In this document: positions 1 through 64,000 of the stretch, piece after piece
How the letters are laid out: each line of letters opens with the position of its first letter
How positions within the stretch are numbered: the first letter of the stretch is position 1
NCBI GenBank assembly: GCA_044450345.1
Contig: JBIOIY010000007.1
Coordinates: 1-64,000, forward strand
Direction of reading: 5' to 3'
DNA from: Thermodesulfovibrionales bacterium
GTDB taxonomy: Bacteria; Nitrospirota; Thermodesulfovibrionia; Thermodesulfovibrionales; UBA6898
Length of the DNA stretch: 64,000 nt
The notes under the pieces: generated by a model
Databases searched by the model: none
Seen by the model: the letters and a program-made list of their open reading frames with translations, nothing else
Told to the model about the DNA's origin: nothing
Program-made: the position numbers and the translations under genes

Positions 1-201
1 ATCGGAGTAGCCGCCGACAATATAGGTAGTAGCCGCCTGGAGCAGCACCATTATACTGAAGGCCAAACCGAGTTTTTCCACCCCGCCGCTGAGCTTCGCG
101 ACCTGAAGCACATAAAAAGGGCCGATGAATCCCATGACAACTGCCCAGATGGAGCTCACACTCGTGAATATGCGGAGATTCCTTTCATTCGTCGTGATCA
201 A
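1..201 (-). CDS. MFS transporter, N-terminal part (runs off window edge; not in ORF track)
   Basis: Manual translation from TTG at 201 (overlaps rSAM stop): MITTNERNLRIFTSVSSIWAVVMGFIGPFYVLQVAKLSGGVEKLGLAFSIMVLLQAATTYIVGGYSD; two TM helices ending at the start of MFS motif A (GxxSD). Confidence 0.75.
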   Translation of the reverse strand, partial: MITTNERNLRIFTSVSSIWAVVMGFIGPFYVLQVAKLSGGVEKLGLAFSIMVLLQAATTYIVGGYSD

Positions 202-1499
202 TCGCCGGTCTCCGGCATGTATTTTATGTCCTGTCCGACAAGGGTCTCAAGTGTTGCATCCAGATAAGGCTTTTTGCAATCGGTCTCGTGAATGTTTCCG
301 TCTCTCAGGACCTTCATAAACCTGCATCCCCCAAAACAGAGCGGCAGGTATTCGCAGTCAAGGCATTGCCCGTTCTTCCAGACATCAAGAGCATGAGACT
401 CATGAATTTCGAATAAACCTTCTCTGAGGTTTCCTGCAGCAAACCCCTCCCACCCGATAAACCCGGGGCATTTGTAGATCGTCCCGTCATAACTCACCAC
501 AACATCATTCGTCAGCCCTATCATACAAGGGGCGGGAAGGATTTTAGGGGTCTTGAACCCCCGCTTAAGGATCTCCTCCCTAAGAAAAAGGGTGGCCTTG
601 AATATCCAGGGTTCATTAATCGATTCGCTGCCGTCCCTGAATTCCGGAAGTGCAAACCTCCCGCCCGGCTTTACGACAGGATCAAATTTGACGATGAGAA
701 ACTTCTCCGGCGATAGACCCTCTGCGATGAGATAATCAAGGAGTTCGGGAAAACTCGTGTAGTTCTCCTCGGTATAGTTGCCGCCGATCTGGATGCTCAG
801 GATATCATATACCTCTTTAATGTTCTTTACGATCGTTTCGAAGGTCCCGCTCCCGGATTTGAAAGGTCGAAAGGAATTGTGGTTGTCCTTTGGACCATCG
901 AGCGTTATCTTTGCACTCTTCATCCCCAGGGCTGCAAGCTTCTTCGCTCTGGCCCGCGTCAATAGGGTTCCGTTCGTTACAAGATTGAAGGAGTATGTGA
1001 GCCCCCTGCCTTCAGACAATGATTTCAGTCTCTTAGAGACCCTCGTGATATCGTCAAAGCTTAAGAGGGGCTCACCCCCGTAGAAGTCGACATGCACGTC
1101 TTTGCCCTGAGAGAGGGCATGTTTTTCCAGAAAATCTGTCAGAAGCCCCAGGGTCTCCGTGGACATATAGTGCTTCCCCTTCATGTTTCCTTCATAGCAA
1201 TAGGTGCAGCGCAGGTTACAATCGAGGTTCATAACTACAATGGCATTGAATCTTCTCGCGCGTTTGTTGATGTCATCAATAAGACCTTGCATTTCCCTTA
1301 TTTCTTCATCCCTGTCAGAAACTAAAAAACCGAGTTCAGATAGAATCTTCCGATCCGAGGGCTCCAGCTCTCCCTTTTCTATTTGCTCAAGCGCGGTCTT
1401 AGGCAAGAGAATCGTTGATGCCCGCCTGGTGGAATAAAGGACCAGGTAGTCGGGATCATCTTCATAAGTATATGTCTTAATATATCTGGATAATTGCAT
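198..1499 (-). CDS. Radical SAM/SPASM peptide maturase (geopeptide-maturase-like)
   Basis: CNLRCTYC, FYGGEP, VTNGT; SPASM cysteines C-x...-YKC-...CLDCEYLPLCFGGC...C; N-terminal RRE-like region. Start taken at MQLSRY (1499) because the upstream ATG at 1535 lies within a terminator hairpin. Confidence 0.9.
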   Translation of the reverse strand: MQLSRYIKTYTYEDDPDYLVLYSTRRASTILLPKTALEQIEKGELEPSDRKILSELGFLVSDRDEEIREMQGLIDDINKRARRFNAIVVMNLDCNLRCTYCYEGNMKGKHYMSTETLGLLTDFLEKHALSQGKDVHVDFYGGEPLLSFDDITRVSKRLKSLSEGRGLTYSFNLVTNGTLLTRARAKKLAALGMKSAKITLDGPKDNHNSFRPFKSGSGTFETIVKNIKEVYDILSIQIGGNYTEENYTSFPELLDYLIAEGLSPEKFLIVKFDPVVKPGGRFALPEFRDGSESINEPWIFKATLFLREEILKRGFKTPKILPAPCMIGLTNDVVVSYDGTIYKCPGFIGWEGFAAGNLREGLFEIHESHALDVWKNGQCLDCEYLPLCFGGCRFMKVLRDGNIHETDCKKPYLDATLETLVGQDIKYMPETGD

Positions 1500-1507
1500 T
1501 GCCTTTG

Positions 1508-1533
1508 AAAAAAGAGGGGGAGTTATCTCCCCC
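1508..1533 (-). terminator. Intrinsic terminator/attenuator between precursor and maturase
   Basis: GGGGGAG-N4-CTCCCCC stem (1516-1533) followed by TCTTTTTT on the - strand. Confidence 0.7.
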
Positions 1534-1559
1534 ATCGAGTAAATCTTAAACTCAGCTCT

Positions 1560-1658
1560 CTACCATCTTAACGGCACGAAGGACCCGTAGCAGCAGACAC
1601 CTAATGGACCAGACGACTCCTTTACCCCTTTGCTGAGGACGACTATCGCCTTTTTCAT
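1560..1658 (-). CDS. Putative RiPP precursor peptide, 32 aa (not in ORF track)
   Basis: MKKAIVVLSKGVKESSGPLGVCCYGSFVPLRW*, strong SD GAGGAGG upstream, directly upstream of the rSAM/SPASM gene, Cys-Cys in the C-terminal core. Confidence 0.85.
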   Translation of the reverse strand: MKKAIVVLSKGVKESSGPLGVCCYGSFVPLRW

Positions 1659-1743
1659 CTTTTCCTCCTCTCATATGATCTCAGAATACCTCCGATGGAG
1701 GCCCTATCGTTTATTTTTTCCAAAATGGGACGATCTCCTATTT

Positions 1744-3654
1744 CTATATCTTAAGCCGCAGTCCTGCCTCGACCCATCTTCTGGGGTTCTTGAAGGCATC
1801 CACCAGATATTGAGAGCCGTTAAAGATATTGTGGGCTGTGAAGAAGAGCTCCGCGTTTCTTTTACCAAAAGAGAGGACCTTTTTAGTGAGGCTAAAGTCC
1901 CATATTATAGAGTTATACTGAGCATTGAGTGCCGAATCCGCGTTCCACCAGATATAATGGCCCTTAAGCAAAGCTCTGAGCGATTTGTTGTCGTTGTAAT
2001 GGATCCCCACATCATAGGTATAACGGGGGACGTCCAGCAGTTCTTCTCCGGTATCTCTATCGGTGGCATCGGTAAAGGCAACACCCGCAGAAATGGAGAC
2101 ATTATAGACCGGCACTGTTTTCAGCTCAAACTCGAAACCCTGTCTCCTCTGTTTTCCCTGGTTGACAGCCGTAAATGTCCCGTCACTCAAGGTCTCATTG
2201 AAAAGTGCATCAGTTATTTCATGCCTGAACGCTGTGCCCTTCAACCAGAGGTATTTTAGAACAGTTGATTCGATACCGGCCTGTACAGACCATACCTTCT
2301 CCATATGTAGGTCGGGATTCGGGACAGAGAAGGTACCAGTGCCGAAGGTCGCTGAAAGAGGAGGGGTACTGAACCCTCTTGCTCCAATGGCCCTCAGCAT
2401 CGTTTTTTCACCAAGATTATAGGTCACCCCCAGACTCGGGCTCACGAAGCTGCCGTTGGTACTCGTATGATCATACCTGATGCCTGGAGTGAAGGCGAAC
2501 TTGGCGGCTGTCATCGTGTCATTCACAAATACCGCCCACTTGCCAAGGCTCTGTTTTCCCCCGGTAATATTATTTGACTCAAGTTCCCCATAGTCATAGT
2601 CAAAACCAGAAACCACATCATGAATGCTGTTTTTCCATGTGAACTTGAGGCTCCCGCCGTTGTTCTTATCGTCATAATTGCTTGCCGATAGGATTTCCCC
2701 AGTACTGAGGCTGTTATTGATATGTTCTGCACGCTGACGCGAGGTCCTCAAAGATGCATTAAGGTCTGCGGTATCGGTCAGTGAATAATTAAACGAAAGC
2801 GTAGAAAAAAGATACTCGAAGGCGTTGCCGAAGGAGAGATCAACGGCTGGATACTGCCCCTCTCCCCTTGTCCCCTGGTTATAGCCAAAGGTGAAGGCGA
2901 CGTTGGCCTTTGACGAAACATCCCACTTTAATTTCGAATAAATATTGTTTGAGTAAAAAGAGGTGTTGGGTCTTAACCCGTTTGAAACAAGATTTCCGCC
3001 ATACAGGTAATAGGAAAGACTCTCCACCTTCCCCGAGACCTCAGCCCTGTAATCTCCCGTGTTCCTCTCTCCGTAAGACGCGGAGAGCATTCCTCCCGCC
3101 TTCCGTGATCCATCGCCACCCTTTGTTATGATGTGAATTATCCCGCCCAGTGACGAACCCCATGCAGAGGAGGCCGGCCCCTTGATTATCTCGATCCTAT
3201 CGATAATTTGGGCGGGGACAGCGGCAATGTCGGCGAAGCTGTCTGAGAGGTTATTGAGTGTTACATCATCGATTATCACAATTGCATGCCTGAATTCCGA
3301 GCCCTGTATCCGGGCGGTATCAGCGCTTCCGGGGCCGCCCCGCGAGTCTACCTGAACGCCGGTTATATTAAAGAGGACATCGGCCAGCGTATGTGCGTTC
3401 ATCTCCTCTATGTCTGCGGCTGTGATTACGGTCATGTTCTCGGCGACGTGGGAGATGAGTTTAGGATTCCTCGTGGGAGTCACTACGAGATCTTTCTCGC
3501 CGTAGAACATGTAAAGCGTATTGGTTTCATCTTCAGGCTGTGCCCAGGCATCAGAGATGAATGAAACAGAAAAGGCGAGAAGACAGAGGGCCATTATTTT
3601 TTTTATTAATTGGTCACCGTTCACAAAGTTTGATATAGTATGTGTAGTTGGCAT
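1744..3654 (-). CDS. TonB-dependent outer membrane receptor (BtuB-like plug + barrel)
   Basis: Signal peptide, VVTPTR, IDRIEIIKGPASSAWG..GGIIHIITK plug motif, C-terminal NIFN...PRRWVEAGLRLKI. True start may be downstream (e.g. 3594). Confidence 0.9.
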   Translation of the reverse strand: MPTTHTISNFVNGDQLIKKIMALCLLAFSVSFISDAWAQPEDETNTLYMFYGEKDLVVTPTRNPKLISHVAENMTVITAADIEEMNAHTLADVLFNITGVQVDSRGGPGSADTARIQGSEFRHAIVIIDDVTLNNLSDSFADIAAVPAQIIDRIEIIKGPASSAWGSSLGGIIHIITKGGDGSRKAGGMLSASYGERNTGDYRAEVSGKVESLSYYLYGGNLVSNGLRPNTSFYSNNIYSKLKWDVSSKANVAFTFGYNQGTRGEGQYPAVDLSFGNAFEYLFSTLSFNYSLTDTADLNASLRTSRQRAEHINNSLSTGEILSASNYDDKNNGGSLKFTWKNSIHDVVSGFDYDYGELESNNITGGKQSLGKWAVFVNDTMTAAKFAFTPGIRYDHTSTNGSFVSPSLGVTYNLGEKTMLRAIGARGFSTPPLSATFGTGTFSVPNPDLHMEKVWSVQAGIESTVLKYLWLKGTAFRHEITDALFNETLSDGTFTAVNQGKQRRQGFEFELKTVPVYNVSISAGVAFTDATDRDTGEELLDVPRYTYDVGIHYNDNKSLRALLKGHYIWWNADSALNAQYNSIIWDFSLTKKVLSFGKRNAELFFTAHNIFNGSQYLVDAFKNPRRWVEAGLRLKI

Positions 3655-3698
3655 ATAACTTATTGCGTTTAAGCTAACTATATAAGAAATATTGCCTC

Positions 3699-4619
3699 TT
3701 GTCTACTATGGGGAAATTTGATTTGCGAAAGTATTTCATACTAATATTTCTTTTTTTACTTACTTTCGAGCACGCCTATGCGGGCCAAAAGAGCGTACTC
3801 ATAGTCCAAAGCAGCAAGATAGGGCCTTACAACGAGGCGGTCGAAGGCTTCAAGAGCAGATGTCAGTGCACTGCAAAGGAGTTGGTCCTTTCAGATGCCG
3901 AAGGGCTAAACATATTCCGGGAAATCCGCTCATTCCAACCCGATGTCATTCTCGCCGTGGGGATCAACGCGCTTCTTAGGCTTAAAGCGATCAAAGATGT
4001 TCCCATCGTTTATGCTATGGTCTCCAACCCAGAGTCTATACATTTAGCGGGTGCCAACATTACGGGTGTCAGCATGAATATAGCGCCTGAAAAGCAGTTA
4101 TCCCTCCTTCAATTGGCCTTCCCCGGCCTCAAAAAGATTGGTCTTCTCTACAACCCTCTTAAATCCGGGGGGTTCGTCGAAAAAGCACTCGCATCATCGA
4201 GGGACATGTCGATAAAAATCATTGTAAAGGAAATCCATCATCCCATGGATGTTCCTCTGACAATTAACAGTCTCAAGGACAAAATAGACGCGTTCTGGAT
4301 GATACCCGACTCAACGGTTTTCTCACCAGAGACCGTAGAATATCTCTTCCTCTTTTCCTTTGAGAACAAGATACCTGTCTTGACCTTTTCGGAGAACTAC
4401 CTGTCAATGGGCGCGGTAATGTCCGCAAATATAGATGCAAGAGATATCGGGAAGCAGGCCGGAGAAATGGTAGCGAAGATCCTGTCGGGGGCCAATGTTG
4501 CGGATATCCCAAGTGTTGATGCCCGGAAAGCCAACGTCACGGTAAATCTGATAACGGCAAAAAAAATAGGGAGACCCCTCAGCAACGAGACCCTTTCCCG
4601 GTGGAAGGTAATCAACTGA
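3699..4619 (+). CDS. Orphan ABC transporter substrate-binding protein (ABC_sub_bind-like)
   Basis: Signal peptide; PIVYAMV, ITGV, KKIGLLYNP, DAFWMIPDSTV, IGKQAGEM..KIL, VNLITAKKIG motifs; no permease/ATPase adjacent. Confidence 0.8.
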   Translation: MSTMGKFDLRKYFILIFLFLLTFEHAYAGQKSVLIVQSSKIGPYNEAVEGFKSRCQCTAKELVLSDAEGLNIFREIRSFQPDVILAVGINALLRLKAIKDVPIVYAMVSNPESIHLAGANITGVSMNIAPEKQLSLLQLAFPGLKKIGLLYNPLKSGGFVEKALASSRDMSIKIIVKEIHHPMDVPLTINSLKDKIDAFWMIPDSTVFSPETVEYLFLFSFENKIPVLTFSENYLSMGAVMSANIDARDIGKQAGEMVAKILSGANVADIPSVDARKANVTVNLITAKKIGRPLSNETLSRWKVIN

Positions 4620-5174
4620 GATGAAAGCGAAATTAATCGGCGCTTTGAGAATAATCGGCCAGAGCTTCGGTACAAAGGTAGTTTCACTTTTGTAGTACGC
4701 TTTGATTTCAGGAAGGGCTTTCTTCTCCTGATGAAATCATAGTCTCAATTGACAGCCTTGCGTGTGCGCAGTATAGGAGGGAGTACACGACAAGGGTCTA
4801 AGCCCTCGTTGCTTTTTTTCGGGAAGTTATATTCTTGAGCTCTTCTTCAGATTGCTCTTGCAGCCACTACTCTTGTTTTGCCCACAGATCTTAGGCTCTG
4901 GATTCGGGAATGAAATACATTAAATGCTAATCACCGTATAGCAAAGAATGTGGAGTCTGACATTGCAGAAAACCCGACCCCTCACTGAAGGAGAATGGGT
5001 TGTTTCCCAATTTTCTATCCCAAAGCGCTCAAATAGCATAAGGACTTGAAAGGGGCGGGATTAACACCGGAACAGCAAAAATGTTGGGGAATCCGCTGGA
5101 ATCCGCTGGAGGAGTGGATAAACATTAATTAAATCGGTAAAATGTATTCCACAGTACGGAGAAAGGAGCTAAAC

Positions 5175-5522
5175 ATGAAACTGTTTACGTTGGAAGAGAG
5201 ACAGTACGAATTGGACAAAGAACTAAACCGTATTGTAGACATTACCATCAAAGAATATCAGCCTGAGAAAATAGTCTTATTCGGCTCAATCGCAGAAGGG
5301 ACAACTCACGAATGGAGCGACATCGACATGCTGATAATAAAGGATACCTCTCTGCGGCCTATTGATAGGTGTCTTGAACTGTTCCGGCTTATTCAGCCCA
5401 AAGTCGGGGTAGATCTCTTCATTTATACTCCTGATGAATTCAAAACCCTCTTGGATGAAAAATACTCATTTCTGCTCAATATTCTGAAAAGAGGCAAGGT
5501 GATGTATGAAAAAGGAGACTGA
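5175..5522 (+). CDS. Minimal nucleotidyltransferase (MNT) antitoxin
   Basis: LFGSIAEG...SDIDMLII motif; SD AAGGAG before ATG 5175. Confidence 0.85.
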   Translation: MKLFTLEERQYELDKELNRIVDITIKEYQPEKIVLFGSIAEGTTHEWSDIDMLIIKDTSLRPIDRCLELFRLIQPKVGVDLFIYTPDEFKTLLDEKYSFLLNILKRGKVMYEKGD

Positions 5523-5895
5523 AGAATGGATAAGAATTGCCATTGAGGACTTCCAGTCTGCCAAATACCTGTTAGAGAAATCCCTTTACAGGATGGTCTG
5601 CTATCATGCCCAGCAGACCGTTGAAAAACTGTCCAAAGCCATCCTCGTGCAGCACGATATAGATATTCCGCGCACACATAACCTTCTTGATCTGAATAAT
5701 GCAATAAAAAAACTTGGATATAATGTCCCTCTTTCTGATGAGGACACAGTCTTTTTGAACAGTATCTACCGATCGCGTTATCCATTTGATGCAGGGCTGC
5801 TCCCCCACGGGGAGCCGACAGAGAAAGATGCTGAAAAGGCATTAGACATCGCGAAACAAATGACAGCCTGGTCCAGGGAGATTTTACAATTTTAG
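5506..5895 (+). CDS. HEPN domain protein (toxin of MNT/HEPN pair)
   Basis: W..IA.ED, CYHAQQ.VEK..KA, THNL, SRYP motifs; overlaps the MNT gene. Confidence 0.85.
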   Translation: MKKETEEWIRIAIEDFQSAKYLLEKSLYRMVCYHAQQTVEKLSKAILVQHDIDIPRTHNLLDLNNAIKKLGYNVPLSDEDTVFLNSIYRSRYPFDAGLLPHGEPTEKDAEKALDIAKQMTAWSREILQF

Positions 5896-6365
5896 GAGCT
5901 TCACCAGTATTAATGATTATCTTCAAATAACGTGACCACGTTTGATCCTCCTTTCCAGCCTGAAGTGCATGGCAAGGTTATGTAGAGATCTTTCGTCTTT
6001 CAAAATGAAGTTTTGGCAACAGTACATCCAGAAATAAACGCCGGTCAGTCCGATTCAAAATATCACTTGCAGCCACCAAGTCGCGCCCTTGAGGGCAACC
6101 TGATATTAATGTTTCCGAGTTGAAAGGTTCATCCCCTATGTTCGTTCTCCTCGCTCCCCTATCTGCCATTTTTTCGGCATGGTACTGGGCGAAACTTATC
6201 GGGTAGCTCGGTTGAGCTGAATGACTCTCGGTCCTCGCGATGTCTTCCTGTACCCAACGCGAGTTTCATTTTTTGATATCTGAAGAATGCCGTTTCTACT
6301 AAGCACTTTTGGAAGATGAGACCGACGTTCATTTCTCCCCAAAGTCAACGCCGGAGCCCTCTTGC

Positions 6366-6520
6366 CAAAAAGCCTACAGGGAAGGCAAGTCAGGTCCTTG
6401 CCTCCCTAACATTGCCGTCTTATTTCCCCTTCAATTCTTCCGCGCGCATACTGTGCCATTTTGCAAAATCAAGATATTCAGCTTTCAATTTTTTGGCATC
6501 CTTGATGATTGCGTCGCAGT
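6366..6520 (-). repeat. Copy 1 of a ~155-bp inverted duplicate (3' end of 6420-6773 gene plus downstream sequence)
   Basis: Reverse complement aligns with 36039-36192 with scattered mismatches and one indel. Confidence 0.9.
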
Positions 6521-6773
6521 GGGCGTTCATTTTTTTGAGTCCGGCAACGGGCGTAACCTTTTCGTTTATGAAGAAATGGGTTTTGTAATCTCTCTTCATC
6601 TGTTCATGCTCTGTTATAACCGAATCCAGAGCAGCAGCCTTTTCTTCGTAGGATTTTGCCATCGCAAGATGGTCAGCAGCAACCTGTGATGGCTCCGCCG
6701 CGTATGCTGTATAGGTCACTGCAGAAGCCGCCATTATCGCCAAACATAGAACCAGAATTGTCAAAACTTTCAT
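6420..6773 (-). CDS. Exported helical hypothetical protein with spaced His/Met/Cys
   Basis: Signal peptide; DHLAMA, EHEQMK, MNAHC, WHSM; SD GGAGGAG. Confidence 0.75.
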   Translation of the reverse strand: MKVLTILVLCLAIMAASAVTYTAYAAEPSQVAADHLAMAKSYEEKAAALDSVITEHEQMKRDYKTHFFINEKVTPVAGLKKMNAHCDAIIKDAKKLKAEYLDFAKWHSMRAEELKGK

Positions 6774-6904
6774 CTTTCTTTTCTCCTCCGTTTATTTGTG
6801 TGTTTACAACTCGTACAACCCATGTGCTTTCCTCTTTATGAACGAACAAAATCTCACCTCCTTTACTCGCTAAAGTCAGCTACCTAAATTTTATCAGTAA
6901 TTTA

Positions 6905-6919
6905 TGAAAGTAAAATGAA
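6905..6919 (-). promoter_or_regulatory. TTCA-N7-TTCA direct-repeat box
   Basis: TGAA at 6905 and 6916 (11-bp period), upstream of the 6773 start. Confidence 0.55.
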
Positions 6920-7427
6920 GATTTTTATGGAAAATAGATGTATTTTGCAGGAAAGCTACAATAATGTAAGAACGACATAGGATATCTCACGTCGCAGTCT
7001 TGCCGCGTTATAGAAGACCATGACCTTGTTCGCTGTTTCAGGCAGCGCGATATTCGGGGTCGCTTGATGAAAGGGAAATTAAAGTACGCTAAGGAGATTT
7101 GTTTTAAATAGGGCTGCCATAGTTCAACCTGAAAGGAAATACCAGCCTTGAGAGCCTCGCGGAAGAAAATAAAGTGGGAGACCGGCTGGGGATCGGGGAT
7201 AACCGGTCTCCCTTGGGGAGAGACGACGATTTTTTGGGGATCTTGGAGGGATCGCCGTCCAGATTTATGTTAGCATTTCCTTCCTGCCAACTTGCAACTG
7301 CTTCGGGTATAAGGTGTAGTGGTTGCAGTTTGGTCTAATAGCTCGGTTTCGCTCAATGGAAAAATGGAAGGAGCCCTCTGCCTGGCCGCGTAACCAAAGG
7401 ACTCCGCTAAAAGACGGGAGGAAAAAC

Positions 7428-7461
7428 AAAGGGCGCGGAAAATGATTCTCCGTGCCCTTTT
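7428..7461 (-). terminator. Intrinsic terminator after 7484-8047
   Basis: AAAGGGCGCGGA...TCCGTGCCCTTT inverted repeat; homologous to the hairpin after the paralog at 11316-11345. Confidence 0.65.
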
Positions 7462-7483
7462 AGTCAGATTTGGTGATCTGAAT

Positions 7484-8047
7484 TTATTGAACTACAAAAT
7501 GTGTTGTCCAGAGATAGTAGGTTGACATATTCCCACCTGTCGGGGTTGCCATTAGACCAACTGTATAGGTTCCCTTTGGAAGCGATGAGGTAGGCATATT
7601 AGTAATGGGGGTTTGATCTATGGAAGTAACGCCAGCTATCCAGGGCTCAAAACCCATAGATACAGGCTTTAAAGTGCCGTCCGGATGCATCAGGTAGACA
7701 GTAAAGGGATCAACTGCCGGTGCATAGGCTGTGAGGTACATATCCATAGGACCTGAGAATTGACCGATCGCTGCATGGACGGTAATCATATTGCCACCCA
7801 TAGCAACAGATCCAACACCTATAGGCATTGAATTAGCAATGTCTGTCCCCATCACCGGTCCGGTTGTGGGACCATACTCGAACATCTGTTGGGCCATAGG
7901 CATCTGCATATAAGTTCCGGCTGTGCCGCCAGGCATCATCCCGGTGCCGCCAGATATTCCGGAACCGCCGCTGCCCATCATCGCCTGAGAGCTGCCTGCG
8001 AAGGCAAGCATACAGGTTAAAATTAATACTAAAGTAGTCCTTTTCAT
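7484..8047 (-). CDS. Exported Met/Gly-rich protein, paralog of 10690-11286
   Basis: Signal peptide, Met/Gly-rich linker, beta-rich domain nearly identical to 10690-11286 (MFEYGPT...TTHFVVQ). Confidence 0.8.
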   Translation of the reverse strand: MKRTTLVLILTCMLAFAGSSQAMMGSGGSGISGGTGMMPGGTAGTYMQMPMAQQMFEYGPTTGPVMGTDIANSMPIGVGSVAMGGNMITVHAAIGQFSGPMDMYLTAYAPAVDPFTVYLMHPDGTLKPVSMGFEPWIAGVTSIDQTPITNMPTSSLPKGTYTVGLMATPTGGNMSTYYLWTTHFVVQ

Positions 8048-8130
8048 AAGATTTATTTCTCCTTTTTCTTTTTGCTAATTTTCTTTCTGCTAGGATGCAG
8101 AAAGAACCTTCAAACGTTAGCTTACAGTTG

Positions 8131-8168
8131 CAAAATTAAGAAATTGTGAACTTCTCATTAAATCTTTT
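8131..8168 (-). promoter_or_regulatory. Conserved promoter block with TTCA-N7-TTAA box
   Basis: Reverse complement AGATTTAATGAGAAGTTCACAATTTCTTAATTT aligns with 9575-9607. Confidence 0.6.
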
Positions 8169-8185
8169 TAATCGATCCTTATATA

Positions 8186-8287
8186 TCAGAAGGGCTGAAT
8201 TCTATAAGCAAACGTAACTGCGGACGCCAATATCATGGCTGCCGCCAAAATAAACACTACTTTTTTCTTACTGATCATACCTTTCAT
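8186..8287 (-). pseudogene. Signal-peptide-only mini ORF (33 aa), probable truncated gene
   Basis: MKGMISKKKVVFILAAAMILASAVTFAYRIQPF*, SD GGGAGG, own TTCA-N7-TTCA box at 8442-8456. Confidence 0.5.
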
Positions 8288-8441
8288 TTTACCTCCCGAA
8301 AAAATTGCTTCTCTTTTTTTTAAAAACATCCACATTCAGAAATCATCTGAGTGGAGATACAAAGTAATACACACCACCTTTCCTGAATTGTTTGCTCCCT
8401 AAAAGAAGGGTACCTTTGTCGGGTAATCTATAGTTTCAATT

Positions 8442-8456
8442 TGAAGAAACTATGAA
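8442..8456 (-). promoter_or_regulatory. TTCA-N7-TTCA direct-repeat box
   Basis: TGAA at 8442 and 8453. Confidence 0.55.
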
Positions 8457-8592
8457 GAATAGGTTAAAGAATCTTAATGATCTCCATGCCGCCTCCATGC
8501 CAAGAATTCAATATACATGAAAACTGAAATATAATGGGTATCTAAGAGAAGTGCTAATCGGTAATGTATTTATTAAACGATTTAATGGATAC

Positions 8593-8607
8593 TTCATAAT
8601 ATCTTCA
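8593..8607 (+). promoter_or_regulatory. TTCA-N7-TTCA direct-repeat box
   Basis: TTCATAATATCTTCA preceded by GATTTAATG as in the 8131 and 9575 blocks. Confidence 0.6.
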
Positions 8608-8685
8608 CTTCGAGGCCGTATGGTACTTAACAAAAGGTAAGTACACTGCATTTTTGCAGAAAGAAAAAAAGGAGAGGTGAATCAA

Positions 8686-9387
8686 ATGAAAAAGACTATT
8701 TTAGTATTGATGTTAACCTGTTTGCTTGCTTTCGCAGGCAGTGCAGGAGCGGCTATGGGCGGAGGCATGATGGGAGGTATAACGACTACAGCGATGATGG
8801 GCGGAGGCATGAACATGACAAATACGGGTGGGTTCGGCATGATGAACGGTATGGCAGGATCGCCTGTCGTGGGCGATGATGGTACTGCATACCTTGTGTC
8901 GTACAATCCGACGGTTTCTCCAGGTTCCATTCCCACAAGCAATTCCTTCCAGTCAACTGTGTCAGCCATTACGCCATCGGGGCAGATAAATACAATAACC
9001 CTCAAAGGAATAGTCTCAAGACCGGTAGTCTCTGGTAATGTGCTTGTGGCAACAGCATCTTTACCCGATCCAAGCAACTATAACGTTGTAGGCTCTCTCG
9101 GAACAGGCTCGACGGGACAGTCTGTTCTTTATGCGATAACAGTGCCCATAACGCCTTCCACCGTGCCGATAGCTGTCACTATGGATGGTGAATTTGCATC
9201 GGTTCCAGTTATGACAACCGACAAGGTCTATGTAACCACTACGGACTTCGGCATTGCCATGATGCAGGGCAACACCACCTTCGGCGGCATGTATGGAAAC
9301 TTCAATTTCAACACAGGAACTGCCAAGTCGTATCTCTACATCGTAAACTTCGACGGAAGCCTTGCAGCAAAGATTCCGCTTCAGTAA
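8686..9387 (+). CDS. Exported Met/Gly-rich protein with PQQ-like beta repeats
   Basis: Signal peptide shared with 10690 and 7484 genes; MGGGMMGG runs; SPVVGDDGTAY, RPVVSGNVL, SVPVMTTDKVYV repeats. Confidence 0.75.
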   Translation: MKKTILVLMLTCLLAFAGSAGAAMGGGMMGGITTTAMMGGGMNMTNTGGFGMMNGMAGSPVVGDDGTAYLVSYNPTVSPGSIPTSNSFQSTVSAITPSGQINTITLKGIVSRPVVSGNVLVATASLPDPSNYNVVGSLGTGSTGQSVLYAITVPITPSTVPIAVTMDGEFASVPVMTTDKVYVTTTDFGIAMMQGNTTFGGMYGNFNFNTGTAKSYLYIVNFDGSLAAKIPLQ

Positions 9388-9398
9388 GAAAAATCTTC

Positions 9399-9427
9399 AA
9401 GCGCCCTGCTAATCAGTGGGGCGCTTT
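9399..9427 (+). terminator. Intrinsic terminator
   Basis: AAGCGCCC...GGGCGCTTT just after the stop at 9387. Confidence 0.6.
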
Positions 9428-9589
9428 CATTATGCTCACACAAAATTTCCATCTTCTCGGTGATCCTTCAACATTAGGGAAAATTTTCGCTTCTGCGCAA
9501 GTAAGGGCCTGACTTTTCCTTTCTATATAATGCCGTTATGCAATTCAGCCCTAAGACATAAGATCAAATTAAGAAGATTTAATGGGAAG

Positions 9590-9604
9590 TTCACATTTTC
9601 TTCA
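9590..9604 (+). promoter_or_regulatory. TTCA-N7-TTCA direct-repeat box
   Basis: TTCACATTTTCTTCA upstream of 9674. Confidence 0.6.
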
Positions 9605-9673
9605 TTTCGAAACTATATCGTAGATATCAACATGCTCCAAGTTTAAAGGGAGAACAATAAGAAAGTGAATCAA

Positions 9674-10030
9674 ATGAAAAAAGGTCTAATCGTTATCTTG
9701 GGAACAGTGTTTATCCTTGGCTTCATGTCCGTCTCTTTTGCAGGGATGGGCAGAGGGGGCTCTGGTGCAGGCGGCTTTGGCGGTGGATTCTCCGGCAGTG
9801 GTTACGAAGGAGGCCAGATGGGAGCGGCTTCCGGTAGTATTGGTAGCTACAGTGGCGCAGGGAATATTGCTGCGACCAGCCACAGGGGTACAGGCAGTAA
9901 CACTACGGGAAACCATAGAGGCACAGGCAACGGAACTTCAGGCAATCGCAGAAGCGGTAGAGCTGGTGCCAATGGTACTCATAAGGGAACAGGTAACGGA
10001 ACAACTTCGATCAACAGGGTCGGCAGGTAA
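9674..10030 (+). CDS. Exported Gly/Ser/Thr-rich low-complexity protein with H[RK]GTG repeats (possibly frameshifted, alternative end 10115)
   Basis: Signal peptide; HRGTG, HRGTG, HKGTG repeats; a same-composition tail continues in another frame to 10115. Confidence 0.65.
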   Translation: MKKGLIVILGTVFILGFMSVSFAGMGRGGSGAGGFGGGFSGSGYEGGQMGAASGSIGSYSGAGNIAATSHRGTGSNTTGNHRGTGNGTSGNRRSGRAGANGTHKGTGNGTTSINRVGR

Positions 10031-10127
10031 AAGCGGTACTTCTTCTGGGGCAATATCAGATAACAATCAAGAGGTTTTTGATATTCTCCCTCCAGCTCAA
10101 ATTATTTTGCCATAAAAGGATGGTGCT

Positions 10128-10622
10128 ATGAAAAACGGAAAATTAGTATTCTTGGTCGTAGGAGCCTTTCTTCTGGTCCTGACAGGTCTTACAGCCAAGA
10201 GCAGCGCGGGCGTTAATCTAAACATCGGAATAGACATTCCCCTTCCGGCGTTAGCGATACCTGTTCCCCCTTCCGTGGTAGTGATACCGGGCAGCTACGT
10301 GTACTACGCGCCCGACACTAACGCTGACCTCCTATTCTATCACGGCTACTGGTATCGTCCTTACGAGGGAGGTTGGTACAGAGCCCATTCCTACAACGGA
10401 CGGTGGACTCGTCTCGCTTCCTCAAGAGTTCCCCGGGCGCTGATTGATCTGCCTCCGGGCTATCGCGGTATGTCGCGTGGTCGTGGAAAGATAGCGTACG
10501 GACAATTGACGAGTAACTGGGGAAGATGGGAGAAAGAAAGATACTGGGACAACCACAGGGAAGAGCAGGAAGATAGGGCAATGGGCCATATGGCTCACAT
10601 GGGCAGAGGTAGAAGCGACTGA
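10128..10622 (+). CDS. Exported Pro/Tyr/Trp-rich hypothetical protein with His/Met tail
   Basis: Signal peptide, GVNLNIGIDIPLP, FYHGYWYRPYEGGWY, C-terminal MGHMAHMG. Confidence 0.7.
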   Translation: MKNGKLVFLVVGAFLLVLTGLTAKSSAGVNLNIGIDIPLPALAIPVPPSVVVIPGSYVYYAPDTNADLLFYHGYWYRPYEGGWYRAHSYNGRWTRLASSRVPRALIDLPPGYRGMSRGRGKIAYGQLTSNWGRWEKERYWDNHREEQEDRAMGHMAHMGRGRSD

Positions 10623-10689
10623 TAAGCAGCGAAATCGGCTTGCGCGTTTCAATTTCAAATAAACGAAGTTTTAAAAAAAGGAGAATCAA

Positions 10690-11286
10690 ATGAAAAGGAC
10701 TATTTTAGTATTGATGTTAAGCTGTGTGCTTGCTTTCGCAGGCAATGCTTGGGCGATGGGGATGGGCACTGGCGGCTCCGGAACTACGACCGGCGGCACT
10801 GGAATGACAAACGGCGGTACCGGAACAACGACTGGCAGTGCGGGAACGATGGGAACTTATATGCAGATGCCAACGACCCGGCAGATGTTTGAGTATGGCC
10901 CGACAACTTCTCCGGTAATGGGGACAGACATTTCCACCGCGATGCCTATAGGTGTTGGGTCAGTCGCCATGGGCGGTAATATGATCACTGTCCATGCAGC
11001 GATCGGTCAATTTTCAAATCCTATGGATATGTATCTCACAGTCTATGCGCCCGCAGTTAACCCTTTTGATATCTACCTGATGCATCCGGACGGTTCTTTA
11101 CATCCCGTGTCTGCGGGTGTCGAGCCCTGGATGACGGGCGTTACTTCTATAGACCAGACCCCCATCACTAATATGTCTACCGCAGGACTCGATAAGGGGA
11201 CATATACGGTTGGTCTTATGGCAACACCGACAGGTGGGAATATGTCGACCTACTATATGTGGACAACACATTTTGTAGTTCAATAA
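10690..11286 (+). CDS. Exported Met/Gly/Thr-rich protein, paralog of 7484-8047
   Basis: See paralog; SD AGGAG. Confidence 0.8.
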   Translation: MKRTILVLMLSCVLAFAGNAWAMGMGTGGSGTTTGGTGMTNGGTGTTTGSAGTMGTYMQMPTTRQMFEYGPTTSPVMGTDISTAMPIGVGSVAMGGNMITVHAAIGQFSNPMDMYLTVYAPAVNPFDIYLMHPDGSLHPVSAGVEPWMTGVTSIDQTPITNMSTAGLDKGTYTVGLMATPTGGNMSTYYMWTTHFVVQ

Positions 11287-11315
11287 ACTTAGCTCACAAA
11301 ATTCGAACAATAATG

Positions 11316-11345
11316 GCACGGAGAACCATTTCCCGTGCCCTTTTC
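11316..11345 (+). terminator. Intrinsic terminator
   Basis: GGCACGG...CCGTGCC followed by a T run. Confidence 0.65.
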
Positions 11346-11463
11346 ATTTCCTCGCGTCCTTAAACGAGGTATTCAGGTCTTCAGCGTACTGATCTTCATT
11401 ATGGCTCTTCATGTAACTATAACTTGACGACCCCTCATTAAAATGCCTAAAGGCCATATTTTA

Positions 11464-11478
11464 TTCATATTTCCTTCA
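11464..11478 (+). promoter_or_regulatory. TTCA-N7-TTCA direct-repeat box
   Basis: TTCATATTTCCTTCA upstream of the 11523 operon. Confidence 0.6.
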
Positions 11479-11522
11479 AGATAGCATGCTACCGTAAGTT
11501 TACGGAGGTTATAAAACAAAAG

Positions 11523-11924
11523 ATGAAACGATACAGTTTGAGATGGCTGGTAGTTGTATTAGCGGTTCTTGCCGCGTCCGCCATAGTGGAAGGTACTCAG
11601 CAATATGCCTCAGCTCAAAAGGAGGTCTCCCTCCGGCTGGGTGAAACAAGGTTCACCCTTGATCCGAACATGTTTAGCGACGCGAGGGTGAGGCGGGCAT
11701 ACCAGGTCGCAAAGGAAATCCCCCAGGTACTGGACAGTATCTATTGCTTCTGTCAATGCGAGGAATCGTTCAAACACAAAAGTCTGCTGAGTTGTTACGT
11801 CGACAACCACGCCTCTTCCTGAGATATATGTCTTGGGGAAGCCATTCGAGCTTCCGAGTTGTACAAGAAAGGCTATTCAATAAAGAAAATCAAGGAAACG
11901 GTCGAAAGAGAATATAAACGCTAA
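11523..11924 (+). CDS. PCYCGC/CYCxC-family exported protein with in-frame UGA (probable selenocysteine), 133 aa
   Basis: IYCFCQC...HKSLLSCY..NHASS-TGA(11820-11822)-DICLGEAIRASELYKKGYSIKKIKETVEREYKR*; the read-through tail completes the family HxxxCxxC motif and C-terminal helices. Confidence 0.75.
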
Positions 11925-11954
11925 CGTTACCAATAATTCGGGGAAGGAGAAGAA

Positions 11955-12344
11955 ATGAAAAAGATCACTATAGTTTCGATGGTCCTGCTTCTTATAGCAG
12001 GTATTGCCTATGCTAAGAGCTATGAGGTAACAAAAAAGATTGGCGAGTACACAGTAGTTGCGACGATCGACAAGAACCCGCCCGTGGTCGGCGACAATAA
12101 CATCACAATCGAAGTCAAGGACGCAGCCGGCAAAGCCGTCACAGACGCAAAGGTGAAGGTCGAATATTCAATGCCCGCGATGCCCGGAATGCCGGCAATG
12201 GATTACAAGACTGATGCGGCATTGAAAGGGAACGCTTATCAGGCCAAAATGAACCTTTCTATGGCTGGTGGATGGAATGTGGCCGTAAAGACGATGCGAA
12301 GCGGAAAGGCTGCTACGATAAAGTTCAGCGTAGACGCTCACTAA
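11955..12344 (+). CDS. FixH/YtkA-like periplasmic protein
   Basis: NPPVVGDN, VTDAKVKVEYSMPAMPGMPAM, MAGGWNV motifs. Confidence 0.8.
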   Translation: MKKITIVSMVLLLIAGIAYAKSYEVTKKIGEYTVVATIDKNPPVVGDNNITIEVKDAAGKAVTDAKVKVEYSMPAMPGMPAMDYKTDAALKGNAYQAKMNLSMAGGWNVAVKTMRSGKAATIKFSVDAH

Positions 12345-12345
12345 G

Positions 12346-12942
12346 ATGAGACGAAGGGTTAGCATACCTCGAAGTAAATGGCCGTCGCTTGTTAGTGCTT
12401 TCGCAGTCATCACTTCTGTGCTTCTAATCAGCTCGTTGGGTTATGCCCACGACCTCGTCTGGCCTGGTGAGAAGCTGAGGGCCCTTTTTCCTAAGGCGGA
12501 ATCTTTCGAACAAAAGAACCTCTATGTTTCGGACGAACAAAAGGCCGTCATCGAAAAAGCTCTCGGCGGACGGTTGCCCGCAGAGGACCTTAGGCCTTCA
12601 ATATATTTTGCCGCCGTTAAAGACCGTCCTGAAGCGTCCCCCAAAAAAGCTGCTGCCATAATCTTTATCGACGCTCTGGGTGAGGGCGGAAAGATCGAGA
12701 TGGGCGTTGTGGTCAGCGGCAAGGGCGACATAATGAAGGTGCGGATATTTGAAAATAAGGAATCTCCGAAACTTCTGGACCAATCGTTCCTGAAGCAGTT
12801 CGAGGGCAAGAAGGCATCCGAATCCTTTAAAGTTGGGACCGATATAACCGCTCCCGCTGCAATGGTGAAATCAGCTCAGGCCGTCGCCTCTGGCGCAAGG
12901 AGAGGACTTCTCATAATCAACGAGATGTTCAGGAAGAAATGA
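12346..12942 (+). CDS. FMN-binding-domain-like periplasmic protein (RnfG/NosR type)
   Basis: G.GGKIEMGVVV...G.I..VRI...KE, FLKQFEGK, GTDI; the canonical SGAT motif is not visible. Confidence 0.6.
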   Translation: MRRRVSIPRSKWPSLVSAFAVITSVLLISSLGYAHDLVWPGEKLRALFPKAESFEQKNLYVSDEQKAVIEKALGGRLPAEDLRPSIYFAAVKDRPEASPKKAAAIIFIDALGEGGKIEMGVVVSGKGDIMKVRIFENKESPKLLDQSFLKQFEGKKASESFKVGTDITAPAAMVKSAQAVASGARRGLLIINEMFRKK

Positions 12943-14975
12943 AGAAGATATTTCTGATTCTCACGGTATTTCTCCTTGTAGGGGCCAGGGGGAATTATGC
13001 TTTAGGTATGGAAGGTCATGATCACGCTGCTGCGATCTCCTTCAGAATAGACGGTGCTAATGTAACTTTCAGACTCGACCCCGAAACATATCAAAAGGAA
13101 ACAATTCCCAAAGCAGTCGCATCCTTGACTGACCCTATGTCGGGATCACCCATATATGACGCCGAACTCTATATAAAGCTCGAAAAAGACTTAACCATGA
13201 ATCACACCATGCAGCAAATGAGTTCACCATCCGGAAAGGGGAATGAAAGCAGAGGCCTCGATTTCGGTGAGACGATGGATATGTCGTCCATGACATCCAT
13301 GGTAGACCTTTCCAGTTTCAAAAAGCTTCAACCTGAGCAGATGGCCGGGACGTTTTCGGCCGCGTATCCTCTTCAGGACAAAGGAGACTATACATTCACA
13401 CTCGCCGTAAAGTCCCTTCAGGGGAAGACCTTTGCAGACCCCTTGGTTTACGGCGGCAGGATCTCCTATCAGGAAAAATCCAGGGCTCCTCTCTACAGGA
13501 TGCTCTTTGTAATAGTCGTTATTTTATTGAGCGGACTTCTTGGGGCTGTGATCCTTTATCAAAGGAAGGCTCTCAAGCTTGATCCCGGCCAAAAGTTAAA
13601 TTTGCTCGACATTCCGTGGCTCCGTAGTTTCTTCAAGTCAGCATGGTTCCAGCCGGTATTCCAGATCCCCGTACTCTTAATATTTCTGATCATAATCGCC
13701 GCAGGGTTGTTCGACATACAGCAGGGGGACAGGAATATCGCAACATTGCTGATGTGGACCATATGGTGGGCAGCTATTATATTTACCTTCGTTTTAGTCG
13801 GAAGGATATGGTGCATGATGTGCCCGTTTGGTGCTATACAGGATTGGATTGGGCGACTGATAAGCATGAACAAGGATTTCCCAAAACCCATGAGAAACGT
13901 ATATCTATCGAGCTTCATCTTTTTCGGTCTTACCTGGTGGGACAGCTACAGCGGTATCGTGAACAAGCCGGCTCTTACGGCATATCTCCTGGTCGGTTTC
14001 TTTGTGGTCGCCATAGGGATGGCGGTTGTTTTTAAAGGGAGGGCGTTTTGCAGGTATGTCTGCCCTATCGGGGGGCTCATAGGGATATATGCCATGTTCA
14101 GTCCTATTGAACTCAGGCACAAGTGTCTCGATGTTTGCCGAGGGCATAAGATAAAGGAGTGTATTAAAGGGACCGAAACAAGTCATGGCTGCCCGATGCT
14201 TGTAACGCCCATGACACTTGATAGGAACAACTATTGCAATTTCTGCAGCGAGTGCATTAAATCGTGTTCGCAGGACAATATCGTCATACGGACGAGGAGC
14301 TTTGCAAAAGACCTATGGGTATCTTCAAAGGGATATCTGGACGAGGCGCTCCTTGCAATCGTGCTGGTAGGCATTACGTTAATCGTTACAGGGGTTATGG
14401 TTGAGCCATGGCATGGGTGGATGGACATTGTCGGAAAGATTTTACCCTTCGACACGCTCGGAATAGTTTCACATACCGCAAGGGAAAAGGCGACTTTCCT
14501 GATTGTCTTTACTGTTGGGTCTCTTATAATCGCACCGCTCCTTCTTTTAATTAGCAGTCTGGCGGTCAGGAAGGTTACAGGGCCGGAATCTCCGCTTTCT
14601 CTGAAACGTACATTCGTTCAGTTTGCATATATGTTCATACCGGTGGGGCTGTCCATGCACCTTGCCCATAACATGAACCACCTTTTCAAGGAAGGTCCTG
14701 AAATTGTCCCTGCCGTGGAGAGGTTAATGAATTTTGGCAGCCCGGATTGGTCGGTTATGCCGCTTATGGGACAGGAATCTATATTCTGGCTCCAGATGGG
14801 AATTTTTCTTGTGATGAACATCTTTTCCCTTTACGCGGGGTACAGGATAGCAGTGAAATACTATGGGGACAAGGCCCTGAGGGCGTTCATACCCATGGCG
14901 TGTCTTGCGGTTCTTTTTATGGTCATTAACGCATATATCCTCGGGCAGCCGATGTCGATGAGGCATCACCATTGA
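12939..14975 (+). CDS. Membrane 4Fe-4S binding (polyferredoxin, NosR/FixG-like) protein with Met/His-rich periplasmic N-terminus
   Basis: GRIWCMMCPFG, FCRYVCPIG, CLDVC...EC, GCP, CNFCSECIKSC; many TM helices; C-terminal MSMRHHH. Confidence 0.8.
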   Translation: MKKIFLILTVFLLVGARGNYALGMEGHDHAAAISFRIDGANVTFRLDPETYQKETIPKAVASLTDPMSGSPIYDAELYIKLEKDLTMNHTMQQMSSPSGKGNESRGLDFGETMDMSSMTSMVDLSSFKKLQPEQMAGTFSAAYPLQDKGDYTFTLAVKSLQGKTFADPLVYGGRISYQEKSRAPLYRMLFVIVVILLSGLLGAVILYQRKALKLDPGQKLNLLDIPWLRSFFKSAWFQPVFQIPVLLIFLIIIAAGLFDIQQGDRNIATLLMWTIWWAAIIFTFVLVGRIWCMMCPFGAIQDWIGRLISMNKDFPKPMRNVYLSSFIFFGLTWWDSYSGIVNKPALTAYLLVGFFVVAIGMAVVFKGRAFCRYVCPIGGLIGIYAMFSPIELRHKCLDVCRGHKIKECIKGTETSHGCPMLVTPMTLDRNNYCNFCSECIKSCSQDNIVIRTRSFAKDLWVSSKGYLDEALLAIVLVGITLIVTGVMVEPWHGWMDIVGKILPFDTLGIVSHTAREKATFLIVFTVGSLIIAPLLLLISSLAVRKVTGPESPLSLKRTFVQFAYMFIPVGLSMHLAHNMNHLFKEGPEIVPAVERLMNFGSPDWSVMPLMGQESIFWLQMGIFLVMNIFSLYAGYRIAVKYYGDKALRAFIPMACLAVLFMVINAYILGQPMSMRHHH

Positions 14976-14985
14976 GAGGGGAGAA

Positions 14986-15825
14986 ATGATTGCACGAGTC
15001 TTTGCCGGCATAATCTTCATCGTCCTTGGGGTTGCAGCGACAGCTGGGGCGGACCTCGATCTTGACAAAGAGGTACTCGTCATCCCTGATACTCATAACG
15101 AGAAACCCTATATATGGAATGTTGTGAGAAACCCCCGTGGGTATGAGCTTGTAATGGAATATGGCGGCCCGGCCACAGGACTAAATGATCAGTTTTCGTT
15201 TGAGGTGAAAAGGGAATCATCCGCTAAAATGGATGATATGCAAGTCTTCATCACTGACGAAGACCTTCATACCTTTGCCCACGTCAGGCCTGTAATTAGC
15301 GGTGCCGGCAAGTATTCATTCAATTTCGCTGCGCCCGATGCTGGCAAATATCGTTTCGAGATGGTCTTCAGGACAGATGCGAGTTGGGTAAATCTTCGGC
15401 AGGACATAAGGTTGAAAAAAGCCGCAGGTAAGGTGGAACCCGCTTTGAAGCCCGGTGATGAGGACTACGATGTTAAGGTAAAGCTTTATCCCAAGAAGAT
15501 CTATGCGGATCACGTCGGTACCTTTCTTTACGAGATAAGCTACAAGGGTAAGCCTCTAAAGGATATCGAAAAGATAGACGGCTCCGACATGCAGGTTGCT
15601 GCGTGGGATGAGGACCTTAAAGAATTTATTCATATGACGCCCAAGCAGAACCTCGGTGGTCCCGATGTTGCCGTCAGCGTCGTGTTTACGAGGCCGGGCA
15701 AACATGCTGTCTTTGCGGAGTTTAGACATAATGGTATAACGAGGAGGGTCGATTTCGTCGTCAATGTCTACAGGGAGCCGAGCCAGGACAAAGGATCTCT
15801 TCCCTATCTCGGACCCTCGGAGTGA
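14986..15825 (+). CDS. Exported protein with two YtkA-like heavy-metal-associated domains
   Basis: Repeated DEDL..F.H..P and F..PG[K]Y/H..F.EF motifs. Confidence 0.65.
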   Translation: MIARVFAGIIFIVLGVAATAGADLDLDKEVLVIPDTHNEKPYIWNVVRNPRGYELVMEYGGPATGLNDQFSFEVKRESSAKMDDMQVFITDEDLHTFAHVRPVISGAGKYSFNFAAPDAGKYRFEMVFRTDASWVNLRQDIRLKKAAGKVEPALKPGDEDYDVKVKLYPKKIYADHVGTFLYEISYKGKPLKDIEKIDGSDMQVAAWDEDLKEFIHMTPKQNLGGPDVAVSVVFTRPGKHAVFAEFRHNGITRRVDFVVNVYREPSQDKGSLPYLGPSE

Positions 15826-15925
15826 ACGGGCGGTGTTGTTGATGTGGGCAGTAGGTAGTGATAAAGTTTTATTATCTCACGAAGGCTTAGACACAGCGCT
15901 CTGATTTACCAAGGAGGTGGTCGGT

Positions 15926-16174
15926 ATGCACTGGGGCGATTACGGTTGGGGTATGGGAAATGGCTGGGGGATGGGGTTCGGATGGCTACTTATGATTATT
16001 TTCTGGCTGTTGATAATATTTGGGGTCGTTTATCTCATCAAATTGATTGCTGGAGGAGGCAAGAAAGAACAGCTTGAGGAGGCGCCCCTCGATATCCTGA
16101 AGAAACGCTACGCAAAGGGAGAAATATCAAGGGAAGAGTTTGAGAAGATAAGAGAGGATCTCACCAAGAGTTGA
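15926..16174 (+). CDS. SHOCT domain membrane protein
   Basis: GWGMG N-terminus, one TM, PLDILKKRYAKGEISREEFEK. Confidence 0.85.
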   Translation: MHWGDYGWGMGNGWGMGFGWLLMIIFWLLIIFGVVYLIKLIAGGGKKEQLEEAPLDILKKRYAKGEISREEFEKIREDLTKS

Positions 16175-16380
16175 GGGTAGTCAGAAAGGCATTCCAACAA
16201 TAATGAGAGACGTTCTCGATGTAGCAGAAAACGGCTTAACCTTTTAGAAATGGGCTACGCAAAGCAAATACATGCGGTAAAGGGTGGCTTATAATAAGAA
16301 GGGTAAGCCGCACCTTTGTCAGTGGTTCGACTGATGCGCATTGGGCCGGGAAAGACTACCCGGTCGCCGAGGGGTGAGAC

Positions 16381-17916
16381 ATGAAATTTGGAATCCTTGC
16401 AATCCTTCCTTTATTTATTCCTTCCACTGCATGGGCTTTTGTGCCGCACTCCTACGCAGAGACCTACATCCATCAGATGGGGCATATATACTTCATCTTC
16501 TCATGCATATTCATTATATGGGTAATCAGGCATCATAATTTACAGGATAAAAGGGGCTGGCGATATATATTCCTCTCCGAAATATTTTTCATTCTTTGGA
16601 ATATGGACGCTTTTGTCGGCCATCTAACAGAATTCTGGATCAAGCCTTCACAGATAACCGGTGGGAGTGCGGGCTGGGATTACTTCTTCAGACATGTTTC
16701 ATTACAGGGCTGGGAATCCCTTTATTATGTGACGAGATACGATCATTTTTTGTGTATCCCCGCGATGTTCTTTTTTGTTCTGGGACTAAGAGAGCTTTTG
16801 GCGGAAGAGGAAAAAAGCCCGGTTGCCGCTGTCCTCTTGCCTTTGTTTCCCATCATGTTGGCCGACATGGCAGGCGGCCTTGTCATGATCGTTTTATCAC
16901 TGATGTGCCTTTATACCGCCGTAAAACTTTACAACACAAATAGAGAAAACACCCTCTGGAACTATCTGTTGTGGCTTTCGTTGGCACATTTTGTCTTTTC
17001 CTTTTCGCGGTCAGCTGGTCATATCCTCCAGCGTGTTCTCATACCAACCGGTTACGGACACATTTGGAGGTATCTGGAGCCATATAGTGGAAGTCTGAAT
17101 ACCTTCACCTTTATCGTGATAGGCTCTGTGAGCCTGTTTTTCTTCAGGACGTATGAGACCTATCTGAAGATATCGGATGACAACAGAAAAATAGAGGGCA
17201 TCAATGCGGATCTGACGGAACTTAACCAGGAGCTTGAGACGATGGTTGCAGAAAGGACGATGAGCCTCATGGCGTTGACTGTGGCCGACAGGGTAAGAAA
17301 CCCTGCCGCAGTGATTGGTTGGACGTGCAAAAAGATCCTTGAAAAGGAAGGGGACCCCGAGATAATTAAGGAAGGACTGAAAGATGTGCTCGATGAATCG
17401 AAAAAGCTGGAGTCCATAGTCAGAGACTTTGAGACGCTGTTGAAGAGCAAGCAGTCCATGTTCAGGTATGAGGATATAAATGAGATTGTAAGAGGGATTG
17501 TCCCTATTGTGGAAAAAGAGACCGAAGAGAGGGGCATAAGGTTCGATATTAATCTCTCTAACGATCCCCTGAAGATAAATACTCAAAAGAATTTGCTGAG
17601 GGCGGCAATTTTCCATCTTGTCAGAAATTCCATTGAGGCGACACCCCAGGGCGGCAGAGTAGCAGTTACAACCGCCGGAGACGGCGACAAGGTCATCCTG
17701 ACGGTTTCAGATACGGGTTCGGGCGTTCCAGAGGAGGACATCGATAAAATATTTGACCCATTTTACAGCACCAAGCGTCTCAGGTTCGGAATGGGGCTGC
17801 CATTGGTGAAACAGATAATATCGGAGCATCTTGGGGAGATAATAATTGAAACTGCCCCCGGAAAGGGCACGACGTTCAAGATACTGTTTCCGGTCAGATG
17901 GCTCGGGAAGAAGTGA
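16381..17916 (+). CDS. Multi-TM sensor histidine kinase-like protein lacking the phospho-acceptor His
   Basis: HATPase boxes (LVRNSIEA, DTGSG, IFDPFYSTK, GMGL, GKGTTF); H-box reads VADRVRNP. Confidence 0.8.
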   Translation: MKFGILAILPLFIPSTAWAFVPHSYAETYIHQMGHIYFIFSCIFIIWVIRHHNLQDKRGWRYIFLSEIFFILWNMDAFVGHLTEFWIKPSQITGGSAGWDYFFRHVSLQGWESLYYVTRYDHFLCIPAMFFFVLGLRELLAEEEKSPVAAVLLPLFPIMLADMAGGLVMIVLSLMCLYTAVKLYNTNRENTLWNYLLWLSLAHFVFSFSRSAGHILQRVLIPTGYGHIWRYLEPYSGSLNTFTFIVIGSVSLFFFRTYETYLKISDDNRKIEGINADLTELNQELETMVAERTMSLMALTVADRVRNPAAVIGWTCKKILEKEGDPEIIKEGLKDVLDESKKLESIVRDFETLLKSKQSMFRYEDINEIVRGIVPIVEKETEERGIRFDINLSNDPLKINTQKNLLRAAIFHLVRNSIEATPQGGRVAVTTAGDGDKVILTVSDTGSGVPEEDIDKIFDPFYSTKRLRFGMGLPLVKQIISEHLGEIIIETAPGKGTTFKILFPVRWLGKK

Positions 17917-17928
17917 CATCCATTTACT

Positions 17929-18975
17929 TCAGAGGTCGATTTCATCAGGATCACATACGGCCCATACAAAAAAATGAGGTCCCCTCTTATGTCCAACGCC
18001 TATGGCGCCTTTGGTGAGATACAAGGCCCATGCCCAGTCTGGCTCGAACATGCTGGTTGTAGATGACCAGTAGGATTCCTGTATGCACTCGAAGGGATGT
18101 CCGGATGGCAATGCAGGACTGTGCATTCCGCAATCCACGAGCGATTCGAGTTCATTGATATTGGGTAGTCGCCATCCGACCTTCCCTGTCGCCCTTTGAT
18201 TAAGCTGGGCCACCTCCTTGAGCGCATCAAGCCAGGTAACGGGGCCACCGGCAAGGTCTGCGCGCTTTGCCCAGCAGAGTGCCGTCAGACGGTCAATAAC
18301 GACATCGTCTATGACTTCAAAGCGGGGTTCAGGCCAGGGACGTCCGAAACGGAATTCGCCGTCCTGTCCCGAACCTTCACAGTGAATACATCGTCCGTTA
18401 GAATCATAACATTGCGTCTGTCCTGTGGCAGGCAGGATAGAGTGCCCTCCGGCTCTGACCGGCCAAAGCAGAGAGAACTGCTCCTTGTTTCCGTAAAACA
18501 TGCGGGCGCCTTCCATATGGACATACCAGGCGTACGCAGGATTGATCACCGAAGTTGTGGATGTCCAGTACCACCCGATAAAGATATTGGTAAAAGGGTG
18601 GCCTTTGGGCAGTGCCGGTTTATTCGTCTGATGACTCACGAGACTTCGCAGTTCGCGACGGTTGGGGAGACGCCAGTCCGAATAGCCGAATGCCTTTTCT
18701 TGATTCATGCCTGAAATGTAATCCAAAGCCTCCTGCCAGGTCAAAGGGAATTCAGCAGGGTTTGCGTTTCGCGTCCATATCAGTCCCGTGAGGCGATCCA
18801 GAACGACTCCTTCAAGTTGCTTAAAGCGCGGCGCAGGCCATGCGATGCCCCTTTTAAATTCCGCATCCTGCCCGCTGCCCCGGCAGGGAATCTCGTCGCC
18901 TTCCGTGTCGTGACAAGTTATCTGACCCGTCTGGAGATAACAACTTGCTCTAATTTCCTGATTATGACTTTCCAT
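17929..18975 (-). CDS. DUF1566 (Lcl-type) tandem-domain protein
   Basis: Two repeats of TGQ..C.D..G..I.C.GSGQD.E, DRLTGL.W, WRLPN..EL.SLV, YW[TS]STT. Confidence 0.85.
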   Translation of the reverse strand: MESHNQEIRASCYLQTGQITCHDTEGDEIPCRGSGQDAEFKRGIAWPAPRFKQLEGVVLDRLTGLIWTRNANPAEFPLTWQEALDYISGMNQEKAFGYSDWRLPNRRELRSLVSHQTNKPALPKGHPFTNIFIGWYWTSTTSVINPAYAWYVHMEGARMFYGNKEQFSLLWPVRAGGHSILPATGQTQCYDSNGRCIHCEGSGQDGEFRFGRPWPEPRFEVIDDVVIDRLTALCWAKRADLAGGPVTWLDALKEVAQLNQRATGKVGWRLPNINELESLVDCGMHSPALPSGHPFECIQESYWSSTTSMFEPDWAWALYLTKGAIGVGHKRGPHFFVWAVCDPDEIDL

Positions 18976-19321
18976 ATTCAAGAAAACCGCGACTTTACGG
19001 TTACACTTTCCCTTCCCGTTAAAATAATTTATTTTATCACCAACAGATGACTGGAAGAACCAGCCAGCGAGACTTTGGGGATCTCGATGGTGCCGAGCGG
19101 ATTGACACTCCTGAAAAAAGAGGGATGATTAAGATAGCAACAAAAGTCCTCCCTATTGGGAAAGAGAAGAACTTGAGGCAGAGGAGGTGACAACAATTGC
19201 ATTGTGACCTTGGACGGGCTGGGTTGTTGGCAGCCGTCCCGAATCCAGGGAAAAATTGGTGAGATTTTCTAAAGTAAAATCATGCTTTAGTAGAGAATGT
19301 CACCCGCAAAGAGGAGGTTCA

Positions 19322-19726
19322 ATGATGAGAAAAGTATTCTTGATTGGATGCATCATGGTTCTGGCACTATCGGCTTCCTACAGCTTTGCCCAGATGGGAG
19401 ACCAGCAGAAGGAAGGAATGGGCTCGTCGGAAATGAAGGGCGGCCAAATGATGAGCCGCGATATGATGGTAAACATGACGGATATGATGAAGCAGATGAA
19501 CGAGATGATGGAGAGGCTGTCTCATCCCATGCACCATATGACTGTAACAGACCATAAACAAATGTATGACTTGGGCAAAGTTATGCGTAAGATGGCGGCT
19601 GAAATGAACGAGATGGCTGCACACATGGAAAAGGGCGAGATGGACGCGGCAACAGTCAAAAAGATGCAGAAAAGAATGAAGGCCATCAACCAGGAGGTAG
19701 AAGTCTTGAAGAAGGAAAACAAGTGA
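19322..19726 (+). CDS. Exported Met-rich helical protein
   Basis: SD GAGGAGG, signal peptide, very high Met content, HPMHHM. Confidence 0.75.
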   Translation: MMRKVFLIGCIMVLALSASYSFAQMGDQQKEGMGSSEMKGGQMMSRDMMVNMTDMMKQMNEMMERLSHPMHHMTVTDHKQMYDLGKVMRKMAAEMNEMAAHMEKGEMDAATVKKMQKRMKAINQEVEVLKKENK

Positions 19727-20020
19727 GAGTAGACGACGCGTGAATGATGAACGAACTATTCATTAAGCGTTGTCCACTGCCGTCTTCAAAAAGAAAAACC
19801 TTGAAAGCAAAGCACCGGACGAGCGAATGCGCGCCCGCAATATTTCTTTATTTGAGAAAGCGCTTGCAGTTGCACTCTGCTGTGATAGACTGATAGCAAT
19901 AGCAGAACTTGCTTAATCCTTTCGGAATTCTTGCTGCGGGGCTCCGCAACACCTTTTCTTGCACTTTCTGCGAATACGCTGAAACTGTCCGCGATAATTG
20001 AAGTGATGCTTATGAGAACG

Positions 20021-21502
20021 ATGCTCAATAGATATCGCAGCGCGGCAGCGTTCATTTTTCTGTTTGTAGGCGCCTCTACCCTTTGTTCGAAAGCTGAAGC
20101 TTTCGGGGATGGTTATATTGGAGCTGAAAAATGTGCCGTTTGCCACAGGGGAGAATATGATGGCTGGCAGAAATCCGGCCATGCCCTCATCCTTCGCAAG
20201 CCGATAGATTCAACAGCCAGTGGAATTCCCCTTCCTTCAGGTTTCGGGCGGAATGATATTTCATATGTAATCGGCGGACACAGATGGAAGGCGCTTTTCG
20301 TTGATAAAAACGGATATCTGATAACCTCCAACATCTCCGGCAAAGGAAAAAATCAATATAACCTAAAAAGTAGGAAGTGGGCAGATTATCTTCCTGGTCA
20401 AAAGACTCCGTATGACTGCGGCGGCTGTCACACGACAGGCTATTCGCCTGATGGTCATCAGAATGGGCTCGAAGGCATTGTAGGCACGTGGCAGCTTGAG
20501 GGAGTTCAGTGCGAGGGATGTCATGGGCCGGGCTCCGCCCACGCGGAATCGACGAAAAAATCGGACATTAAGATCATCAAAGCTGTTTGTGCCGGGTGTC
20601 ATGGGATAAAACCATTCGATTCAATCCGACTGAAGGGTGTCTTCATCGAACCATACACGGAAGCAAATCAGCTTTCGAAGAGCGGGATGAAAAATCTTTC
20701 GTGCACCGATTGCCACAATCCTCATCTCGATGCTGGAAAGTCCATAAAGCAAAGCTGCGAATCATGCCACCGGAAAGCCTCTGAGAGATATCGGGGAAGC
20801 TATATGTTTCAAAAGGGTGTTGTTTGCACGGATTGTCACATGCCTCCCGCTGGCATAGTCGCCACAGGGGATCCAAAGCTATTTCGCGGAGATCTGAAAA
20901 GCCATATCTTCGTGATCGACCATCGCAAGGACTTTCCGTCCATGACCGTAAACGGGGAGACTGTGAATCCAGGGTACTTGAGTGTCGATTACGCCTGCAC
21001 GCCCTGTCACAACATTTTCGAAAACAGACAGTGGGCTGTCAGTTTCGGGGCTGTATCGCACAGGATAAAGATAACTACAAACATCAAAATTATGCGTCTT
21101 CAGTTGTCACTGGCCCTGCTCGGCTTTCTTTCTTCCCTTGTGGCCCTCGGTTCCGCCCTCTCCCTCAAGCAATGGATTCTTCCTTCTCTCAACAAAAAAA
21201 GAATGCTTAGCATCCATAAGCATGCGGCCTGGATCACTTTTGCGCTCTACGTCTTCATTTCCATTATGTGCATCTACTTCCATTTCCCGCTTAACGCTCC
21301 CCAAAAGGCCCTCGCGATGGGCTGGTTTTTGATTCATCCGATAAACGGAGCGCTCGGGGTCATAATCTATAGTGGAAAGATCGTAGCAGTCAGAAAATTC
21401 AAAAAGGGTTGGGCTACGCCGGGTCTCACTTGGGGGATAGGACTTTCGGTGTTCTGGCTTTTACAGTACGCTACAGCCGTATTTTCCTATTTTGGGAGGT
21501 GA
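20021..21502 (+). CDS. Octaheme c-type cytochrome with C-terminal ~4-TM domain
   Basis: Eight CxxCH: CAVCH, CGGCH, CEGCH, CAGCH, CTDCH, CESCH, CTDCH, CTPCH; hydrophobic C-terminus with His residues. Start uncertain (20012/20021). Confidence 0.85.
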   Translation: MLNRYRSAAAFIFLFVGASTLCSKAEAFGDGYIGAEKCAVCHRGEYDGWQKSGHALILRKPIDSTASGIPLPSGFGRNDISYVIGGHRWKALFVDKNGYLITSNISGKGKNQYNLKSRKWADYLPGQKTPYDCGGCHTTGYSPDGHQNGLEGIVGTWQLEGVQCEGCHGPGSAHAESTKKSDIKIIKAVCAGCHGIKPFDSIRLKGVFIEPYTEANQLSKSGMKNLSCTDCHNPHLDAGKSIKQSCESCHRKASERYRGSYMFQKGVVCTDCHMPPAGIVATGDPKLFRGDLKSHIFVIDHRKDFPSMTVNGETVNPGYLSVDYACTPCHNIFENRQWAVSFGAVSHRIKITTNIKIMRLQLSLALLGFLSSLVALGSALSLKQWILPSLNKKRMLSIHKHAAWITFALYVFISIMCIYFHFPLNAPQKALAMGWFLIHPINGALGVIIYSGKIVAVRKFKKGWATPGLTWGIGLSVFWLLQYATAVFSYFGR

Positions 21503-21503
21503 C

Positions 21504-21518
21504 TTCATATTCCCTTCA
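21504..21518 (+). promoter_or_regulatory. TTCA-N7-TTCA direct-repeat box
   Basis: TTCATATTCCCTTCA, followed by GATAAT/TATAAG -10-like hexamers, upstream of the operon leading to copA. Confidence 0.6.
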
Positions 21519-21554
21519 TATGAAAGGATAATTATAAGCGAAAGGAGAAATGCT

Positions 21555-21758
21555 ATGGACTGGTTACGCGAGAATTGGTTTTTCGTCGTGATCTGGCTCC
21601 TCTTTATCGGCATGCACCTCTTCGGCCACGGTATGCACGGAGGCGGCTGCGGAGGACACGACGGTCACAATAGAGAGAAAGAAGGCGGTGAACATGGAGA
21701 GCACGGTGAGCACTCGCAGGACACGAAGGAGCAGAAAGGAGGCCACGGATGTTGCTAA
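21555..21758 (+). CDS. DUF2933-like small His-rich membrane protein
   Basis: MDWLRENW, MHLFGHGMHGGGCGGH, C-terminal GHGCC. Confidence 0.75.
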   Translation: MDWLRENWFFVVIWLLFIGMHLFGHGMHGGGCGGHDGHNREKEGGEHGEHGEHSQDTKEQKGGHGCC

Positions 21759-22012
21759 ATACAAAAATAGTAAGCTGGTCTTTGGGCATATTCTTCGCGA
21801 TATCTTTCATGCTGTGTGTCCTTTATGGGCTTGTCGTCCCCCCCAAGCTCCACGGCATGTCTGCATTTCTTGAGGCTGTCCTTCCGGCTTTTAAGTGGAT
21901 AACATTCGGAGGATTCATTCTCGGCCTTATCGAGAGCTTTCTTTACGGAGTTTATATCGGCATTGTGTTTGTGCCGATATATAACTTCATTAACAAAAGA
22001 TGGGGAGCATGA
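21749..22012 (+). CDS. DUF5676-like two-TM protein
   Basis: SLGIFFAISFMLC, LPAFKWITFGGFILGLIESFLYG, FVPIYN. Confidence 0.7.
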   Translation: MLLNTKIVSWSLGIFFAISFMLCVLYGLVVPPKLHGMSAFLEAVLPAFKWITFGGFILGLIESFLYGVYIGIVFVPIYNFINKRWGA

Positions 22013-22101
22013 GGGGAAAATAAGATGCACGGCGAAGACATAACCTATGCCTATGGCTTCTGGAGCCTTATTCGCGGGGAAGGCCGACGCGAGGAGGGAA
22101 A

Positions 22102-22818
22102 TTGACAGAAACCTATGTATGGTTTGTATGGTCGCTCGGTCTTCTTTTAATCTGGCTTGCTGTCTTAACCTTCTACCGCACGGCGCGACGGAGAATGCTT
22201 TGGGCGAGTTTTCTTACCATGCTATTCGGTTTTTCTGAGCCTCTTTTTGTTCCCGAATACTGGAACCCGCCGTCGCTGTTCGACCTGGCCCGCCGAACAG
22301 GCTTCGATATCGAAAGCCTTATCTTCTGCTTTGCCATAGGTGGGCTTTGCCTGGTTTTGTACGACCTCATCTTCAAGGTGGAACATGAAAAAACGACCTG
22401 GACCGAGCGTCATAACCGGCATCACCGCTTCCATTTCTGGACGCTCATATCTCCCTTTATCGTCTTCCCGCTTCTCCATTTCTTTACGCACTTTAACCCG
22501 ATATACGATTCAAGCATCTCAATGTTCCTGGGCGGTCTCGCAGCGTTATGGTGCAGGCCGGACCTAAAGACGAAAATCTGGGTAAGCGGCGTCATTTTCA
22601 CGCTTTTCTACTTTGTGTATTTTCTTCCGTTAGTGCTATTCATTCCGGGGTTTGTCGAGCGTGTCTGGAGGCTCTCTGCCATTTCGGGAATCCTGATTGC
22701 CGGAATACCGTTAGAGGAGCTGATGTTTGCTTTCACCTTCGGGATGCTATGGTCCAGCTATTATGAGCATCTCACATGGCACAAGATAAAGGGCCAGTCG
22801 CATGGTATTAGGAATTGA
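22102..22818 (+). CDS. Lycopene-cyclase-domain (CarR-type) membrane protein
   Basis: Two internal repeats with FDIESLIFCF and GIPLEELMFAF; PEYWNPP; His-rich loop. Confidence 0.65.
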   Translation: MTETYVWFVWSLGLLLIWLAVLTFYRTARRRMLWASFLTMLFGFSEPLFVPEYWNPPSLFDLARRTGFDIESLIFCFAIGGLCLVLYDLIFKVEHEKTTWTERHNRHHRFHFWTLISPFIVFPLLHFFTHFNPIYDSSISMFLGGLAALWCRPDLKTKIWVSGVIFTLFYFVYFLPLVLFIPGFVERVWRLSAISGILIAGIPLEELMFAFTFGMLWSSYYEHLTWHKIKGQSHGIRN

Positions 22819-22985
22819 GGCCCTGTAAGCCGGCTGATATGCCGCCTCTATCGCCGCTTGGCAAAGCGGGAGAAAGGTGAGATGATTAATTATTCGGAAA
22901 GAATACATGTGCACGTATTGAAAGAACTCGGATGTTTTATATCCAAGTGTCAGGCAAAGGAATTTTTAGAAAAAGGAGGAAGGAA

Positions 22986-23414
22986 ATGAAAAGATTAGGG
23001 ATCGCTTTGGCAATCTTGCTTGCTTTTAGTTTTTCGGCAAACGCGGAGATGGGCATGATGGGAGATCAAAAAGGATCGATGAAGCAACAGGGAATGATGG
23101 ACGAGGGGATGACGCCCATGATGAAGCAGATGATGGGTCAGGGCATGATGATGAAGGATATGATGCAGATGATGATGGACATGATGAAGATGCAGAAAAA
23201 GATGATGAAAGGTATGGGGCCTGCTGAGAAAAAAGAGATGATGATGGATCTGGATAAAATGATGTCTCAAGTGGACACGATGATGTCTGATATGAGGCTC
23301 ATGATGATGCAAAAATGTATGGACACTTCGGGTGGGGAGTCCAAAAAAGAAGAGCAAAAAAAAGAAACGCCAGGAAAAGAACCCGCACCCGAGGGCCATC
23401 AGCATAAACGTTAA
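22986..23414 (+). CDS. Exported extremely Met-rich protein
   Basis: SD AGGAGG, signal peptide, MMKQMM/MMMKDMMQMMMDMMKM runs, C-terminal HQH. Confidence 0.8.
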   Translation: MKRLGIALAILLAFSFSANAEMGMMGDQKGSMKQQGMMDEGMTPMMKQMMGQGMMMKDMMQMMMDMMKMQKKMMKGMGPAEKKEMMMDLDKMMSQVDTMMSDMRLMMMQKCMDTSGGESKKEEQKKETPGKEPAPEGHQHKR

Positions 23415-23454
23415 ACCAGGGAAATATATGGAATAGTCAGAGAAGATAACTACC

Positions 23455-25695
23455 TTGAAAGAAAAAGAAGTCACCTACACCTGCCCGATGCATCCTGAGA
23501 TAAGGCAGCCGGGGCCTGGCACCTGTCCAAAATGCGGCATGGCACTGGAGCCGGTGCAACCGTCAATTCCGGCCGTCAAGACAGAATGGACCTGTCCGAT
23601 GCATCCTGAAATTGTCCGCGACGCTCCGGGCAGTTGTCCTATCTGCGGCATGGCGCTGGAACCTAAAATGATCACTGCCGGAGAAGAGGAAAACCCCGAA
23701 CTGCTCGATATGACGCGGCGGTTCAAGGTAAGCGTCATACTAACGATCCCCTTGGTCTTAATTGCCATGCGCCACTATATTCCGGGTCTCTCAATAATCG
23801 ACCGCGTTATTCCCACCGGCGTCATGAAATGGATGGAATTGGTTCTTGCCACACCTGTGGTACTTTGGGGGGCATGGCCGTTCTTTGTCAGGGGTTGGCG
23901 GTCGGTCGTCACCTGGAATCCGAACATGTTTACCCTCATCGGGCTGGGCGTCGGCGTCGCATACGTTTACAGTCTTGTCGCGGCGCTTTTCCCCGGGCTC
24001 TTCCCGGCGTCGTTTCGTGGTGAAAGCGGTGAAGTGGGCATGTATTTCGAGGCTGCTGCTGTTATCGTTACGCTTGTGCTGGTCGGCCAAGTGATGGAAT
24101 TGAGGGCGAGGACACGGACCGGCGCAGCGATTAAGGCCCTTCTCGGCCTTGCGCCAAAAACAGCCCGCCGCATACGGAACGGAAATGAAGAGGATGTTCC
24201 CCTTGAGCAGATCCAGGCGGGTGATCTTCTCCGTGTAAGACCGGGCGAAAAGATCCCGGTTGACGGCGCGGTCACTGAAGGATCAAGCAGCGTAGATGAA
24301 TCAATGATTTCCGGTGAGTCGATCCCGGTGATGAAGCAGTCGGGGGACAGTGTCATCGGCGCAACAGTGAATGGTACCGGTACAATGATAATGAAGGCAG
24401 AAAAGGTCGGGGCCGAAACACTTCTGGCGCAGATAGTAAATATGGTGGCTGAAGCCCAGCGTAGCCGTGCGCCGATCCAGAAGCTTGCCGACACCGTGGC
24501 GGGATATTTTGTCCAGATCGTCGTCAGTATCGCTGTTATTACATTTGTCGCATGGGCCTGGCTGGGGCCTGAGCCCCGTATGGCCTATGCCCTTGTCAAC
24601 GCAGTTGCAGTGCTGATCATCGCCTGCCCATGTGCGCTTGGTCTGGCAACTCCTATGTCGATCATGGTTGCGATGGGCAAGGGGGCAACAGGCGGCGTGC
24701 TTTTTAAGAACGCAGAGGCTATCGAGGTGATGAAGACCGTCGATACCCTTGTTACGGATAAAACCGGCACGCTCACCGAAGGAAAGCCGAAACTGGTGAG
24801 CGTGGTCCCCGCAGCCGGAGTCGATGAGAAGACGCTTCTTCATTTTGCCGCGAGCATCGAGATGGGAAGCGAGCACCCCCTTGCAGCAGCGATCGTCGCC
24901 GGAGCAAAAGAAAAGGATATCTCACCTTCAAAGGTTGATTCCTTTGAATCGCTCACCGGACGCGGGGTAACGGGTCTGATTGACGGAAGAAAGGTCGCCC
25001 TTGGAAACCGGAAGCTTATTGAAGAGCTCGGCATAGCGCCGGGAGAACTTCCGGACAAGGCAGAGTCCATGCGCACGGAGGGACAGACAGTCATGTTTGT
25101 TGCCTTAGACGGAAAGGCTGCGGGGCTCCTTGGTGTGGCAGACCCGATCAAGGCGACGACAGCCGAGGCGATAGAGAAACTTCATCAGGAAGGGATAAGA
25201 GTCGTTATGCTCACGGGAGACAACAAGACCACTGCCGAGGCTGTCGGAAAGAAACTCGGCATCGATGAGGTGATCGCCGAGGTCCTGCCGGACCAGAAAG
25301 CAGAGATGGTCAAACGATTGCAGGGGGAGGGAAAAATTGTGGCAATGGCAGGAGATGGCATCAATGACGCGCCGGCCCTAGCACAGGCACACGTCGGTGT
25401 AGCAATGGGGACCGGGACGGACGTGGCGATGCAGAGCGCTGGGGTGACCCTGGTGAAAGGCGATCTTCGCGGGATCGTACGGGCGAGAAGGTTAAGCAGA
25501 GCTACGATGCGCAATATTAAACAAAACCTCTTCTGGGCCTTTGCTTACAACGCTCTTGGTGTTCCTATCGCGGCAGGCGTACTTTATCCCTTTGTGGGCA
25601 TCCTCCTCAGCCCCATATTTGCAGCTGCGGCAATGAGCTTCAGTTCGGTTTCCGTGGTGGGAAACGCGTTGAGGCTGAGAAGGGTTAAGCTGTAA
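23455..25695 (+). CDS. copA: Copper-translocating P1B-type ATPase
   Basis: Two [YW]TCPMHP metal-binding domains, [22 protein letters not shown] and MSFSS Cu(I) signatures. Confidence 0.95.
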
Positions 25696-25713
25696 TCGTT
25701 CGTTTGACGGCAC

Positions 25714-26775
25714 TCACTTCTTCTTCAAGTTCAATATATACTGCCTCGCGGCGAGGGCCGCCTTGGCCCCCTCTCCCGAAGCGATAACGATCCTTTTGCC
25801 GAAAGCATTGGTGACATCGCCCGCGGCGAATACTCCGGGACAAGAGGTAGAGCAGTCGGAATCGATAACTATTTCACCACGCTCGTTCAGTTCTACGAGA
25901 TCGGTAACAAGAGACGCGTTGGGCTGAAGGCCGATTGCGATGAATATTCCCTTTACCGGCAGTTTGACTGTTTCTTCTTCCGCCAACTTTCTTATGGAGA
26001 TTTCAGAGACCGCGTCTTCGCCTGAAAATGCGACTACCTTGAATCCCTCGTACTTCACGAGATTCTCAAACTGAGAGACTCTTTCGACTATCGACGCGTC
26101 TGCGTTAAGCTTTGAATCGGAAATGAGAGAAATGCTCTTTGTAACGATATGAAGGTTTTCGACGATCTGCATCGCCGAATTTCCGCCTCCGATCACAGCC
26201 ACATCAGCTCCCTGAACAAAAGAGAGGTCTTGAATGTTCCCGTAAAAAACGCCTTTTCTCTGGAGCCGCTCCTCGCCTTCCACGTGCAGCTTTCTTCTTG
26301 TCATTCCCGTCGCCAGAATGACTGTTATAGCGAAATAGGAGTTGAGATCGGATGTTACTACATTGAATCCTCCATGAACCGGCTCGATTTTCTCCACGTC
26401 GCTGAGAAGATGGTCTATATAATGAGAGTGGATCAGCTGATATTGGAACTTCTCCACAAGTTCGGGGCCGGTTATGAAATCAAACCCCATATAATTCTCT
26501 ATCTTTGTACTATCGACTGCCTGGCCACCGAGGTCTTTGGCAATGAGAAAGGCCTCCATCTTCAGTGTCGCTGCATATACCGCCGCTGTCAGACCCGCAG
26601 GCCCGCCGCCGATGACAATGAGGTCATACGAAGTGCGGGGAAGCTTGCAGGACCTTTCCTTAATAAATTTGTCCCTGCATCCTTCAGAGCAAAAATAATA
26701 GCGTTCTCCGTCACAATCCGCCGTTACGGCTGTCTTTTCGTCAACCACCATATGGCATACAGGGTCTTTCTTCAT
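25714..26775 (-). CDS. YHS/TRASH domain fused to thioredoxin-reductase-like FAD oxidoreductase lacking CxxC
   Basis: DPVCHM...YYFCSEGC; GGGPAG, ATG, GGGNSA, FAAGD; GVFYGNIQD where GVSYCATCD is expected. Confidence 0.85.
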   Translation of the reverse strand: MKKDPVCHMVVDEKTAVTADCDGERYYFCSEGCRDKFIKERSCKLPRTSYDLIVIGGGPAGLTAAVYAATLKMEAFLIAKDLGGQAVDSTKIENYMGFDFITGPELVEKFQYQLIHSHYIDHLLSDVEKIEPVHGGFNVVTSDLNSYFAITVILATGMTRRKLHVEGEERLQRKGVFYGNIQDLSFVQGADVAVIGGGNSAMQIVENLHIVTKSISLISDSKLNADASIVERVSQFENLVKYEGFKVVAFSGEDAVSEISIRKLAEEETVKLPVKGIFIAIGLQPNASLVTDLVELNERGEIVIDSDCSTSCPGVFAAGDVTNAFGKRIVIASGEGAKAALAARQYILNLKKK

Positions 26776-27065
26776 TTTGAAATCCTCATATTCGAGTAAG
26801 TCTTAGCCGCAGGAAATCTTCAGCCTATCTCCGTGACTTCCTTATCTCAGTTATATCATGAAAAATAAGGCAAGTCTTTACTATTTCGGCGATTATCCTA
26901 TTCTTTGTATCTTTGTTTTTGGCCAAAACTCTTGTCTGGAAAAATGGATAAAAAAACAGAGCACAAGCCAGTGATTGAATCAATAATGGAAGAATGATCG
27001 GAAGCGGGCCCGCAGATAGCGACTGAATTGAATGCAGGAGTTAAACAGTAAGGCGAAGAATACTT

Positions 27066-27803
27066 TTATCCGCTGTCTTGAGCTTTGCCGGCGATAATTA
27101 TTGTTGGTATGCTAAAGCCTGGATAATTTTGATCTACGTTTCCTATTCCGAGACCGAGAATTCTGTTGCTTGAGAAAATCTGAAGTGTATCAAAGAAATC
27201 ATCATGGCCATAGGGAGCAAAATCATAATCCGCGAGTATCATGAACGGTAATTTTCTTTCGCTCATCATGTCCGGAATATGAGTATGAGTTATGCAGAGA
27301 AACTGTAAACCTTCAAGGCCGCATCCGGTGACAGAATTAAAATAAGTACGGACCTGAGACACCGTCATTCTCTGAAATCTTTCCCCCGTCTGAATTTTTC
27401 CAAAATAGAAACCTTGTGGCCTTGGAGGAGCTCCTGGTCGCAGCCGGAAATAATCAGGTTTATCAAAATTAATATGCGGACTCTGCCACACTTTATTTTT
27501 TAATCGCTTAAGAGCACAATCCCAGGCGATCTTCCCGGAGAGAACAGAATCTGCGTGGCCTGAGCCGTCGTCACCTACGCCGTAAAAAAGGGCAACGCCA
27601 ACAAACCCTTGCTCCAAATCACTGTTAGTCAACGAAGGAGGTGCACCAATCCCGTTAAATTCTTTTTCGCCGATATGCCATTTCATTTCTTTGTTAGCGC
27701 CGCGCCAGGCCTTGATCTGCTCTTCTATGGGAAGCATCACACGATCTGTAAATTCAGATTTCTTCGGAAAAAATAAACGACTCAGCCATTTAACAGGCGT
27801 CAC
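27066..27803 (-). CDS. Hypothetical protein
   Basis: 245-aa ORF, SD-like GGGATGG; no motif recognised. Confidence 0.55.
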   Translation of the reverse strand: MTPVKWLSRLFFPKKSEFTDRVMLPIEEQIKAWRGANKEMKWHIGEKEFNGIGAPPSLTNSDLEQGFVGVALFYGVGDDGSGHADSVLSGKIAWDCALKRLKNKVWQSPHINFDKPDYFRLRPGAPPRPQGFYFGKIQTGERFQRMTVSQVRTYFNSVTGCGLEGLQFLCITHTHIPDMMSERKLPFMILADYDFAPYGHDDFFDTLQIFSSNRILGLGIGNVDQNYPGFSIPTIIIAGKAQDSG

Positions 27804-28167
27804 AATTCCATCCCTTTACAGCATCAATTATAGGATATGACATAGCCACAGCACCTTCAACAGTTCGTTAGAGAGACTTTTTACTGACTCAGTAATTCCT
27901 CATAGAAAAACTTTATCACGCTACAGCGGCCACATCAATTTATCATGAAAGATTGCTGAGGGTAATAATGATTGAAGAACGCATTTAAAGCCAAGCGGTG
28001 CAATGGAACAAAAAAATACGATAGAAAAGTTGCGAGTAGGGAGATTGTCTGAGATAGTCTTATACATATAAGAATTCTTGAAAGGAGGTGCCTATACAAA
28101 TATCACGGAAGAAAGGTATGACCTGCAATGGCAATAAATGATGTCGAATAAAAGGAGGAGTTCAGAG

Positions 28168-28314
28168 ATGAAAAAGACATTATTCATTATTTCCGCGTGT
28201 TTGTTGCTTTTTGCATTATCAGGTTGCGGTCTTGCCCAGATGGGCGGTGGCATGATGGGTGGTCAACAGGGTCAGATAATGGCGCCCAGCCAAGGTGAAA
28301 GATATTGTCGATAA
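28168..28314 (+). pseudogene. Short exported Met/Gly-rich ORF (48 aa), probably truncated (not in ORF track)
   Basis: SD AGGAGGAG; MKKTLFIISACLLLFALSGCGLAQMGGGMMGGQQGQIMAPSQGERYCR*. Confidence 0.55.
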
Positions 28315-28430
28315 GAAAACGCTCGATATGTTGAATGTGTTGCGATATAATTTGACAGAAATCAGACGGGCTCATGGTAATTCCCATCGTGGATCCATAC
28401 AAACCGCCTGAAGTACTCGGAGGTCTGATT

Positions 28431-28769
28431 ATGAAAATGGTCACAGCGGTAGTTAGGTCGGTTGGGCTTGAGCGGATAGTCAAGGCACTCGAAGATGAGG
28501 GGATTATGGGTCTGACCTTCTTCGAGGTGAAAGGAACCGGGGAGCAGGTCAATGTATTCAGACAATATTCCATACACAAGAAGATCGAGGTTATCGTCCC
28601 GGACGAGAGGGCAGAAGGAGTAGCCAGGATAATTTTTGAGCAGGGACATACGGGATTTGCAGGGGATGGGCTCATAGCAATACTCCCCGTCGAGTGCGTA
28701 ATAAAGATAAAAAAGAAGGCAATGATGTGCGATCTTGATTTCAAAGGAATGAAGGAGGTAAACCTCTAA
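28431..28769 (+). CDS. P-II family protein with shortened T-loop
   Basis: MKMVTAVVR, G.T..EVKG.G, KIEVIV.D, HTG..GDG.I.ILPVE; SD GGAGG. Confidence 0.85.
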   Translation: MKMVTAVVRSVGLERIVKALEDEGIMGLTFFEVKGTGEQVNVFRQYSIHKKIEVIVPDERAEGVARIIFEQGHTGFAGDGLIAILPVECVIKIKKKAMMCDLDFKGMKEVNL

Positions 28770-28817
28770 GCTTTGTTGGAAAGGAATTTGAATCATAACG
28801 CTAAAGGGAGAGAGAAG

Positions 28818-29204
28818 ATGGTAAAGAAAATCGTATTTTTCACTTTTTTTATACTGCTGACAGCCGGCCTTGTCTACGCCAAAGAGTATAACGTTGTCAA
28901 GAAGGCCGGACCATATCAGGTGACGCTCAAGATGGACAAAGATCCGGCCGCGGTCGGCGAGAATAATGCCATTATTGAGGTAAAGAATCCAGCCGGAGAG
29001 TCCGTGACTCACGCTGGCGTGGAGGTCTCATATTTAATGCCCTCAATGCAGTCGATGAAGTATGTTGAAAAGGGCGAACCAGCGGGAAATGTTTATACCG
29101 CTACCATCAAACCGTCGATGCCCGGTAAATGGAGAGCGACAGTGACGATCAAGGAGGAGAGGGGAAAGTCGCACAAGGTAAGTTTTGATTTCGAGGCCAA
29201 GTGA
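28818..29204 (+). CDS. FixH/YtkA-like periplasmic protein
   Basis: Similar to 11955-12344 (DPAAVGEN, YLMPSM, SMPGKW). Confidence 0.8.
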   Translation: MVKKIVFFTFFILLTAGLVYAKEYNVVKKAGPYQVTLKMDKDPAAVGENNAIIEVKNPAGESVTHAGVEVSYLMPSMQSMKYVEKGEPAGNVYTATIKPSMPGKWRATVTIKEERGKSHKVSFDFEAK

Positions 29205-29253
29205 AAATAAGAATGAGGGCTTTTAAAATTTGGACAAGGCAAGACGGCTTGAG

Positions 29254-30525
29254 ATGAAATCGTCAACAGCCTTATCCCTCATCATGATGCTGCTGTTCGT
29301 CACTACAGGCTCTGCCGAGGCCGCCCAGGTCCCTGTCGCCAGTCTCGATGCCCTTATCGATGAGGCGTTGCGCAACAACTCTGAGCTAAAGGCAACGGAA
29401 GACAAAGTAGACGTGTTCAGCGAAAGGCCTTCCCAGGAGGAATCTTTGGAAAATCCGAGGCTGGGATTCGGTATTCTCAATCTGCCAGTGAATTCATTCA
29501 GCTTTGACCAGGAGCCGATGACGCAAAAACAAGTCTCCGTCCTGCAAAGGATTCCTTTCCCGGGGAAACTTCCCTTGAAAGGCGCGATCGCAAGGAAGGA
29601 CGTCGACATCGCAAAGGAGGAGGTTGCGGAAAAACGGAACAATGTGATCCTGCAGGTCAAGATAGTTTACCGGAATCTCCTTTTGGTTGACAAGACGATA
29701 ACGGTAACAAAAGAGAACAGGGATCTCTTGAGGGATTTTGTCAAAACGGCGGAAGCGAAGTATTCGGTCGGCATGGGAATCCAACAGGATGTGCTGAAAG
29801 CACGGGTGGAGCTGTCGAAAATGATAGACATGCTTATATCGCTGGAGGAGAAAAAAGAAAGCCTCCTTGCGCGACTGAATTCGCTCCTTTATCGCCGTTC
29901 AGGCGAAAGGCTGAAGGACATAACTTGGCAAGACCTGGACTCGCTGAAGCCGACACCGTTTCCGTATACGGTGGAGGAACTGGAAAACATGGCGATGGAA
30001 AACCGCCCGATGCTCGCCTCAGCAAAACAGAGGATAGAGAGGTCCCGGCTGGGCGTGATGCTGGCAAAGAGGAATTACTATCCCGATTTCGATGTGGCGG
30101 TCAGTTATGGCCAGCGCGACAAAATGCCCGATTTTGTCTCCGGTTCGGTCATGATCACGATACCTCTTTGGTACAAGACGAAAGAGAACAGAAAGCTGGC
30201 GGAGGAGCGGGCAAGGACGAGGCAGGTCGAGGAGGAGTATAATTCCCTGAAAAATGATATCTTCTTCCGGCTGCGGGATTCAGTTCTGGAAATAAACAAA
30301 TATAAAGACCAGTTGGATCTGTACAAGACTGGCCTGATACCGCAGGGGAGAGCCGCCCTCGAATCGGCAATGGCCGGATACGGAGTGAATAAGGTGGATT
30401 TCGTAACGCTGGTAAACAACCAGATTACTTTGTATAACTACCGGATAGAGTATTACAAGGTTCTTACCGGTTTTGAAAACACCATCTCTGATATCGAAGC
30501 GGCAATAGGTAAAAGATTTTATTAG
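29254..30525 (+). CDS. TolC-family outer membrane factor (CusC-like)
   Basis: LIDEALRNN, EPMTQ..V.V.Q.IPFPGKL, ITIPLW, upstream of CusB/CusA. Confidence 0.88.
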   Translation: MKSSTALSLIMMLLFVTTGSAEAAQVPVASLDALIDEALRNNSELKATEDKVDVFSERPSQEESLENPRLGFGILNLPVNSFSFDQEPMTQKQVSVLQRIPFPGKLPLKGAIARKDVDIAKEEVAEKRNNVILQVKIVYRNLLLVDKTITVTKENRDLLRDFVKTAEAKYSVGMGIQQDVLKARVELSKMIDMLISLEEKKESLLARLNSLLYRRSGERLKDITWQDLDSLKPTPFPYTVEELENMAMENRPMLASAKQRIERSRLGVMLAKRNYYPDFDVAVSYGQRDKMPDFVSGSVMITIPLWYKTKENRKLAEERARTRQVEEEYNSLKNDIFFRLRDSVLEINKYKDQLDLYKTGLIPQGRAALESAMAGYGVNKVDFVTLVNNQITLYNYRIEYYKVLTGFENTISDIEAAIGKRFY

Positions 30526-30604
30526 CGCTATAAACAGGAGGAAAGCCGAGATCCATTTATGAAAGAAAAGAAATTGTCCGAAAAACCGAAAAGTTATACC
30601 TTAA

Positions 30605-32425
30605 ATGAGGGGTTGGCAATACGTGAACAAAAAAATCGCTAAATCTCTTGCTGTGGCGGTCGCGGTAGTATTGGTCCTTTGGTGGCTTTTCTCTCCGGTC
30701 AGCGAAAGAAAGTCCTCGCAGGGTATTCCCGGCGCAAAGACCGGCGCTCCCTCACAAGCCGGGAAGAAGGAAAGAAAGATCAAGTATTGGGTTGCCCCAA
30801 TGGACCCGACTTATATAAGGGACAAGCCTGGAAAATCTCCGATGGGTATGGACCTTGTCCCGGTGTATGAAGATGAAGAGCCGACAGCCGAAGGCGTGAT
30901 AAGAATAGATCCGGTTACGATTCAGAATATCGGCGTGAAAACAACGAAAGTAACTAAAGGAGCCCTCATCGCCGATATCCGTACGGTAGGGCATGTCGCT
31001 TACAACGAGGGAAGAGTAGACCATATTCATACCAAGGTATCGGGATGGGTCGAGCGGCTTTTTGTCGATACTACCGGGCAGGACGTGCGCAAAGGTGAGA
31101 AGCTCCTTACTATTTATTCCCCCGAACTGGTCGCGACCCAAGAGGAATATCTTCAGGCACTCGAGTACGCCAAGCGGACTGAGGGGTCAAAGTTCAACGA
31201 TATCTCCGGCAGCGGAAAGTCCCTTATCGATGCTACGAGGAGAAGACTTCTCCTAATGGACATCAATCCCGGACAGATCGAGGCCCTTGAAAAAAGCGGT
31301 GAGATCCAGAAGACAATGGCGCTCTATTCGCCCACGAACGGCATAGTAATCGACAAGAAGGTGCTTGCGGGCATGAAGGTGACCCCCGGCACGGAGCTGT
31401 ACACCCTGGCTGACCTTTCGAATGTCTGGATTCTTGGCTCCATTTACGAATACGAGCTGCCTTTCGTGGAAAAGGGCCAGGAGGCGGAGGTCATTCTTCC
31501 CTATGAGCCGGGCGTGGTATACAAGGGCCGTATTTCGTTTATCTACCCATATCTGTCCGCCGCTACCAGGACGGTACAGGTTCGCATCGACTTTAAAAAT
31601 CCCCGTTTGAAACTTAAACCGGATATGTATGTGGATTTGTCGATCAAAAGCAAGACGGCGAGAAACGTTCTGCAGGTGCCCTCCGATGCGGTCATCAGGA
31701 CCGGGACGCGCAATGTTGTCATTACCGCACTGGGGAATGGAAAGTTCCTTCCCAAAGAAGTGGAGCTCGGTCCGCAGGGACAGGGAATGGTGGAGATAAA
31801 ATCGGGGCTTGTCGAGGGCGAGACGGTCGTCAGTTCGGGGCAGTTCCTGATAGATTCGGAGAGCAATCTGAAACAGGCCGTCACCAGGATGATCGAGGCT
31901 CCGCTGCAGGCCGGCGCGGCAAAGACGTCAACTCCGAAAACCAAGCCCGACGCTGAAAAGGGGAAGAAAGAAGAAACGCCTCCTGCCCTTACTGTCCAAC
32001 TGAGCAGTGACCAGAAGCATATCATGTCCAGCATTATGGATACGTACATAAAGATACACCAGGCCCTCATAGCTGATGCGATAAACGGGGTCACATCGAA
32101 TGCGAAGACTCTCTCCGATCTCGTATACAAACTGCGGCTGACCGACCTACAAGGGAAACTCGGTGAGCTCACGGAACCCATGACGAAGTCGGTGGAAGGT
32201 CTATCATCCGGCGATCTCAAAAGGGCCAAGGACGCCTTCGCGCCATTGAGCAGGGTTCTTGTTGCCTATGTGAAAGGGACCGGGCGCGAAGAGGCGCATG
32301 CCGCGGGCATAAAGGTATTTTATTGTCCGATGAAAAAAGAACCCTGGCTCCAGAAGGGCGCCGCTGTAAAGAACCCTTATCTCGGAAAGGAAATGATTCT
32401 CTGCGGCAATGAGATAAAGTACTGA
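30605..32425 (+). CDS. cusB: CusB-like RND periplasmic adaptor with C-terminal DUF3347-like domain
   Basis: YWVAPMDP...PGKSPMGMDLVP, IYSPELVATQEEY, GQFLIDSES; C-terminal FYCPM...W.Q...VKNPYLG..M..CG. Confidence 0.88.
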   Translation: MRGWQYVNKKIAKSLAVAVAVVLVLWWLFSPVSERKSSQGIPGAKTGAPSQAGKKERKIKYWVAPMDPTYIRDKPGKSPMGMDLVPVYEDEEPTAEGVIRIDPVTIQNIGVKTTKVTKGALIADIRTVGHVAYNEGRVDHIHTKVSGWVERLFVDTTGQDVRKGEKLLTIYSPELVATQEEYLQALEYAKRTEGSKFNDISGSGKSLIDATRRRLLLMDINPGQIEALEKSGEIQKTMALYSPTNGIVIDKKVLAGMKVTPGTELYTLADLSNVWILGSIYEYELPFVEKGQEAEVILPYEPGVVYKGRISFIYPYLSAATRTVQVRIDFKNPRLKLKPDMYVDLSIKSKTARNVLQVPSDAVIRTGTRNVVITALGNGKFLPKEVELGPQGQGMVEIKSGLVEGETVVSSGQFLIDSESNLKQAVTRMIEAPLQAGAAKTSTPKTKPDAEKGKKEETPPALTVQLSSDQKHIMSSIMDTYIKIHQALIADAINGVTSNAKTLSDLVYKLRLTDLQGKLGELTEPMTKSVEGLSSGDLKRAKDAFAPLSRVLVAYVKGTGREEAHAAGIKVFYCPMKKEPWLQKGAAVKNPYLGKEMILCGNEIKY

Positions 32426-35400
32426 TGCTCGAAAAGATCATAGACGCATCAATCCGGAACAGGTTCCTCATTATTATCGCAGCGGTTTTCGTAATACTTG
32501 GGGGGCTTTATATGTTGTCGCAGACGCCCCTCGACGCGATCCCCGACCTCTCCGACGTCCAGGTTATCGTATATACGGATTATCCGGGGCAGGCCCCGCA
32601 GGTAGTCGAGCAGCAGGTTACCTATCCTCTGACTACCGCTATGCTTGCGGTCCCCGGGTCCAAGGTGGTAAGAGGGTATTCTTTTTTCGGCTCGTCTTTC
32701 GTCTATGTCATATTCGAGGACGGCACGGACCTTTATTGGGCGCGCAGCAGGGTGCTCGAATATCTTAATTACGTTTCGGGCCGTTTACCGCAAGGCGTGC
32801 GGCCGTCCCTCGGTCCGGACGCAACTGGCGTGGGATGGATTTACGAATATGCGCTGGTCGACAAGACCGGAAAGCGTGACCTTGCGCAGTTAAGGTCGAT
32901 CCAGGACTGGTATCTCCGGTACCAGCTCACTTCCGTCGAGGGCGTCTCCGAAGTCGCTTCCGTCGGAGGATTCGTAAAGCAATACCAGGTCGACATCGAC
33001 CCGAATAAGCTTCTCGGGTACGGCATCCCTCTTTCAAAGGTGAAGGCCGCGATCCAGCGCTCCAACAAGGATGTCGGAGGGCGCCTGATCGAGATGGCGG
33101 AGACGGAATATATGGTTCGCGGGCTCGGCTACATAAAATCAGTTAAAGACATCGAAGGCGTGCCGTTGGGTGTCGACAAAAACGGGACGCCTATAATGGT
33201 CAGGGATGTGGCGAATGTGCACCTCGGGCCTGAACTGCGGCGCGGCTTGACTGAACTGGATGGGCAGGGGGAGACCGTCGGTGGCGTGGTCATCATGCGG
33301 TACGGCCAAAACGCCCTCGCGACCATAGAAGGGGTAAAGGCGAAGCTGCAGAGCCTTAAGGCCGGCATTCCCGAAGGGGTGGAGATCGTCCCGGTCTACG
33401 ACCGCGCCGGCCTGATCGAGCGGGCAGTCCATACCCTCAACGAAAAGCTTGTCGAGGAGTCGATTGTAGTGGCCCTGGTTTGCATGCTTTTCCTCTTGCA
33501 TTTCAGGTCAGCTTTTGTTGCGATTTTTACGCTTCCTCTCGGCATTCTCATGGCCTTTATCGTCATGAGATTCCAGGGCCTCAATGCCAATATTATGTCG
33601 CTCGGAGGGATCGCCATCGCAATAGGCGCGATGATCGACGCCGCTATCGTTATGATTGAAAACGCCCATAAGCACCTTGAAAAAAGCGGAGGGGAGAAAA
33701 AGCATTGGGATATTATCGCAATGTCCGCCAAGCAGGTGGGGCCCGCGCTCTTCTTTTCCCTTCTCATCATCACTTTTTCATTTCTGCCGATTTTTACGCT
33801 CCAGGCCCAGGAGGGCAGGCTCTTCCGGCCTCTGGCGTTTACGAAGACCTATTCCATGGGCGCTGCGGCCTTACTGTCCATTACGATTGTGCCGGTTATG
33901 ATGGGCTATTTCATTAGGACTACGCTGCTGCCCGCAGTCTGGAGCAGGCGAAAACAGCGGGTTGTGTCGGCGGCAGCGGCCTTGGGAGTCTTTGGGGTGT
34001 TCCGGCTTGGATCGAGATTTTTCCCCTACTCTATCTTGGGGACATTCGGACTGTCGATTGCAATCATTTTGGGAACACTTACGTTTCTGACTCTATGGCC
34101 GCAGGAAGTCAGCCCCGAGGAGAAAAACCCTGTAAACAGGTTCCTTATCAGGATATACAAGCCGGTAATCTTCTGGGTTCTGAAGCACAAGGCGGTGACG
34201 ATCCTTGTCGCTGTCCTGGTTATGTTGACCCTCCTTCCTTTCCGCAGCCTCGTGGCCAACAAGGTCCCGGAGGGCCCGCTCAGGAACGCAGCCGAGCGAA
34301 TCGACAGACTTTTCCCCTTCGAAAAAATAGGCGGTGAGTTCATGCCGCCGCTTTATGAGGGCGACCTCCTTTACATGCCCACTACACTTCCGGGCGTCTC
34401 GATAACTACCGCCAGGGCAATCCTGCAGCAGACGGACGAGATCATAAAGACATTCCCCGAAGTCCAATCCGTTTTCGGGAAAATCGGGCGCGCCGAAACC
34501 GCGACCGATCCGGCGCCGCTCTCGATGATAGAGACCACGATCAGGCTGAAACCGGAGAGCGAGTGGCCGATAGTGCCGGTAAAGAGGTTTTTTTCCGGGT
34601 GGCCCGAAATTCTCCAGCGGCCGTTTCTAAAGATATGGCCGAACGAAAGACGAATCACTCCGCAGGAGCTCACTGCCCAGATGAACAAGGCAATCCATTT
34701 CCCGGGCCTGACAAATGCATGGACCATGCCTATCAAAACACGCATCGACATGCTGGCAACCGGAATAAAGACGCCTGTGGGCATAAAGGTTATGGGAAAC
34801 GACCTCCAAACATTGTCCACTCTGGGCGAGCAGATCGAGGCGGTCGTCAAGAAGGTTCCCGGCACTCTCTCTGCCTATTCCGAGAGAGTCGTCGGCGGAT
34901 ATTATTTCGATTACGACATTAACCGTGACGCCGCCGCAAGGTACGGCCTTACTGTGGGCGACGTGCAGGATGTGATACAGTCGGCAATAGGTGGCATGGA
35001 TATCGGCGAAACCGTCGAGGGGCTGGAGAGATATCCGGTAAATGTCAGGTACGGGCGTGAGCTGAGAGAATCGATGGCCGATCTGCAACGCGTGCTTATC
35101 TCGACTCCTGCGGGGGCCCAGATCCCCATTGCGCAGGTTGCGAATATCAGGATTCATCAGGGGCCGCCTGTGATCAAGACGGAGAATTCGAGACCGAATG
35201 TTTGGATCTATGTCGATCTCGAAGGGGTCGACGTGGCTACTTATGTGAAAACTGCGAAGAAGGCGGTGGAGGCGAATGTGAAGATGCCTCCTGGATACAA
35301 TCTTGTATGGTCGGGACAGTTTGAGTATATGGAGAGGGCTAACAAACGGCTCTCGGTGGTCGTGCCCGTGACACTTCTGATCATCTTTCTCCTCCTCTAT

Positions 35401-35892
35401 CTCAATTTCAAGAATGTTGCGGAATCTCTCATAGTCATGCTCTCCCTCCCATTTGCCATCGTAGGAGGCGTCTGGTTCATCTATCTCCTTGGATACGACA
35501 TGAGTATTGCCGTCGGCGTCGGATTTATTGCACTTGCCGGAGTTGCTGCTGAAACAGGCGTGGTGATGCTCATCTATCTCGACGAAGCGCTTTCGGAAAC
35601 AATGATTGAGAAATCAAATTCTATAACACGAAAGGACCTGTACGAAGCGATCATTTTCGGCGCAGTCGAGAGGGTCAGGCCGAAAATGATGACCGTTACG
35701 GCAATTATGGCAGGACTTTTACCAATATTCTGGGGCGAGGGGGCCGGCGCGGACACCATGAGAAGGATCGCCGCGCCGATGATCGGAGGCATGGTCTCCT
35801 CGACCATCCTCACTTTGATTGTGATACCGGCCATTTACGCCTTCTGGAAAGGCGTGACAATCAAATTCAGGGCGGAAGAGGACCCTCAGTAA
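32425..35892 (+). CDS. cusA: CusA-family heavy-metal RND permease
   Basis: LDAIPDLSDVQVIV, EFMPPLYEGDLLYMP, DPAPLSMIET, NAWTMPIKTRIDML (Met triad), RVRPKMMT. Confidence 0.95.
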   Translation: MLEKIIDASIRNRFLIIIAAVFVILGGLYMLSQTPLDAIPDLSDVQVIVYTDYPGQAPQVVEQQVTYPLTTAMLAVPGSKVVRGYSFFGSSFVYVIFEDGTDLYWARSRVLEYLNYVSGRLPQGVRPSLGPDATGVGWIYEYALVDKTGKRDLAQLRSIQDWYLRYQLTSVEGVSEVASVGGFVKQYQVDIDPNKLLGYGIPLSKVKAAIQRSNKDVGGRLIEMAETEYMVRGLGYIKSVKDIEGVPLGVDKNGTPIMVRDVANVHLGPELRRGLTELDGQGETVGGVVIMRYGQNALATIEGVKAKLQSLKAGIPEGVEIVPVYDRAGLIERAVHTLNEKLVEESIVVALVCMLFLLHFRSAFVAIFTLPLGILMAFIVMRFQGLNANIMSLGGIAIAIGAMIDAAIVMIENAHKHLEKSGGEKKHWDIIAMSAKQVGPALFFSLLIITFSFLPIFTLQAQEGRLFRPLAFTKTYSMGAAALLSITIVPVMMGYFIRTTLLPAVWSRRKQRVVSAAAALGVFGVFRLGSRFFPYSILGTFGLSIAIILGTLTFLTLWPQEVSPEEKNPVNRFLIRIYKPVIFWVLKHKAVTILVAVLVMLTLLPFRSLVANKVPEGPLRNAAERIDRLFPFEKIGGEFMPPLYEGDLLYMPTTLPGVSITTARAILQQTDEIIKTFPEVQSVFGKIGRAETATDPAPLSMIETTIRLKPESEWPIVPVKRFFSGWPEILQRPFLKIWPNERRITPQELTAQMNKAIHFPGLTNAWTMPIKTRIDMLATGIKTPVGIKVMGNDLQTLSTLGEQIEAVVKKVPGTLSAYSERVVGGYYFDYDINRDAAARYGLTVGDVQDVIQSAIGGMDIGETVEGLERYPVNVRYGRELRESMADLQRVLISTPAGAQIPIAQVANIRIHQGPPVIKTENSRPNVWIYVDLEGVDVATYVKTAKKAVEANVKMPPGYNLVWSGQFEYMERANKRLSVVVPVTLLIIFLLLYLNFKNVAESLIVMLSLPFAIVGGVWFIYLLGYDMSIAVGVGFIALAGVAAETGVVMLIYLDEALSETMIEKSNSITRKDLYEAIIFGAVERVRPKMMTVTAIMAGLLPIFWGEGAGADTMRRIAAPMIGGMVSSTILTLIVIPAIYAFWKGVTIKFRAEEDPQ

Positions 35893-36038
35893 TGAGTCCG
35901 AAATCACTTTTGTTGGCCTTGTAATCACCTCGAAAACCCGGCAAACAGACCGTAGTCCGAGGCACTCATAGGGCGACCAAGTTTTTGGGGGATGCGGACA
36001 GTCTCACAATATCGGGATCTTATCATTCTTTTTCCGTG

Positions 36039-36192
36039 ACTGTGACGCAATCATCAAGGATGCCAAAAAATTAAAAGCTGAATATTTTAACTTTGCAAAA
36101 TGGCACCGTATGCGCGCGAAGAATTGAAAGGGAAATAAGACTGCAATGGTAGGGGGGCAAGGACCTGACTTGCCTTCCCTATAGGCTTTTTG
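36039..36192 (+). pseudogene. Copy 2 of inverted duplicate: frameshifted 3' fragment of the 6420-6773 gene
   Basis: Encodes CDAIIKDAKKLKAEYFNFAKWHRMRA then loses one G relative to copy 1; shared downstream sequence. Confidence 0.85.
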
Positions 36193-36739
36193 AGCTTTTT
36201 ATTCCGCCGGGATTGATGCCTCTTATGGTGCTCCTATATTCCCGTCAACGATCCAAGAAGTAAAGCAAGGGCGGTTATGACGTGAGGATTTTGTTCAGCC
36301 GCATTCTGGTTTTTCCGCTGTCGTCACATGAGAAGCAGTAGAACTTTCGAAGCCGCCGTCAGATTGCTTTTATCTGCGAGACTGATTCTTTTGTGGTGAA
36401 AGCTGTCATTTTAGACGTTAGGGCTCCAGGGTTAATTTTAGGGAGGAGCCAAAAGATAATAGAACTCGAAACTCCGCAGGGTTACGACCAGAAAACACGC
36501 GCTTCAGTCTGAGTTCAAATATTCTTTTCAGCCACACACATTTAGAGGAAGTCGCACATCAGACTTAGCAGAGTAATTCACGATTTACAGATGAAGTAAT
36601 GCTTACGAGAAAATCGACTTTCCCTTTGAGTCCACGTCGAGCCCACAGCCTTGAGGTTAATATTGCCGTCTTAGACACTATCCTGCAGGAGTAAATAGTC
36701 TTTAAAAAGTTCTGAGAGAAATGTTATTTCCTAAAAAGG

Positions 36740-36789
36740 TTGACAAAAAGAATTATCATCTGTTACTCTTGATAAGAGTTATCATTATC
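36740..36789 (+). promoter_or_regulatory. sigma70 promoter and Fur box
   Basis: TTGACA 36740-36745, TG-n-TACTCT 36761-36769; GATAAGAGTTATCATTATC 36771-36789 matches the classical Fur box at 15/19. Confidence 0.8.
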
Positions 36790-36799
36790 AACGACAATT

Positions 36800-37231
36800 A
36801 TGATTACGAACAAGGCAAAAGATATTTTCAGAAACTATATTAGAGAGAAGGGACTGCGCAATACCCGGCAAAGAGAAGAAATTCTTAATGCTTTCCTCTC
36901 TTCAGAGAAACATATTACCGTCGAAGACCTATTTAATGCGATAAAGGTGAAAGATCCCGAAATAGGTTACGCCACAGTCCACCGAAATTTGAGCTTGTTG
37001 TGTGAATGCGGTCTTGCTGATGAAATAAAGATCGGCAAACAAAAGACCAGATACGAACCTAAATTCGGGCAGGAGCATCATGATCATCTTATCTGTTTAA
37101 AATGCGGCCGGTTCATCGAGGTCAATGACACAAAGATCGAAAAACTCCAGGATAAGCTCGCTGAAGCAAACGATTTTATTCCAGTGAGGCACAAGCTGGA
37201 GATATACGGCATCTGCAAACAGTGTAAGTAA
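36800..37231 (+). CDS. fur: Fur family transcriptional repressor
   Basis: GLRNTRQR..IL, H.T.EDL, IGYATVHR, HHDHLICLKCG, HKLEIYGICKQC. Confidence 0.93.
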   Translation: MITNKAKDIFRNYIREKGLRNTRQREEILNAFLSSEKHITVEDLFNAIKVKDPEIGYATVHRNLSLLCECGLADEIKIGKQKTRYEPKFGQEHHDHLICLKCGRFIEVNDTKIEKLQDKLAEANDFIPVRHKLEIYGICKQCK

Positions 37232-37250
37232 TTTTTTTTGCTCTCTTCAT

Positions 37251-37269
37251 GATATTGCATATCATTATA
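37251..37269 (+). promoter_or_regulatory. Second Fur box
   Basis: GATATTGCATATCATTATA, 14/19 match to GATAATGATAATCATTATC. Confidence 0.65.
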
Positions 37270-37322
37270 AACAAAGACGGGTGGTAGCCTTTAGAAAATG
37301 GAATCACGAAAGGAGAAGATAG

Positions 37323-38087
37323 GTGCTTAGAAGTTTAATCGTGGCAGCGGCTATTGTTCTCGTCGCGGTGGGACAAACCTTTGCTGCCCATCCGCTAATA
37401 ACCGACGACACTGGAACGCAGGGCAAGGGGAAATTTCAGCTTGAAATTATTGGAGAATATCAGCATGAAAGCAAGGATGGGATCACAATTGACAGCGTAG
37501 TGGTTCCAACCATCCCGGTGCTCTCCTATGGAATAACCGATACTTCAGATATCGTTCTTGGGATTTCATACCAGCATGTAAGAACCAGTGATTCCCAAAA
37601 AACCACAACAGCAGATGGACTTTCAGATACATCTGTTGAGCTGAAGTGGCGCTTCTATGACAAGGATGGCCTGAGCTTTGCCCTGAAGCCCGGCATCAGC
37701 ATTCCGACAGGAAACGATGAAAAAGGGTTCGGTGCCGGAAAAATAACCTACCATCTCTTTTTGATTGCCACAAAAGAGATAAAACCCTGGGCATTTCATC
37801 TCAATCTTGGTTACATCAGAAATGAAAATAAGATTAATGAAAGAAATGACATATGGCATTCATCACTCGCCGGAGAAGTTGAGTTTATCAAAAATCTTAA
37901 AGCAGTTGCAAATGTCGGCATAGAGAGAGATCGCGATAAGGCTTCGAATACGATTCCAGCTTTTATTTTGGGTGGGCTCATCTATTCGATCTCAACGAAC
38001 CTGGACATCGATATCGGGATTAAGAAAGGGATTAATAATCGTGGTAACGATTATTCTATCCCCGCAGGAATAACATGGAGATTTTAG
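37323..38087 (+). CDS. Outer membrane beta-barrel transporter (MetA-pathway/COG4313-like)
   Basis: AHPLITDDTGTQGKG.FQLE, GLSD..VELKWRF, PTG, C-terminal ITWRF. Confidence 0.75.
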   Translation: MLRSLIVAAAIVLVAVGQTFAAHPLITDDTGTQGKGKFQLEIIGEYQHESKDGITIDSVVVPTIPVLSYGITDTSDIVLGISYQHVRTSDSQKTTTADGLSDTSVELKWRFYDKDGLSFALKPGISIPTGNDEKGFGAGKITYHLFLIATKEIKPWAFHLNLGYIRNENKINERNDIWHSSLAGEVEFIKNLKAVANVGIERDRDKASNTIPAFILGGLIYSISTNLDIDIGIKKGINNRGNDYSIPAGITWRF

Positions 38088-38098
38088 GAGGTTGTGAT

Positions 38099-38365
38099 AT
38101 GTTGCCCCTTGGACTTTTAATCAGTGGAGAACAGGCCGAAATCCTGGAGATAAAGAACTGGAAAAGAGCTTATTCTCCGGATCTCAAAAGAGAGAAGGCC
38201 GACGATGAGCAGGGGAGAATTGAGGATATGGGTATCCGGGTAGGAAAGAGTGTGCAGATGCTCAACAACAGGGGGTGCGGCCCCCTACTTTTAAAGGTCG
38301 ACGAATCGAGGATCGCCATGGGACGCGGGATGGCGATGAAGATAATGGTGAGGAGGAAAGAATAA
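38099..38365 (+). CDS. feoA: FeoA family protein
   Basis: RIEDMGIRVG, GPLLLKVDESRIAMGRGMAMKI. Confidence 0.85.
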   Translation: MLPLGLLISGEQAEILEIKNWKRAYSPDLKREKADDEQGRIEDMGIRVGKSVQMLNNRGCGPLLLKVDESRIAMGRGMAMKIMVRRKE

Positions 38366-38592
38366 TGAATTTAGCGATGTTAAAACCAGGTGAAAACGGA
38401 AGAATAACGAAGATGGGAGCGGTTGGTCCGCTAAAAAGAAGGCTGATGGATATGGGGGTACTGACAGGAGAAAAGATAAAGGTCGAAAAGATTGCCCCCC
38501 TCGGAGACCCCATTGAAGTGACAATAAAAAACTATAACCTCTCCCTCAGGAAAAAAGAGGCTGAGGGAATTGAAGTGGAGGTGGTGAGATGA
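38365..38592 (+). CDS. feoA: FeoA family protein
   Basis: KRRLMDMG, APLGDPIEV, LSLRKKEA; ATG overlaps the previous stop. Confidence 0.9.
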   Translation: MNLAMLKPGENGRITKMGAVGPLKRRLMDMGVLTGEKIKVEKIAPLGDPIEVTIKNYNLSLRKKEAEGIEVEVVR

Positions 38593-40823
38593 GCGCACAG
38601 ACGATGGAAATCAAAAATCAGAATGCGGACCACAGGCCACACGATGAGAAAAAGATCATGACCGTTGCGGTAGCCGGCAACCCTAACTCCGGCAAGTCGA
38701 CCCTGATAAATGCGCTTGCAGGGACCAGGCTATCAGTCGGTAATTGGCCCGGGGTCACGGTGGAGAAGAAATCGGCGATATTCGAATATAAAGGCACAAA
38801 AATCAGGCTGGTAGATCTTCCCGGCACATACAGCCTGAGCCCTTATACGCAGGAAGAGATCATAGCACGGGACTATCTGGTCCATGAGAACCCTGATCTT
38901 GTCATAAATGTGGTGGATGCCACAAACCTTGAAAGGAACCTCTATCTTACGGTCCAACTGATGGAGCTGGGGATACCGGTCATTGTCGCCATGAATATCT
39001 ATGACGAGGCGGTAAATAAGGGTTACGAGATCGACATAAAAACGATGGAAGAGGTGCTCGGTGTCAGAGTCATTCCGACAGTCGCAACAAAAAAAACAGG
39101 ACTTGACGACCTGTTAAAGGCAGTCACGGATATTGGAGATGGCCGACTCAGCCTTCAGCCAAAGAGATTGCATTACGGAGCTGACATAGAATCTGCCGCC
39201 TCGGCAGTTGAGGTGCGGACCAGAAACATATACCCGAAGCTTGCAGAAAAGTACCCAGTGAGATGGCTTACCTTCAAATTAATGGAGAAGGACAGCCATG
39301 CAATGGAAGAGATTAATATTGGAGACGCTGCCTCCTTTGTCGATGAAGCGACAGAACATATCAGAAAGGCACATGGTGAGGATATTGAATCCATCATGGC
39401 AGATGAAAGATATGCCCTGGCGTCAGGACTTGCCCATGAAGTCTTAAAAAAGCCCGAATTCAGAAAAATGGAGATAACGGAAAAGATAGACAAGATAGCC
39501 CTCAACAGGTTTCTGGGCATCCCCCTGTTTCTTGCCGCCATGTGGATAATGTTCAAGCTGACGTTCGATATGTCAAAGCCCTTTTCCGACTGGATCGGCG
39601 TGATGATCTCGGGCCCGTTCAAAAGACTCGCGATAGCCCTGATCGGACTCATACACGCGCCGGACTGGACTGCTTCCCTTATCACTGACGGGATCATCGC
39701 CGGGGTAGGGAACGTACTTGTATTTGTCCCAGTGATATTTGCGATGATGTTCTTCATCACCTTTCTCGAAGGAAGCGGCTATATGGCAAGGGCGGCCTTT
39801 GTTATGGACAGGGCCATGCATGCAATCGGACTTCACGGGAAATCGTTCATACCAATGCTCTTGGGCTTTGGCTGCAACGTCCCTGCCATTTATGCAACAC
39901 GCACACTCGAAAACCCAAGGGACAAGGCGCTAACAGCCCTGCTTATACCTTTGATGTCCTGCGGCGCAAGACTGCCTGTATATGTGGTTTTCATTGGCGC
40001 CCTCTTTTCAGCGCACGCCGGCACCGTCCTCTGGTCCCTCTACGTGATGGGCATAGCGCTGGCGATTGTGATGGGGGTCATTTTTAAGAGGACCCTGTTC
40101 AGGGGCGAAGCCCCGATGTTCATAATGGAACTGCCTCCCTACAGGATGCCGTCTTTCAAAAGTCTGATGATACACACTTGGGAAAAGGGGAAGCACTTTC
40201 TGATCAAGGCCGGCACTTACATCCTTGCAGTATCTGTAATCGTATGGTTTCTCCTTAACCTTCCGTGGGGTATCGAGAACAAAAAAGATTCCTACCTGGG
40301 CAAAGTGGGGCAGGTCACCGCTCCGATCCTGGAGCCGCTCGGATTCGGGAACTGGGAGGCCGCATCGTCATTGATTGCAGGCGTAATCGCAAAGGAGATA
40401 GTAGTGGGGACGATGGGTGAAATATATGTCCCGAAAGAAGAGAAGAAGGAGGAACCTCCCGCATTCAAAGAGGAGCTGAAAGTGATCGGGACATCCTTTG
40501 GCCGTGCAGCTAAGGACTCTTTTCTAAACGTCTTCTCGGCCTTTGGAATCGCGAGCCTATCACCTGAAGAATCAGCTGAAAAAGCGGCAGAGCGGGTGCC
40601 GCTTCGGGACGTGCTGAAAAAACAGTTCACTCCCCTCAGCGCTTATGCCTTCATAGTGTTCGTGCTCCTCTATATGCCCTGCGTTGTGGTTGCAATAGCG
40701 ATGAGGCAGGAGTTCGGGACATGGAAATGGTTTGGAATATCATTCGTCTACCAGATGTCTCTGGCGTGGGGTGTGGCGTTTCTCGTATATCAGGGCGGCA
40801 AATTGCTCGGGATAGGAGGTTGA
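38589..40823 (+). CDS. feoB: Ferrous iron transporter B
   Basis: GNPNSGKST, GNWPGVTVE, DLPG, GFGCNVP, MSCGARLP, FIMELPPY, AKE.VV, YMPC. Confidence 0.97.
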   Translation: MSAQTMEIKNQNADHRPHDEKKIMTVAVAGNPNSGKSTLINALAGTRLSVGNWPGVTVEKKSAIFEYKGTKIRLVDLPGTYSLSPYTQEEIIARDYLVHENPDLVINVVDATNLERNLYLTVQLMELGIPVIVAMNIYDEAVNKGYEIDIKTMEEVLGVRVIPTVATKKTGLDDLLKAVTDIGDGRLSLQPKRLHYGADIESAASAVEVRTRNIYPKLAEKYPVRWLTFKLMEKDSHAMEEINIGDAASFVDEATEHIRKAHGEDIESIMADERYALASGLAHEVLKKPEFRKMEITEKIDKIALNRFLGIPLFLAAMWIMFKLTFDMSKPFSDWIGVMISGPFKRLAIALIGLIHAPDWTASLITDGIIAGVGNVLVFVPVIFAMMFFITFLEGSGYMARAAFVMDRAMHAIGLHGKSFIPMLLGFGCNVPAIYATRTLENPRDKALTALLIPLMSCGARLPVYVVFIGALFSAHAGTVLWSLYVMGIALAIVMGVIFKRTLFRGEAPMFIMELPPYRMPSFKSLMIHTWEKGKHFLIKAGTYILAVSVIVWFLLNLPWGIENKKDSYLGKVGQVTAPILEPLGFGNWEAASSLIAGVIAKEIVVGTMGEIYVPKEEKKEEPPAFKEELKVIGTSFGRAAKDSFLNVFSAFGIASLSPEESAEKAAERVPLRDVLKKQFTPLSAYAFIVFVLLYMPCVVVAIAMRQEFGTWKWFGISFVYQMSLAWGVAFLVYQGGKLLGIGG

Positions 40824-40824
40824 T

Positions 40825-40974
40825 ATGGGACTTAAAGATGTTTTATTGATGGCGTTGATTATTGGTGGAGCAGTATATCTTCTGTACCGTTCCATATGGA
40901 AGAATAAAGGTCATTGTTCCGGCTGCGGCTCGGAGACATGCAATCTCAAAAAGACAAAGGGGGGCTGCAGCTGA
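40825..40974 (+). CDS. FeoB-associated Cys-rich membrane peptide, 49 aa (not in ORF track)
   Basis: MGLKDVLLMALIIGGAVYLLYRSIWKNKGHCSGCGSETCNLKKTKGGCS*; SD GGAGG. Confidence 0.8.
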   Translation: MGLKDVLLMALIIGGAVYLLYRSIWKNKGHCSGCGSETCNLKKTKGGCS

Positions 40975-41057
40975 GAGTAATACCCATGTTCTTTAATGTC
41001 ATGATAAGGTGATTTTTGGAATAAAGGGGCTGTCAGATAAAAGTGCTACAATAAAAA

Positions 41058-41732
41058 ATGGACACGATCCTGCTCAATCCTGGTAAAAGCATCTCAACCT
41101 TTTACAAATGGGCAACCGCCCTTGCCCTCATTACTATTCTCTACAATTTCATTGAGGGCACGGTTTCTGTTTTATTTGGTGTTGAAGACGGAACGGTCTC
41201 CCTTTTCGGTTTTGGACTCGATTCTTTCGTAGAGGTGATTTCAGGAATCGGAATATGGCATATGATAAAGCGGATGAAAAAGAGTAGCGATGAAAGTCAC
41301 GACAGATTTGAAAGAACGTCACTTAAGGTGACGGGGACAGCTTTCTATATTCTCACTATAGGCCTGATAATTACTTCCCTGGTAAATGTCTATAAGGGAT
41401 ATAAACCAGAAACTACTTTGTGGGGCATTATCGTAGCAGTCATTTCAATTCTCGCGATGTGGGTGCTTATTCATTACAAGTTAAAGATCGGTAGACGGTT
41501 CAACTCCCGGGCGCTGCTTGCCGATGCGGCCTGCTCTAAGACTTGCTTGTACCTTTCCATCGTTCTTCTAATTGCAAGCGTCGGCTATGAAGTAACGGGC
41601 ATCGGCTTGGTTGATTCCCTTGGTGCGGTCGGCATAGCGCTTTTCTCTTTTAAGGAAGGACGTGAGGCGTTTGATAAAGCGAAAGGTAAGTCATGTAGTT
41701 GCGGGACCGAATGTAATCAAGGCTCTAAATAA
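41058..41732 (+). CDS. CDF-like cation transporter (TM domain only)
   Basis: YNFIEG, SLFGFGLDSFVE, ALLADA, DSLGA, KEGREA; C-terminal CSCGTEC. Confidence 0.8.
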   Translation: MDTILLNPGKSISTFYKWATALALITILYNFIEGTVSVLFGVEDGTVSLFGFGLDSFVEVISGIGIWHMIKRMKKSSDESHDRFERTSLKVTGTAFYILTIGLIITSLVNVYKGYKPETTLWGIIVAVISILAMWVLIHYKLKIGRRFNSRALLADAACSKTCLYLSIVLLIASVGYEVTGIGLVDSLGAVGIALFSFKEGREAFDKAKGKSCSCGTECNQGSK

Positions 41733-42097
41733 CGAGTAAAGCTTTTTATTCTATTGTCTTACATTTCCAATCATACTTTTTTCAAGATATCATGGCATGA
41801 CTTTGAGGAAGAATTCCGTAATTATCTATATCCTGCCGCTGAGAACTTTTCTATGAAGGTCTTATGAGCGGCCTTAGCATTTCGGGATGAAAGTTGTCAT
41901 CACTGAAGAGGGGGTATGGTTGCGGTGTATAGGGAGTACTTCTCGCCGGCTGAGTCCCCCTATTTTGCGGAGTTTGAATGGGAATAAACAGTTTCAGCAA
42001 ATCGAAATTCGTGCGGATTCCAGGAAGGACACCTTTCTGAGTGTTTCGGGGCGAAAGAGACTCACCACGACCACCTATCAGTGGGCAAACCCGAAAC

Positions 42098-42195
42098 AGG
42101 TGGCCGGAATGTAACGGAATTGCCGGTCGGAATCAATCGGAATCAGTGGCCGGAATGAAACGGAATGACCGGCCCGGAATAGTCCGGAATATGCC
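42098..42195. mobile_element. Isolated IS21-like terminal repeat array
   Basis: Eight CGGAAT at 10/13/10/13/10/14/10-bp spacing ending in CCGGAATATGC (GCATATTCCGG on the - strand); no istA/istB nearby. Confidence 0.6.
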
Positions 42196-42474
42196 CTCTG
42201 TGCTTCCCCAGCAGCCCTGCCTCCCCCCTCACCCAAATTTCCTCTCTTCCTTATTTTCCCCTTTTCCCGGGGTCCTCGTCGTCCCCGCCGTCGCCGTGAT
42301 GGGGCCGGGCTGGTCCAGGTCATTCCCGCCCGCGTGGGATCGCGAGGATCGCAGGGGAGGCAGGGAAAGGAGCTGGGTAAGATGAAAAAAAGGGAATGAA
42401 GATGGTGAGGGGTGTGGTGCTCAGAGGAGCATGACTCTGGGAAAAAAGATGAAAGAAATAGATAATGGTCCGGA

Positions 42475-43314
42475 CTACGCTAATAATGCCTCAAGACGGG
42501 GCTTAAGTCGGGCAGCAAGGGCAGTAAGTCCTTCCCGGTTGTTCAGGTAGGGCACGTAACGTAAATGACGCAAATCAAAAGGGATGTCCTCATCAGACTG
42601 GGTGATGAGGATGACCTCGCGACCCAATGTGTGCGCGATTCCTATCTCGTAGAAAACGTTCGGGTTGCGAGTGGAACAGTCACAGATGATGATGTGCGAG
42701 CGGTCGATAAGCGACACAACATCCTGAATGACTGCCGGGTTCTCCCAAATGTCATCAGCGCGCCGGCAGTGCAGGCCTGCATTTTTGGCCGTGCGTAGGA
42801 GCACTTTATAGACCCGGTTGAAATCGGGATGAAAAGGCATCATCACCGATACCAGCGTAGGCTCAATAGCTTCCGGATCCGCTAACTGGAAAACCGTTGG
42901 TCGATTCCGGCGCGGCTGCATGTTGCGTAGCAGGGTTCTGAAGAGATCTGCGTCCTTGACGGACCAATGCGTGCGTGTGAACTGAAAGTCATGGATGTCA
43001 AGTTCCCCTGCCAAGGTCTGCAGAAACCGATTTGGGATAGGCGGCACGCCAGGGTCGTAAACGTACTCCATCGATACAACACGCCCATTTATTTTCGCCC
43101 GAACGATAGTGCCGACCCTCGCCACTTGATCTCCCTGTCCGTACGTTTCCTCTACAAACAGCGTGGGCAAGGCCATCAAAGCCGTCAGATCGAGGCGACC
43201 CTTTGGCTTAAAACGATTGATGAGGCTCTGATCAGTATACTCAAAAATTCGACCACTGGGTATAGTGTCGCCGGCGGCGGCCCACGCATTACCCTTTACC
43301 AAAAAGTTAAACAC
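42475..43314 (-). CDS. Protein with C-terminal nucleoside 2-deoxyribosyltransferase/TIR-like domain
   Basis: VMMPF, RADD, IICDCSTRNPNVFYEIGIAHTLG, IPFDLRHLRY. Confidence 0.75.
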   Translation of the reverse strand: MFNFLVKGNAWAAAGDTIPSGRIFEYTDQSLINRFKPKGRLDLTALMALPTLFVEETYGQGDQVARVGTIVRAKINGRVVSMEYVYDPGVPPIPNRFLQTLAGELDIHDFQFTRTHWSVKDADLFRTLLRNMQPRRNRPTVFQLADPEAIEPTLVSVMMPFHPDFNRVYKVLLRTAKNAGLHCRRADDIWENPAVIQDVVSLIDRSHIIICDCSTRNPNVFYEIGIAHTLGREVILITQSDEDIPFDLRHLRYVPYLNNREGLTALAARLKPRLEALLA

Positions 43315-43447
43315 GGGCTACTCCCTGCAGATTTATGACTTTCGCCCTTCTCTGCGAGTCCTTCATCTTCACTAATCCCCACCTTTTAACGGATAGCAAT
43401 ATTACAACCTATTCCTTTCAAAGAAACAATCAATATTGAGAGTGAGA

Positions 43448-43669
43448 CTAAGGGTTAAGAAAATGCCAAATGCCTTGATCGGATAGTTCAATGCCGAATT
43501 CCTGGCACAGATCGAGGATTATCTCCCGACGCAGGTCTTCACCGATGCTTGCCCGTATTAACCGCTTCGATACCACCCGCAATAAGCCCGCCCGCATATC
43601 AACTGGCCCCATCGCAGGGTCAATATCTTTGTAGATGCCGTTTATATACCCTTTCTCGTCGGTTCCCAT
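43448..43669 (-). CDS. Small hypothetical protein
   Basis: 73-aa ORF co-oriented with neighbours, SD-like CAGGA. Confidence 0.45.
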   Translation of the reverse strand: MGTDEKGYINGIYKDIDPAMGPVDMRAGLLRVVSKRLIRASIGEDLRREIILDLCQEFGIELSDQGIWHFLNP

Positions 43670-43687
43670 ATTGGCCGTCTTTCCTGT

Positions 43688-44362
43688 TCACTTATTTTCC
43701 CACAATGCATGCACTACCTCCCGGATGCGCCTTGCAATCTCTTTCCCGATCCCAGGCACCTTCGAAAGTTCTGAATTTTCAGCCACAAATATTGCATGCG
43801 GAGATCCGAAATGTGACAAAAGCGCCTTTGCTTTGCTGCCGGCAATGCCGGGCAATCCCTCTATAAGAAATTGCTGCAATGTTCGGACGTCCTTGGGCTT
43901 ATCATGTCTAAGGGCAATTTCGTAACCAAGGCCCTCCTGACTATGCCGAGCCATGGTAGCTAACAATTGGGCCGTCCGCCGTTCTCCGTCTGAGAAAAGA
44001 ACACTAATCCCTTCCTCTGCAACAAGCCAGCTAAGAGCTCCGATCAGCGCAACTTGTTCTATCCCACTATTTAAGAGAAAAATATTACCCTCCAGAATTA
44101 TAACTGGCTTACTAAACTCCGCTTTCAGCTTTCTGGCCTGGGAAAAAAGCCTGCGGTCCATTATTGACGCGGCAAAATCGGTGGCTGTTTTGCGTTCAAC
44201 ACAAAGACACTCGGATAGAATGTAATCGCCTTCGAGGAGCTCCTTGAAATCGAGGCTAATGCGAGGTAGCCTAGCAAGATGATCCGGCACGTATGAGTTT
44301 TGTTCGTGGAAATCGCAGGTGATATAAATGTCTGATTTTAAAGCAGTCGGATTATCGTTCAT
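43688..44362 (-). CDS. ERCC4/XPF-family structure-specific nuclease with tandem HhH
   Basis: GDY...VERKT..DF..SI.D.RLF.Q, ILEG, LPGI, VPGIG. Confidence 0.88.
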   Translation of the reverse strand: MNDNPTALKSDIYITCDFHEQNSYVPDHLARLPRISLDFKELLEGDYILSECLCVERKTATDFAASIMDRRLFSQARKLKAEFSKPVIILEGNIFLLNSGIEQVALIGALSWLVAEEGISVLFSDGERRTAQLLATMARHSQEGLGYEIALRHDKPKDVRTLQQFLIEGLPGIAGSKAKALLSHFGSPHAIFVAENSELSKVPGIGKEIARRIREVVHALWENK

Positions 44363-44470
44363 ATGTATTTATTAAGTATTTTTGTGCGGAAAAAAGCAAG
44401 AAGATAGACGTTTTTATTTCCATCCACGTCGAAACAGTGCAAGGGGCCCCATAATAGCCTCCTCCTGTTG

Positions 44471-45151
44471 TTATTTCTTTGTTTTCTTCGCATAGTCAAT
44501 CATTTTTTCAATAGGAACATTTTTTCCCCTTATAAATTTAACAAGCTCTTTTTCTTTATCGCTGAGGACATCAGCAAAGGCATCCTCTATCATCGACTCA
44601 ACAAGATCTCGGGAATAATGGGCTATATCAGAAAAAGTATGAGGGCTGGCAATATTAGGACTATCAAAGCACTCTTTTTCTGTTACGCGCACCTTTCCTT
44701 CAGCCTGCTTCCCAATATATTCAAAAACCGTTTTGAATAATAAAGGAATCTCGACGGATATAAGGAACACAGAATCTTTATCGTCCTTGACGCAAGCCGC
44801 AACAACGTTGTCACTTTTTCTTCGAAGAAGAAGTAACAACTTAATATTTTCCGAATAAGTAATAAGAAGGTTGAGCCAGCCGAGCGGGCTTATGCGGTTT
44901 TTCAAACCTTTAACATGAAATATAGAAAAACTATTAGGCAGAAAAGGATAACTTGTTTTTCCACTCAAAAAGGCCTCGTTAACTGACAGCATGGCGCATA
45001 TCTGAGGTATATAATCATCTGACAATGCGGGGATACCTGCTTCTTTCCTGGCAACAGAAGAGCCATTAACCCCCAGCCTTACGGCAACCTCGGCTTTCGT
45101 AATCCCCAACAGGTTACGAATTTCCGCAAGAGCTGTCCATTGGTGAATCAT
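44471..45151 (-). CDS. XRE-family HTH protein with long C-terminal domain
   Basis: IR..LGIT.AEVA.RLGV..SSV...E.G; paralogous to 45179-45856. Confidence 0.75.
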   Translation of the reverse strand: MIHQWTALAEIRNLLGITKAEVAVRLGVNGSSVARKEAGIPALSDDYIPQICAMLSVNEAFLSGKTSYPFLPNSFSIFHVKGLKNRISPLGWLNLLITYSENIKLLLLLRRKSDNVVAACVKDDKDSVFLISVEIPLLFKTVFEYIGKQAEGKVRVTEKECFDSPNIASPHTFSDIAHYSRDLVESMIEDAFADVLSDKEKELVKFIRGKNVPIEKMIDYAKKTKK

Positions 45152-45178
45152 GTAAATAGCCTCCCTTAAGGGGCGTCT

Positions 45179-45856
45179 CTATTTAAGCCCCATTCCCTTT
45201 AAAAAAGGGATAATATCTTTTATCTCAGTTTTATTCCTAACAAGGTCTATCAGCATTTTCTCCAAATATGACGTCTGTCTTCGTTGACCAGCAAAACAAT
45301 AAAGAACATCGTCTTTTTTAACAACATCTATATCCCTCAGTTTCTCAGATAAAGCATCTGAGATAGGTAATACCCTCATTGCAATGTTTTCCCGATCTAC
45401 TCCTGGACCATTTAGGATTCTCGCAATAGCGTCATCCAGTTTTAAATTGAAAACTATTTCCATCACAAAAATACTGTTAAGTTCATCTTTGGCAAGGACA
45501 TATTCTACTTTAGATTTGTTCACCAGGTATACGATAGCGAGTTTTTGCGTATTAAGTATTATTGGCAACGGCATACTTGAACCGCCCACGATATCAATAT
45601 TGTGTCTCATCTTCAGCCTTAAGAAACTTTCCGGAAGAAATGCATTATCTGTCCTGCCATCAATAAAATCAGGATTTATTCTGAATAGAAAGGCTATCTT
45701 TTTTATTACGTCTTGTGACAGAGCGGGGACGCCCGATTCAATTTTAGAAATACTGGATCGCTCAACATTTAATCGTTCCGCAACATGGCTTTGTTTCAAA
45801 CCGCTTGCTTTCCGTAGTTCTTTTATAAGGGCTCCTACGTTTCTTGCTGTTTTCAT
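45179..45856 (-). CDS. XRE-family HTH protein with long C-terminal domain
   Basis: IKELRKASGLKQSHVAERLNVERSSISKIESG. Confidence 0.8.
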   Translation of the reverse strand: MKTARNVGALIKELRKASGLKQSHVAERLNVERSSISKIESGVPALSQDVIKKIAFLFRINPDFIDGRTDNAFLPESFLRLKMRHNIDIVGGSSMPLPIILNTQKLAIVYLVNKSKVEYVLAKDELNSIFVMEIVFNLKLDDAIARILNGPGVDRENIAMRVLPISDALSEKLRDIDVVKKDDVLYCFAGQRRQTSYLEKMLIDLVRNKTEIKDIIPFLKGMGLK

Positions 45857-45884
45857 AGAATAATTGTGGCGCGTTCTACCTGAT

Positions 45885-46436
45885 CTATTCCACCTTAGCT
45901 GGCAAAGCCGCGGCTGGTACCGACAACAGTCTGAACTTGATCACTTTGACGGGCGTTTTTGGTCCCACGGGTTTACGGTAATAACGGGAATATGTGCGGT
46001 AGATGTCATCGTCGGAGGCAAACGGGGCGTGAAATTTTTTATCTTCTGCCGAAAGTAACCCCATACTCGTTTGTTTGACCCAAAGCACCTCTGCGACCCC
46101 GAAGACCTCCCCAGGGGTAGTGGCGTCCGTATCATTGGTCGCCAGCTTAATTACGTCCCCAGCTTCGATCCCCTTTTCATCATCGATTCTCCAGGTAATT
46201 TGCTTATCCCCCGCTAAAATCTCAGGAGGAATCCTATGTGCAAACTTAAGAACCTTGAACCGCCGGTTCGGTGCTGTTTCGGATATCGACTCAAGGTATG
46301 AGGGCATTACAGACTCGGTACGCCCATCGCTATGCTTTACTAGGGCCATGTCGCAGCCGTCGCATGTATGAATAATCTCCACTTCCTTCTTTTCCTCGCT
46401 CCCTGGGAACAAAACCCGCAAAGCTCGCTTATTCAT
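45885..46436 (-). CDS. ASCH-domain protein
   Basis: LKF....PEILAGDKQITWR, GDVI, YYR..V, VKVIKF. Confidence 0.7.
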   Translation of the reverse strand: MNKRALRVLFPGSEEKKEVEIIHTCDGCDMALVKHSDGRTESVMPSYLESISETAPNRRFKVLKFAHRIPPEILAGDKQITWRIDDEKGIEAGDVIKLATNDTDATTPGEVFGVAEVLWVKQTSMGLLSAEDKKFHAPFASDDDIYRTYSRYYRKPVGPKTPVKVIKFRLLSVPAAALPAKVE

Positions 46437-46651
46437 AAGTAAAGACCTCCTTTACAGGATATGCTTCTTTTAAGATATTACCGAGACTCTTTTGCACTGC
46501 ACAGATATGCGCAATCTGACACACCCCGCCACCACGCCGCAGCAGCAGCAATCCGACAAAAAACCGGCCACTGGCGAAAAGGCAAAAAAGGGTAACAAAA
46601 ACAGTAAGTTACATAAACTCAGGATAAAAGATACGGATGTCGCTGTAAGAT

Positions 46652-46942
46652 TCAATATCTCTTTCTTCGTAAGGGCCAGCCGTCGGCGGCAAAACTGGCG
46701 AACGCCTCCTCTGCTGTTATCTCGACATAGGCAGACTCGGGATCTTCCGAATTCGGCATGTACTTATAAAATCGGCCCTGATTATCTATATTGAGATAAG
46801 ATCTCCTAACATCGTGCTTATACAGACATATTTCCCTGCCACCAGCGGTTATGCATGTTGACATGTACATAAAATTCCGACAATCAGCATCTTCCAAAAC
46901 CAAATGAAGCGGTCTCCAATTAGTTGAACAAACTTCTTTCAC
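46652..46942 (-). CDS. Hypothetical protein
   Basis: SD GGAGGA; FMYM..C, LYKH..RRSYLNID..GRFY. Confidence 0.55.
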   Translation of the reverse strand: MKEVCSTNWRPLHLVLEDADCRNFMYMSTCITAGGREICLYKHDVRRSYLNIDNQGRFYKYMPNSEDPESAYVEITAEEAFASFAADGWPLRRKRY

Positions 46943-46973
46943 TCTCTTCCTCCTGATAAATTTCTAAATAGAA

Positions 46974-47009
46974 GGGACGCCGGCGGAATAATAAAATTGC
47001 CGGCGTCCC
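46974..47009 (-). terminator. GC-rich hairpin downstream of primase
   Basis: GGGACGCCGGC-N14-GCCGGCGTCCC. Confidence 0.55.
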
Positions 47010-47015
47010 ACAAAC

Positions 47016-48401
47016 CTATTTCTCTATTGCTTCACTGTACTGTTTCTTCAGTTTGAGATACCTCTTAAGCATCTTAGCCGCTTGCTGTTTGTAGTCTTCC
47101 GCCATATCCTCGTGAAACTTGAAACCGCCCGAGGAAAAAAGCGCGAGCAGGCTCTCATTCATCCTGACCTCAACGCCGTCTTTCCGAACAACCATTGAAG
47201 TCTTGGGAAACAACTTTCCCATGGTAAGCCTTGCCGACATTTCGGCTGTCATGCGTCTCTCTTCGGGAGAGCTTTCGTGTGCAAGAAACTCCGAGGCCTC
47301 CAGAGGACTCCTGAAGAGTAGGTGATCAAGGATACGCCGGCGGATATGGGGCGCGTTCATCCATAAACAAACAGAAAACGGAAGCGCAGAGTTCACGAGA
47401 GCACCCAGATCCCCTCCTTTCCTCAGAAAAGAATCCAAGTCCTCGCCATCTGGAAGGACGATTATCCCCCCGGAGCACTTTTCTTTAAAAAGAAAGTGGG
47501 CGGACTTAACAGCAGCCCTCTTTCCAGCCGCATCTCCGTCAAAGACAGGGTATATCCGCTTGCAGTATTTCATAAGGAGCTTCACCTGGTCCATCGTTAA
47601 CGCCGTCCCCAGAGGAGCGACGGTATTGGTGTGGCCGTGCTGATGGGCTGTAACGATATCAAAATACCCTTCCGTGATGAATGCATACCCCTTTTCCTTG
47701 ATCCCGGATGGTTTCAGGCCGTAGAGGATATCCTTTTTGGAAAATAAAGGGGTTGCGGCCGTATTCAGGTACTTCGGCGCTGACTCATCGAGAACTCTTC
47801 CTCCGAACCCTTTCACAGAGCCCTGAAAAGAGATTGGGAACATTACCCGGTTAAAGAAGTAGTCATACAGATGGCTCTCCTTCCTCTTGGCAAGCCCCGC
47901 CTCGATAATGTCCTTTTCTCTATATCCCTTCCCTCTCAGATAACTCCATACCGACGTGCCGTTTGTACAGCCGATACCGAAGCTCTCAATGGACTCATCG
48001 GTCAGGCCCCGGGTCTTTTTCAGGTAGTCCTGTATGCGGGGGTTCTTTTTCAAGTTGCCTTTATAAAACTCCGCCGCAGCAGCATTTACCTGGCATAGCC
48101 GACCATTACTCCCGTTGTTCTTTGATAACTCTACCCCTGCCCTCTTGGCAAGCAAATCGAGGGCCTGCGGAAATTCGAGGTTCTGATGCTTCATCACAAA
48201 GGTAAAGACGTCACCCCCGGCTCCGCAGCCGAAACAGTGAAAGGTCTGTTTGCTTGGGGTAACCATAAAGGATGCCGTCTTTTCCTGATGGAACGGACAG
48301 CAGCCCGTAAAGAGGTTCCCCTTTTGTACCAACGGCACATACTCGCCCACAAGGTCCACGATGTCTGTCTTACTCTTTACTTCCTCACTGGCTTCACCCA
48401 T
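47016..48401 (-). CDS. dnaG: DNA primase (CHC2 zinc finger + Toprim), element-encoded
   Basis: CPFHQEKTASF, FHCFGCG, RVMFPI, GFGGR, PKYLN, EGYFD, LGTA, FDGDAAG, DLD. Confidence 0.93.
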   Translation of the reverse strand: MGEASEEVKSKTDIVDLVGEYVPLVQKGNLFTGCCPFHQEKTASFMVTPSKQTFHCFGCGAGGDVFTFVMKHQNLEFPQALDLLAKRAGVELSKNNGSNGRLCQVNAAAAEFYKGNLKKNPRIQDYLKKTRGLTDESIESFGIGCTNGTSVWSYLRGKGYREKDIIEAGLAKRKESHLYDYFFNRVMFPISFQGSVKGFGGRVLDESAPKYLNTAATPLFSKKDILYGLKPSGIKEKGYAFITEGYFDIVTAHQHGHTNTVAPLGTALTMDQVKLLMKYCKRIYPVFDGDAAGKRAAVKSAHFLFKEKCSGGIIVLPDGEDLDSFLRKGGDLGALVNSALPFSVCLWMNAPHIRRRILDHLLFRSPLEASEFLAHESSPEERRMTAEMSARLTMGKLFPKTSMVVRKDGVEVRMNESLLALFSSGGFKFHEDMAEDYKQQAAKMLKRYLKLKKQYSEAIEK

Positions 48402-48654
48402 GTGCCATCACCTCCTCTCTCATTTTTTTCGTGCGACAACGCCTGCACTTAAATTTCCCGCTTCCCATAAGCTCTGCCTCCGCTGCGGGGTCCACCAGCT
48501 GCCGGCCGCACTTAAAACAAGCGTCTATCCTTTCTTCAGATATTAGATATTTCTTATCGCACTTTGGACAGTAATAGCTCCCCCGCCTGGTAAGAGCCTT
48601 CAGGCGGTGGGAACCACAAGCCGGGCATACGTGATATTTTTCTATCATTGACAC
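48394..48654 (-). CDS. Small Cys-rich zinc-ribbon protein
   Basis: CPAC, CPKC, CFKC, CRRC; overlaps dnaG start. Confidence 0.65.
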   Translation of the reverse strand: MSMIEKYHVCPACGSHRLKALTRRGSYYCPKCDKKYLISEERIDACFKCGRQLVDPAAEAELMGSGKFKCRRCRTKKMREEVMAHG

Positions 48655-48672
48655 TCTTCTCCATTGTGGCTT

Positions 48673-49266
48673 TTAATGTCGCGGTGCCAGCGGTTGTGAT
48701 TCCTGCCACATTTTGGCCCAGTTCTGCTCAAACCTAGCAGCCAGCTCTGGCACTTCCCTTACAACGAGGACACACTCTGAATTTCTATCCCTAGCACTTG
48801 CTGTAAAATTAAACGAACCGAGCTCAACGCTCCTACTATCGACAGTAATGACCTTCTGGTGCTGGATCGCATACATGCTATCCACTCTGACAGGAACATT
48901 CTGGTTAGCAAGATATATCGCGGCAGTATATTTCTCGCCGAGCTGACTCTTATCAACAACAACCCGGACGTCCAATCCCTTGCGGGCCGCCTGTACCAGG
49001 GCGCCTGCGATTTCCTTCGACGTGAAAGAATAGGCTGCGACATGCACCGATGCCCGGGCCTCGCCGATGAAGCGTACAATAGCCGCCTCTGACTCAGGGG
49101 ATGGTGAAAACGCGACTTCGAACGAAGCCGTCTCGGGCACTGCGGTCTTTGAAGGGTGATTCATCAGGCGAGCCATGTCAAAAGCGGTCGCTTCCGAAGC
49201 TAATAACGCGACACAAATGGTAAGAAAGAAAACAAGCGATGCAGCTACATAACGATAGCGTTTCAT
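48673..49266 (-). CDS. Nuc-like phospholipase D family nuclease, exported
   Basis: Signal peptide from 49266; FSP, AAYSFT, single HQKVITVD...GSFNFT..A..RNSE motif. Confidence 0.85.
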   Translation of the reverse strand: MKRYRYVAASLVFFLTICVALLASEATAFDMARLMNHPSKTAVPETASFEVAFSPSPESEAAIVRFIGEARASVHVAAYSFTSKEIAGALVQAARKGLDVRVVVDKSQLGEKYTAAIYLANQNVPVRVDSMYAIQHQKVITVDSRSVELGSFNFTASARDRNSECVLVVREVPELAARFEQNWAKMWQESQPLAPRH

Positions 49267-49457
49267 GGAATATCTCCTATGGTAGTTTTTTGCGAAGCAA
49301 TGGATACTCACATTCGTATCAAGAACGTATGCTTTTTTCACGTTACACCTCCGGTTAATAACATTTGCTATAGAGATATTACCTGCCACTACCGTACCCC
49401 CCCTGCCCCGCAAGCTCATGGCCTAGTGGCAGCTTTGCATCGGGGGGGGTAACAGGA

Positions 49458-49883
49458 TCAAGATCTTCGCCTCTTACTTTTTGATGGTTTCGCAATATGC
49501 TCCTCGACCGTAACCTTAACCTTGAATCCGCCATCACCGCCGGTGTCTAACACAAAGGCCCTGAGTTCCGGGAATTTAGACAGAGAGCCCGTCACGCTGA
49601 GAAATTTATCAAATTTGTCATACACTCCGGTAAAGCTATAACACACATCTCCCACAACGATCGTATCAGACTGCATCTTTATTAGCGCCATCTTGTAGAT
49701 AGTGCCGTTCCATGTGTTAATGACAGTGGCTTTAACTTTATACGTCTTACCTTTTGTCATCGGGATGCAACGCTGGAACGCTGAAATAGCACCGCCATGC
49801 TTCTGAATATACTTAAGGTCGGCGACAGTAATATTACCGGCATCTACGGAAAGCTCCTCAAAATCAAATACAGTTTTTTTCAC
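49458..49883 (-). CDS. Hypothetical protein
   Basis: SD AGGAGGG; VDAG, VVGD.CY, DTGGDG motifs. Confidence 0.6.
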   Translation of the reverse strand: MKKTVFDFEELSVDAGNITVADLKYIQKHGGAISAFQRCIPMTKGKTYKVKATVINTWNGTIYKMALIKMQSDTIVVGDVCYSFTGVYDKFDKFLSVTGSLSKFPELRAFVLDTGGDGGFKVKVTVEEHIAKPSKSKRRRS

Positions 49884-50053
49884 CTTGTACCCTCCTTTAA
49901 TCAGGTGGCCGAGACAACGCTCATTCTTGTTAATCCTACTCCTCTGGAAACGGACATTGTCTTCCGCATTCTTGCCATTCTCTTTAAAAAGGTAAAGAAC
50001 CTGGGCGAAGATAGAGCGAACTCCGCCCAGGGCACTTGCTAAATCGGAACGTC

Positions 50054-51187
50054 TTAAGCGGCTGCGGACTCTTCAGTGGACGTTTTCTTGTACTTCAGTT
50101 GGCTTACGACACACTCGTCTTCGGAGACATCGTACCTAATTCCCTTATATTGAGGCTGGAAGAGGCAGCCGCCACCGGCGTAGGCGTAAAGGTATTTGAC
50201 ATCGCAGATACTGCCCACTTTCGGTACATCATGATTAGGCGGAATCGTCACATTACCGATGGGCAACAGCTTGCCGTCCGCGTAGACAGACATTTGTACG
50301 CTCCGTTTGTCGTTTAACTGCGTAATAATAACGGAAGCGTCTGCCGTAAACTTGAATTTTCTCTGACTACCTAATGACGCTGGCCGACCCGGGGAATAGC
50401 ATGCTGACAGGAGTTTAAAAACAATGCCTTCGCCGTTCTCTTTTTTGACTCTTTCGTAGAGCGCCCTTTTCTCCTGTGCTGTTACGGCAAGAGGTACGAC
50501 TTCAAGGCCGTTGCCTGTATGGTCGCGGAGGACTTCGCTGAGAGTCTCGTGGACTTTTACATAAGGCTTTCTTCTGAGATCTATCCCGCCGTACTCTAAT
50601 AACCCGAACGTGCAGAGTCTGTCACCCATGTTTTCACCGTCCAAAAAGATATTGCGGTTGAGACGCAGTACCGCATCCGCGATGACTGGAGAAACCGGAA
50701 CGAGGTACCCCTTTTTGTTGATGCCCTCCAAGACACCGTTCACTCTTACCGCCAGCCGATCGCCATCGAACTTTTCCTGCGCACCAAAGCTCGGGTTCTC
50801 TATTAACAGATCGACTTCTTCTGCCTCGATCGCGTTCAGCAGCTGAGGCACGTGCCCCGAGTTCTTCTTTATCTCGGGAAGCGAAACCAACGAAGATTCT
50901 CCGCTTACTGCATCGGGAGCACCCTCGAATACCTTGCCACTTACGCCGGGATTTGAATCATAGGGCGGGCTGGATTGAAGTTTCTCCTTGAGCAAGCCCT
51001 CATATATCTTTTCACCCTTTTCCTGGGAAACCCCACGGCCCTTGTTGCCGTATGTGAGTGCCCTGCCGCGTTTGCCATAAGCCGTAAGAACGTTGAACCC
51101 ATCCTCCGTTTTTTCGAGGGCAATGTGATAGACTTTGTCAGTGCCGTTCTCCGTCTTACAATGCAGATCAATCGTTTTTACTATCAT
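50054..51187 (-). CDS. WGR domain fused to ATP-dependent DNA ligase-like core
   Basis: DKVY...YGKRG; QEKFDGDR, LDGE, EGIVFK, KFKF, OB-fold VKYL..LFQP.Y.GIR.D. Confidence 0.8.
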   Translation of the reverse strand: MIVKTIDLHCKTENGTDKVYHIALEKTEDGFNVLTAYGKRGRALTYGNKGRGVSQEKGEKIYEGLLKEKLQSSPPYDSNPGVSGKVFEGAPDAVSGESSLVSLPEIKKNSGHVPQLLNAIEAEEVDLLIENPSFGAQEKFDGDRLAVRVNGVLEGINKKGYLVPVSPVIADAVLRLNRNIFLDGENMGDRLCTFGLLEYGGIDLRRKPYVKVHETLSEVLRDHTGNGLEVVPLAVTAQEKRALYERVKKENGEGIVFKLLSACYSPGRPASLGSQRKFKFTADASVIITQLNDKRSVQMSVYADGKLLPIGNVTIPPNHDVPKVGSICDVKYLYAYAGGGCLFQPQYKGIRYDVSEDECVVSQLKYKKTSTEESAAA

Positions 51188-51402
51188 ATGTTCTCCCTCT
51201 CTAAAGTAGTATTGTTGGCGTCGGTCTCACACATGGTCTCCTCCAAAATATCCCTGACGTCAATAATCGCGCCGGCTGTTCTGCCCTTTTTACGGATTAA
51301 CTCATCCTGCAGCTTTTGTCTGTCAAGCCATTTCCTGTGGTCGTTCATCTGCTTGATGGAGGAAAAACCTAATGCCTTTGCTATTTCGTGTGTGTCACTC
51401 AT
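51184..51402 (-). CDS. Small hypothetical protein
   Basis: SD GAGGAG; overlaps the next start (ATGA-type). Confidence 0.5.
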   Translation of the reverse strand: MSDTHEIAKALGFSSIKQMNDHRKWLDRQKLQDELIRKKGRTAGAIIDVRDILEETMCETDANNTTLERENI

Positions 51403-51493
51403 GCTGTCAATCTCCTCTGCGCTTTGTCGTAAGAAATATTTGCGGCTTCGATAACATATTTATCACGCCAATACGTGTCCAACCCGCCGGAGT

Positions 51494-51772
51494 TCATGCT
51501 TGAACGTCTCTGATCTCCACCAGGTCGTACACGGGGATGGAGAGCTCGCTGGCCGGCGCACAGTTGGTATACAGGATCTTGTCTCCGTCCACTTCGACTC
51601 TCCCCTTCAAAGGAATGCGGGAAGAAAAAACACAGCAGGGAATGGTCCTGAGCCTTTTCTCCATCCCCTTAAATACCCGGCGCGTCGCTCTTGAATGCGA
51701 CTTGTCATTGTTTCGGTGCCTTACGACATAGATTGTGCCCTCTTTGAGAGCAGCTACATCTATTACTTTCAT
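51494..51772 (-). CDS. Small hypothetical protein
   Basis: SD GAGGAGG, 92 aa. Confidence 0.55.
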   Translation of the reverse strand: MKVIDVAALKEGTIYVVRHRNNDKSHSRATRRVFKGMEKRLRTIPCCVFSSRIPLKGRVEVDGDKILYTNCAPASELSIPVYDLVEIRDVQA

Positions 51773-51848
51773 TGTTGACCTCCTCAGAAAAAAGGAGGGC
51801 CAGAGCCTTGTGCGCGTCTGGCCCCATGATTGTTATGCTGCGTTTTCC

Positions 51849-52067
51849 TTATCCTTCTTCTTCTGAACGAAGAAAAGACGGGATATCGCCCTCTGCCAGA
51901 GCGGCGTCCTCGACTGTGACTATCTCGTTGTGGACAGCACCCTCCCCATCGTGGAAAACCAGCTGTATGAGGTTTTCGATGATGTCCTCTGTTGCCCTAT
52001 CGACCATCTCTTTGTCGTCGAGATCAACGATATTGCCGATGACGAACTGCACTCTTCCGAGTCGCAT
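51849..52067 (-). CDS. Small acidic hypothetical protein
   Basis: SD AGGAGG; followed by GGGCCAGA..TCTGGCCC hairpin and T run. Confidence 0.55.
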   Translation of the reverse strand: MRLGRVQFVIGNIVDLDDKEMVDRATEDIIENLIQLVFHDGEGAVHNEIVTVEDAALAEGDIPSFLRSEEEG

Positions 52068-52077
52068 ATTGTCCTCC

Positions 52078-52959
52078 TTATGCCGCCTTTCTGGCCGGCA
52101 TCTTTTTGGGTTTCGATTTTCGTTGCGTAAGACACTGAGCAGGATCCCATCCCATCCCCTTCCACACAGCCGGGTTTATAACCAGCGGGCTTGTTCGCTT
52201 AGTCTGCAGATTGATGAAGACGCCGTGTTGTGTAAGGAAGCCGTTTCTGAAAGCGTCCCACAAAAGTGTCAGCGCAAAGGTTGAGACGACGGTGTTTATT
52301 AGGAGGTCTTGACGCTCAATGGCCTCACGGATTCCGCATGACGGACCCTGATAGGACTTTGCTTCTTCTTTTCTTAAATTTGGATAGAGGTCTATTACGG
52401 TGGGGAGATGCCCGATACAGTCGCCCAAGTTTTTCGGCTGTTTGATATAATCCCCTGTTCCAAGGATACACTGGCCCACATTCTTCGTGTTCCCCATATC
52501 GAGGTGGTAGATCGGTTCGTTCTTAACTGCCTTGTGGACCAGTTCCCTCGCAGCAACGTTATCTACCGCCGTAATGACTATGTCTACCCCTTTTTTCGAA
52601 ATCTCATCGACGTGATGTTTCTCGAAATCAAAAGGGAGAGCTTTCCAGCGCAGGCCGAAGAAATGGTTCACCCTCGTAACGAGACACTCCGCTTTGTTCC
52701 TCGATATATCGCTGGGCGAAAATAACTGGCGGCCGACGTTTTCCGGGCCGACAATGTCTTTGTCCATGACCCTGAGATTCAGGCCGCCATGTCCCAGCGC
52801 TCTGAGGGCGAAATCCATGCGCGCAAGTCCCGTGATCATGGGTCCCCCGTTGCCCCCGACGCCGATAAGAAGTATCTCGACGGCCTCGTTCCCACTTGTC
52901 ACGAGGTCAGCGGGCAGGTAATGCTTGAAATTGCTAGAGATAGGACTAACTTTCTGCAT
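52078..52959 (-). CDS. PRTRC system ThiF (E1-like) protein
   Basis: IGVGGNGG, D.D.V...NVGRQLF, NKA, VDN..AR, LDMGN...GQ, PSC...A...Q.L.IN. Confidence 0.9.
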   Translation of the reverse strand: MQKVSPISSNFKHYLPADLVTSGNEAVEILLIGVGGNGGPMITGLARMDFALRALGHGGLNLRVMDKDIVGPENVGRQLFSPSDISRNKAECLVTRVNHFFGLRWKALPFDFEKHHVDEISKKGVDIVITAVDNVAARELVHKAVKNEPIYHLDMGNTKNVGQCILGTGDYIKQPKNLGDCIGHLPTVIDLYPNLRKEEAKSYQGPSCGIREAIERQDLLINTVVSTFALTLLWDAFRNGFLTQHGVFINLQTKRTSPLVINPAVWKGMGWDPAQCLTQRKSKPKKMPARKAA

Positions 52960-53632
52960 GGCAATCCTCCTCATCGACAGAGAATATATCGGCGCTGGGG
53001 CCATTAACGAAGAAAAACCCTTCAACGCAGTACCGGGCTGTCCAGTCGAATAACGGCCTGCCTTCCGCCGATCGGTAGTTTCCGACGACGACTGAAATTT
53101 TGACTCTTCCTCTGTCGCTGATGTCGTCGAGTTGTGAGAAGCGTGGCTCCATCACGTGATGACTGTGTATGTCCGCAACAATGGAATGCCCGGGGGCAAG
53201 TTCACGTTGAAGACAATCCAGAAAGTCGACCGTGACAGAAGTAGACGTATAGGCCAGCTTCACCGGCAGGAACGCCGCGCCGTCCCAGACCACAAAACCG
53301 GCCCATTCTTTCTTTCTTTCCGCATACGCCGCTGCTTCTTCGATCATGTGCTCTTTAAAAAGAGGCATCACGTAATCATGGAGGACAGGGAGAAAGTCGT
53401 CGCGCTCCTCGATAGAGCCATACGGCAAAGGGGGAAGCTGCCTCGGGCAGTCCCAGAGTTTACGCACCAGGCCGCCGAAAGCACACCTGGTTTCGATGTA
53501 GAGACCGTCTGAAGCCATCAGCAAGCGCGTCTGACCCTCCTTACAAGGGGCCAGCTCAGACTTTTTGGGCACCATGATAGTCGGAAAAACTGTTTGTAGC
53601 GCGCGGTCAAAGAGGTTAAGCTCAGTAATCAT
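52946..53632 (-). CDS. PRTRC system protein A (JAB/JAMM peptidase)
   Basis: D.ALQ..FPT.MVP, RLLMASDGLYIE, E.AG, DIHSH....RFS..DD.SD. Confidence 0.85.
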   Translation of the reverse strand: MITELNLFDRALQTVFPTIMVPKKSELAPCKEGQTRLLMASDGLYIETRCAFGGLVRKLWDCPRQLPPLPYGSIEERDDFLPVLHDYVMPLFKEHMIEEAAAYAERKKEWAGFVVWDGAAFLPVKLAYTSTSVTVDFLDCLQRELAPGHSIVADIHSHHVMEPRFSQLDDISDRGRVKISVVVGNYRSAEGRPLFDWTARYCVEGFFFVNGPSADIFSVDEEDCHAES

Positions 53633-54362
53633 TAGCGCTCCTTTTGTAGAGATCTCTCACCTTGCCGGCTTTCACTAGACACTCGCAAGGGAATTCTGTT
53701 TTACCGCTTCCCACAAGGGACTTCCAGAGGCCATCTCCGGTGGTGCCTTCGAGTGTAGGCGGGTTATGAAACGTGAATGCACTTCTAAAAAAGAGATCCT
53801 CCAACTTAGCGGTATCCGAGGGAGTGGGGTGTTCCGGAAGCTTCACGTTCCCCATGCACTGCCAGTTAAAAAACGGCGTGTAGTACATCTCGGTGTCAGG
53901 CGTCGGCCGCTTGTTCTCCTTTAGGGCAAAAGTCGATAGCCCGCTTCCGTTGAAGCGGAAGAGGAGAGCAGGCAGCGGCGCTTTCCCCGAGGGGATCCCA
54001 GTGCTCTTATCAAAAAAGAGATGTCTTGTTTCGGCGGGCCGCCACCAAAGCATTGTGGTATTGAAAGAGGTGTAGCCGATCACGTGATCGGGAAGAAACG
54101 CCATCTGATCGTTGAGCGAGGGCATAACCCGTTTGAGGAGCTTCATAAGCTTTCTCTTACTGATGGGTGAGCCCTCGCACGCTTTCCCGCTACGGAACTT
54201 GTGAAGAGAGAGAAAATGACTCGGGGCCGAAGGACCGGCGTTGTAATATGCCTCATACCCCTTTTCCTCTCTTACGTCACCGTCTCTGAGCCCGTAGACT
54301 ACCAAAGCAGCCTCCGCCTCGTAGCTCATACGTTCGAGGTCTTTTATCCCTTCGTATTCCAT
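53622..54362 (-). CDS. PRTRC system protein B (prokaryotic E2-like)
   Basis: WWRPA..R..FF, P.PALLF, FAL....RP...T..Y..PFFN..CMGN, FF.SAFT. Confidence 0.85.
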   Translation of the reverse strand: MEYEGIKDLERMSYEAEAALVVYGLRDGDVREEKGYEAYYNAGPSAPSHFLSLHKFRSGKACEGSPISKRKLMKLLKRVMPSLNDQMAFLPDHVIGYTSFNTTMLWWRPAETRHLFFDKSTGIPSGKAPLPALLFRFNGSGLSTFALKENKRPTPDTEMYYTPFFNWQCMGNVKLPEHPTPSDTAKLEDLFFRSAFTFHNPPTLEGTTGDGLWKSLVGSGKTEFPCECLVKAGKVRDLYKRSANDY

Positions 54363-55351
54363 ATTGAATAACCTCCCGACATGACACTCTCAAGGAGCAC
54401 AAAGGAACGAATCGCTTCCTTTACGGCCTCGAGGTTTCTTTTGTTTTTTACTGCGAAAGCTATGCAAGGGGCGGACAAATTGCCGCAATCCTGGCTCCAC
54501 ACTTCCAACTCGTCCTGGATGGCTCCGTGAGTGCTCCACATCAAGTTGAAGAAGTTCTCCATAGAATTCCGGTCTCCTGAGTCGTCATGGATCACATCAA
54601 CCTTCTTAGCGTCCCATCTCGGCCAGGACTCGAAAAGCTCGATAGCCGTTGCGACAAACCAGTTCTCCTTGTCCGTCAGCTCCCACGCCGTCTTCTTATG
54701 AAGAGACTTGATCTTGCGGACGAGTCCGGGGTAGGACCCCTTCATGTGTATTACGTGTTTTTCGTAGTTGTCCGCCTCTTCCTCGGCCATCGTCAGGGTA
54801 TCATCTCTGTCTTCGGAGTCATAGCCTTCCGACTTGTCCATCTCATGGTTGTCCCGCATCGTTTCTAAAAAGTCGGAGGCTGACGTCCTTGGCGATATAA
54901 TGTCGAGCAGATGGAAGATGGTTCGCATAAGGGGATAGATATTGGGGCGTTCCTCTTTGAGCTCTAGAAGAAACTCGGCATAAAAAGAGTAGATTACCGC
55001 CACCTCGAGAGTCACCGAAAGGAGTGGCTCTTCGGACTGCAGACCGAAGAAGTTGTACTGGATGGAATGATAGACAGACAAGCCATATTCCTCCTGATAG
55101 TCACGGAGACCGGGGTTCCGATCAAAAAGTTCGTCGAAGACCGAGGCGAACTGGACTTCCAACAGCCCTTTGATCTCTTTCCTTAAGGCTGTGATATCGC
55201 CTGCCCTGTAGCACCCGGAGGATTTACTTCCTCCGAGTGACAGGTAAAGCTTTTTCAGGTCCTCTTTTGCCTCCTCGATCCGCGCGTTCAAGCCACAGGC
55301 AACGGCCAGCGGCACTGAAAAGGGTATTTTCGCGAAACTGGGGAGTTTCAT
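54344..55351 (-). CDS. Probable PRTRC system protein F
   Basis: Position between C and B; N-terminal LP.F..IP; acidic helical protein. Confidence 0.55.
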   Translation of the reverse strand: MKLPSFAKIPFSVPLAVACGLNARIEEAKEDLKKLYLSLGGSKSSGCYRAGDITALRKEIKGLLEVQFASVFDELFDRNPGLRDYQEEYGLSVYHSIQYNFFGLQSEEPLLSVTLEVAVIYSFYAEFLLELKEERPNIYPLMRTIFHLLDIISPRTSASDFLETMRDNHEMDKSEGYDSEDRDDTLTMAEEEADNYEKHVIHMKGSYPGLVRKIKSLHKKTAWELTDKENWFVATAIELFESWPRWDAKKVDVIHDDSGDRNSMENFFNLMWSTHGAIQDELEVWSQDCGNLSAPCIAFAVKNKRNLEAVKEAIRSFVLLESVMSGGYSIWNTKG

Positions 55352-55680
55352 TAAATTACCTCCAGGGCCTCCGAAGGAGTAAGCTCGGGATCCTCGTCGT
55401 CTTCCTCCAGGATGATGCGGGCAATACCCTCCATAAATACAAAATCGGGGCCCGTTCCCCGTTCCCCTCCCTTCGTACCGACCTTGGTAACGAAGGTATA
55501 GACAAGGGCGTCAGAGTCCTGTGAGAGTTCAGGCCCCTCCACGTTTGCGCCTATGAGAGCCGGATACGCCTCGCTATAGGCCGCCATTATCTCCTCCGGT
55601 GTGGCATCGCTGTCGATATCGTCCAAAATTAACTGCTCATAGCGAAATTTTCTGGGCAGTGCTTCGGTTGTCTTTTCCAT
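55351..55680 (-). CDS. PRTRC system protein C (ubiquitin-like) with C-terminal extension
   Basis: L.R.F.Y..L.L.D, TPEEI...YS..YP.L..A.VEGP, Y.F..KVGTKG then 38 more residues. Confidence 0.85.
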   Translation of the reverse strand: MEKTTEALPRKFRYEQLILDDIDSDATPEEIMAAYSEAYPALIGANVEGPELSQDSDALVYTFVTKVGTKGGERGTGPDFVFMEGIARIILEEDDEDPELTPSEALEVI

Positions 55681-56274
55681 TTAGGCTGCCTCCTCCTCAA
55701 GCTCCTCAGACCCTGGGGCCTCTTCCTCTTCAGCGTTGCCCGCCGCTTCTGTACCCGAAGCGGAACCGGTAGTGGCAGTTGTGTCCTTTTTCTCTGCGAC
55801 ATCTTCGCTCGTGATAGAGCCAAATAGACCACCTTCCGGTTCGCTCTTACCTTTTTCCGGTTTCTTTGCATCCTTAGCGTCAGCCTTTACTGCTGGCTTC
55901 GCTGTCGTCGCCGGTTTCTTGTTTTTCAGCGACTTGAGCGTCTCATTAAGGGCCTCGGTGCTCTCGTTGATCGCGTCTTCCAGGCTCTTCGCCGTCTGGA
56001 ACCTCTTGCTGATTTTCTCCTCGAATGTCTCGGTGAGGACCTCCGGGGATTCAGCGAAGGCGAGCACCTTATCCAGCTCCTTCGATGCCTTATCAATCGC
56101 CTCGATAGACGCCTTGGCGTCCTTGTCGTTGCTGTAGGAACTTTCTTTCTTGATAAGGCTGTGGGTGTTTTTGTACATAACGCCAAGCCTGCCGTCCTTG
56201 TTCTTTTTGACGGTGATGCTGATGCTGCCGTCGTCGGGGATATAGTTCTGCAAAAGGGTAAAGTTGATAAGCAT
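55681..56274 (-). CDS. Probable PRTRC system protein E
   Basis: N-terminal F..L, L....SPE.L..F, Lys/Ala/Pro-rich then acidic tail with GLF; first gene of the cluster. Confidence 0.65.
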   Translation of the reverse strand: MLINFTLLQNYIPDDGSISITVKKNKDGRLGVMYKNTHSLIKKESSYSNDKDAKASIEAIDKASKELDKVLAFAESPEVLTETFEEKISKRFQTAKSLEDAINESTEALNETLKSLKNKKPATTAKPAVKADAKDAKKPEKGKSEPEGGLFGSITSEDVAEKKDTTATTGSASGTEAAGNAEEEEAPGSEELEEEAA

Positions 56275-56552
56275 GCTGTTTCCTCCTGAAAATTACAAAT
56301 TCGTTTAATGAAAGTGCCCCGCGGGTCGTCAAAGACGCACGCCACGGGGCCTTTATGGGGACTGTTACGATGACTGATGAGATTGAAAAAACTGATCTGC
56401 TGAGGCTACTGGATTGTGATGGTATCGCCGCTATTTGCCGGATTATCAGAGACTATGTAGCCTCCGAAAAGCAAAGCAGCCTCTTCGCGAGGTTTTGCCC
56501 TCCACTTATTGGGGCCTTTGCATGCGTCCTTGCGTCCGTGAAACAATCTCAC

Positions 56553-57822
56553 TTGACATCCTCCCCATCCTAAAAACGAGGATTCCAGGGAAGCGGCTTA
56601 TGCCGCTTCCTTTCGGGTTCCTGCTTCATCGAGGGGCCTTACTGCGCCGACCTCTCCACAGGCTAACACGGCATGCCCTGCCGCTAAAATATTCAGTGCA
56701 GCTACATAGTCGGCGTTCGCCGTATAGCGACATCTGAGACATCTAAAAACAGATTGTGAGCTTCGATTATTGGGGTGGATGTGTCCGCACTCCGGACATC
56801 TCTGGGATGTATGCTGAGGTGGTACCACCACAAGGTGTCCGCCTCTCCACCATTGCTTGTAATCGAGCATTCTTCGGAACTCATACCAGCCTTGATCGAG
56901 TATCGCCTTATTCAGGGCAGACTTCTGCCTGACCTTCTTCCCAGGATTCTCCTTTGTTCCCCTTGCCGTAGACGACATGTTGATTACCTTCAGGGCCTCC
57001 ATTGCGACCAGAGCGTGGTTTTTGCTTATGGTCGTACTGATTTTGTGAAGGTAATCTTTCCTCGCAGCGGCTATGCGTGCGTGAACTGCATTGACCCTGG
57101 CCCTCTGCTTATGCCAGTTCTTCGAGAACTTCACCTTTTGAAACAACTTCCGCTGTTGCTTGGCCAGTTTCGTCCCGAGTGTCTTAAGACTGTTTAGCGG
57201 CTCGAAGAACGTTCCATTGGACAGAGTGGCAAATCTGGTAACGCCCATGTCGATACCAACCGCATTTTTAGAGGGGTGCACTGGGTCTGCAACTTCGATC
57301 TCGACTTGGATGGCTACATACCAGTGCTTCCCATGACGTGAAACGGTAATGTTCTTAGGGGTCCCCTCGATCTCTCTACTCTTAAAGAAAGGCACCCAGC
57401 CTATCTTCGGCAAATAGATGACATTTCCATTAATCACAAAACTCTGCGGATATCGGAAGGAATCATGGGTGCCTTTCTTCTTGAACTTTGGGAATCTCGA
57501 CGTCTTATCAAAAGCATCCCGGATTGCCCTATAGAGATCCTTCAGTGTCTGTTGAAGCGGCTGTGAGTGAACCGCACTCAGAAAGCAGAGGTCCCTGTCT
57601 TTTTTCCAATCCACCAACAACCCGGCCAGTTCGTTATAAGATAGATAAAACTGTTTGTTTGCCAGGCGCTCTTTTTGTATGGCAAGAGCTTTATTCCAGA
57701 CAAATCGGCTACAGCCGGAAGACTGCCGCAGCTTCGCTTCATGGTGAGGTTTAGGTTTAAGACAAAATCTATAGCCTTTTCGTATCAGCATCTTGGTTAT
57801 TTAATGGAATCGGTTCCTGTTT
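56553..57822 (-). mobile_element. IS200/IS605-family (tnpB-only) element
   Basis: Right end GGAATCCTCGTTTTTAGGATGGGGAGGATGTCAA ending at 56553; left boundary inferred after TTGAC; no tnpA. Confidence 0.75.
56598..57791 (-). CDS. tnpB: TnpB RNA-guided endonuclease
   Basis: HTH (YRF.L.P, R.VWN), RuvC VGIDMG, AME.L, zinc finger TSQRCPECG...CLRC, ADYVAALNI. Confidence 0.93.
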   Translation of the reverse strand: MLIRKGYRFCLKPKPHHEAKLRQSSGCSRFVWNKALAIQKERLANKQFYLSYNELAGLLVDWKKDRDLCFLSAVHSQPLQQTLKDLYRAIRDAFDKTSRFPKFKKKGTHDSFRYPQSFVINGNVIYLPKIGWVPFFKSREIEGTPKNITVSRHGKHWYVAIQVEIEVADPVHPSKNAVGIDMGVTRFATLSNGTFFEPLNSLKTLGTKLAKQQRKLFQKVKFSKNWHKQRARVNAVHARIAAARKDYLHKISTTISKNHALVAMEALKVINMSSTARGTKENPGKKVRQKSALNKAILDQGWYEFRRMLDYKQWWRGGHLVVVPPQHTSQRCPECGHIHPNNRSSQSVFRCLRCRYTANADYVAALNILAAGHAVLACGEVGAVRPLDEAGTRKEAA

Positions 57823-57827
57823 GTCAA
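57799..57827 (-). promoter_or_regulatory. sigma70 promoter for a leaderless tnpB mRNA
   Basis: TTGACA-17 bp-TTAAAT, 7 nt upstream of ATG 57791; no SD. Confidence 0.65.
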
Positions 57828-58027
57828 GGGGCAACGGACGGGCAACGGACACATTTTATATTCCCTTCCCTTGAAGAAACGGGGTCTTGCGATGCTACCA
57901 CGATAAATAGGCATTACTGATCTCCTTTCACTGTGTGGTTAGCGAAAAAAGTCTAAGGCGGTAAGGCAACGCATCTTGACAAGCTTATGGATGTTACATC
58001 CATTAAGGATGCTGCGCAGCTTCGCTC

Positions 58028-58192
58028 TTATCGCCAGACTTCCTGCGCTATTAAGACTCTCAAAAAGGTTTCTTTGGGCCAGCTGTCTTCCGATGTACAA
58101 AGGGTTTCCAAAAGAAACTGTTCGGTCAACTTCCGCGCATTACGGTGGTCTTTGCTGTTGATCAGCTCTACAATCTCTAATGTTCCGCGCAT
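58028..58192 (-). CDS. Small hypothetical protein, 54 aa (not in ORF track)
   Basis: SD GGAGGG; MRGTLEIVELINSKDHRNARKLTEQFLLETLCTSEDSWPKETFLRVLIAQEVWR*. Confidence 0.45.
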   Translation of the reverse strand: MRGTLEIVELINSKDHRNARKLTEQFLLETLCTSEDSWPKETFLRVLIAQEVWR

Positions 58193-58225
58193 ACTGCTTC
58201 CCTCCATAATAACGCCCGCCCTCTG

Positions 58226-59335
58226 TTATTTCCGAACGGGCATAATAAGGCAGATATAGTCCAGTGACCCATTGTTTGTCATGAGCGCCGGTGTCAGGGG
58301 CTGAGCAAAAGACAATGTCACCTTCTCGGTGCCGGATTTCTCGAACATGGCGGCTGCATCAAGTAAAAACCCGGGATCGAAAGCGGTTTCAAAAGCCGCG
58401 CCGCCGTATTCAACGTCCAAGCTGTCTGTTGCCTCACCGACTTCATTCGACCCCGTTGAGATATTAAGTTTCTTCTCGCTGATGTCGAGCGAAACCGCCC
58501 TTTTGCCCTCTTTTGTCAGGATCATCGCCTTACGAAGCGAACCGGCCAGCGCCGCAGGCTCGACCACGACCTTCTTGTCGTTGTCGGCAGGTATCACCGC
58601 CTGATAATTTGGATATGACCCCTCGATAAGACGGCCGAGAACATCGACCTCTCCCGTTTTGAACAATATGTGGTTCTTGCTGAAATTGCAGGTGATGACA
58701 GTTTCCTCGTCAAGAAATTTTCGCAGTTCTATCGCGGCTTTCCTTGGGACAATGAGTTTCCTTTCATCCCCTTCGGCCACAACATCTTTGGTCATAAGGG
58801 CCAGCCTATGCCCGTCTGTTCCGACGATGGTCAGCTGCTTCTGGTTCGGGGTCAGGTGAAAGAGCAGTCCATTAAGGGCGTATCTGGTATCGCTTTGCCC
58901 TGTGCAAAAGACGGTTTGCTCAAGCATCGTTGCGATTTCACCGGCCTTTAGCGAGAAACTACCCTCTTCCTTCATATTCGGCCAGGAAGGGAAGTCCTTA
59001 GGAGGCAGGCATGCAAGTTTGAATTTGCTTTTCCCGATCGACACTGCCAGCCATTCAGGCTCCTTGGACTCAAGGGTAATGTCTCCCGCATCCATTTCTT
59101 TGATGATCTCCAACAGCTTGCGAGCCGGTGGGCAGGTCTGCCCTTCTTCTATCACTGTGGCTGTCAAGGGTTCGCGGACCCCGACGTTAAGATCTGTTGC
59201 CCTGATTGTCGTTTTGCCTCCCCGCGCTGTTAAAAGAAAGTGAGAGAGTATCGGCTTGGTCGAGCCTTTGTCGACTATATTTGCGATACCTCCGAGTGCC
59301 GTGCGAAGATCGTCTTTTGTTACCGTGATTTTCAA
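58226..59335 (-). CDS. dnaN: DNA polymerase III beta sliding clamp, element-encoded
   Basis: PILS, ATDL, LNG, GTDGHRLA, IVPRK, RLIEGSYPNY..VIP, LIMPVR; not flanked by dnaA/recF/gyrB. Confidence 0.95.
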   Translation of the reverse strand: MKITVTKDDLRTALGGIANIVDKGSTKPILSHFLLTARGGKTTIRATDLNVGVREPLTATVIEEGQTCPPARKLLEIIKEMDAGDITLESKEPEWLAVSIGKSKFKLACLPPKDFPSWPNMKEEGSFSLKAGEIATMLEQTVFCTGQSDTRYALNGLLFHLTPNQKQLTIVGTDGHRLALMTKDVVAEGDERKLIVPRKAAIELRKFLDEETVITCNFSKNHILFKTGEVDVLGRLIEGSYPNYQAVIPADNDKKVVVEPAALAGSLRKAMILTKEGKRAVSLDISEKKLNISTGSNEVGEATDSLDVEYGGAAFETAFDPGFLLDAAAMFEKSGTEKVTLSFAQPLTPALMTNNGSLDYICLIMPVRK

Positions 59336-59400
59336 TGTGGGAACCTCCTGTTTAATAGTGGAATAGTGCCTTCTGTGTATCAGTATGCTCGGACAGAAGG

Positions 59401-59541
59401 CTATTTCTGTTTTGCGGGAGTCTTCTCCCTGCGTGTTCTTTGCTCTCTCGCCTTGGAAAGAACCTTTTTGGCTTCAATATCAATCGCAAAGTTTGAGAGC
59501 TCTTTCCTGGTCTCTTTCGTAATGACTGTTGAAAATCTCAT
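59401..59541 (-). CDS. Small basic hypothetical protein
   Basis: SD GGAGGG before MRFST. Confidence 0.4.
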   Translation of the reverse strand: MRFSTVITKETRKELSNFAIDIEAKKVLSKAREQRTRREKTPAKQK

Positions 59542-59558
59542 GTAGCCCTCCTTTGTTT

Positions 59559-59747
59559 TTAGATAGGCAGCCCGAATGTAAAGCCAAGCCGCCAGCATCC
59601 GGCTTTGTCACTGCCGATGGGATGAGGATTGTCGGGAAGCGCCGAAGCATGACGCAACCCCAGTGAAACCAGCCGATAATGCTTCTTACATGCGGCCTCA
59701 CCCTGGCAAAAAGCTGTTTCGTCAAATTGTTCTTTGATGTATTCCAT
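59559..59747 (-). CDS. Small hypothetical protein
   Basis: SD AAGGAG, 62 aa. Confidence 0.45.
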   Translation of the reverse strand: MEYIKEQFDETAFCQGEAACKKHYRLVSLGLRHASALPDNPHPIGSDKAGCWRLGFTFGLPI

Positions 59748-59780
59748 AGAGTCTCCTTTTGTGATGGCGCTCGGCAGTGG

Positions 59781-60152
59781 CTAGGTTTTCCAATGGAAGT
59801 CGGGGCAAAGGAGCGAGCTTAGACTGTATATCTCCGCCCCAGCTGAGGTACACTCGACGGATAGTTTGCAGTCACCGCAAGCAGGCTGCCGCATGCGCAC
59901 CACACGCACGATGTTAAGCTCCAGACTAAAGTCGCAGACATCGCAATACAGCTTCTCGATCACGGTCTCTCCCTGCTGGTCGGTCGGGACAGTGAAAGAT
60001 GCCGGTGGTGATATGGGCGCACTCTTATGCGTTAATACGCGCACCTTCATCTGCCCTAGCCGTTTGCACCTTGGGCACACGAATTCAGAGGGCAGCAACA
60101 AGGCATTCGACTGAGCTGAGGAGGCCCCTTCAAAAGTTATGGAACGAAACAC
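59781..60152 (-). CDS. Cys-rich hypothetical protein
   Basis: CPRC, CDVC, CGDC....C, CPDF; SD GAGGTG. Confidence 0.55.
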   Translation of the reverse strand: MFRSITFEGASSAQSNALLLPSEFVCPRCKRLGQMKVRVLTHKSAPISPPASFTVPTDQQGETVIEKLYCDVCDFSLELNIVRVVRMRQPACGDCKLSVECTSAGAEIYSLSSLLCPDFHWKT

Positions 60153-60206
60153 TACATATCACCTCTTTTCGCAGTAATTTCCCGGGGGATAATCACACAG
60201 ATAGCC

Positions 60207-60494
60207 TCATCCTCTTATCCTGCGCTGGGGACACTTCTGAAACCGGCAAGTGTTGTCGGTCCCAAGCGCAGCTGACACAAGGTTCGTTTTGAGAGTTTCC
60301 AAGCGGTCCGCACTGACTTTCGGCTCTTCCTTTTCCCAAATGATCGAGGCGCTTTTTACACAGCCATCGTTGGGAACTGCCACGTGCCCCTTGAAACGCC
60401 GGCATTTATGGATGACGCTGAAAGGGACAGTGACAACATCTCCTGCTGCAGTTTCGTTGATCCCCTTTTTTCCTTGCTCGACAGAAACGACCAT
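60207..60494 (-). CDS. Hypothetical protein
   Basis: SD GGGAG, co-oriented 95-aa ORF. Confidence 0.4.
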   Translation of the reverse strand: MVVSVEQGKKGINETAAGDVVTVPFSVIHKCRRFKGHVAVPNDGCVKSASIIWEKEEPKVSADRLETLKTNLVSAALGTDNTCRFQKCPQRRIRG

Positions 60495-60496
60495 AC

Positions 60497-60613
60497 TTAT
60501 CTCCCTTCCGCCGCCTCTATGGCAGCATTAACCATTTCTATGACTTCTTTTCCGTACTTTAGATTTCGGGTGCCGCTCATGGATGCTGCGTTTTCAAATG
60601 TGGATTTTTCCAT
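60497..60613 (-). CDS. Small hypothetical peptide, 38 aa (not in ORF track)
   Basis: MEKSTFENAASMSGTRNLKYGKEVIEMVNAAIEAAEGR*, fills the gap between co-oriented genes. Confidence 0.35.
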   Translation of the reverse strand: MEKSTFENAASMSGTRNLKYGKEVIEMVNAAIEAAEGR

Positions 60614-60648
60614 GGCGACACCCCCACCTAAATATTACTTTTTGACTG

Positions 60649-61827
60649 CTATGCTGCTACCTTTTGCAGAGTTTCCTGGACGGACGGCCGACCATAATAA
60701 CTACGAAGATCGTCAAGGTCTTTGGCACAGGATCTTGCGAGTTTAGATGTGTCAGAGGCCAATGACCCTATAATCCTGATCTTTTTGTCATTCCAAAGTG
60801 GATCATGGATATAGTAGTCCGTCTCCGTTTGCTGCTTTGCCGATGGCGCGTAACCGTCTTTCAAAAGAGTTATTGGACGAAATCTGGAATGAACAAGGCC
60901 AATTCTCAGCTTGCTCAGGTGGAGCAACTTTCTGACAATTATTTCGAAAGGCTCATTATGGTTATAGAGAACGAAGCATCTGATGTTGCGTACATTATAT
61001 CCCTGCTTATCCAGTCCCTCCACGCATTTGTCCACCATCGGAGCCATATCGTATGACCCGTCCCAAGCAATCCGGATATTGGTCACTCTGCATGCCTTCA
61101 GTAAGGGAATAAGATGAAGTTTCTTCGAAAGTATCCTTACGTCAAAGCCCCCTTGTATCTCGATAGACGATAGGGGCTTTCCGTTGAGTTTAAAGTCGGC
61201 GAGGTTCCCGAGAAACGTTTCGACATCGCTTCGGGCAACAATGTTATTGTCGTTAAGTATGAGTTTCCTCATCTTAATCCTCTTTGAGAAGTACTCCCAC
61301 GGATACTCTTCATATCCAAATCGCCATCCATAGCAGAAACTACATTTTCTGATACATCCGGAACTTGCTGCGTCTATCTGGGTTCTGACTGTCGACGGAA
61401 GCAGATCATAGGCAGGGGTGACGGCCTCTGCATCTTTTAGTTTCCCAATGTGAACATCTGCGTAAGGGAACGCTTCACGGTAAAGATCAGGGTCCAAACT
61501 TGCATGCACACCCCCAATTCTTATTGTCGCCGCCGGATAAAGATTATGATACTTCTCGATGCACGGCTTTACATAGTCCTGAAACCACCATGAAAAAACC
61601 GTAGTGATACCAATCAGATCAGGAACAAAGGGTATCCCCTCCCTCAAGAATAAATTGCCTTCCTTCTCCGGGTACAAGACATTGCCATCGTCGAAATGTA
61701 AATGGACGTTATCGCCTTGCTCTCTGTGATAGGCGGCCAGTTTCAATAAGGGATACGGGAAATACTTAGCCGGATCCTTTAGTTTTTTGGGCTTAGGCCA
61801 GTCTGGCACAACAAGTAAAACATTCAT
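60649..61827 (-). CDS. Radical SAM protein with N-terminal B12-binding-like domain
   Basis: PYPLLKLAAYH, PDLIGITTVFSW, IGGVHASL, SSGCIRKCSFC, DNNI; SD GGAAGGAG before MNVLLV. Confidence 0.8.
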   Translation of the reverse strand: MNVLLVVPDWPKPKKLKDPAKYFPYPLLKLAAYHREQGDNVHLHFDDGNVLYPEKEGNLFLREGIPFVPDLIGITTVFSWWFQDYVKPCIEKYHNLYPAATIRIGGVHASLDPDLYREAFPYADVHIGKLKDAEAVTPAYDLLPSTVRTQIDAASSGCIRKCSFCYGWRFGYEEYPWEYFSKRIKMRKLILNDNNIVARSDVETFLGNLADFKLNGKPLSSIEIQGGFDVRILSKKLHLIPLLKACRVTNIRIAWDGSYDMAPMVDKCVEGLDKQGYNVRNIRCFVLYNHNEPFEIIVRKLLHLSKLRIGLVHSRFRPITLLKDGYAPSAKQQTETDYYIHDPLWNDKKIRIIGSLASDTSKLARSCAKDLDDLRSYYGRPSVQETLQKVAA

Positions 61828-62003
61828 TACGACTCCTTCCTGATAAATTTTGCGTTCGGGCTTCTTCATATCGGCAATTATTTTCAGGCCGACAATATTT
61901 CGGAGTTATTTCACCCACCCGACTCTAAGAGGCAAAGCGATATCTGGAACCCTCAACATACTGCTTGATAATTTCCGAGGTCGTATCCATATTCCTCCTT
62001 CCC

Positions 62004-63644
62004 TCACGCTGCCTCTTCAATCGGGGCGTTGCCGAGGTTTAGCATTTTCTCCCCGTCTTTGGTGATTATTTTCACATGGGCTGTGCCGGGCTCCCAGATG
62101 ATGCCGAGTATATTCCACGGGGATATCTTCGCGGTCCAGAAGCCCTTAAAAAGGTCGTCCCGCTGATATTTTCCGCTTATGTTCTGCAGATCATCCGATA
62201 TCTCCTCGTTGAAGCTATTTTGCTGTGTCTCCCAGCTGTCTCCTTCATCGCTGCGGACCTTCTCAAAGACAAAGGTGTCGAGCCCGAGATTGCGGAAGTC
62301 ATCCGCCGCCAGCGAGTAGTAAATCGCTCCATCGCACCAGTTGTCGATCGCCGCAACGACAGGCACGCTCTTTCCTACGCACGAGATTGTTGCTTTTGCC
62401 CAACTGTAGTTACCCTGAAACTGGCCTGCGGTATCGGTGGTATCGATATCGATGTGCACCGTGCGTTCCTTCACTTCAACCCAGCCGGGCCGCCGGTCGC
62501 ATACTGTGCGTTCAGTGACAGCCCTTTCGGGGAGGGCGATGATCGTATCTACCTCATGTAACTGTTCGCCATCGACTACAAGATCAATGACCTCGTTTTC
62601 AAGAGCCCTTTTCTCTTCTTTCCCGATCAGGACAAGTTCCTTGCTTGGTCCCCACTCTTTCCCGGCATATGGCTCGTCCTGTAAATAATAAAAACGGCTC
62701 AGGGAGTTCAGTTGCTCCTGTGTCCCGAAAACAGAGAGAAACTTCATGCGCTTCGCGAGGTCCTCTACGTTATTATTCGAACGGTCGTTTATATACGACA
62801 CGCAGTACTCCGCTGTTTGTTCGCGGACAAAATCCAGAAACGTGTTCCAGCTGTCATCCCGCTTCATTTTCTCTCTAAAGGGCAGGACGGGCGTCAGAGG
62901 ACTCCCCGTTGTTATGTCGAGGATAACGCTGCGGCGACAGTCATTTCTTTCGTGCGGGATTTTGATGCCGTACCAGATAACGAGGGGCAAGGCGGCATTC
63001 TCGATATCGCTGCCGGAGTAATACCGAACGTCTGAAAGTATCGATTCTTTAATGCCAAGGAAATTATCTTTATATGTCGTCTTAATGATGAATTCCCCGT
63101 CACTGGCGTGTTTCCGCTCGACGGCCTCCCCGTTGAGGGTTATGTCCATCGGGAAATACTTCAGCTGCGCCCTGTGCAGATTCAGATCAACTTTGTCCGA
63201 CAGCACAATCTTTACGAAGAAGCCTTCGCATGTGTCTTCGCGGTTGACTCTGCCTAAAATGGACTCGCGATAGGGCTTGTCGTTTAGCAAACGGGTAGCA
63301 TCTACCGTCACACTCCCAAAAAGGCTACGGAAGATGATCTCCGTTGCTATTGATACCAAGTGGAAGATACCAAATCCGGCAGGATTCTGGTCCCGCACAG
63401 TTTCTTCATCCCAGCCCGTATCCGCGAGCACAAAAAGCGGTTCTGCATGTTTCGCGCCCCGCCCATTGTCCACCGCGGTAAGCACGTTGTCTTTAAGTGT
63501 AATCGTGAGTTGACTGGCACGAGCGCGATGCGAATTCTGAGCTATTTCCACAAGAGAAGTCGATGGGTCACTGAAAAAGCATGGTAACAACTTAAATAGT
63601 CTATCTGCATTGATCATATGCATCTCCTCTTTTGATTTGTTCAT
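62004..63644 (-). CDS. GHKL (HATPase_c) ATPase-domain protein
   Basis: EIAQNSHRA, DNGRG, GFGIF in the N-terminal domain; long unrecognised C-terminus. Confidence 0.7.
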   Translation of the reverse strand: MNKSKEEMHMINADRLFKLLPCFFSDPSTSLVEIAQNSHRARASQLTITLKDNVLTAVDNGRGAKHAEPLFVLADTGWDEETVRDQNPAGFGIFHLVSIATEIIFRSLFGSVTVDATRLLNDKPYRESILGRVNREDTCEGFFVKIVLSDKVDLNLHRAQLKYFPMDITLNGEAVERKHASDGEFIIKTTYKDNFLGIKESILSDVRYYSGSDIENAALPLVIWYGIKIPHERNDCRRSVILDITTGSPLTPVLPFREKMKRDDSWNTFLDFVREQTAEYCVSYINDRSNNNVEDLAKRMKFLSVFGTQEQLNSLSRFYYLQDEPYAGKEWGPSKELVLIGKEEKRALENEVIDLVVDGEQLHEVDTIIALPERAVTERTVCDRRPGWVEVKERTVHIDIDTTDTAGQFQGNYSWAKATISCVGKSVPVVAAIDNWCDGAIYYSLAADDFRNLGLDTFVFEKVRSDEGDSWETQQNSFNEEISDDLQNISGKYQRDDLFKGFWTAKISPWNILGIIWEPGTAHVKIITKDGEKMLNLGNAPIEEAA

Positions 63645-63699
63645 TAATGAAGGAATGTTAGATACCGGCTATCTTCAATACAATCTAACGAGCAGGTGT

Positions 63700-63912
63700 T
63701 TAGGCGGCCTCACATAGCGGGGGTTCTGTCGCCATCAGAGCGTCCCTATAATCCATCTGTCCGCTGATAGAGAGAAATTCGTCGACAGCGTCTTCTTCTT
63801 TTGCCCTGGCAAAGCCCTCCTGAAAGGTGACAATATCCTTAAAGGTGTGATGCCAGATGTAATCAACTTCTTCGGCGGGTAAAAGCTTCTTCTCTCTTAT
63901 ATACTTCGTCAT
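63700..63912 (-). CDS. Small hypothetical protein
   Basis: 70-aa co-oriented ORF. Confidence 0.45.
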   Translation of the reverse strand: MTKYIREKKLLPAEEVDYIWHHTFKDIVTFQEGFARAKEEDAVDEFLSISGQMDYRDALMATEPPLCEAA

Positions 63913-64000
63913 CGATCCGGGTCGCGCAATCCCTCCCCTTGTTCCCTTGACCGTGCTTCTCCAGAGGCCTTCGCAGCTTCTCAGGCGTGGGTGCGCTCTC

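Follow-up and report, generated by a model that had tools for sequence, protein, structure and literature searches.

The closest named system is the geopeptide system of NCBIfam, whose family name is computational and which comprises a maturase model (TIGR04280, geopeptide radical SAM maturase, a hypothetical equivalog) and a precursor model (TIGR04229). Querying the open literature with 'geopeptide' and with 'TIGR04280' returned no paper (subscription journals were not covered), so that no published product, chemistry or function was found there for this database-named family. A search for radical SAM, Geobacter and ranthipeptide also found no paper in the open literature, and two on RiPPs, one combining radical SAM, a TonB-dependent receptor and a precursor peptide, the other SPASM, TonB, a solute-binding protein and a histidine kinase, gave no relevant title or abstract beginning there. 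Among enzymes of solved structure, CteB (PDB 5WGG, 5WHY) is a SCIFF-type thioether, sacti-/ranthipeptide maturase with the domain order RRE, radical SAM, SPASM and a Cys-rich substrate. Methanobactin operons encode a precursor, the TonB receptor MbnT, the binding protein MbnE and an exporter, with MbnBC as maturase, and LuxP-LuxQ combines a transporter-less periplasmic binding protein with a membrane kinase, encoded beside it, that has a periplasmic domain.

The window analysed here is a 64,000-nt stretch of DNA from a Thermodesulfovibrionales bacterium (contig JBIOIY010000007.1, positions 1 to 64,000), in which a geopeptide radical SAM/SPASM maturase of 433 aa is encoded on the reverse strand (198..1499). 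The enzyme scored 612.9 bits against TIGR04280 (cut-off 400, model positions 1–427 of 428; 612.7 bits in the whole-genome search), and, as the TIGR04280 match begins only at residue 13 of a longer ORF from 1535, the additional residues of that ORF were treated as an upstream extension. The enzyme consists of an RRE-like domain (about residues 1–80), the radical SAM core and a SPASM domain with seven Cys. Both the CxxxCxxC motif (C94, C98, C101) and the full SPASM pattern (C325, C344, C379, C382, C388, C392, C408) are present and invariant in 12 aligned homologues; the Pfam SPASM score was 16.1, below the gathering cut-off of 21.5, the cysteine pattern nevertheless being complete, and Pfam PqqD gave no match in the maturase at E up to 1. 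In an AF2 model (pLDDT 86.9), residues 1–80 form three strands followed by helices. Fold comparison aligned the model with CteB (Z 25.5, residues 4–426), including the N-terminal peptide-binding domain, and with TigE (Z 24.1, residues 1–426), whereas anSME, which is without an RRE, aligned only from residue 82. Sequence comparison likewise placed CteB first among the solved relatives (E 6.2e-32), but at an identity of only about 21–23%, and the SCIFF model TIGR03974 reached 105.7 against a cut-off of 425. The substrates differ as well, SCIFF having a six-Cys pattern and the window peptide two adjacent Cys followed by a nine-residue tail.

The precursor peptide gene lies directly upstream of the maturase on the same strand (1560..1658, ATG start, 32 codons and a TAG stop, located by ORF search and by our own HMM), with 60 nt between its stop and the maturase ATG at 1499, and with a Shine-Dalgarno sequence, GAGGAGG (1664..1670, reverse strand), five nt 5' of its ATG. 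It encodes a conserved leader motif, then the Cys-Cys pair, then the nine-residue tail. The first-pass annotation had described a 32-aa ORF with a strong Shine-Dalgarno sequence 60 bp from a CxxxCxxC/SPASM enzyme of the RRE-rSAM-SPASM class. Each of these elements was found in the sequence, the HMM search of the maturase that it had proposed gave the TIGR04280 match, and the class is supported by the RRE-like N-terminal domain of the model, which aligns with CteB and TigE over the full length.

The 63 peptides encoded upstream of maturases in other genomes were used to build an HMM, which was searched against all 38,980 ORFs of 20–120 aa from this genome. Four matches were obtained, namely the ORFs preceding its four TIGR04280 paralogues; the window ORF was the best (E 1.2e-13, 51.6 bits), and the next match after the four had an E of 0.37. 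It is the 32-aa frame that the family profile matches, and a 40-aa ORF overlapping it in a different frame (1552..1674) was rejected on this ground. The exact peptide was not found among about 15 billion predicted proteins, which fits a gene missed by gene callers.

That absence, together with the lack of a match to the curated TIGR04229 model, would also be expected if the short ORF were a chance frame in the leader region that is not translated. This explanation is extremely improbable: the own-HMM matches are confined to cassette ORFs, the peptide frame and motif are retained across several phyla though the DNA has diverged, substitutions in the leader show a synonymous excess, and the Shine-Dalgarno sequence is strong, as it is 5' of 46 of 64 homologous peptide genes. 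The sequencing runs listed for this DNA comprised no RNA run and only DNA runs in which it has a small share, which bears on expression in neither direction. The 32-codon ORF is a real gene of a geopeptide-type peptide family, and, judged from sequence, it very probably encodes the substrate of the adjacent radical SAM enzyme.

Related loci were examined at the equivalent position, where 73 of 80 carried a Cys-Cys peptide and four more a Cys variant. Of 76 loci, 61 had a leader-to-Cys-Cys motif upstream, and only 6 further matches turned up in about 1.48 million codon positions elsewhere. A conserved short ORF beside homologous maturases, which the first-pass annotation had named as a check, was found. 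The maturase passes TIGR04280, and the peptide belongs to the family encoded before such enzymes; the TIGR04229 precursor model did not match it at E up to 10. This model has a cut-off of 30 bits, reached by none of 65 related peptides (best 25.5 bits, sub-threshold matches in 26), so that such genes remain unannotated; it is too narrow.

The hydrophobic-run-plus-Gly motif of the leader is conserved, and leader distance correlates with maturase distance (partial r 0.26, p 0.0002, 35 loci). Between close copies, codons 1–18 carry mostly synonymous and codons 19–32 mostly non-synonymous substitutions, a pattern which, with the conserved motif, fits the division into leader and core that had been suggested for this peptide. 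In the tail of the window peptide, G at +2, F at +4, P at +6, L at +7, R at +8 and W at +9, counted from the Cys-Cys pair, agree with the family profile.

The genome carries four geopeptide-type cassettes with different cores, and this variability bears on two further explanations. PqqE-type RRE-radical SAM-SPASM enzymes turn short peptides into cofactors, and NCBIfam holds a PQQ TonB receptor family, NF041535, against which the window receptor scored 33 bits, far below cut-off; the Cys-Cys part could on these grounds be cross-linked and excised to give a small cofactor like PQQ or mycofactocin, with the receptor scavenging the product. We regard this as very unlikely, as the precursors of such cofactors are usually conserved throughout, while here the tail varies between close copies, four cassettes coexist in the genome, and further tailoring enzymes were not seen in 16 sampled loci. 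A hypervariable core on a conserved leader, in several cassettes per genome, is on the other hand typical of bacteriocin loci, and many radical SAM thioether peptides are antimicrobial, so the product might be a bacteriocin-like RiPP directed against competitors, with the receptor and binding protein serving immunity or self-sensing. A dedicated importer for a cell's own toxin beside the toxin gene is hard to explain, however, neither an immunity protein nor a peptidase-ABC exporter was seen in the 16 sampled loci, and a weapon would not be expected to be so strongly linked to a kinase; this reading is quite unlikely. Sampling of the neighbours in 16 loci also revealed no leader peptidase, which speaks against the leading reading given below.

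Two local hairpins stand out around the peptide gene, the fold of the whole region being no more stable than shuffled sequences (z -0.71) and Rfam giving no family at E up to 1 save one chance-level match within the maturase gene. The first, between the peptide and maturase genes (1506..1533, reverse strand; first-listed site of the terminator scan), resembles an intrinsic terminator, with a stem of 7 bp (6 GC) and a T-run. Of 59 related loci, 46 have a hairpin with a T-run between the two genes, where 1.7 would be expected, and the C9 paralogue retains the hairpin with another stem sequence; it is probably an attenuator that sets a high peptide-to-enzyme ratio. The second, a short GC hairpin (CCUCC-loop-GGAGG type; 1688..1702, reverse strand; centroid fold), separates the stop codon of the receptor gene from the peptide Shine-Dalgarno sequence. 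It is conserved in the paralogues and in the relative L045 and could act in RNA stability or processing; 24 of 64 loci have a hairpin at the equivalent position, as opposed to 4.0 expected for shuffled sequences.

Directly upstream of the peptide gene and in the same direction lies a TonB-dependent receptor gene (1744..3624, reverse strand; Pfam Plug and beta-barrel). Its start is probably the GTG at 3624, as read from an alignment in which an alternative ATG at 3654 is not conserved among paralogues. A sigma-70-like promoter match (3677..3705, reverse strand; 10 of 12 positions, a consensus match only) precedes it and is conserved in three close paralogues and L045. Divergent from the receptor gene, a PF04392 (ABC_sub_bind) periplasmic binding protein is encoded on the forward strand (3699..4619, Pfam 128.3 bits), with no ABC permease or ATPase seen adjoining it. 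Downstream of the maturase, the contig end truncates an MFS transporter gene, of which the 5' part (1..201, reverse strand) was located by tblastn; it has 88% identity to the MFS of the relative L011, whose protein is a Pfam MFS_1 member, and it is a candidate exporter.

A search for a sigma-54 promoter pattern (consensus from general knowledge) gave no match at two or fewer mismatches in positions 1–5200 of the window, 20 matches in the whole window against 26.8 expected, and 5 in the C9 locus against 4.84 expected, none of the latter before the receptor or peptide gene. An autoinduction loop is therefore not visible in these two loci.

Neighbour conservation was assessed in 43 related loci with full flanks, of which 42 carry a TonB-dependent receptor, 41 a PF04392 binding protein, 37 a Cache-type kinase and 10 an MFS gene directly downstream; among the 76 loci whose upstream flank is 700 nt or longer, 70 have a receptor upstream on the maturase strand. 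This context and the other three cassettes of the genome had not been noted in the first-pass annotation. The subfamilies to which the receptor and the kinase sensor belong are, in this genome, confined to the cassettes, and all paralogous cassette genes are under purifying selection (pN/pS 0.11–0.33). The C9 cassette has the order receptor, peptide, maturase, binding protein, sCache_4-HAMP kinase and sigma-54 response regulator. The window cassette, which has the receptor, binding protein and MFS, and the C67 cassette are both missing an adjacent kinase, and no kinase remnant was found after the window binding-protein gene (tblastn, first 20 kb); a tblastn match at 17404–17895 is to an unrelated catalytic domain. 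Complex prediction with alignments for the C57 binding protein (residues 21–298) and the periplasmic part of the neighbouring kinase (residues 42–196) gave 0.68, 0.24 and 0.24, with the median under the mark, and was given no weight either way.

The same set of neighbours might serve a metallophore or nutrient shuttle, in which the modified Cys-Cys peptide would be secreted, bind metal or a scarce solute and be recovered through the receptor and binding protein; the role of the kinase would then be limited to regulation. Precursor, maturase, TonB receptor, binding protein and efflux-type MFS resemble methanobactin operons, where the genes for a ribosomal peptide, its own TonB-dependent receptor, a periplasmic binding protein and an efflux pump likewise occur together; a pair of adjacent thiols could plausibly hold a metal, and import of metal chelates is a classic role of TonB receptors. 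Unlike methanobactin loci, these have a radical SAM maturase rather than MbnBC, a Cache kinase adjacent in most cases and a variable core. High variability of the core between close copies, with four cassettes in one genome, is unusual for a chelator with fixed ligand atoms, and the cysteines, if they form thioethers as in the nearest relatives, would be poor metal ligands. In the sampled loci the binding protein had no inner-membrane importer next to it, a dedicated kinase is found in 37 of the 43 loci, and nothing Fur-box-like was seen on reading the promoter region by eye. We consider a shuttle rather unlikely.

The leading reading is that the peptide is modified, exported, re-imported and sensed, and we place the probability of this whole chain at about 0.45. 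The adjacent TIGR04280 enzyme would bind the leader, with its hydrophobic-run-plus-Gly motif, through its RRE-like domain and would then modify the C-terminal core, that is, the Cys-Cys pair and the nine-residue tail. By homology to the nearest characterised relatives, which form thioethers, the likeliest product would contain Cys-to-carbon thioether rings, either one or two. Leaky termination at the hairpin that separates the two genes would hold the peptide in excess over the enzyme. The product would be exported, the downstream MFS being the candidate exporter; the dedicated TonB-dependent receptor would bring it back over the outer membrane, and in the periplasm the transporter-less PF04392 protein would capture it. 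As the binding protein adjoins a Cache-type histidine kinase in most cassettes, gene linkage suggests that the peptide would be a signal made by the cell itself and read through that kinase. This arrangement would resemble LuxP-LuxQ, with the difference that the proposed ligand is a radical SAM-modified peptide, which needs a TonB receptor to cross the outer membrane.

Whether the core covaries with the receptor and the binding protein was assessed by partial Mantel correlation with maturase distance controlled. Across 30 non-independent loci, the core covaried with the receptor (r 0.27, p 0.0014) and with the binding protein (r 0.19, p 0.010), and across 35 non-independent loci both values were r ~0.16–0.17, p ~0.036. 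Among 23 non-independent loci with divergent gene order, the covariation held for the receptor only (r 0.32, p 0.005), and among 12 non-independent loci with colinear order it held for neither protein. Overall, the covariation is weak and not the same in the divergent and colinear orders, which is a weak point of the chain as a whole.

The window is a clean, complete example of a geopeptide locus, its very short substrate suits heterologous co-expression, and the four natural variants in one genome could be used for comparing the tolerance of the maturase for different cores. The near-constant receptor, the transporter-less binding protein and the kinase link lead to a testable hypothesis, namely that a peptide signal is imported over the outer membrane. 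Such peptide signalling is well known in monoderm bacteria; to our knowledge, it is not known in diderms. A communication system of this type, if true, would be one for which no paper was found in the open literature. It is possible, as a tentative generalisation, that in diderm anaerobes (Nitrospirota, Geobacteraceae, Desulfobacterales and others) a secreted, radical SAM-cyclised Cys-Cys peptide, re-imported by a TonB receptor, captured by an orphan PF04392 protein and read out by a Cache kinase, constitutes a peptide communication system. The four different cores of this genome, with two cassettes that have no kinase, would fit several 'dialects', some of which may feed into, or listen through, the kinases of other cassettes.

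The short peptide proposed in the first-pass annotation was re-read on the minus strand, and its coordinates and product proved correct: an ORF of 32 codons with an ATG start (1560-1658, minus strand), preceded by the Shine-Dalgarno sequence GAGGAGG five nt ahead of the ATG, with 60 nt separating its stop codon from the maturase ATG at 1499. The maturase (433 aa, minus strand) matched NCBIfam TIGR04280, 'geopeptide radical SAM maturase', at 612.9 bits (cut-off 400) over model positions 1-427 of 428. The family match opens only at residue 13 of a longer listed ORF starting at 1535, which was therefore rejected as an upstream extension. The next-best NCBIfam families (TIGR04463, CefB, PapB, Clo7bot, nif11-type, CcpM and the SCIFF maturase), all far under their cut-offs, are maturases of Cys-rich peptides. 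Searches against Pfam returned Radical_SAM at 55.9 bits, with SPASM matched below its threshold (16.1 versus 21.5), and in an alignment of 12 homologues the cysteines of the CxxxCxxC motif are invariant, as are seven cysteines in the C-terminal part at SPASM spacing. An AlphaFold2 model (pLDDT 86.9, pTM 0.86) placed three strands and then helices in the first 80 residues. The top Foldseek match was the radical SAM enzyme CteB (5WHY_B, E 3.4e-21, TM 0.67), which is also the closest solved relative by sequence (E 6.2e-32). Re-alignment (VIA) covered model residues 4-426 with CteB (Z 25.5, rmsd 4.9, 383 aligned), residues 1-426 with TigE (Z 24.1), and only residues 82-427 with anSME, which has no peptide-recognition domain. 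The architecture that follows from the family match, the invariant cysteines and the fold comparison is RRE-like domain, radical SAM core and SPASM domain, in that order.

Relatives were collected by a profile-based scan (one genome per species, 572 found), and the best 80 of 572 were kept, spanning Nitrospirota, Geobacteraceae, Desulfobacterales, Deferribacteres, Nitrospinota and others by record title. An upstream Cys-Cys peptide was present in 73 of these best 80 loci; three of the other seven have <75 nt of upstream sequence, and the remaining four carry the same leader with CxC, CxxCxC or a single Cys. Of 76 loci, 61 carry a simple leader-to-Cys-Cys pattern in the upstream 700 nt, versus 6 occurrences elsewhere, over about 1.48 million codon positions. 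Among loci of the phylum, the upstream ORF was found in 32 of the 34 examined (25 by a first script, 7 by eye), and no such ORF was found within 1.5 kb upstream of the maturase in L039 and L040. In a profile anchored on the Cys-Cys pair (67 distinct peptides), the tail after the pair is 7-13 residues long (median 9), with preferences for Gly at +2 (41/67), Ala at +3 (27), Phe/Tyr at +4 (33), Pro at +6 (32), Leu/Phe/Tyr at +7 (42) and Arg at +8 (35/62), and a leader Gly lies 10 residues ahead of the pair in 40/67. The window peptide agrees with this profile at +2, +4, +6, +7, +8 and +9. In one subgroup (L014, L017, L018, L020, L024, L029, L037, L074, L092, L101, L110), a long Lys-rich repeat leader of Ala/Thr-Lys-Lys-Lys units replaces the short leader before the Cys-Cys core, and in L061, L062 and L076 two or three tandem precursor gene copies precede a single maturase gene.

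A peptide HMM was built from 63 upstream peptides of the best 80 relatives, leaving out five rows (the close relative L045; L053, a wrong pick; and L048, L052 and L086, with doubtful starts). When run on every ORF of 20-120 aa (38,980 in total) in the window's own genome, G000 (3.19 Mb, 86 contigs, 91% complete), it matched exactly four ORFs, all in cassettes: the window (E = 1.2e-13) and contigs C57 (7.9e-13), C67 (2.5e-12) and C9 (3e-9), the next match being at 0.37. Against the window peptide, the curated TIGR04229 precursor model, which spans 22 positions and has a 30-bit cut-off, gave no match with E up to 10, and across G000 it scored only 17.3 bits, upstream of the C9 maturase gene; on 65 family peptides it gave sub-threshold matches to 26 and reached its cut-off on none (top score 25.5). 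An identical peptide was not found among about 15 billion predicted proteins, and a search of the open literature found no paper on the geopeptide family or TIGR04280. The window gene is of the geopeptide kind, yet beyond the reach of annotation pipelines.

Four TIGR04280 genes above cut-off were found in G000, one in each of four cassettes (C57 17728-19166, C67 455-1894, C9 49137-50583, and the window on C7), the highest number among the 32 of 301 sampled genomes of the phylum with such a match. A short ORF with the shared leader and a Cys-Cys pair lies upstream of every one of them. Three of the four cassettes share about 90% identity, most of their differences falling in the peptide core; the DNA of C9 is quite different. 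On all three contigs of the close cassettes the sequence stops partway through the downstream MFS gene, a repeat on which the assembly breaks; the remainder of an MFS gene opens contig C3 (C3:2-265). Across the three close paralogues and L045, differences in codons 1-18 are mostly synonymous (C57 versus L045, 10 synonymous and 1 non-synonymous) and those in codons 19-32 mostly non-synonymous (C67 versus L045, 1 and 9), which, with small counts, is the pattern of a RiPP leader and core. The paralogous genes are all under purifying selection, with pN/pS at 0.11-0.16 (receptor), 0.16-0.22 (maturase) and 0.28-0.33 (binding protein). The C57 receptor gene (L043:7741-9641, equal to C57:15740-17640) matches the window receptor as two segments that lie in different frames and overlap at L043 8049-8058, owing either to a frameshift or to an error in the assembly.

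Between peptide and enzyme genes lies a terminator-like hairpin of 7 bp (6 GC) followed by a T-run (1533-1516, minus strand), the first-listed site of a scan over 1-5200. Such an element was found in 46 of the 59 loci with the peptide within 160 nt of the enzyme, versus 1.7 expected from shuffles, with stems differing in sequence among loci; it may act as an attenuator yielding more peptide than enzyme. A second, small hairpin precedes the peptide Shine-Dalgarno sequence (1702-1688, minus strand), with similar ones in 24/64 loci versus 4.0 expected, and 46/64 peptide genes have a strong Shine-Dalgarno sequence. Rfam gave nothing at E up to 1 beyond one chance-level match within the maturase gene.

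The TonB-dependent receptor gene (1744-3624/3654, minus strand) lies directly upstream of the peptide gene; among the 80 loci, 70 of the 76 with enough flank have a receptor upstream on the same strand. The PF04392 binding-protein gene (3699-4619, plus strand) is divergent from it; across the 80 loci this gene lies upstream and divergent in 43, downstream and colinear in 22. The region between the two (3640-3730, minus strand) is highly conserved in the three close paralogues and L045; within the conserved part lie a sigma-70-like promoter match and, upstream of it, a block containing TTGCAAAT, a possible regulator site. Among 43 full-flank loci, a receptor was present in 42, a binding protein in 41, a homologue of the periplasmic part of the kinase in 37, and a directly downstream MFS gene, of which the window holds only the start (1-201, minus strand), in 10. 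In C9 the order is receptor, peptide, maturase, binding protein, sCache_4-HAMP kinase and sigma-54-type response regulator; in C57 a hybrid kinase adjoins the binding protein. Four of the six PF04392 genes in G000 lie in cassettes, and within this genome the cassette receptor and kinase-sensor subfamilies are confined to the cassettes.

With the precursor gene, the full RRE/radical SAM/SPASM enzyme of TIGR04280, the conserved intergenic hairpin and the linkage to receptor, binding protein and usually a kinase established, a sensing role can be proposed. The leader would be bound by the RRE-like domain of the maturase, and the core would acquire a Cys-to-carbon thioether, by analogy with CteB, PapB and SCIFF enzymes; CteB, by its PDB entry title, forms a Cys thioether. 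The product may then be exported through the MFS protein, re-imported through the receptor and captured by the binding protein, the signal presumably passing on via the kinase. The same linkage is compatible with a metallophore-type shuttle, which we consider possible but unlikely, with an antimicrobial peptide, which is improbable, and with a peptide-derived cofactor, slightly less probable still. Sensing is favoured by the lack of an inner-membrane importer gene next to the binding protein in the loci sampled, by the variability of the core and by the presence of the kinase.

The sensing role is weakened by the kinase-less window cassette and by the lack of a visible sigma-54/autoinduction promoter in window region 1-5200 or ahead of the C9 receptor and peptide genes. 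The kinase is likewise absent from C67. In the window, a nucleotidyltransferase/HEPN pair takes the place of the histidine kinase and response regulator that follow the binding-protein gene in L045. Window 4620-5895 comprises a non-coding stretch and this toxin-antitoxin-like module (5142-5522, 5506-5895), and no kinase remnant was detected there. Between the C9 response regulator and an amidohydrolase gene there is a -24/-12-like sequence (L042:11980-11995; 2 mismatches), the count of such matches in that locus being at chance level. The solved PF04392 proteins in Table 1 of PMC10443332 have Trp, Tyr or Phe as ligands, and aromatic residues are abundant in the peptide tails, which is only a hint of a possible connection. 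The window ORF is a genuine precursor gene, an unannotated member of a database-named RiPP family without experimental study, and its context is unusual and open to testing.

Follow-up and report, generated by a model that had tools for sequence, protein, structure and literature searches.

One end of the window (by which we mean the whole stretch of 64,000 nucleotides that was analysed, from a contig of a Thermodesulfovibrionales bacterium) carries genes for a TonB-dependent receptor, a small peptide, a radical SAM enzyme, an MFS-like protein and a periplasmic binding protein, with copper and iron genes further on. A sequence-only reading had proposed that the modified peptide is secreted and recaptured, either as a signal or as a metallophore. 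The question is what kind of system these genes form and what the peptide may serve for. According to our analysis, the genes make up a "geopeptide" locus, a module conserved among anaerobic Nitrospirota, Geobacteraceae and Desulfobacterota, and the geopeptide gene set is widespread and unstudied. The best reading, to which we give about an even chance of being right, is a self-signaling loop in which the cell secretes the peptide, takes it back up and senses it as a signal. A peptide factory would thereby be combined with its own importer in the outer membrane and with a sensor of binding protein and kinase in the periplasm, in five testable genes.

The maturase and its precursor peptide

The ORF list and the family searches place all five genes where the sequence-only reading had put them. 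They also confirm that the receptor, precursor, maturase and MFS genes are co-oriented on the minus strand, with the binding protein gene divergent on the plus strand. The radical SAM/SPASM maturase (433 aa; 1499-198, minus strand, with the longest ORF running from 1535) is a full member of TIGR04280, the NCBIfam "geopeptide radical SAM maturase" (613 bits, cut-off 400), a model typed "hypoth_equivalog." The 445-aa ORF scored 612.9 bits and the 433-aa form 613.1 bits, the latter aligning over 1-427 of the 428 model positions; translation more probably begins at the ATG at 1499 than at 1535. The family had thus already been named, of which the sequence-only reading was unaware, and a literature search on geopeptide and TIGR04280 found no paper on it.

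The Pfam model Radical_SAM (56 bits) and Fer4_12 also match the maturase. Both the CxxxCxxC motif (C106/C110/C113) and the SPASM-type C-terminal cysteines (C337, C356, C391, C394, C400, C404, and C420) are invariant in the 15 homologous sequences compared. No PqqD/RRE-type leader-binding domain is shown in the N-terminus (window 1214-1499), since the only Pfam match there at E ≤ 10 was a 14-bit one to YcxB; a B12-binding domain likewise gave no match in the maturase with NCBIfam or Pfam. The closest solved structure is CteB (5wgg, 82 bits), and the next-best NCBIfam models are TIGR04463 (164 bits), CefB (142), PapB (130), and SCIFF (106). All the CteB/PapB/CefB-type models score below their cut-offs, and therefore the window maturase represents a separate family, although a cysteine-containing substrate is common to all of them. 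We take CteB/SCIFF, PapB, and CefB to be Cys-consuming, thioether-forming SPASM enzymes. Their systems are mostly Gram-positive and, to our knowledge, have no link to a receptor, a binding protein or a kinase.

The precursor gene (1658-1560, minus strand) encodes a peptide of 32 aa, MKKAIVVLSKGVKESSGPLGVCCYGSFVPLRW, and has a strong Shine-Dalgarno sequence, GAGGAGG, 6 nt ahead of its ATG. The peptide is built of a leader (MKKAIVVLSKG), an invariant CC and a variable tail (YGSFVPLRW), and its gene ends 61 nt upstream of the co-oriented maturase ATG. Homologous small ORFs built to this leader/CC plan precede the maturase gene in 71 of 80 related loci as judged by pattern, and reading by eye adds five more, which brings the family to 76/80; throughout it the leader is conserved, the Cys-Cys is invariant and the tail of 7-12 residues varies. 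Geobacter geopeptide precursors follow the same plan of leader, CC and short tail. The window precursor had no match at E ≤ 10 in NCBIfam, including TIGR04229, the precursor model of the geopeptide system (22 positions, cut-off 30 bits). Among 12 related precursors tested, 10 had no match to this model at all and two matched it below the cut-off, at 20.9 bits (the Geobacter precursor of locus L072) and 11.3 bits. Only uninformative matches (≤0.84) to the window precursor were returned from the ESM Atlas.

Between the precursor and the maturase stands a terminator-like hairpin, GGGGGAG-ATAA-CTCCCCC followed by a T-run (1516..1533, minus strand). In 40 of 71 loci an equivalent hairpin with a T-run is found no further than 110 nt past the precursor stop, compared with 5/71 of the control segments taken within the maturase gene. 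It is probably an attenuator that yields excess precursor transcript.

A conserved neighborhood with a partner kinase

A tblastn search of a one-genome-per-species collection confirmed 463 maturase-encoding stretches. The neighborhood census was made on 80 loci, each from a distinct species and mostly of Nitrospirota, Geobacteraceae, and Desulfobacterota, and 43 of them had sufficient flanking DNA for full-neighborhood counts. Within these 43 loci, the receptor and the binding protein were each kept in 41, and a Cache-HAMP histidine kinase adjoined the binding protein in 39. A homologous receptor adjoins the maturase in 74 of the 76 loci that have 300 bp or more of DNA upstream, and in 71 loci its gene immediately precedes that of the precursor, in the same orientation. 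Such a gene arrangement is far beyond chance. Three layouts recur: the kinase and binding protein genes are divergent from a receptor-precursor-maturase string (39 loci); receptor, precursor, maturase, binding protein, kinase and response regulator follow one another in a single co-oriented string (22 loci); or the kinase, binding protein and receptor genes together are divergent from precursor and maturase (3 loci). The parts have therefore been reshuffled yet kept together. The unit of receptor, precursor, maturase and binding protein is conserved across genomes, and homologs of the receptor and the binding protein do co-occur with the maturase, so that the proposal of secretion and recapture is not refuted on this point. 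The 80 loci share no conserved ABC permease or ATPase family, and no further real gene family is shared by at least 30 of them; by eye, nothing resembling a conserved operator or promoter was seen in the binding-protein/receptor intergenic regions of 38 loci.

The binding protein (3699-4619, plus strand) has a signal peptide and belongs to Pfam ABC_sub_bind (PF04392, 128 bits). Its PDB relatives are 6hni, 3lkv, and 3lft, and against the TrpX model it scores 88 bits (cut-off 390). It had been described as an orphan, and indeed no permease or ATPase gene lies downstream of it in the window. A kinase partner is, however, its normal company: an sCache_4-HAMP-HisKA-HATPase kinase is encoded directly beside it on the same strand in 57 of the 64 loci with a binding protein, often with overlapping stop and start, and five of the seven loci that lack an adjoining kinase lie at contig ends. 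The protein looks like an orphan only because the partner kinase gene is truncated here, at 4621-4683. The sequence-only reading had suggested looking for any kinase just outside the window; the one that related loci conserve lies on the binding-protein side.

The kinases carry HAMP, HisKA, HATPase_c, and REC domains, and are often followed by a response regulator of LuxR or sigma-54 type. Their periplasmic part is a single Cache (PDC-fold) domain, sCache_4, whose AlphaFold model (pLDDT 85.5) has as its nearest folds the periplasmic domains of a LapD orthologue (CdgS9), CitA, and WalK. The core of the kinase of L001, a relative of the window locus, shows weak similarity to the LuxQ and TorS models. 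LuxP-LuxQ and TorT-TorS are binding-protein-dependent sensor kinases, and the geopeptide binding protein appears comparable to theirs in adjoining, and co-varying with, the periplasmic domain of a hybrid kinase. The geopeptide loci differ in using PF04392 with sCache_4 and in that the ligand would cross the outer membrane via a TonB receptor. That binding proteins can stimulate sensor kinases is stated in the introduction of PMC10443332.

Distances between the parts were compared by (partial) Mantel tests on the 35 loci with all parts. The kinase periplasmic domain co-varied with the binding protein (partial r = 0.76, p = 0.0003), the comparison values being 0.36 for the kinase cytoplasmic part and -0.12 for the periplasmic domain against the receptor. 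This co-variation supports a putative physical contact of the binding protein with the sensor domain of the kinase. Complex prediction for the L001 binding protein (21-298) with the kinase periplasmic domain (43-196) gave 0.71, but one unrelated control reached 0.63, so that this score counts neither for nor against the pairing. Given its conserved place beside the kinase, the binding protein is likely a partner, and a likely co-sensor, of the kinase rather than a stranded part of an ABC importer.

The core peptide co-varied with the receptor (r = 0.42). With the maturase controlled the value was r = 0.21 (p = 0.007), which is to be read beside that for the leader and the receptor under the same control (r = 0.14, p = 0.012), as phylogenetic signal leaks through partial Mantel tests when the sequences are related. 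With the receptor controlled, the maturase adds nothing (r = 0.006). Correlation of the core peptide with the binding protein or the kinase sensor domain, the maturase being controlled, was about 0, and specific peptide-binding-protein pairing is therefore unsupported by the Mantel test. Within-operon linkage could be an alternative source of both co-varying units.

In the window, a remnant of the hybrid histidine kinase follows the binding protein gene (4621..4695, plus strand). A tblastn comparison aligned residues 1-20 of the L001 kinase to 4621-4680 at 85% identity; beyond these 20 conserved codons the sequence diverges and meets a TAG stop at 4693-4695. DNA homology to L001, which is 87% identical, ends at 4683, after about 21 codons of the kinase gene. 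Judging from this comparison, made with the one relative L001, the kinase gene breaks off at 4683, at the start of an unrelated block; this break may be an artefact of an assembly join. Elsewhere in the window, the only kinase match was a generic one of 35% to the ATPase domain of an unrelated kinase (17536-17895), and the tRNA-Ser and upstream genes of L001 had no match in the window. The strain probably still makes and imports the peptide, without sensing it via the truncated kinase.

Past 4683, the block comprises genes for Cu/Fe homeostasis, a toxin-antitoxin pair and genes of mobile elements. Its Cu/Fe part, 2-37 kb away, encodes Met-rich secreted proteins, YtkA, CopA, CusCBA, Fur, FeoAB, and a CDF transporter, and the same block carries primase, TnpB, and E2/ThiF/JAB genes. 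L001 lacks the Cu/Fe genes found here past 4683, and in the 80 loci CopA was found twice, CusA twice, CusB once, and Fur and FeoB not at all. The sequence-only reading had allowed that the adjacency of this island could be coincidental, and the absence from the relative together with the presence in at most two of 80 loci bears this out. The analysis thus removes a tempting but false copper link, for a copy of the locus that has lost its kinase.

A proposed recaptured peptide signal and its alternatives

Ribosomal peptide signals are textbook knowledge in Gram-positive bacteria and rare in double-membraned ones, one reason for this rarity being that peptides of geopeptide size are not expected to pass through porins. 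In the proposed loop, the maturase would cross-link the two precursor cysteines to tail residues, likely by thioether bridges as in its nearest characterised relatives. The leader would then be removed and the small cyclic peptide would exit the cell, in some lineages via a translationally coupled half-size MFS protein. Since the peptide is probably too large for porins, it would re-enter the periplasm through the dedicated receptor, where the binding protein would capture it and activate the Cache kinase, with changes in transcription as the result. The loop would represent a peptide autoinducer, i.e., a quorum or kin signal, for a double-membraned cell, and in this genome it would be broken at the truncated kinase.

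We put forward more tentatively, as possible but short of an even chance, an extended form of this reading: a radical-SAM-cyclised autoinducer with its own co-diversifying TonB receptor and a PF04392 + Cache kinase readout, in which variable tails and matching receptors would act as private "channels" between strains, the window strain would be a signal-blind producer, and the whole would be an undescribed kind of signaling. If the signaling reading as such holds, it would explain coordinated behavior in environmentally important metal- and sulfur-cycling anaerobes, and TonB-dependent receptors would gain a new job. A partial parallel is provided by the Itf cluster of Bacteroides thetaiotaomicron, in which, as in the geopeptide loci, radical SAM RiPP genes are accompanied by a TonB-dependent transporter, ItfF (PMC11002830, section III.b). 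It differs by a YcaO protein, an ABC/C39 exporter and a Trp-Ile C-C link, and that section mentions neither a binding protein nor a kinase.

The receptor (3654-1744, minus strand) has 636 aa, about the size of BtuB, and matches the Pfam Plug (69 bits) and barrel (126 bits) models; by eye, it has a signal peptide and a TonB-box-like DLVVTPT. It may therefore be asked whether it is a BtuB-type cobalamin importer that adjoins a cofactor-hungry radical SAM gene by chance. Besides the size, its best NCBIfam and PDB matches, which are to TonB-B12/BtuB, point that way. The scores, however, are low: all NCBIfam equivalog models fall well short of their cut-offs, with 133.4 bits (cut-off 599.7) for TonB-B12 TIGR01779 and 113.9 bits (cut-off 836) for BtuB NF007926, and the BtuB structure match reaches 70 bits. 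On these values, BtuB identity was rejected. Cobalamin riboswitches are common, if not universal, in BtuB leaders, and the leader of this receptor is only ~44 bp long. An Rfam scan of window 1-9000 (E ≤ 1) matched no family, and therefore no cobalamin riboswitch lies there; in seven related loci (149 kb), matches at the gathering score were to tRNA only, with no riboswitch. The ground against recapture named at the outset, a receptor that groups with verified cobalamin transporters and imports B12, is thus not borne out by these scores and scans, and the lack of a B12-binding domain match in the maturase and the co-variation of receptor and peptide core also make cobalamin import highly improbable.

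The other branch of the sequence-only proposal was a methanobactin-like metallophore, the Cys-Cys peptide binding copper or another metal outside and returning via the receptor, with the binding protein and the kinase reporting. Methanobactin operons combine a ribosomal Cys-containing peptide with a TonB-dependent transporter, a periplasmic binding protein and an exporter, and are defined by the modification enzymes MbnB (DUF692) and MbnC; their MbnE and MbnM families differ from PF04392 and the half-size MFS. The analogy is one of architecture only. In favor of a metallophore are the invariant Cys-Cys of the precursor, the receptor and binding protein beside a peptide biosynthesis gene and the nearby Cu/Fe block. 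The analogy fails for the enzymes and the binding protein family: neither the window region nor the conserved neighbor families of the 80 loci contain an MbnB/MbnC homologue, a radical SAM maturase standing in their place, and no DUF692/MbnB-type gene, inner-membrane importer, Fur or ECF regulator is found among the conserved families. The geopeptide loci are further distinguished by two-component kinase regulation. The metal genes lie outside the conserved neighborhood, are missing from L001 beyond the point where homology ends, and sit with toxin-antitoxin, primase, TnpB, and E2/ThiF/JAB genes, while the nearest maturase families presumably consume cysteines in thioethers. Membership among the methanobactins was accordingly rejected, and a metallophore appears unlikely.

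Less easily set aside, although still somewhat unlikely, is that receptor, binding protein and kinase sense an external non-peptide cue and merely regulate an antimicrobial or intracellular peptide. Most loci are without an exporter or leader protease (no conserved one was found in 80 loci, and 63/80 lack the half-size MFS), and no co-variation links the core peptide to the binding protein or to the kinase sensor domain. According to table 1 of PMC10443332, solved PF04392 proteins bind free aromatic amino acids instead of peptides. Against such a separate sensor stand the receptor gene that immediately precedes the precursor, in the same orientation, in 71 loci, the placement of precursor and maturase between receptor and binding protein/kinase in the 22 single-string loci, and a core-peptide divergence that tracks receptor divergence beyond the maturase; the immunity and ABC-peptidase genes that typify bacteriocin clusters are also not conserved. 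Of the secreted-and-recaptured peptide, then, the conserved unit stands, and the kinase adjoining the binding protein in 57/64 loci favors the signal branch, whereas the metallophore branch is weakly supported.

The MFS-like gene

The sequence-only reading had assumed an MFS exporter. An MFS-like gene is indeed present, as an N-terminus of 67 aa cut at the window edge (201-1, minus strand), which alone matches no family. Its full-length homologue in L001 (11332-11916) has 194 aa, is 90% identical to the fragment, and covers positions 11-177 of 347 of Pfam MFS_1 (76 bits). Homologues, which match that model over 11-178 only, are 185-200 aa long in 14 of 17 loci, two others being cut by locus ends and one being an over-extended ORF, and no C-terminal-half MFS ORF is conserved further on in the 17 loci. 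On these lengths and on the match to the N-terminal half of MFS_1, a 12-TM exporter (~400 aa, two repeats) was rejected; the window "MFS" is a half-size protein of ~190 aa with six TM segments. It is also optional, being found in 17/80 loci, or in 15 of the 72 with at least 700 bp of downstream DNA.

The overlap noted at 198-201 is real, the TTG start (201-199) sharing TTGA with the maturase TGA stop (200-198), and the same 4-nt overlap is kept in 14 of the 17 loci (13 TTGA, one ATGA). Many clusters of MFS proteins of 181-230 aa are present in the ESM Atlas.

Gene map and predicted chemistry of the locus

ORF listing and family scans bore out the gene map drawn from the sequence alone, and the five-gene arrangement is confirmed. 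On the minus strand lie a TonB-dependent receptor of 636 aa with Plug and barrel domains (3654–1744), a precursor ORF of 32 aa with GAGGAGG ahead of its start (1658–1560), a radical SAM/SPASM maturase (1535–198 as the longest ORF), and the first 67 codons of an MFS-like membrane protein (201–1), whose TTG start overlaps the TGA stop of the maturase as TTGA. A secreted binding protein of the family PF04392 (ABC_sub_bind) is encoded on the plus strand (3699–4619), divergent from the receptor gene and separated from it by ~44 bp.

The maturase exceeds the cut-off of the NCBIfam model TIGR04280 (“geopeptide radical SAM maturase”), scoring 613 bits where 400 are required. Its likely true start is ATG 1499, since the resulting 433-aa form covers positions 1–427 of the 428 in this model. 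The CxxxCxxC motif and seven C-terminal cysteines were kept in an alignment of 15 sequences. Because the closest solved structure is that of the thioether-forming CteB (5wgg) and the next-best family models are Cys-peptide maturases (TIGR04463, CefB, PapB, and SCIFF), the modification is, by analogy, most likely the formation of thioether rings from both precursor cysteines. We found no paper on the TIGR04280/geopeptide family, and the locus is a further example of this named but uncharacterised kind. In peptide operons, an attenuator is expected between the precursor and the maturase. If the maturase starts at ATG 1499, the space between these two genes contains a GC-rich hairpin followed by a T-run (1533–1516, minus strand); of 71 related loci, 40 had a similar hairpin 3′ of the precursor, compared to 5 of 71 control segments within the maturase gene.

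Conservation among related loci

A protein search revealed more than 2,600 relatives at E ≤ 1e-20; those with a source name came from Thermodesulfovibrionales, Nitrospirota, Nitrospirae, Geobacteraceae, or an unclassified “bacterium.” When a one-genome-per-species collection was scanned with an alignment of 15 maturase sequences, 463 stretches were confirmed; we took the 80 best loci, with flanks of up to 10 kb, as our sample (handles beginning with L). According to their record titles, 41 were of Nitrospirota type, 16 of Desulfobacterota or “delta,” 13 of Geobacteraceae, and 10 of other origin. Their ORFs were searched with the window proteins, and all 4,715 ORFs were clustered.

The conserved core comprises the receptor, precursor, maturase, binding protein, and a Cache kinase, often together with a regulator. 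Of 76 loci whose upstream DNA extends for 300 bp or more, 74 have the receptor next to the maturase. Flanks of no less than 5 kb upstream and 2.5 kb downstream were available for 43 loci; receptor and binding protein were each found in 41 of these, so the co-occurrence with the maturase expected from the sequence-only reading was observed, and in 39 of the 43 the binding-protein gene has as its immediate neighbour, in the same orientation, a histidine kinase gene of ~650 codons. Three layouts were recognised: kinase and binding protein divergent from receptor, precursor, and maturase (39 loci); all of these genes co-oriented, in the order receptor, precursor, maturase, binding protein, kinase, and response regulator (22 loci); and kinase, binding protein, and receptor divergent from precursor and maturase (3 loci). 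Response regulators of the LuxR or sigma-54 type are frequent neighbours, and the remaining frequent ORF “families” are antisense shadow ORFs. Two loci depart from the core: a Geobacter MAG (L009) has the precursor and maturase, with receptor, binding protein, and kinase absent within 10 kb on either side, and L040 has the receptor and lacks the binding protein. In eight of the 80 loci (L017, L019, L026, L029, L033, L039, L066, and L072), chemotaxis genes (MCP, CheW) are found no more than 10 kb from the maturase, which may be due to chance in che-rich genomes.

A small co-oriented ORF of the same plan was found by pattern upstream of the maturase in 71 of the 80 loci, and five more precursors (L005, L034, L041, L065, and L078) were recognised by eye. 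Three of the four remaining loci have no upstream DNA; in L055, neither pattern nor eye revealed a precursor upstream of the maturase. The leader is conserved (M-x-[K/E]-x-[I/V][I/V][I/V]L-[D/K/S]-x-G), the Cys-Cys pair is essentially invariant, and the tail of 7–12 residues is variable, often reading x-G-A-[F/Y]-x-P-x-R. The precursor model TIGR04229 is narrow: 2 of 12 related precursors touch it (L072, 20.9 bits; L042, 11.3 bits), both below its cut-off of 30 bits, and the window precursor gave no match to it. Four precursors carry an unusual leader insertion, long Lys/Ala-rich repeats (AKKKATKKK...) that separate the leader from the CC core (L016, 9773–9934; L038, 1848–2021; L061, 1350–1505; L078, 9788–9985), and in L008 (9615–9945) the precursor gene is present twice in tandem, the tails differing slightly. 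The loci L015 and L044 belong to the same MAG and have different cores; therefore, a single genome can hold two geopeptide systems.

Proposed re-import and sensing of the peptide

The binding protein had been described as an orphan. No conserved ABC permease or ATPase family was revealed among the clustered ORFs of the 80 loci, and the protein is probably the partner of the kinase, which adjoins it in 57 of the 64 loci having a binding protein. Five of the seven exceptions end at a contig edge; in L028 a kinase-like ORF lies 2.5 kb away, and L045 is fragmented. The kinase carries HAMP, HisKA, HATPase_c, and usually REC domains. Its periplasmic segment (residues 43–196 in L001, a close relative of the window locus) matches Pfam sCache_4 at 22–33 bits and has a predicted PDC/Cache-like fold (pLDDT 85.5), the nearest solved folds being the periplasmic domains of a LapD orthologue (CdgS9), CitA, and WalK (TM-scores ~0.5–0.6). 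The solved PF04392 proteins tabulated in one source have L-Trp, L-Tyr, or L-Phe as ligands (PMC10443332, table 1), and its introduction states that loaded binding proteins can stimulate sensor kinases.

Co-variation was analysed by partial Mantel tests on the 35 loci having every part; the other 45 lacked a full receptor, a binding protein, a precursor recognised by pattern, or an adjoining kinase whose sensor segment is complete. Controlled for the maturase, the binding protein correlated with the kinase sensor domain (r = 0.76, p = 0.0003) and with the kinase cytoplasmic part (r = 0.36, p = 0.0007), and the sensor showed no significant correlation with the receptor (r = −0.12). The core peptide correlated with the receptor both without control (r = 0.42, p = 0.0005) and controlled for the maturase (r = 0.21, p = 0.007). 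Its correlations with the maturase, controlled for the receptor (r = 0.006), and with the binding protein and the sensor, controlled for the maturase (both r about 0), were not significant. These patterns may reflect co-diversification in two units, one of peptide and receptor and the other of binding protein and kinase sensor, but are suggestive only, because Mantel tests leak phylogenetic and linkage signal, as seen for leader and receptor (r = 0.14, p = 0.012, controlled for the maturase).

The most economical mechanism would be one in which the peptide is made, released, re-imported, and sensed. The cross-linked, secreted peptide would be a signal that needs the TonB-dependent receptor for uptake into the periplasm, where the binding protein would bind it and pass the information to the kinase, allowing autoinduction. 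The Itf cluster of Bacteroides thetaiotaomicron, described as a radical SAM peptide cluster containing a TonB-dependent transporter (PMC11002830, section III.b), provides a precedent for such a transporter among genes of this kind, as at the geopeptide loci. The best models for the receptor are of B12 type, yet they score 133 and 114 bits against cut-offs of 600 and 836, and BtuB structures match at only 70 bits. No Rfam family, hence no cobalamin riboswitch, was detected in window 1–9000 at E ≤ 1, and a scan of seven related loci at the gathering score gave tRNA matches only.

Export had been assigned to the MFS protein. The gene and its 4-nt start/stop overlap with the maturase are present, the latter kept in 14 of 17 loci, but the protein is half-size and the gene occurs in only 17 of the 80 loci (15 of the 72 whose downstream DNA reaches 700 bp or more). 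The 67-codon window fragment alone matched no family; full-length homologues have 185–200 aa in 14 of the 17 loci (of the other three, two are truncated at the end of the locus and one is an over-extended ORF) and match the MFS_1 profile in its first half only, with no conserved second-half ORF downstream. Half-size MFS proteins are not rare, since the ESM Atlas contains many clusters of 181–230 aa. The protein may plausibly act as exporter in the loci that have it, but it cannot be the general route. The make-export-reimport interpretation is partly supported: receptor, precursor, maturase, and binding protein form a conserved unit, but MFS export is not general and the adjacency to copper genes is coincidental.

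Kinase truncation and the adjoining block

DNA homology to L001, a Nitrospiraceae MAG, covers window positions 1–4683 with 86.7% identity over 4,703 columns (maturase and receptor 89%, binding protein 82%) and ends within the kinase gene, after 20–21 codons. Window 4621–4680 still encodes kinase residues 1–20, with 85% identity to L001, and the sequence then diverges to a TAG at 4693. The L001 kinase is intact (667 aa) and is followed ~100 bp beyond its gene by tRNA-Ser(GGA) (L001 4721–4811). tRNA genes are classic island integration sites. The whole window contains no tRNA, neither this tRNA nor the L001 genes beyond it match the window, no integrase was found within it, and window 4684–64000 has no counterpart in L001. 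We take this stretch to be foreign or mobile DNA whose arrival either replaced the kinase gene or split it; an assembly join is a possible alternative. The window locus is locally degenerate through kinase loss, and what deserves interest is less this copy itself than the hypothesis on the system as a whole, which can now be tested sharply.

The first recognisable genes past the break (ORFs of at least 100 aa) are an overlapping nucleotidyltransferase (Polbeta/NTP_transf_2) and HEPN pair (5142–5522 and 5506–5895, plus strand), a typical MNT-HEPN toxin-antitoxin pair. They are followed by two secreted Met/Gly-rich proteins with MMGGGM-type stretches (7484–8047, minus; 8677–9387, plus), which had no Pfam or NCBIfam match. 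Met-rich runs are known as Cu(I)-binding motifs, and Cu(I) binding by these proteins would fit the neighbouring copper genes. The metal block (11955–41732) includes two YtkA-like proteins, a NapH-like Fer4_5 (ferredoxin) membrane protein of 678 aa, a sensor kinase unrelated to the geopeptide kinase (16381–17916), a multihaem cytochrome (19931–21502), CopA with HMBD domains (23455–25695), CusC/CusB/CusA (29230–35892), a YHS-domain pyridine-nucleotide oxidoreductase, P-II, Fur, FeoA/FeoB, and a CDF transporter. The sequence-only reading had allowed that this Cu/Fe adjacency could be coincidental, which proved correct, since hardly any of the other loci have the island genes (CopA and CusA 2/80 each, CusB and CDF 1/80 each; Fur, FeoB, CusC, and YtkA 0/80 each). 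The peptide retains some probability of being a metallophore in view of its Cys-Cys motif, but the support is limited to accidental neighbours of the window locus.

Inside the metal block, a protein of 350 aa (17929–18981, minus strand) has two Lcl C-terminal domains (219 bits). From ~43.6 kb on, ERCC4, primase, and PLD genes occur, followed by a prokaryotic ubiquitin-like conjugation set (ThiF E1, DUF2016-JAB, Prok-E2_D, and Prok_Ub; 52078–56274, minus strand) adjoined by TnpB/IS605 OrfB (56598–57791), and by a second DnaN-like sliding clamp gene (58226–59335).

Follow-up and report, generated by a model that had tools for sequence, protein, structure and literature searches.

An in-frame UGA codon at a conserved cysteine position in a probable exported CYCXC-family selenoprotein of a Thermodesulfovibrionales bacterium, and its copper-linked gene neighbourhood

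The locus considered here raises the question of whether a TGA triplet within a short reading frame is a stop codon or a site of selenocysteine (Sec, U) insertion, and of what the protein read across it might do. It lies in a 64,000-nucleotide stretch of DNA (the window; contig JBIOIY010000007.1 of assembly GCA_044450345.1, positions 1 to 64,000 of the forward strand) from a Thermodesulfovibrionales bacterium of the Nitrospirota. A preliminary description of the locus, made from the letters without database searches, had proposed a probable exported selenoprotein heading a Cu-linked redox operon.

The reading frame and its family

The coding sequence occupies positions 11523..11924 of the forward strand, from an ATG at 11523 to a TAA at 11922-11924, and specifies 133 residues; its sole in-frame TGA, at 11820-11822, is codon 100. 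The TGA is followed by 33 open codons (DICLGEAIRASELYKKGYSIKKIKETVEREYKR) before the TAA, the peptide around it reads HASS-U-DIC-LGEA, and 30 bp separate the stop of the gene from the next ATG at 11955, all of which had been described at the outset and was confirmed on the sequence. A GGAGG at 11504..11508 (+ strand), 14 nt 5' of the ATG, is a possible Shine-Dalgarno sequence. Farther upstream, an inverted repeat (GGCACGG 11315-11321 / CCGTGCC 11333-11339) and the CTTTTCATTT that follows it (11315..11349, + strand) form a possible terminator of the gene upstream, in which case 11523 would be the first gene of a transcription unit. The repeat at 11315-11339 was not listed by a consensus scan because its 11-nt loop exceeds the limit of that scan.

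The read-through protein matched the NCBIfam model NF041379, "CYCXC family (seleno)protein", at 129.4 bits against an equivalog cut-off of 90, with model positions 2-90 of 90 falling on residues 43-132, and the Pfam model PF13798 (PCYCGC) at 47 bits against a gathering threshold of 25; PF13798 was also matched by 106 of 106 aligned relatives. The family name that the preliminary description had offered is therefore a real one, and the status of the family as a selenoprotein family, curated in NF041379, is also recorded in a 2026 review that lists CYCXC among the UxxC selenoproteins and names both the C[YF]CxC motif and the UxxC site (PMC13188914). The motif that gives the family its name is C75-F-C77-Q-C79 in the window protein (11745..11759, + strand), and its three cysteines are invariant in the 106 aligned homologs. 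The UxxC site is U100-D-I-C103 (11820..11831, + strand), where column 100 is invariant in the same alignment with U written as C, and C103 is at least 90% conserved. Invariant or near-invariant positions comprise C75, C77, C79, C91, U100 and C103 together with H85 and H96, and the window protein retains all near-invariant residues 3' of the TGA (C103, A107, A110, G117 and I123). It is a member of NF041379 / OS_HP4 within PF13798, with no structural difference from that family; the main text of PMC1976440 names OS_HP1-3 only, without OS_HP4. No function for the NF041379 family was described in the literature found, and a Parageobacillus member has been termed of "unknown function" (PMC13068155). 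The recoding event is an ordinary, already catalogued case in a known family.

Residues 1-31 (11523..11615, + strand) form a predicted Sec-type signal peptide, recognised on inspection by its K/R n-region, the hydrophobic stretch LVVVLAVLAASAIV and the junction A-S-A|Q. Relatives have A-x-A|QK at the same place, and in the Cys forms a lipobox, L-[AST]-S-C, is present; the hydrophobic segment ending in A-S-A|Q and these lipoboxes fit the earlier proposal of an exported protein. The signal peptide probably directs the protein to the periplasm. An AlphaFold model (pLDDT 89.5) placed residues 4-32 in one helix of lower pLDDT and began a further helix, 101-115, directly after U100; the mature part, roughly residues 36-133, would be a compact all-helical domain holding the Cys/Sec and His positions. 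Foldseek against the PDB returned 0 matches at E <= 0.001 among 68 at E <= 10 (best E 2.4), a profile search of PDB sequences with the CYCXC protein returned 0 matches, and a search of the ESM Atlas with a natural Cys-form relative gave no usable match.

Codon 100 in orthologs

At the codon-100 site, the 81 orthologs (80 genomes and the window) carried 66 TGA, 1 NGA, 9 TGC and 5 TGT codons. This is the alternation of TGA with TGY (14 of 81) that had been looked for at a conserved Cys position, and it falls in the column that is invariant across the 106 homologs. The possibility that close homologs would all have Cys and that the TGA would prove unique to one strain was not borne out: the TGA with an intact frame is kept in 65 other species-level genomes, and the nearest predicted proteins stop at that very column, since 120 of 120 among the matches listed end three residues past the conserved His when their printed tails are inspected, and 28 of 28 that were aligned end in one column. 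Among the best 150 cluster representatives, 106 had Cys at the site by a strict pattern and 9 were cut at the site, while W was found there in one representative by pattern and in P0171 by eye.

The sequence beyond the TGA carries the same coding signature as the sequence before it. In the Sec forms, entropy at the three codon positions was 0.56/0.43/1.30 3' of the hairpin described below, as compared with 0.51/0.47/1.30 upstream of the TGA; no stop occurred within 31 codons after the TGA in any of 65 Sec-form sequences, and the number of codons after the TGA was exactly 33 in 56 of the 65 (range 32 to 45). Conservation downstream of the codon, one of the checks that had been suggested, was thus found. 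The same observations bear on the reading of the TGA as a true stop, according to which the gene would encode a 99-residue protein without its last helix pair or would be a pseudogene decaying at the strain level. Every gene caller ended the relatives at the TGA codon, and the window contributes the weakest hairpin of the Sec forms and no sel genes, all of which speaks for termination. However, a pseudogene of one strain does not agree with 65 other species-level genomes that keep both the TGA and the frame, mostly to the very codon; the coding signature is the same on both sides of the TGA; and the short product would lose invariant column 100 and near-invariant C103, whereas the window keeps C103 and the four other near-invariant residues downstream. 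We therefore consider a true stop very improbable.

A further reading holds that UGA is a sense codon throughout the host under a reassigned code, or that a mistake in sequencing or assembly has turned a TGY into TGA. At least two public predicted proteins do have W at position 100, which means that some gene caller used a UGA-as-sense code, but 14 of the same 65 Sec-form genes use TGA as their terminal stop, TGA-as-sense extensions in the window are covered by no family model, and the TGA is common to 66 independent assemblies. These three observations together effectively refute the reading, which retains a negligible probability.

In a phylogenetic tree of the orthologs, from which L056 (N), L062 (contig end) and L063 (stop in the upstream 60 codons) were left out, the window was sister to a Nitrospirota metagenome-assembled genome inside a Sec clade of 61 rows, and all 61 rows of this Nitrospirota clade were of the Sec form. 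The pair L075/L078, also of the Sec form, grouped among the Cys forms. Independent origins of the Sec form were considered and set aside, since one origin is possible, a single change being compatible, with support of 68/79, in 72% of bootstrap trees. The in-frame UGA at 11820-11822 is almost certainly the selenocysteine codon of a small exported cysteine-rich protein.

The hairpin 3' of the TGA and the decoding route

A SECIS-like hairpin lies at 11837..11855 (+ strand), beginning 14 nt after the TGA, in which 11837-11842 (GGAAGC) pairs with 11850-11855 (GCTTCC) and C11843 with G11848, leaving A11849 bulged and an AUUC loop; the inverted repeat is present exactly where it had first been described. 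The fold of 11820-11880 had a free energy of -12.7 kcal/mol and z = -0.48 against shuffles, so that the single sequence is uninformative and the significance of the hairpin comes from comparison among orthologs. Across 65 distinct Sec-form orthologs, an 8-bp helix occupied the same position with 96.7% of cells paired, a value that fell to 65-66% when the partner was slid by one column. Cells changed on both sides of the helix numbered 15, a count reached by 0 of 500 shuffles, and the pair +20/+32, both members of which are synonymous third-codon sites, was GC in 27 sequences, GU in 21 and AU in 14. Median stability was -14.4 kcal/mol for the Sec forms vs -4.95 kcal/mol for the Cys forms, and the ranges did not overlap (-9.1 to -17.3 kcal/mol for 67 Sec hairpins, -0.9 to -8.9 kcal/mol for 14 Cys-form segments). 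The proposed link between hairpin and Sec is upheld by these figures, the structure following the TGA forms and lacking in the Cys forms. In L075 and L078 its place is taken by a different helix of 7 bp. The extension of the stem to 11832-11858 that had been suggested fared poorly, its added pairs being standard in 42, 64 and 45 of 65 sequences.

Of the 67 Sec forms, the window has the least stable hairpin, at -9.1 kcal/mol; two apical pairs are broken in it by a Leu-to-Ile codon (ATT) and a CGG-to-CGA change, and it represents the 8-bp helix and 3-nt loop of the family in weakened form. Its own loop reads AUUC, widening to CAUUCGA when the apical C-G pair does not form, and the loop in relatives is mostly UGC or UGA, also UUC. 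Rules of the bSECISearch type expect a G within the first two positions of the apical loop. The caveat raised earlier, that the usual 5' G is lacking, is correct for the window, which has no G in these two positions; G stands at position 1 or 2 in 51 of 66 distinct relatives, and the 15 without it (UUC, UUA) indicate that the rule is not general in the CYCXC family. No match reached Rfam gathering scores anywhere in the window, and around the site Rfam gave two chance matches only (E about 7) and no usable bacterial SECIS model. The element resembles the E. coli fdhF-type SECIS in lying within the coding sequence 14 nt after the UGA, with its loop ~22 nt downstream, and in being conserved only where the codon is TGA, but differs from it in having no curated covariance-model match and in its 3-nt loop (4- to 7-nt in the window, without a 5' G).

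Decoding of TGA 11820-11822 as selenocysteine would follow the bacterial SelB/tRNA-Sec route: the mRNA hairpin at 11837-11855 would recruit SelB, and the ribosome would continue for 33 codons to the TAA at 11922, giving the 133-residue pre-protein that matches NF041379 and PF13798. None of selA, selB, selC and selD, and no tRNA gene of any kind, was found within the 64-kb window by tRNA, Rfam and Pfam/NCBIfam scans, which substantiates the earlier caveat that sel genes are absent from it. The tRNAs found in the 80 ortholog loci were Gln, Met and Cys-GCA only, with no tRNA-Sec among them. Of 20 open reading frames in the window read through a TGA, none gave a family match crossing the TGA, and the window consequently holds no second selenoprotein that would corroborate Sec use. 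Support at the level of the lineage comes from the literature, in which selB and selC have been reported in a groundwater Nitrospirae lineage (PMC8124441).

The same SECIS/SelB route could also deliver cysteine. A SelC*-type tRNA-Cys bearing the anticodon UCA might decode the UGA as Cys, entirely or in part, and the identity of residue 100 would then vary with the supply of selenium. The available text of PMC5389517 places selC* tRNA-Cys genes in Thermodesulfovibrio and on contigs that are probably Nitrospirae, and describes such tRNAs as inserting Cys in E. coli; moreover, 14 of the 81 orthologs, and the wider family for the most part, manage with Cys at position 100. On the other hand, the window has no such tRNA and the 80 loci no informative one, the TGA forms count as Sec both in the curated family model and in the 2026 review, and the same portion of PMC5389517 reports complete Sec machinery in those selC*-carrying genomes and incomplete systems in others. 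Where the Sec machinery of a genome is complete, SelC* would supplement the insertion of Sec and not supplant it. We assign cysteine insertion by SelC* a small probability, and the best explanation of the locus, which we hold with considerable confidence, is SelB/SECIS decoding of an exported CYCXC selenoprotein with a proposed redox role in a putative copper-tolerance island.

Gene neighbourhood and proposed function

Downstream of the CYCXC gene, on the same strand, follow genes for a YtkA-like exported protein (11955..12344; PF13115 at 1.2e-20, and PDB 9ll2, "Copper resistance protein", at 1.4e-13), a weakly matching FMN_bind / RnfG-like protein (12346..12942; PF04205 at 21.2 bits against a cut-off of 22, RnfG chains at E = 0.016) and a NapH/MauN-type membrane polyferredoxin of 678 residues (12939..14975; Fer4_5 at 1.2e-14 in two stretches). 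The start of the polyferredoxin gene overlaps the preceding stop by 4 bp; its product scored 31 bits with the NapH/MauN model, far under the cut-off, and had no PDB relative. The next gene (14986..15825, 279 residues), with a weak YtkA-like match under the cut-off (PF13115, E = 0.0084), putatively closes the CYCXC operon, and its type occurs together with FMN_bind-like and NapH-like genes in 14 loci. In tblastn searches of the 80 loci, homologs of the YtkA-like protein were found in 39, of CusC in 36, of CusB in 30, of CusA in 27 and of the P-type ATPase in 11; in most of the 39 loci that hold it, the YtkA-like gene lies close downstream of the CYCXC gene. The ATPase of the window passed the copper P-type model TIGR01511 (609.8 vs 397). 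The available text of PMC13344008 implicates the YtkA domain in CuA assembly in B. subtilis. These neighbours (YtkA-like, CusCBA and CopA-type ATPase) support the Cu-linked redox operon of the preliminary description, and by its predicted gene content the CYCXC gene is the head of a copper-handling gene cluster.

The Cys forms keep different company. Their gene stands immediately before a TPR-ResB gene in 10 of 14 loci, and the TPR protein matches the CcmH/CycH TPR domain; of these 10 loci, CcsA follows in 9, two thioredoxin-like genes together with CcdA follow in 8, and rnf genes lie just upstream in 9. Among the Sec loci, the gene immediately after the CYCXC gene is thioredoxin-like in 5 and CcdA in L075. 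The split between Sec forms in a copper context and Cys forms in a cytochrome c biogenesis context points to different substrates.

We infer the function of the CYCXC protein from its gene neighbourhood alone. In the structural model, U100-x-x-C103 stands where a helix begins, as redox-active CxxC pairs usually do; taken as a selenol/thiol redox centre, U100/C103 would either hold a nearby Cys/His metal site in the reduced state or serve as a Cu(I) ligand in its own right. The partner of the CYCXC protein would be the YtkA-like copper protein whose gene starts 30 bp further on, electrons would plausibly reach the periplasm through the membrane pair of FMN-domain protein and polyferredoxin, and the whole gene set would belong to a copper-tolerance island with the CopA-type ATPase and CusCBA. 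Expanded into a pathway, selenocysteine would take part in periplasmic copper defence, with U100/C103 and the CxCxC/His cluster capturing or reducing copper and passing it to the YtkA-type protein and on to CusCBA, and with a NosR/RnfG-like flavin-polyferredoxin module recharging the centre; we put this forward as a speculative and rather unlikely scheme. It has a parallel in the YtkA/CtaK-type and Sco/TlpA-type systems of copper delivery, in that the CYCXC gene adjoins YtkA-domain genes and, elsewhere, thioredoxin-like and CcdA genes, and in that Cys ligands outside the cytoplasm must stay reduced. TlpA reduces Sco, and the CYCXC protein may act in a parallel way. To Sco and TlpA themselves the CYCXC protein has no homology, and its own part in copper handling is putative.

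A different role, possible in our view though doubtful, is that of a periplasmic thiol reductant for apocytochromes or cuproproteins, a helical CxxC protein of the CcmH kind, supplied by CcdA and thioredoxin-like proteins, and not a copper binder. The position of most Cys-form genes beside TPR-ResB, mostly followed by CcsA, CcdA and thioredoxin-like genes, argues for it, as do the thioredoxin-like and CcdA genes at the Sec loci named above. The likeness to CcmH extends to the protein itself, which shares with the CcmH N-terminal domain a small size, export, an all-helical non-thioredoxin fold and a CxxC-type pair, and whose Cys-form genes have a gene for a CcmH/CycH-type TPR protein and others for cytochrome c biogenesis as neighbours. 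The N-terminal domain of E. coli CcmH (2kw0) was the third Foldseek match, with a target-normalised TM-score of 0.53, but this match was not significant (E = 4.3, probability 0.21); and in the window and the 39 of 80 loci that hold YtkA, the partners are copper proteins, with no adjacent cytochrome c biogenesis genes. Homology to CcmH at the sequence level was rejected, as 0 of 106 family members matched a CcmH Pfam model at E up to 5. The CYCXC protein is also unlike CcmH in its four further Cys, invariant or near-invariant, and its two His.

If the copper-tolerance reading is right, the pathway of copper tolerance would be selenium-dependent and fixed in all 61 rows of the sampled Nitrospirota clade, and the PF13798 family would gain its first function; when selenium is scarce, a SelC*-type tRNA might place Cys at this codon. 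To the known family, comparison adds the Sec clade in Nitrospirota and the copper vs cytochrome c contexts, and with them functional leads: copper export and YtkA for the Sec forms, and rnf, System II cytochrome c biogenesis and CcdA/thioredoxin for the Cys forms. Because all 120 of the nearest listed proteins are cut at the UGA, the CYCXC family is systematically mis-annotated in Nitrospirota genomes, and the predicted proteins thereby lose their invariant U/C-x-x-C centre. A secreted selenoprotein tied to copper tolerance would connect selenium supply with metal resistance in subsurface Nitrospirota.

Reading frame, family and the codon at the site

The gene under study starts at ATG 11523 on the forward strand, carries an in-frame TGA as codon 100 (11820-11822, within the peptide HASS-U-DIC-LGEA) and, after 33 further open codons, ends at TAA 11922-11924, 30 bp before the downstream gene start at 11955; these coordinates agree with those in the preliminary description of a probable exported selenoprotein heading a copper-linked redox operon. 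The 133-residue read-through product scored 47 bits against Pfam PF13798 (PCYCGC; gathering threshold 25) and 129.4 bits (cut-off 90) against positions 2-90 of the 90 in NCBIfam NF041379, a curated equivalog model named 'CYCXC family (seleno)protein' (OS_HP4_CYCXC), and the family name given in the preliminary description is therefore real. The gene is an ordinary member of a family that NCBI already curates and that published work counts among the UxxC selenoproteins (PMC13188914), so the recoding case itself is already known. The family description is credited to Zhang and Gladyshev 2007, whose main text (PMC1976440) names OS_HP1-3 only; OS_HP4 was not found there.

Of 5.8 billion predicted proteins searched, 251 matched; all 120 listed matches covered at most 74% of the query and, by inspection of their tails, stopped three residues past the conserved His, just before the TGA position; a single end column was common to all 28 aligned predicted proteins. 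When genomes were scanned at one per species, 83 related stretches emerged and 80 loci were kept, and the codon at the site was TGA in 65 of them and in the window, NGA in one, TGC in nine and TGT in five. The TGA forms came almost entirely from Nitrospirota/Thermodesulfovibrionia MAGs, the three others being L067, L075 and L078, and the TGY forms were labelled Deltaproteobacteria or Thermodesulfobacteriota. Sixty-one Sec rows formed one clade in the tree (support 98/93), and the window was sister to locus L001 (99/89). One locus labelled Chloroflexota (L010, JBLMXV010000036.1) encoded a Sec form typical of the Nitrospirota clade, followed downstream by YtkA and CusCBA, and was nested inside that clade, a placement that may reflect a binning error or a transfer.

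The best 150 of 1170 cluster representatives, drawn from 1.84 billion proteins, included 106 that a strict pattern scored as Cys at the site, 9 that ended there and at least 2 with W, where TGA had been read as Trp by a gene caller; the 34 representatives missed by the strict pattern were mostly H-x3-C-x2-C by eye. Those with W at the Sec position include P0171 and one other public predicted protein, and the Nitrospirota-type contigs behind them were evidently translated with a TGA=Trp code by some pipeline. In the alignment of 106 homologs, C75, C77, C79, C91 and position 100 were invariant, while H85, H96 and C103 were at least 90% conserved. The UGA therefore lies at a conserved Cys column, as had been proposed, and the expected alternation was present (66 TGA, 1 NGA, 14 TGY) together with conserved downstream sequence. 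Since 66 TGA-bearing genomes keep intact frames, a real stop or a pseudogene is very unlikely; the TGA is not peculiar to this strain, and its presence in all 66 excludes a sequencing error.

Coding constraint and a hairpin past the TGA

The frame past the TGA is under protein-level constraint. In 65 Sec-form sequences (without L056, which contains an N, and L062, which runs into a contig end), mean entropies at codon positions 1, 2 and 3 were 0.51, 0.47 and 1.30 for the 30 codons before the TGA and 0.56, 0.43 and 1.30 for codons +12 to +32 after it, the third-position mean falling to 0.83 in the hairpin codons. None of the 65 had a stop within 31 codons past the TGA, and 56 had exactly 33 codons there. 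That UGA still terminates translation in these organisms is clear from 14 of the 65 Sec-form genes, whose own stop codon is TGA; this, with the lack of family-model coverage in TGA-as-sense extensions in the window, excludes a reassigned code.

The hairpin is specific to TGA forms and conserved with compensatory changes. In numbering based on the U of UGA, the arm +17 to +24 of the Sec forms pairs with the arm +28 to +35 (consensus GGGAGGCCC-UGC-GGGCCUUC), with standard pairs in 96.7% of cells across 65 distinct sequences as compared with 65.4% and 66.3% when the 3' side was slid by one column; 15 cells were changed on both sides, a level reached in none of 500 shuffles. The informative pair +20/+32, at synonymous third positions of a Glu and an Ala codon, was GC in 27, GU in 21, AU in 14 and A-C in none, and Ser/Phe alternation at +33 to +35 (UCC/UUC) preserved G-C or G-U with +18. 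Stability of segment +15 to +38 separated the classes completely: -9.1 to -17.3 kcal/mol (median -14.4) for 67 Sec forms and -0.9 to -8.9 kcal/mol (median -4.95) for 14 Cys forms. A Cys-column TGA alternating with TGY, coding past the TGA and a Sec-form hairpin together bear out the original reading as a probable selenoprotein.

In the window, the inverted repeat noted earlier (GGAAGC 11837-11842/GCTTCC 11850-11855) is present, and its suggested extension to 11832-11858 lacked conservation. The hairpin at 11837-11855 was the weakest of the 67 Sec forms (-9.1 versus a median of -14.4 kcal/mol), having lost two apical pairs through ATT (Ile) for CTG/CTT (Leu) and CGA for CGG; it keeps six pairs and, with an A bulged, one C-G; its loop has no early G, as had been cautioned. 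The fold of 11820-11880 (-12.7 kcal/mol, z = -0.48) did not exceed shuffled sequence in stability, and a search of Rfam with the window and the site gave nothing useful for the hairpin. The weak hairpin may reduce read-through in this strain, or a larger loop may be tolerated. RNAfold often paired UGAGAC with GUCUC(G) at 11820-11835 and in many loci, so that the UGA itself falls within a small hairpin, which may be a by-product of the U-D-I-C-L codons. Two loci (L075:2791-2838 and L078:6316-6363) had another 7-bp helix (GAGGCGC/GCGUCUC) with a 5-nt loop at the same place, shifted in register by one; their Sec forms group with the Cys-form (deltaproteobacterial) branch. Together these features hint at a second Cys-to-Sec conversion, and a single origin is also compatible with the tree.

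Export, structure and gene context

By inspection, the N-terminus combines positive charge at its start with a hydrophobic run and A-S-A|Q, where relatives have A-x-A|QK; six of nine Cys-form sequences inspected have a lipobox (L-[AST]-S-C), and a Bacillales member is described as a predicted lipoprotein (PMC13068155); these features therefore suggest that the family is extracytoplasmic. AlphaFold, given 106 sequences, predicted an all-helical domain (mean pLDDT 89.5, >95 from residue ~40) in which helix 101-115 begins directly after U100. No PDB sequence matched, and none of 68 Foldseek matches reached E <= 0.001, leaving no solved structure significantly alike.

Four same-strand genes follow at gaps of 30, 1, -4 and 10 bp, encoding a YtkA-like protein (11955-12344; PF13115, 1.2e-20; PDB 9ll2, 'Copper resistance protein', 1.4e-13), an FMN_bind/RnfG-like protein (12346-12942, weak match), a 678-residue NapH-type polyferredoxin (12939-14975) and a second YtkA-like protein (14986-15825, weak match). 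The YtkA domain has been implicated in CuA-site assembly in B. subtilis (PMC13344008). Further along lies a four-part copper island (23455-35892): a CopA-type P-type ATPase with two HMBD repeats (23455-25695; TIGR01511, 609.8 vs 397), a YHS-domain thioredoxin-reductase-like flavoprotein on the opposite strand (25714-26775), a third YtkA-like gene (28773-29204) and CusC/CusB/CusA-type efflux genes (29230-35892). Gene context supports the proposed copper-linked operon. Metal-handling genes are abundant across the window, which also encodes a multihaem c-type cytochrome with MtrC/DmsE-like motifs (19931-21502, +) and Fur, FeoA, FeoB and a cation-diffusion facilitator (36800-41732, +).

Elsewhere in the window, a radical SAM/SPASM enzyme (198-1535, -; 'geopeptide radical SAM maturase' TIGR04280, 612 bits vs 400) may have a small precursor peptide gene nearby, and a nucleotidyltransferase/HEPN pair (MntA-like antitoxin, HEPN toxin; 5142-5895, +) resembles a type VII toxin-antitoxin module. 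A prokaryotic ubiquitin-like set (ThiF-type E1, DUF2016/JAB, E2 family D and Prok_Ub; 52078-55680, -) lies near an IS605 OrfB/TnpB gene (56598-57791), a DnaG-type primase, a PLD-like protein, an ERCC4 nuclease and an HTH repressor, and the 43-58 kb region looks like a mobile or defence island.

The CYCXC gene is linked to copper genes beyond the window. When the window's proteins were compared with the 80 loci by tblastn, homologs were found for the YtkA-like protein in 39, in most cases a short way downstream of the CYCXC gene, and for CusC in 36, CusB in 30, CusA in 27, the NapH-like protein in 16 and the P-type ATPase in 11. In ten of 14 Cys forms the genes immediately downstream encoded a TPR protein (CcmH/CycH-type TPR match) and ResB, most of these continuing with CcsA, two thioredoxin-like proteins and CcdA, and nine of the ten had rnf genes just upstream; this neighbourhood is a System II cytochrome c biogenesis and thiol-reduction cluster, and its arrangement with rnf is a fixed supercluster. 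In L064:575-11263 the Cys-form gene lies between rnfCDGEAB and TPR-ResB-CcsA-thioredoxin-thioredoxin-CcdA, as likewise in L066, L068, L069, L071-L074 and L076. A thioredoxin-like gene lay directly downstream in five Sec loci that lacked copper genes (L008, L043, L057, L058 and L061), CcdA was downstream of the Sec form in L075, and flavin-domain membrane redox modules (RnfG, FMN_bind-like protein) recurred near the CYCXC gene. The common denominator of these contexts is periplasmic cysteine and metal chemistry needing reducing power. The main functional rival, a CcmH-like reductant of apocytochrome or cuproprotein thiols, fits the cytochrome c biogenesis context of the Cys forms, yet neither sequence nor fold homology to CcmH supports it.

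Proposed mechanism and significance

In the mechanism we favor, TGA 11820-11822 would be decoded by SelB and tRNA-Sec and the product exported; its U100/C103 pair, at a helix N-terminus, would be redox-active, receiving electrons from the FMN-domain/polyferredoxin pair and handling copper together with the YtkA-like protein. Published work reports selB and selC in a groundwater Nitrospirae lineage (PMC8124441), and selC* genes in Thermodesulfovibrio and in contigs of probable Nitrospirae origin, with complete Sec machinery in the genomes studied (PMC5389517). Given selC* in the lineage, a SelC*-type tRNA may insert Cys in a SECIS-dependent way, which would supplement Sec insertion and not replace it. 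What is new is the extent of the Nitrospirota Sec clade, the description of its SECIS hairpin, and two recurrent gene contexts that provide testable hypotheses for the function-less PF13798 family.
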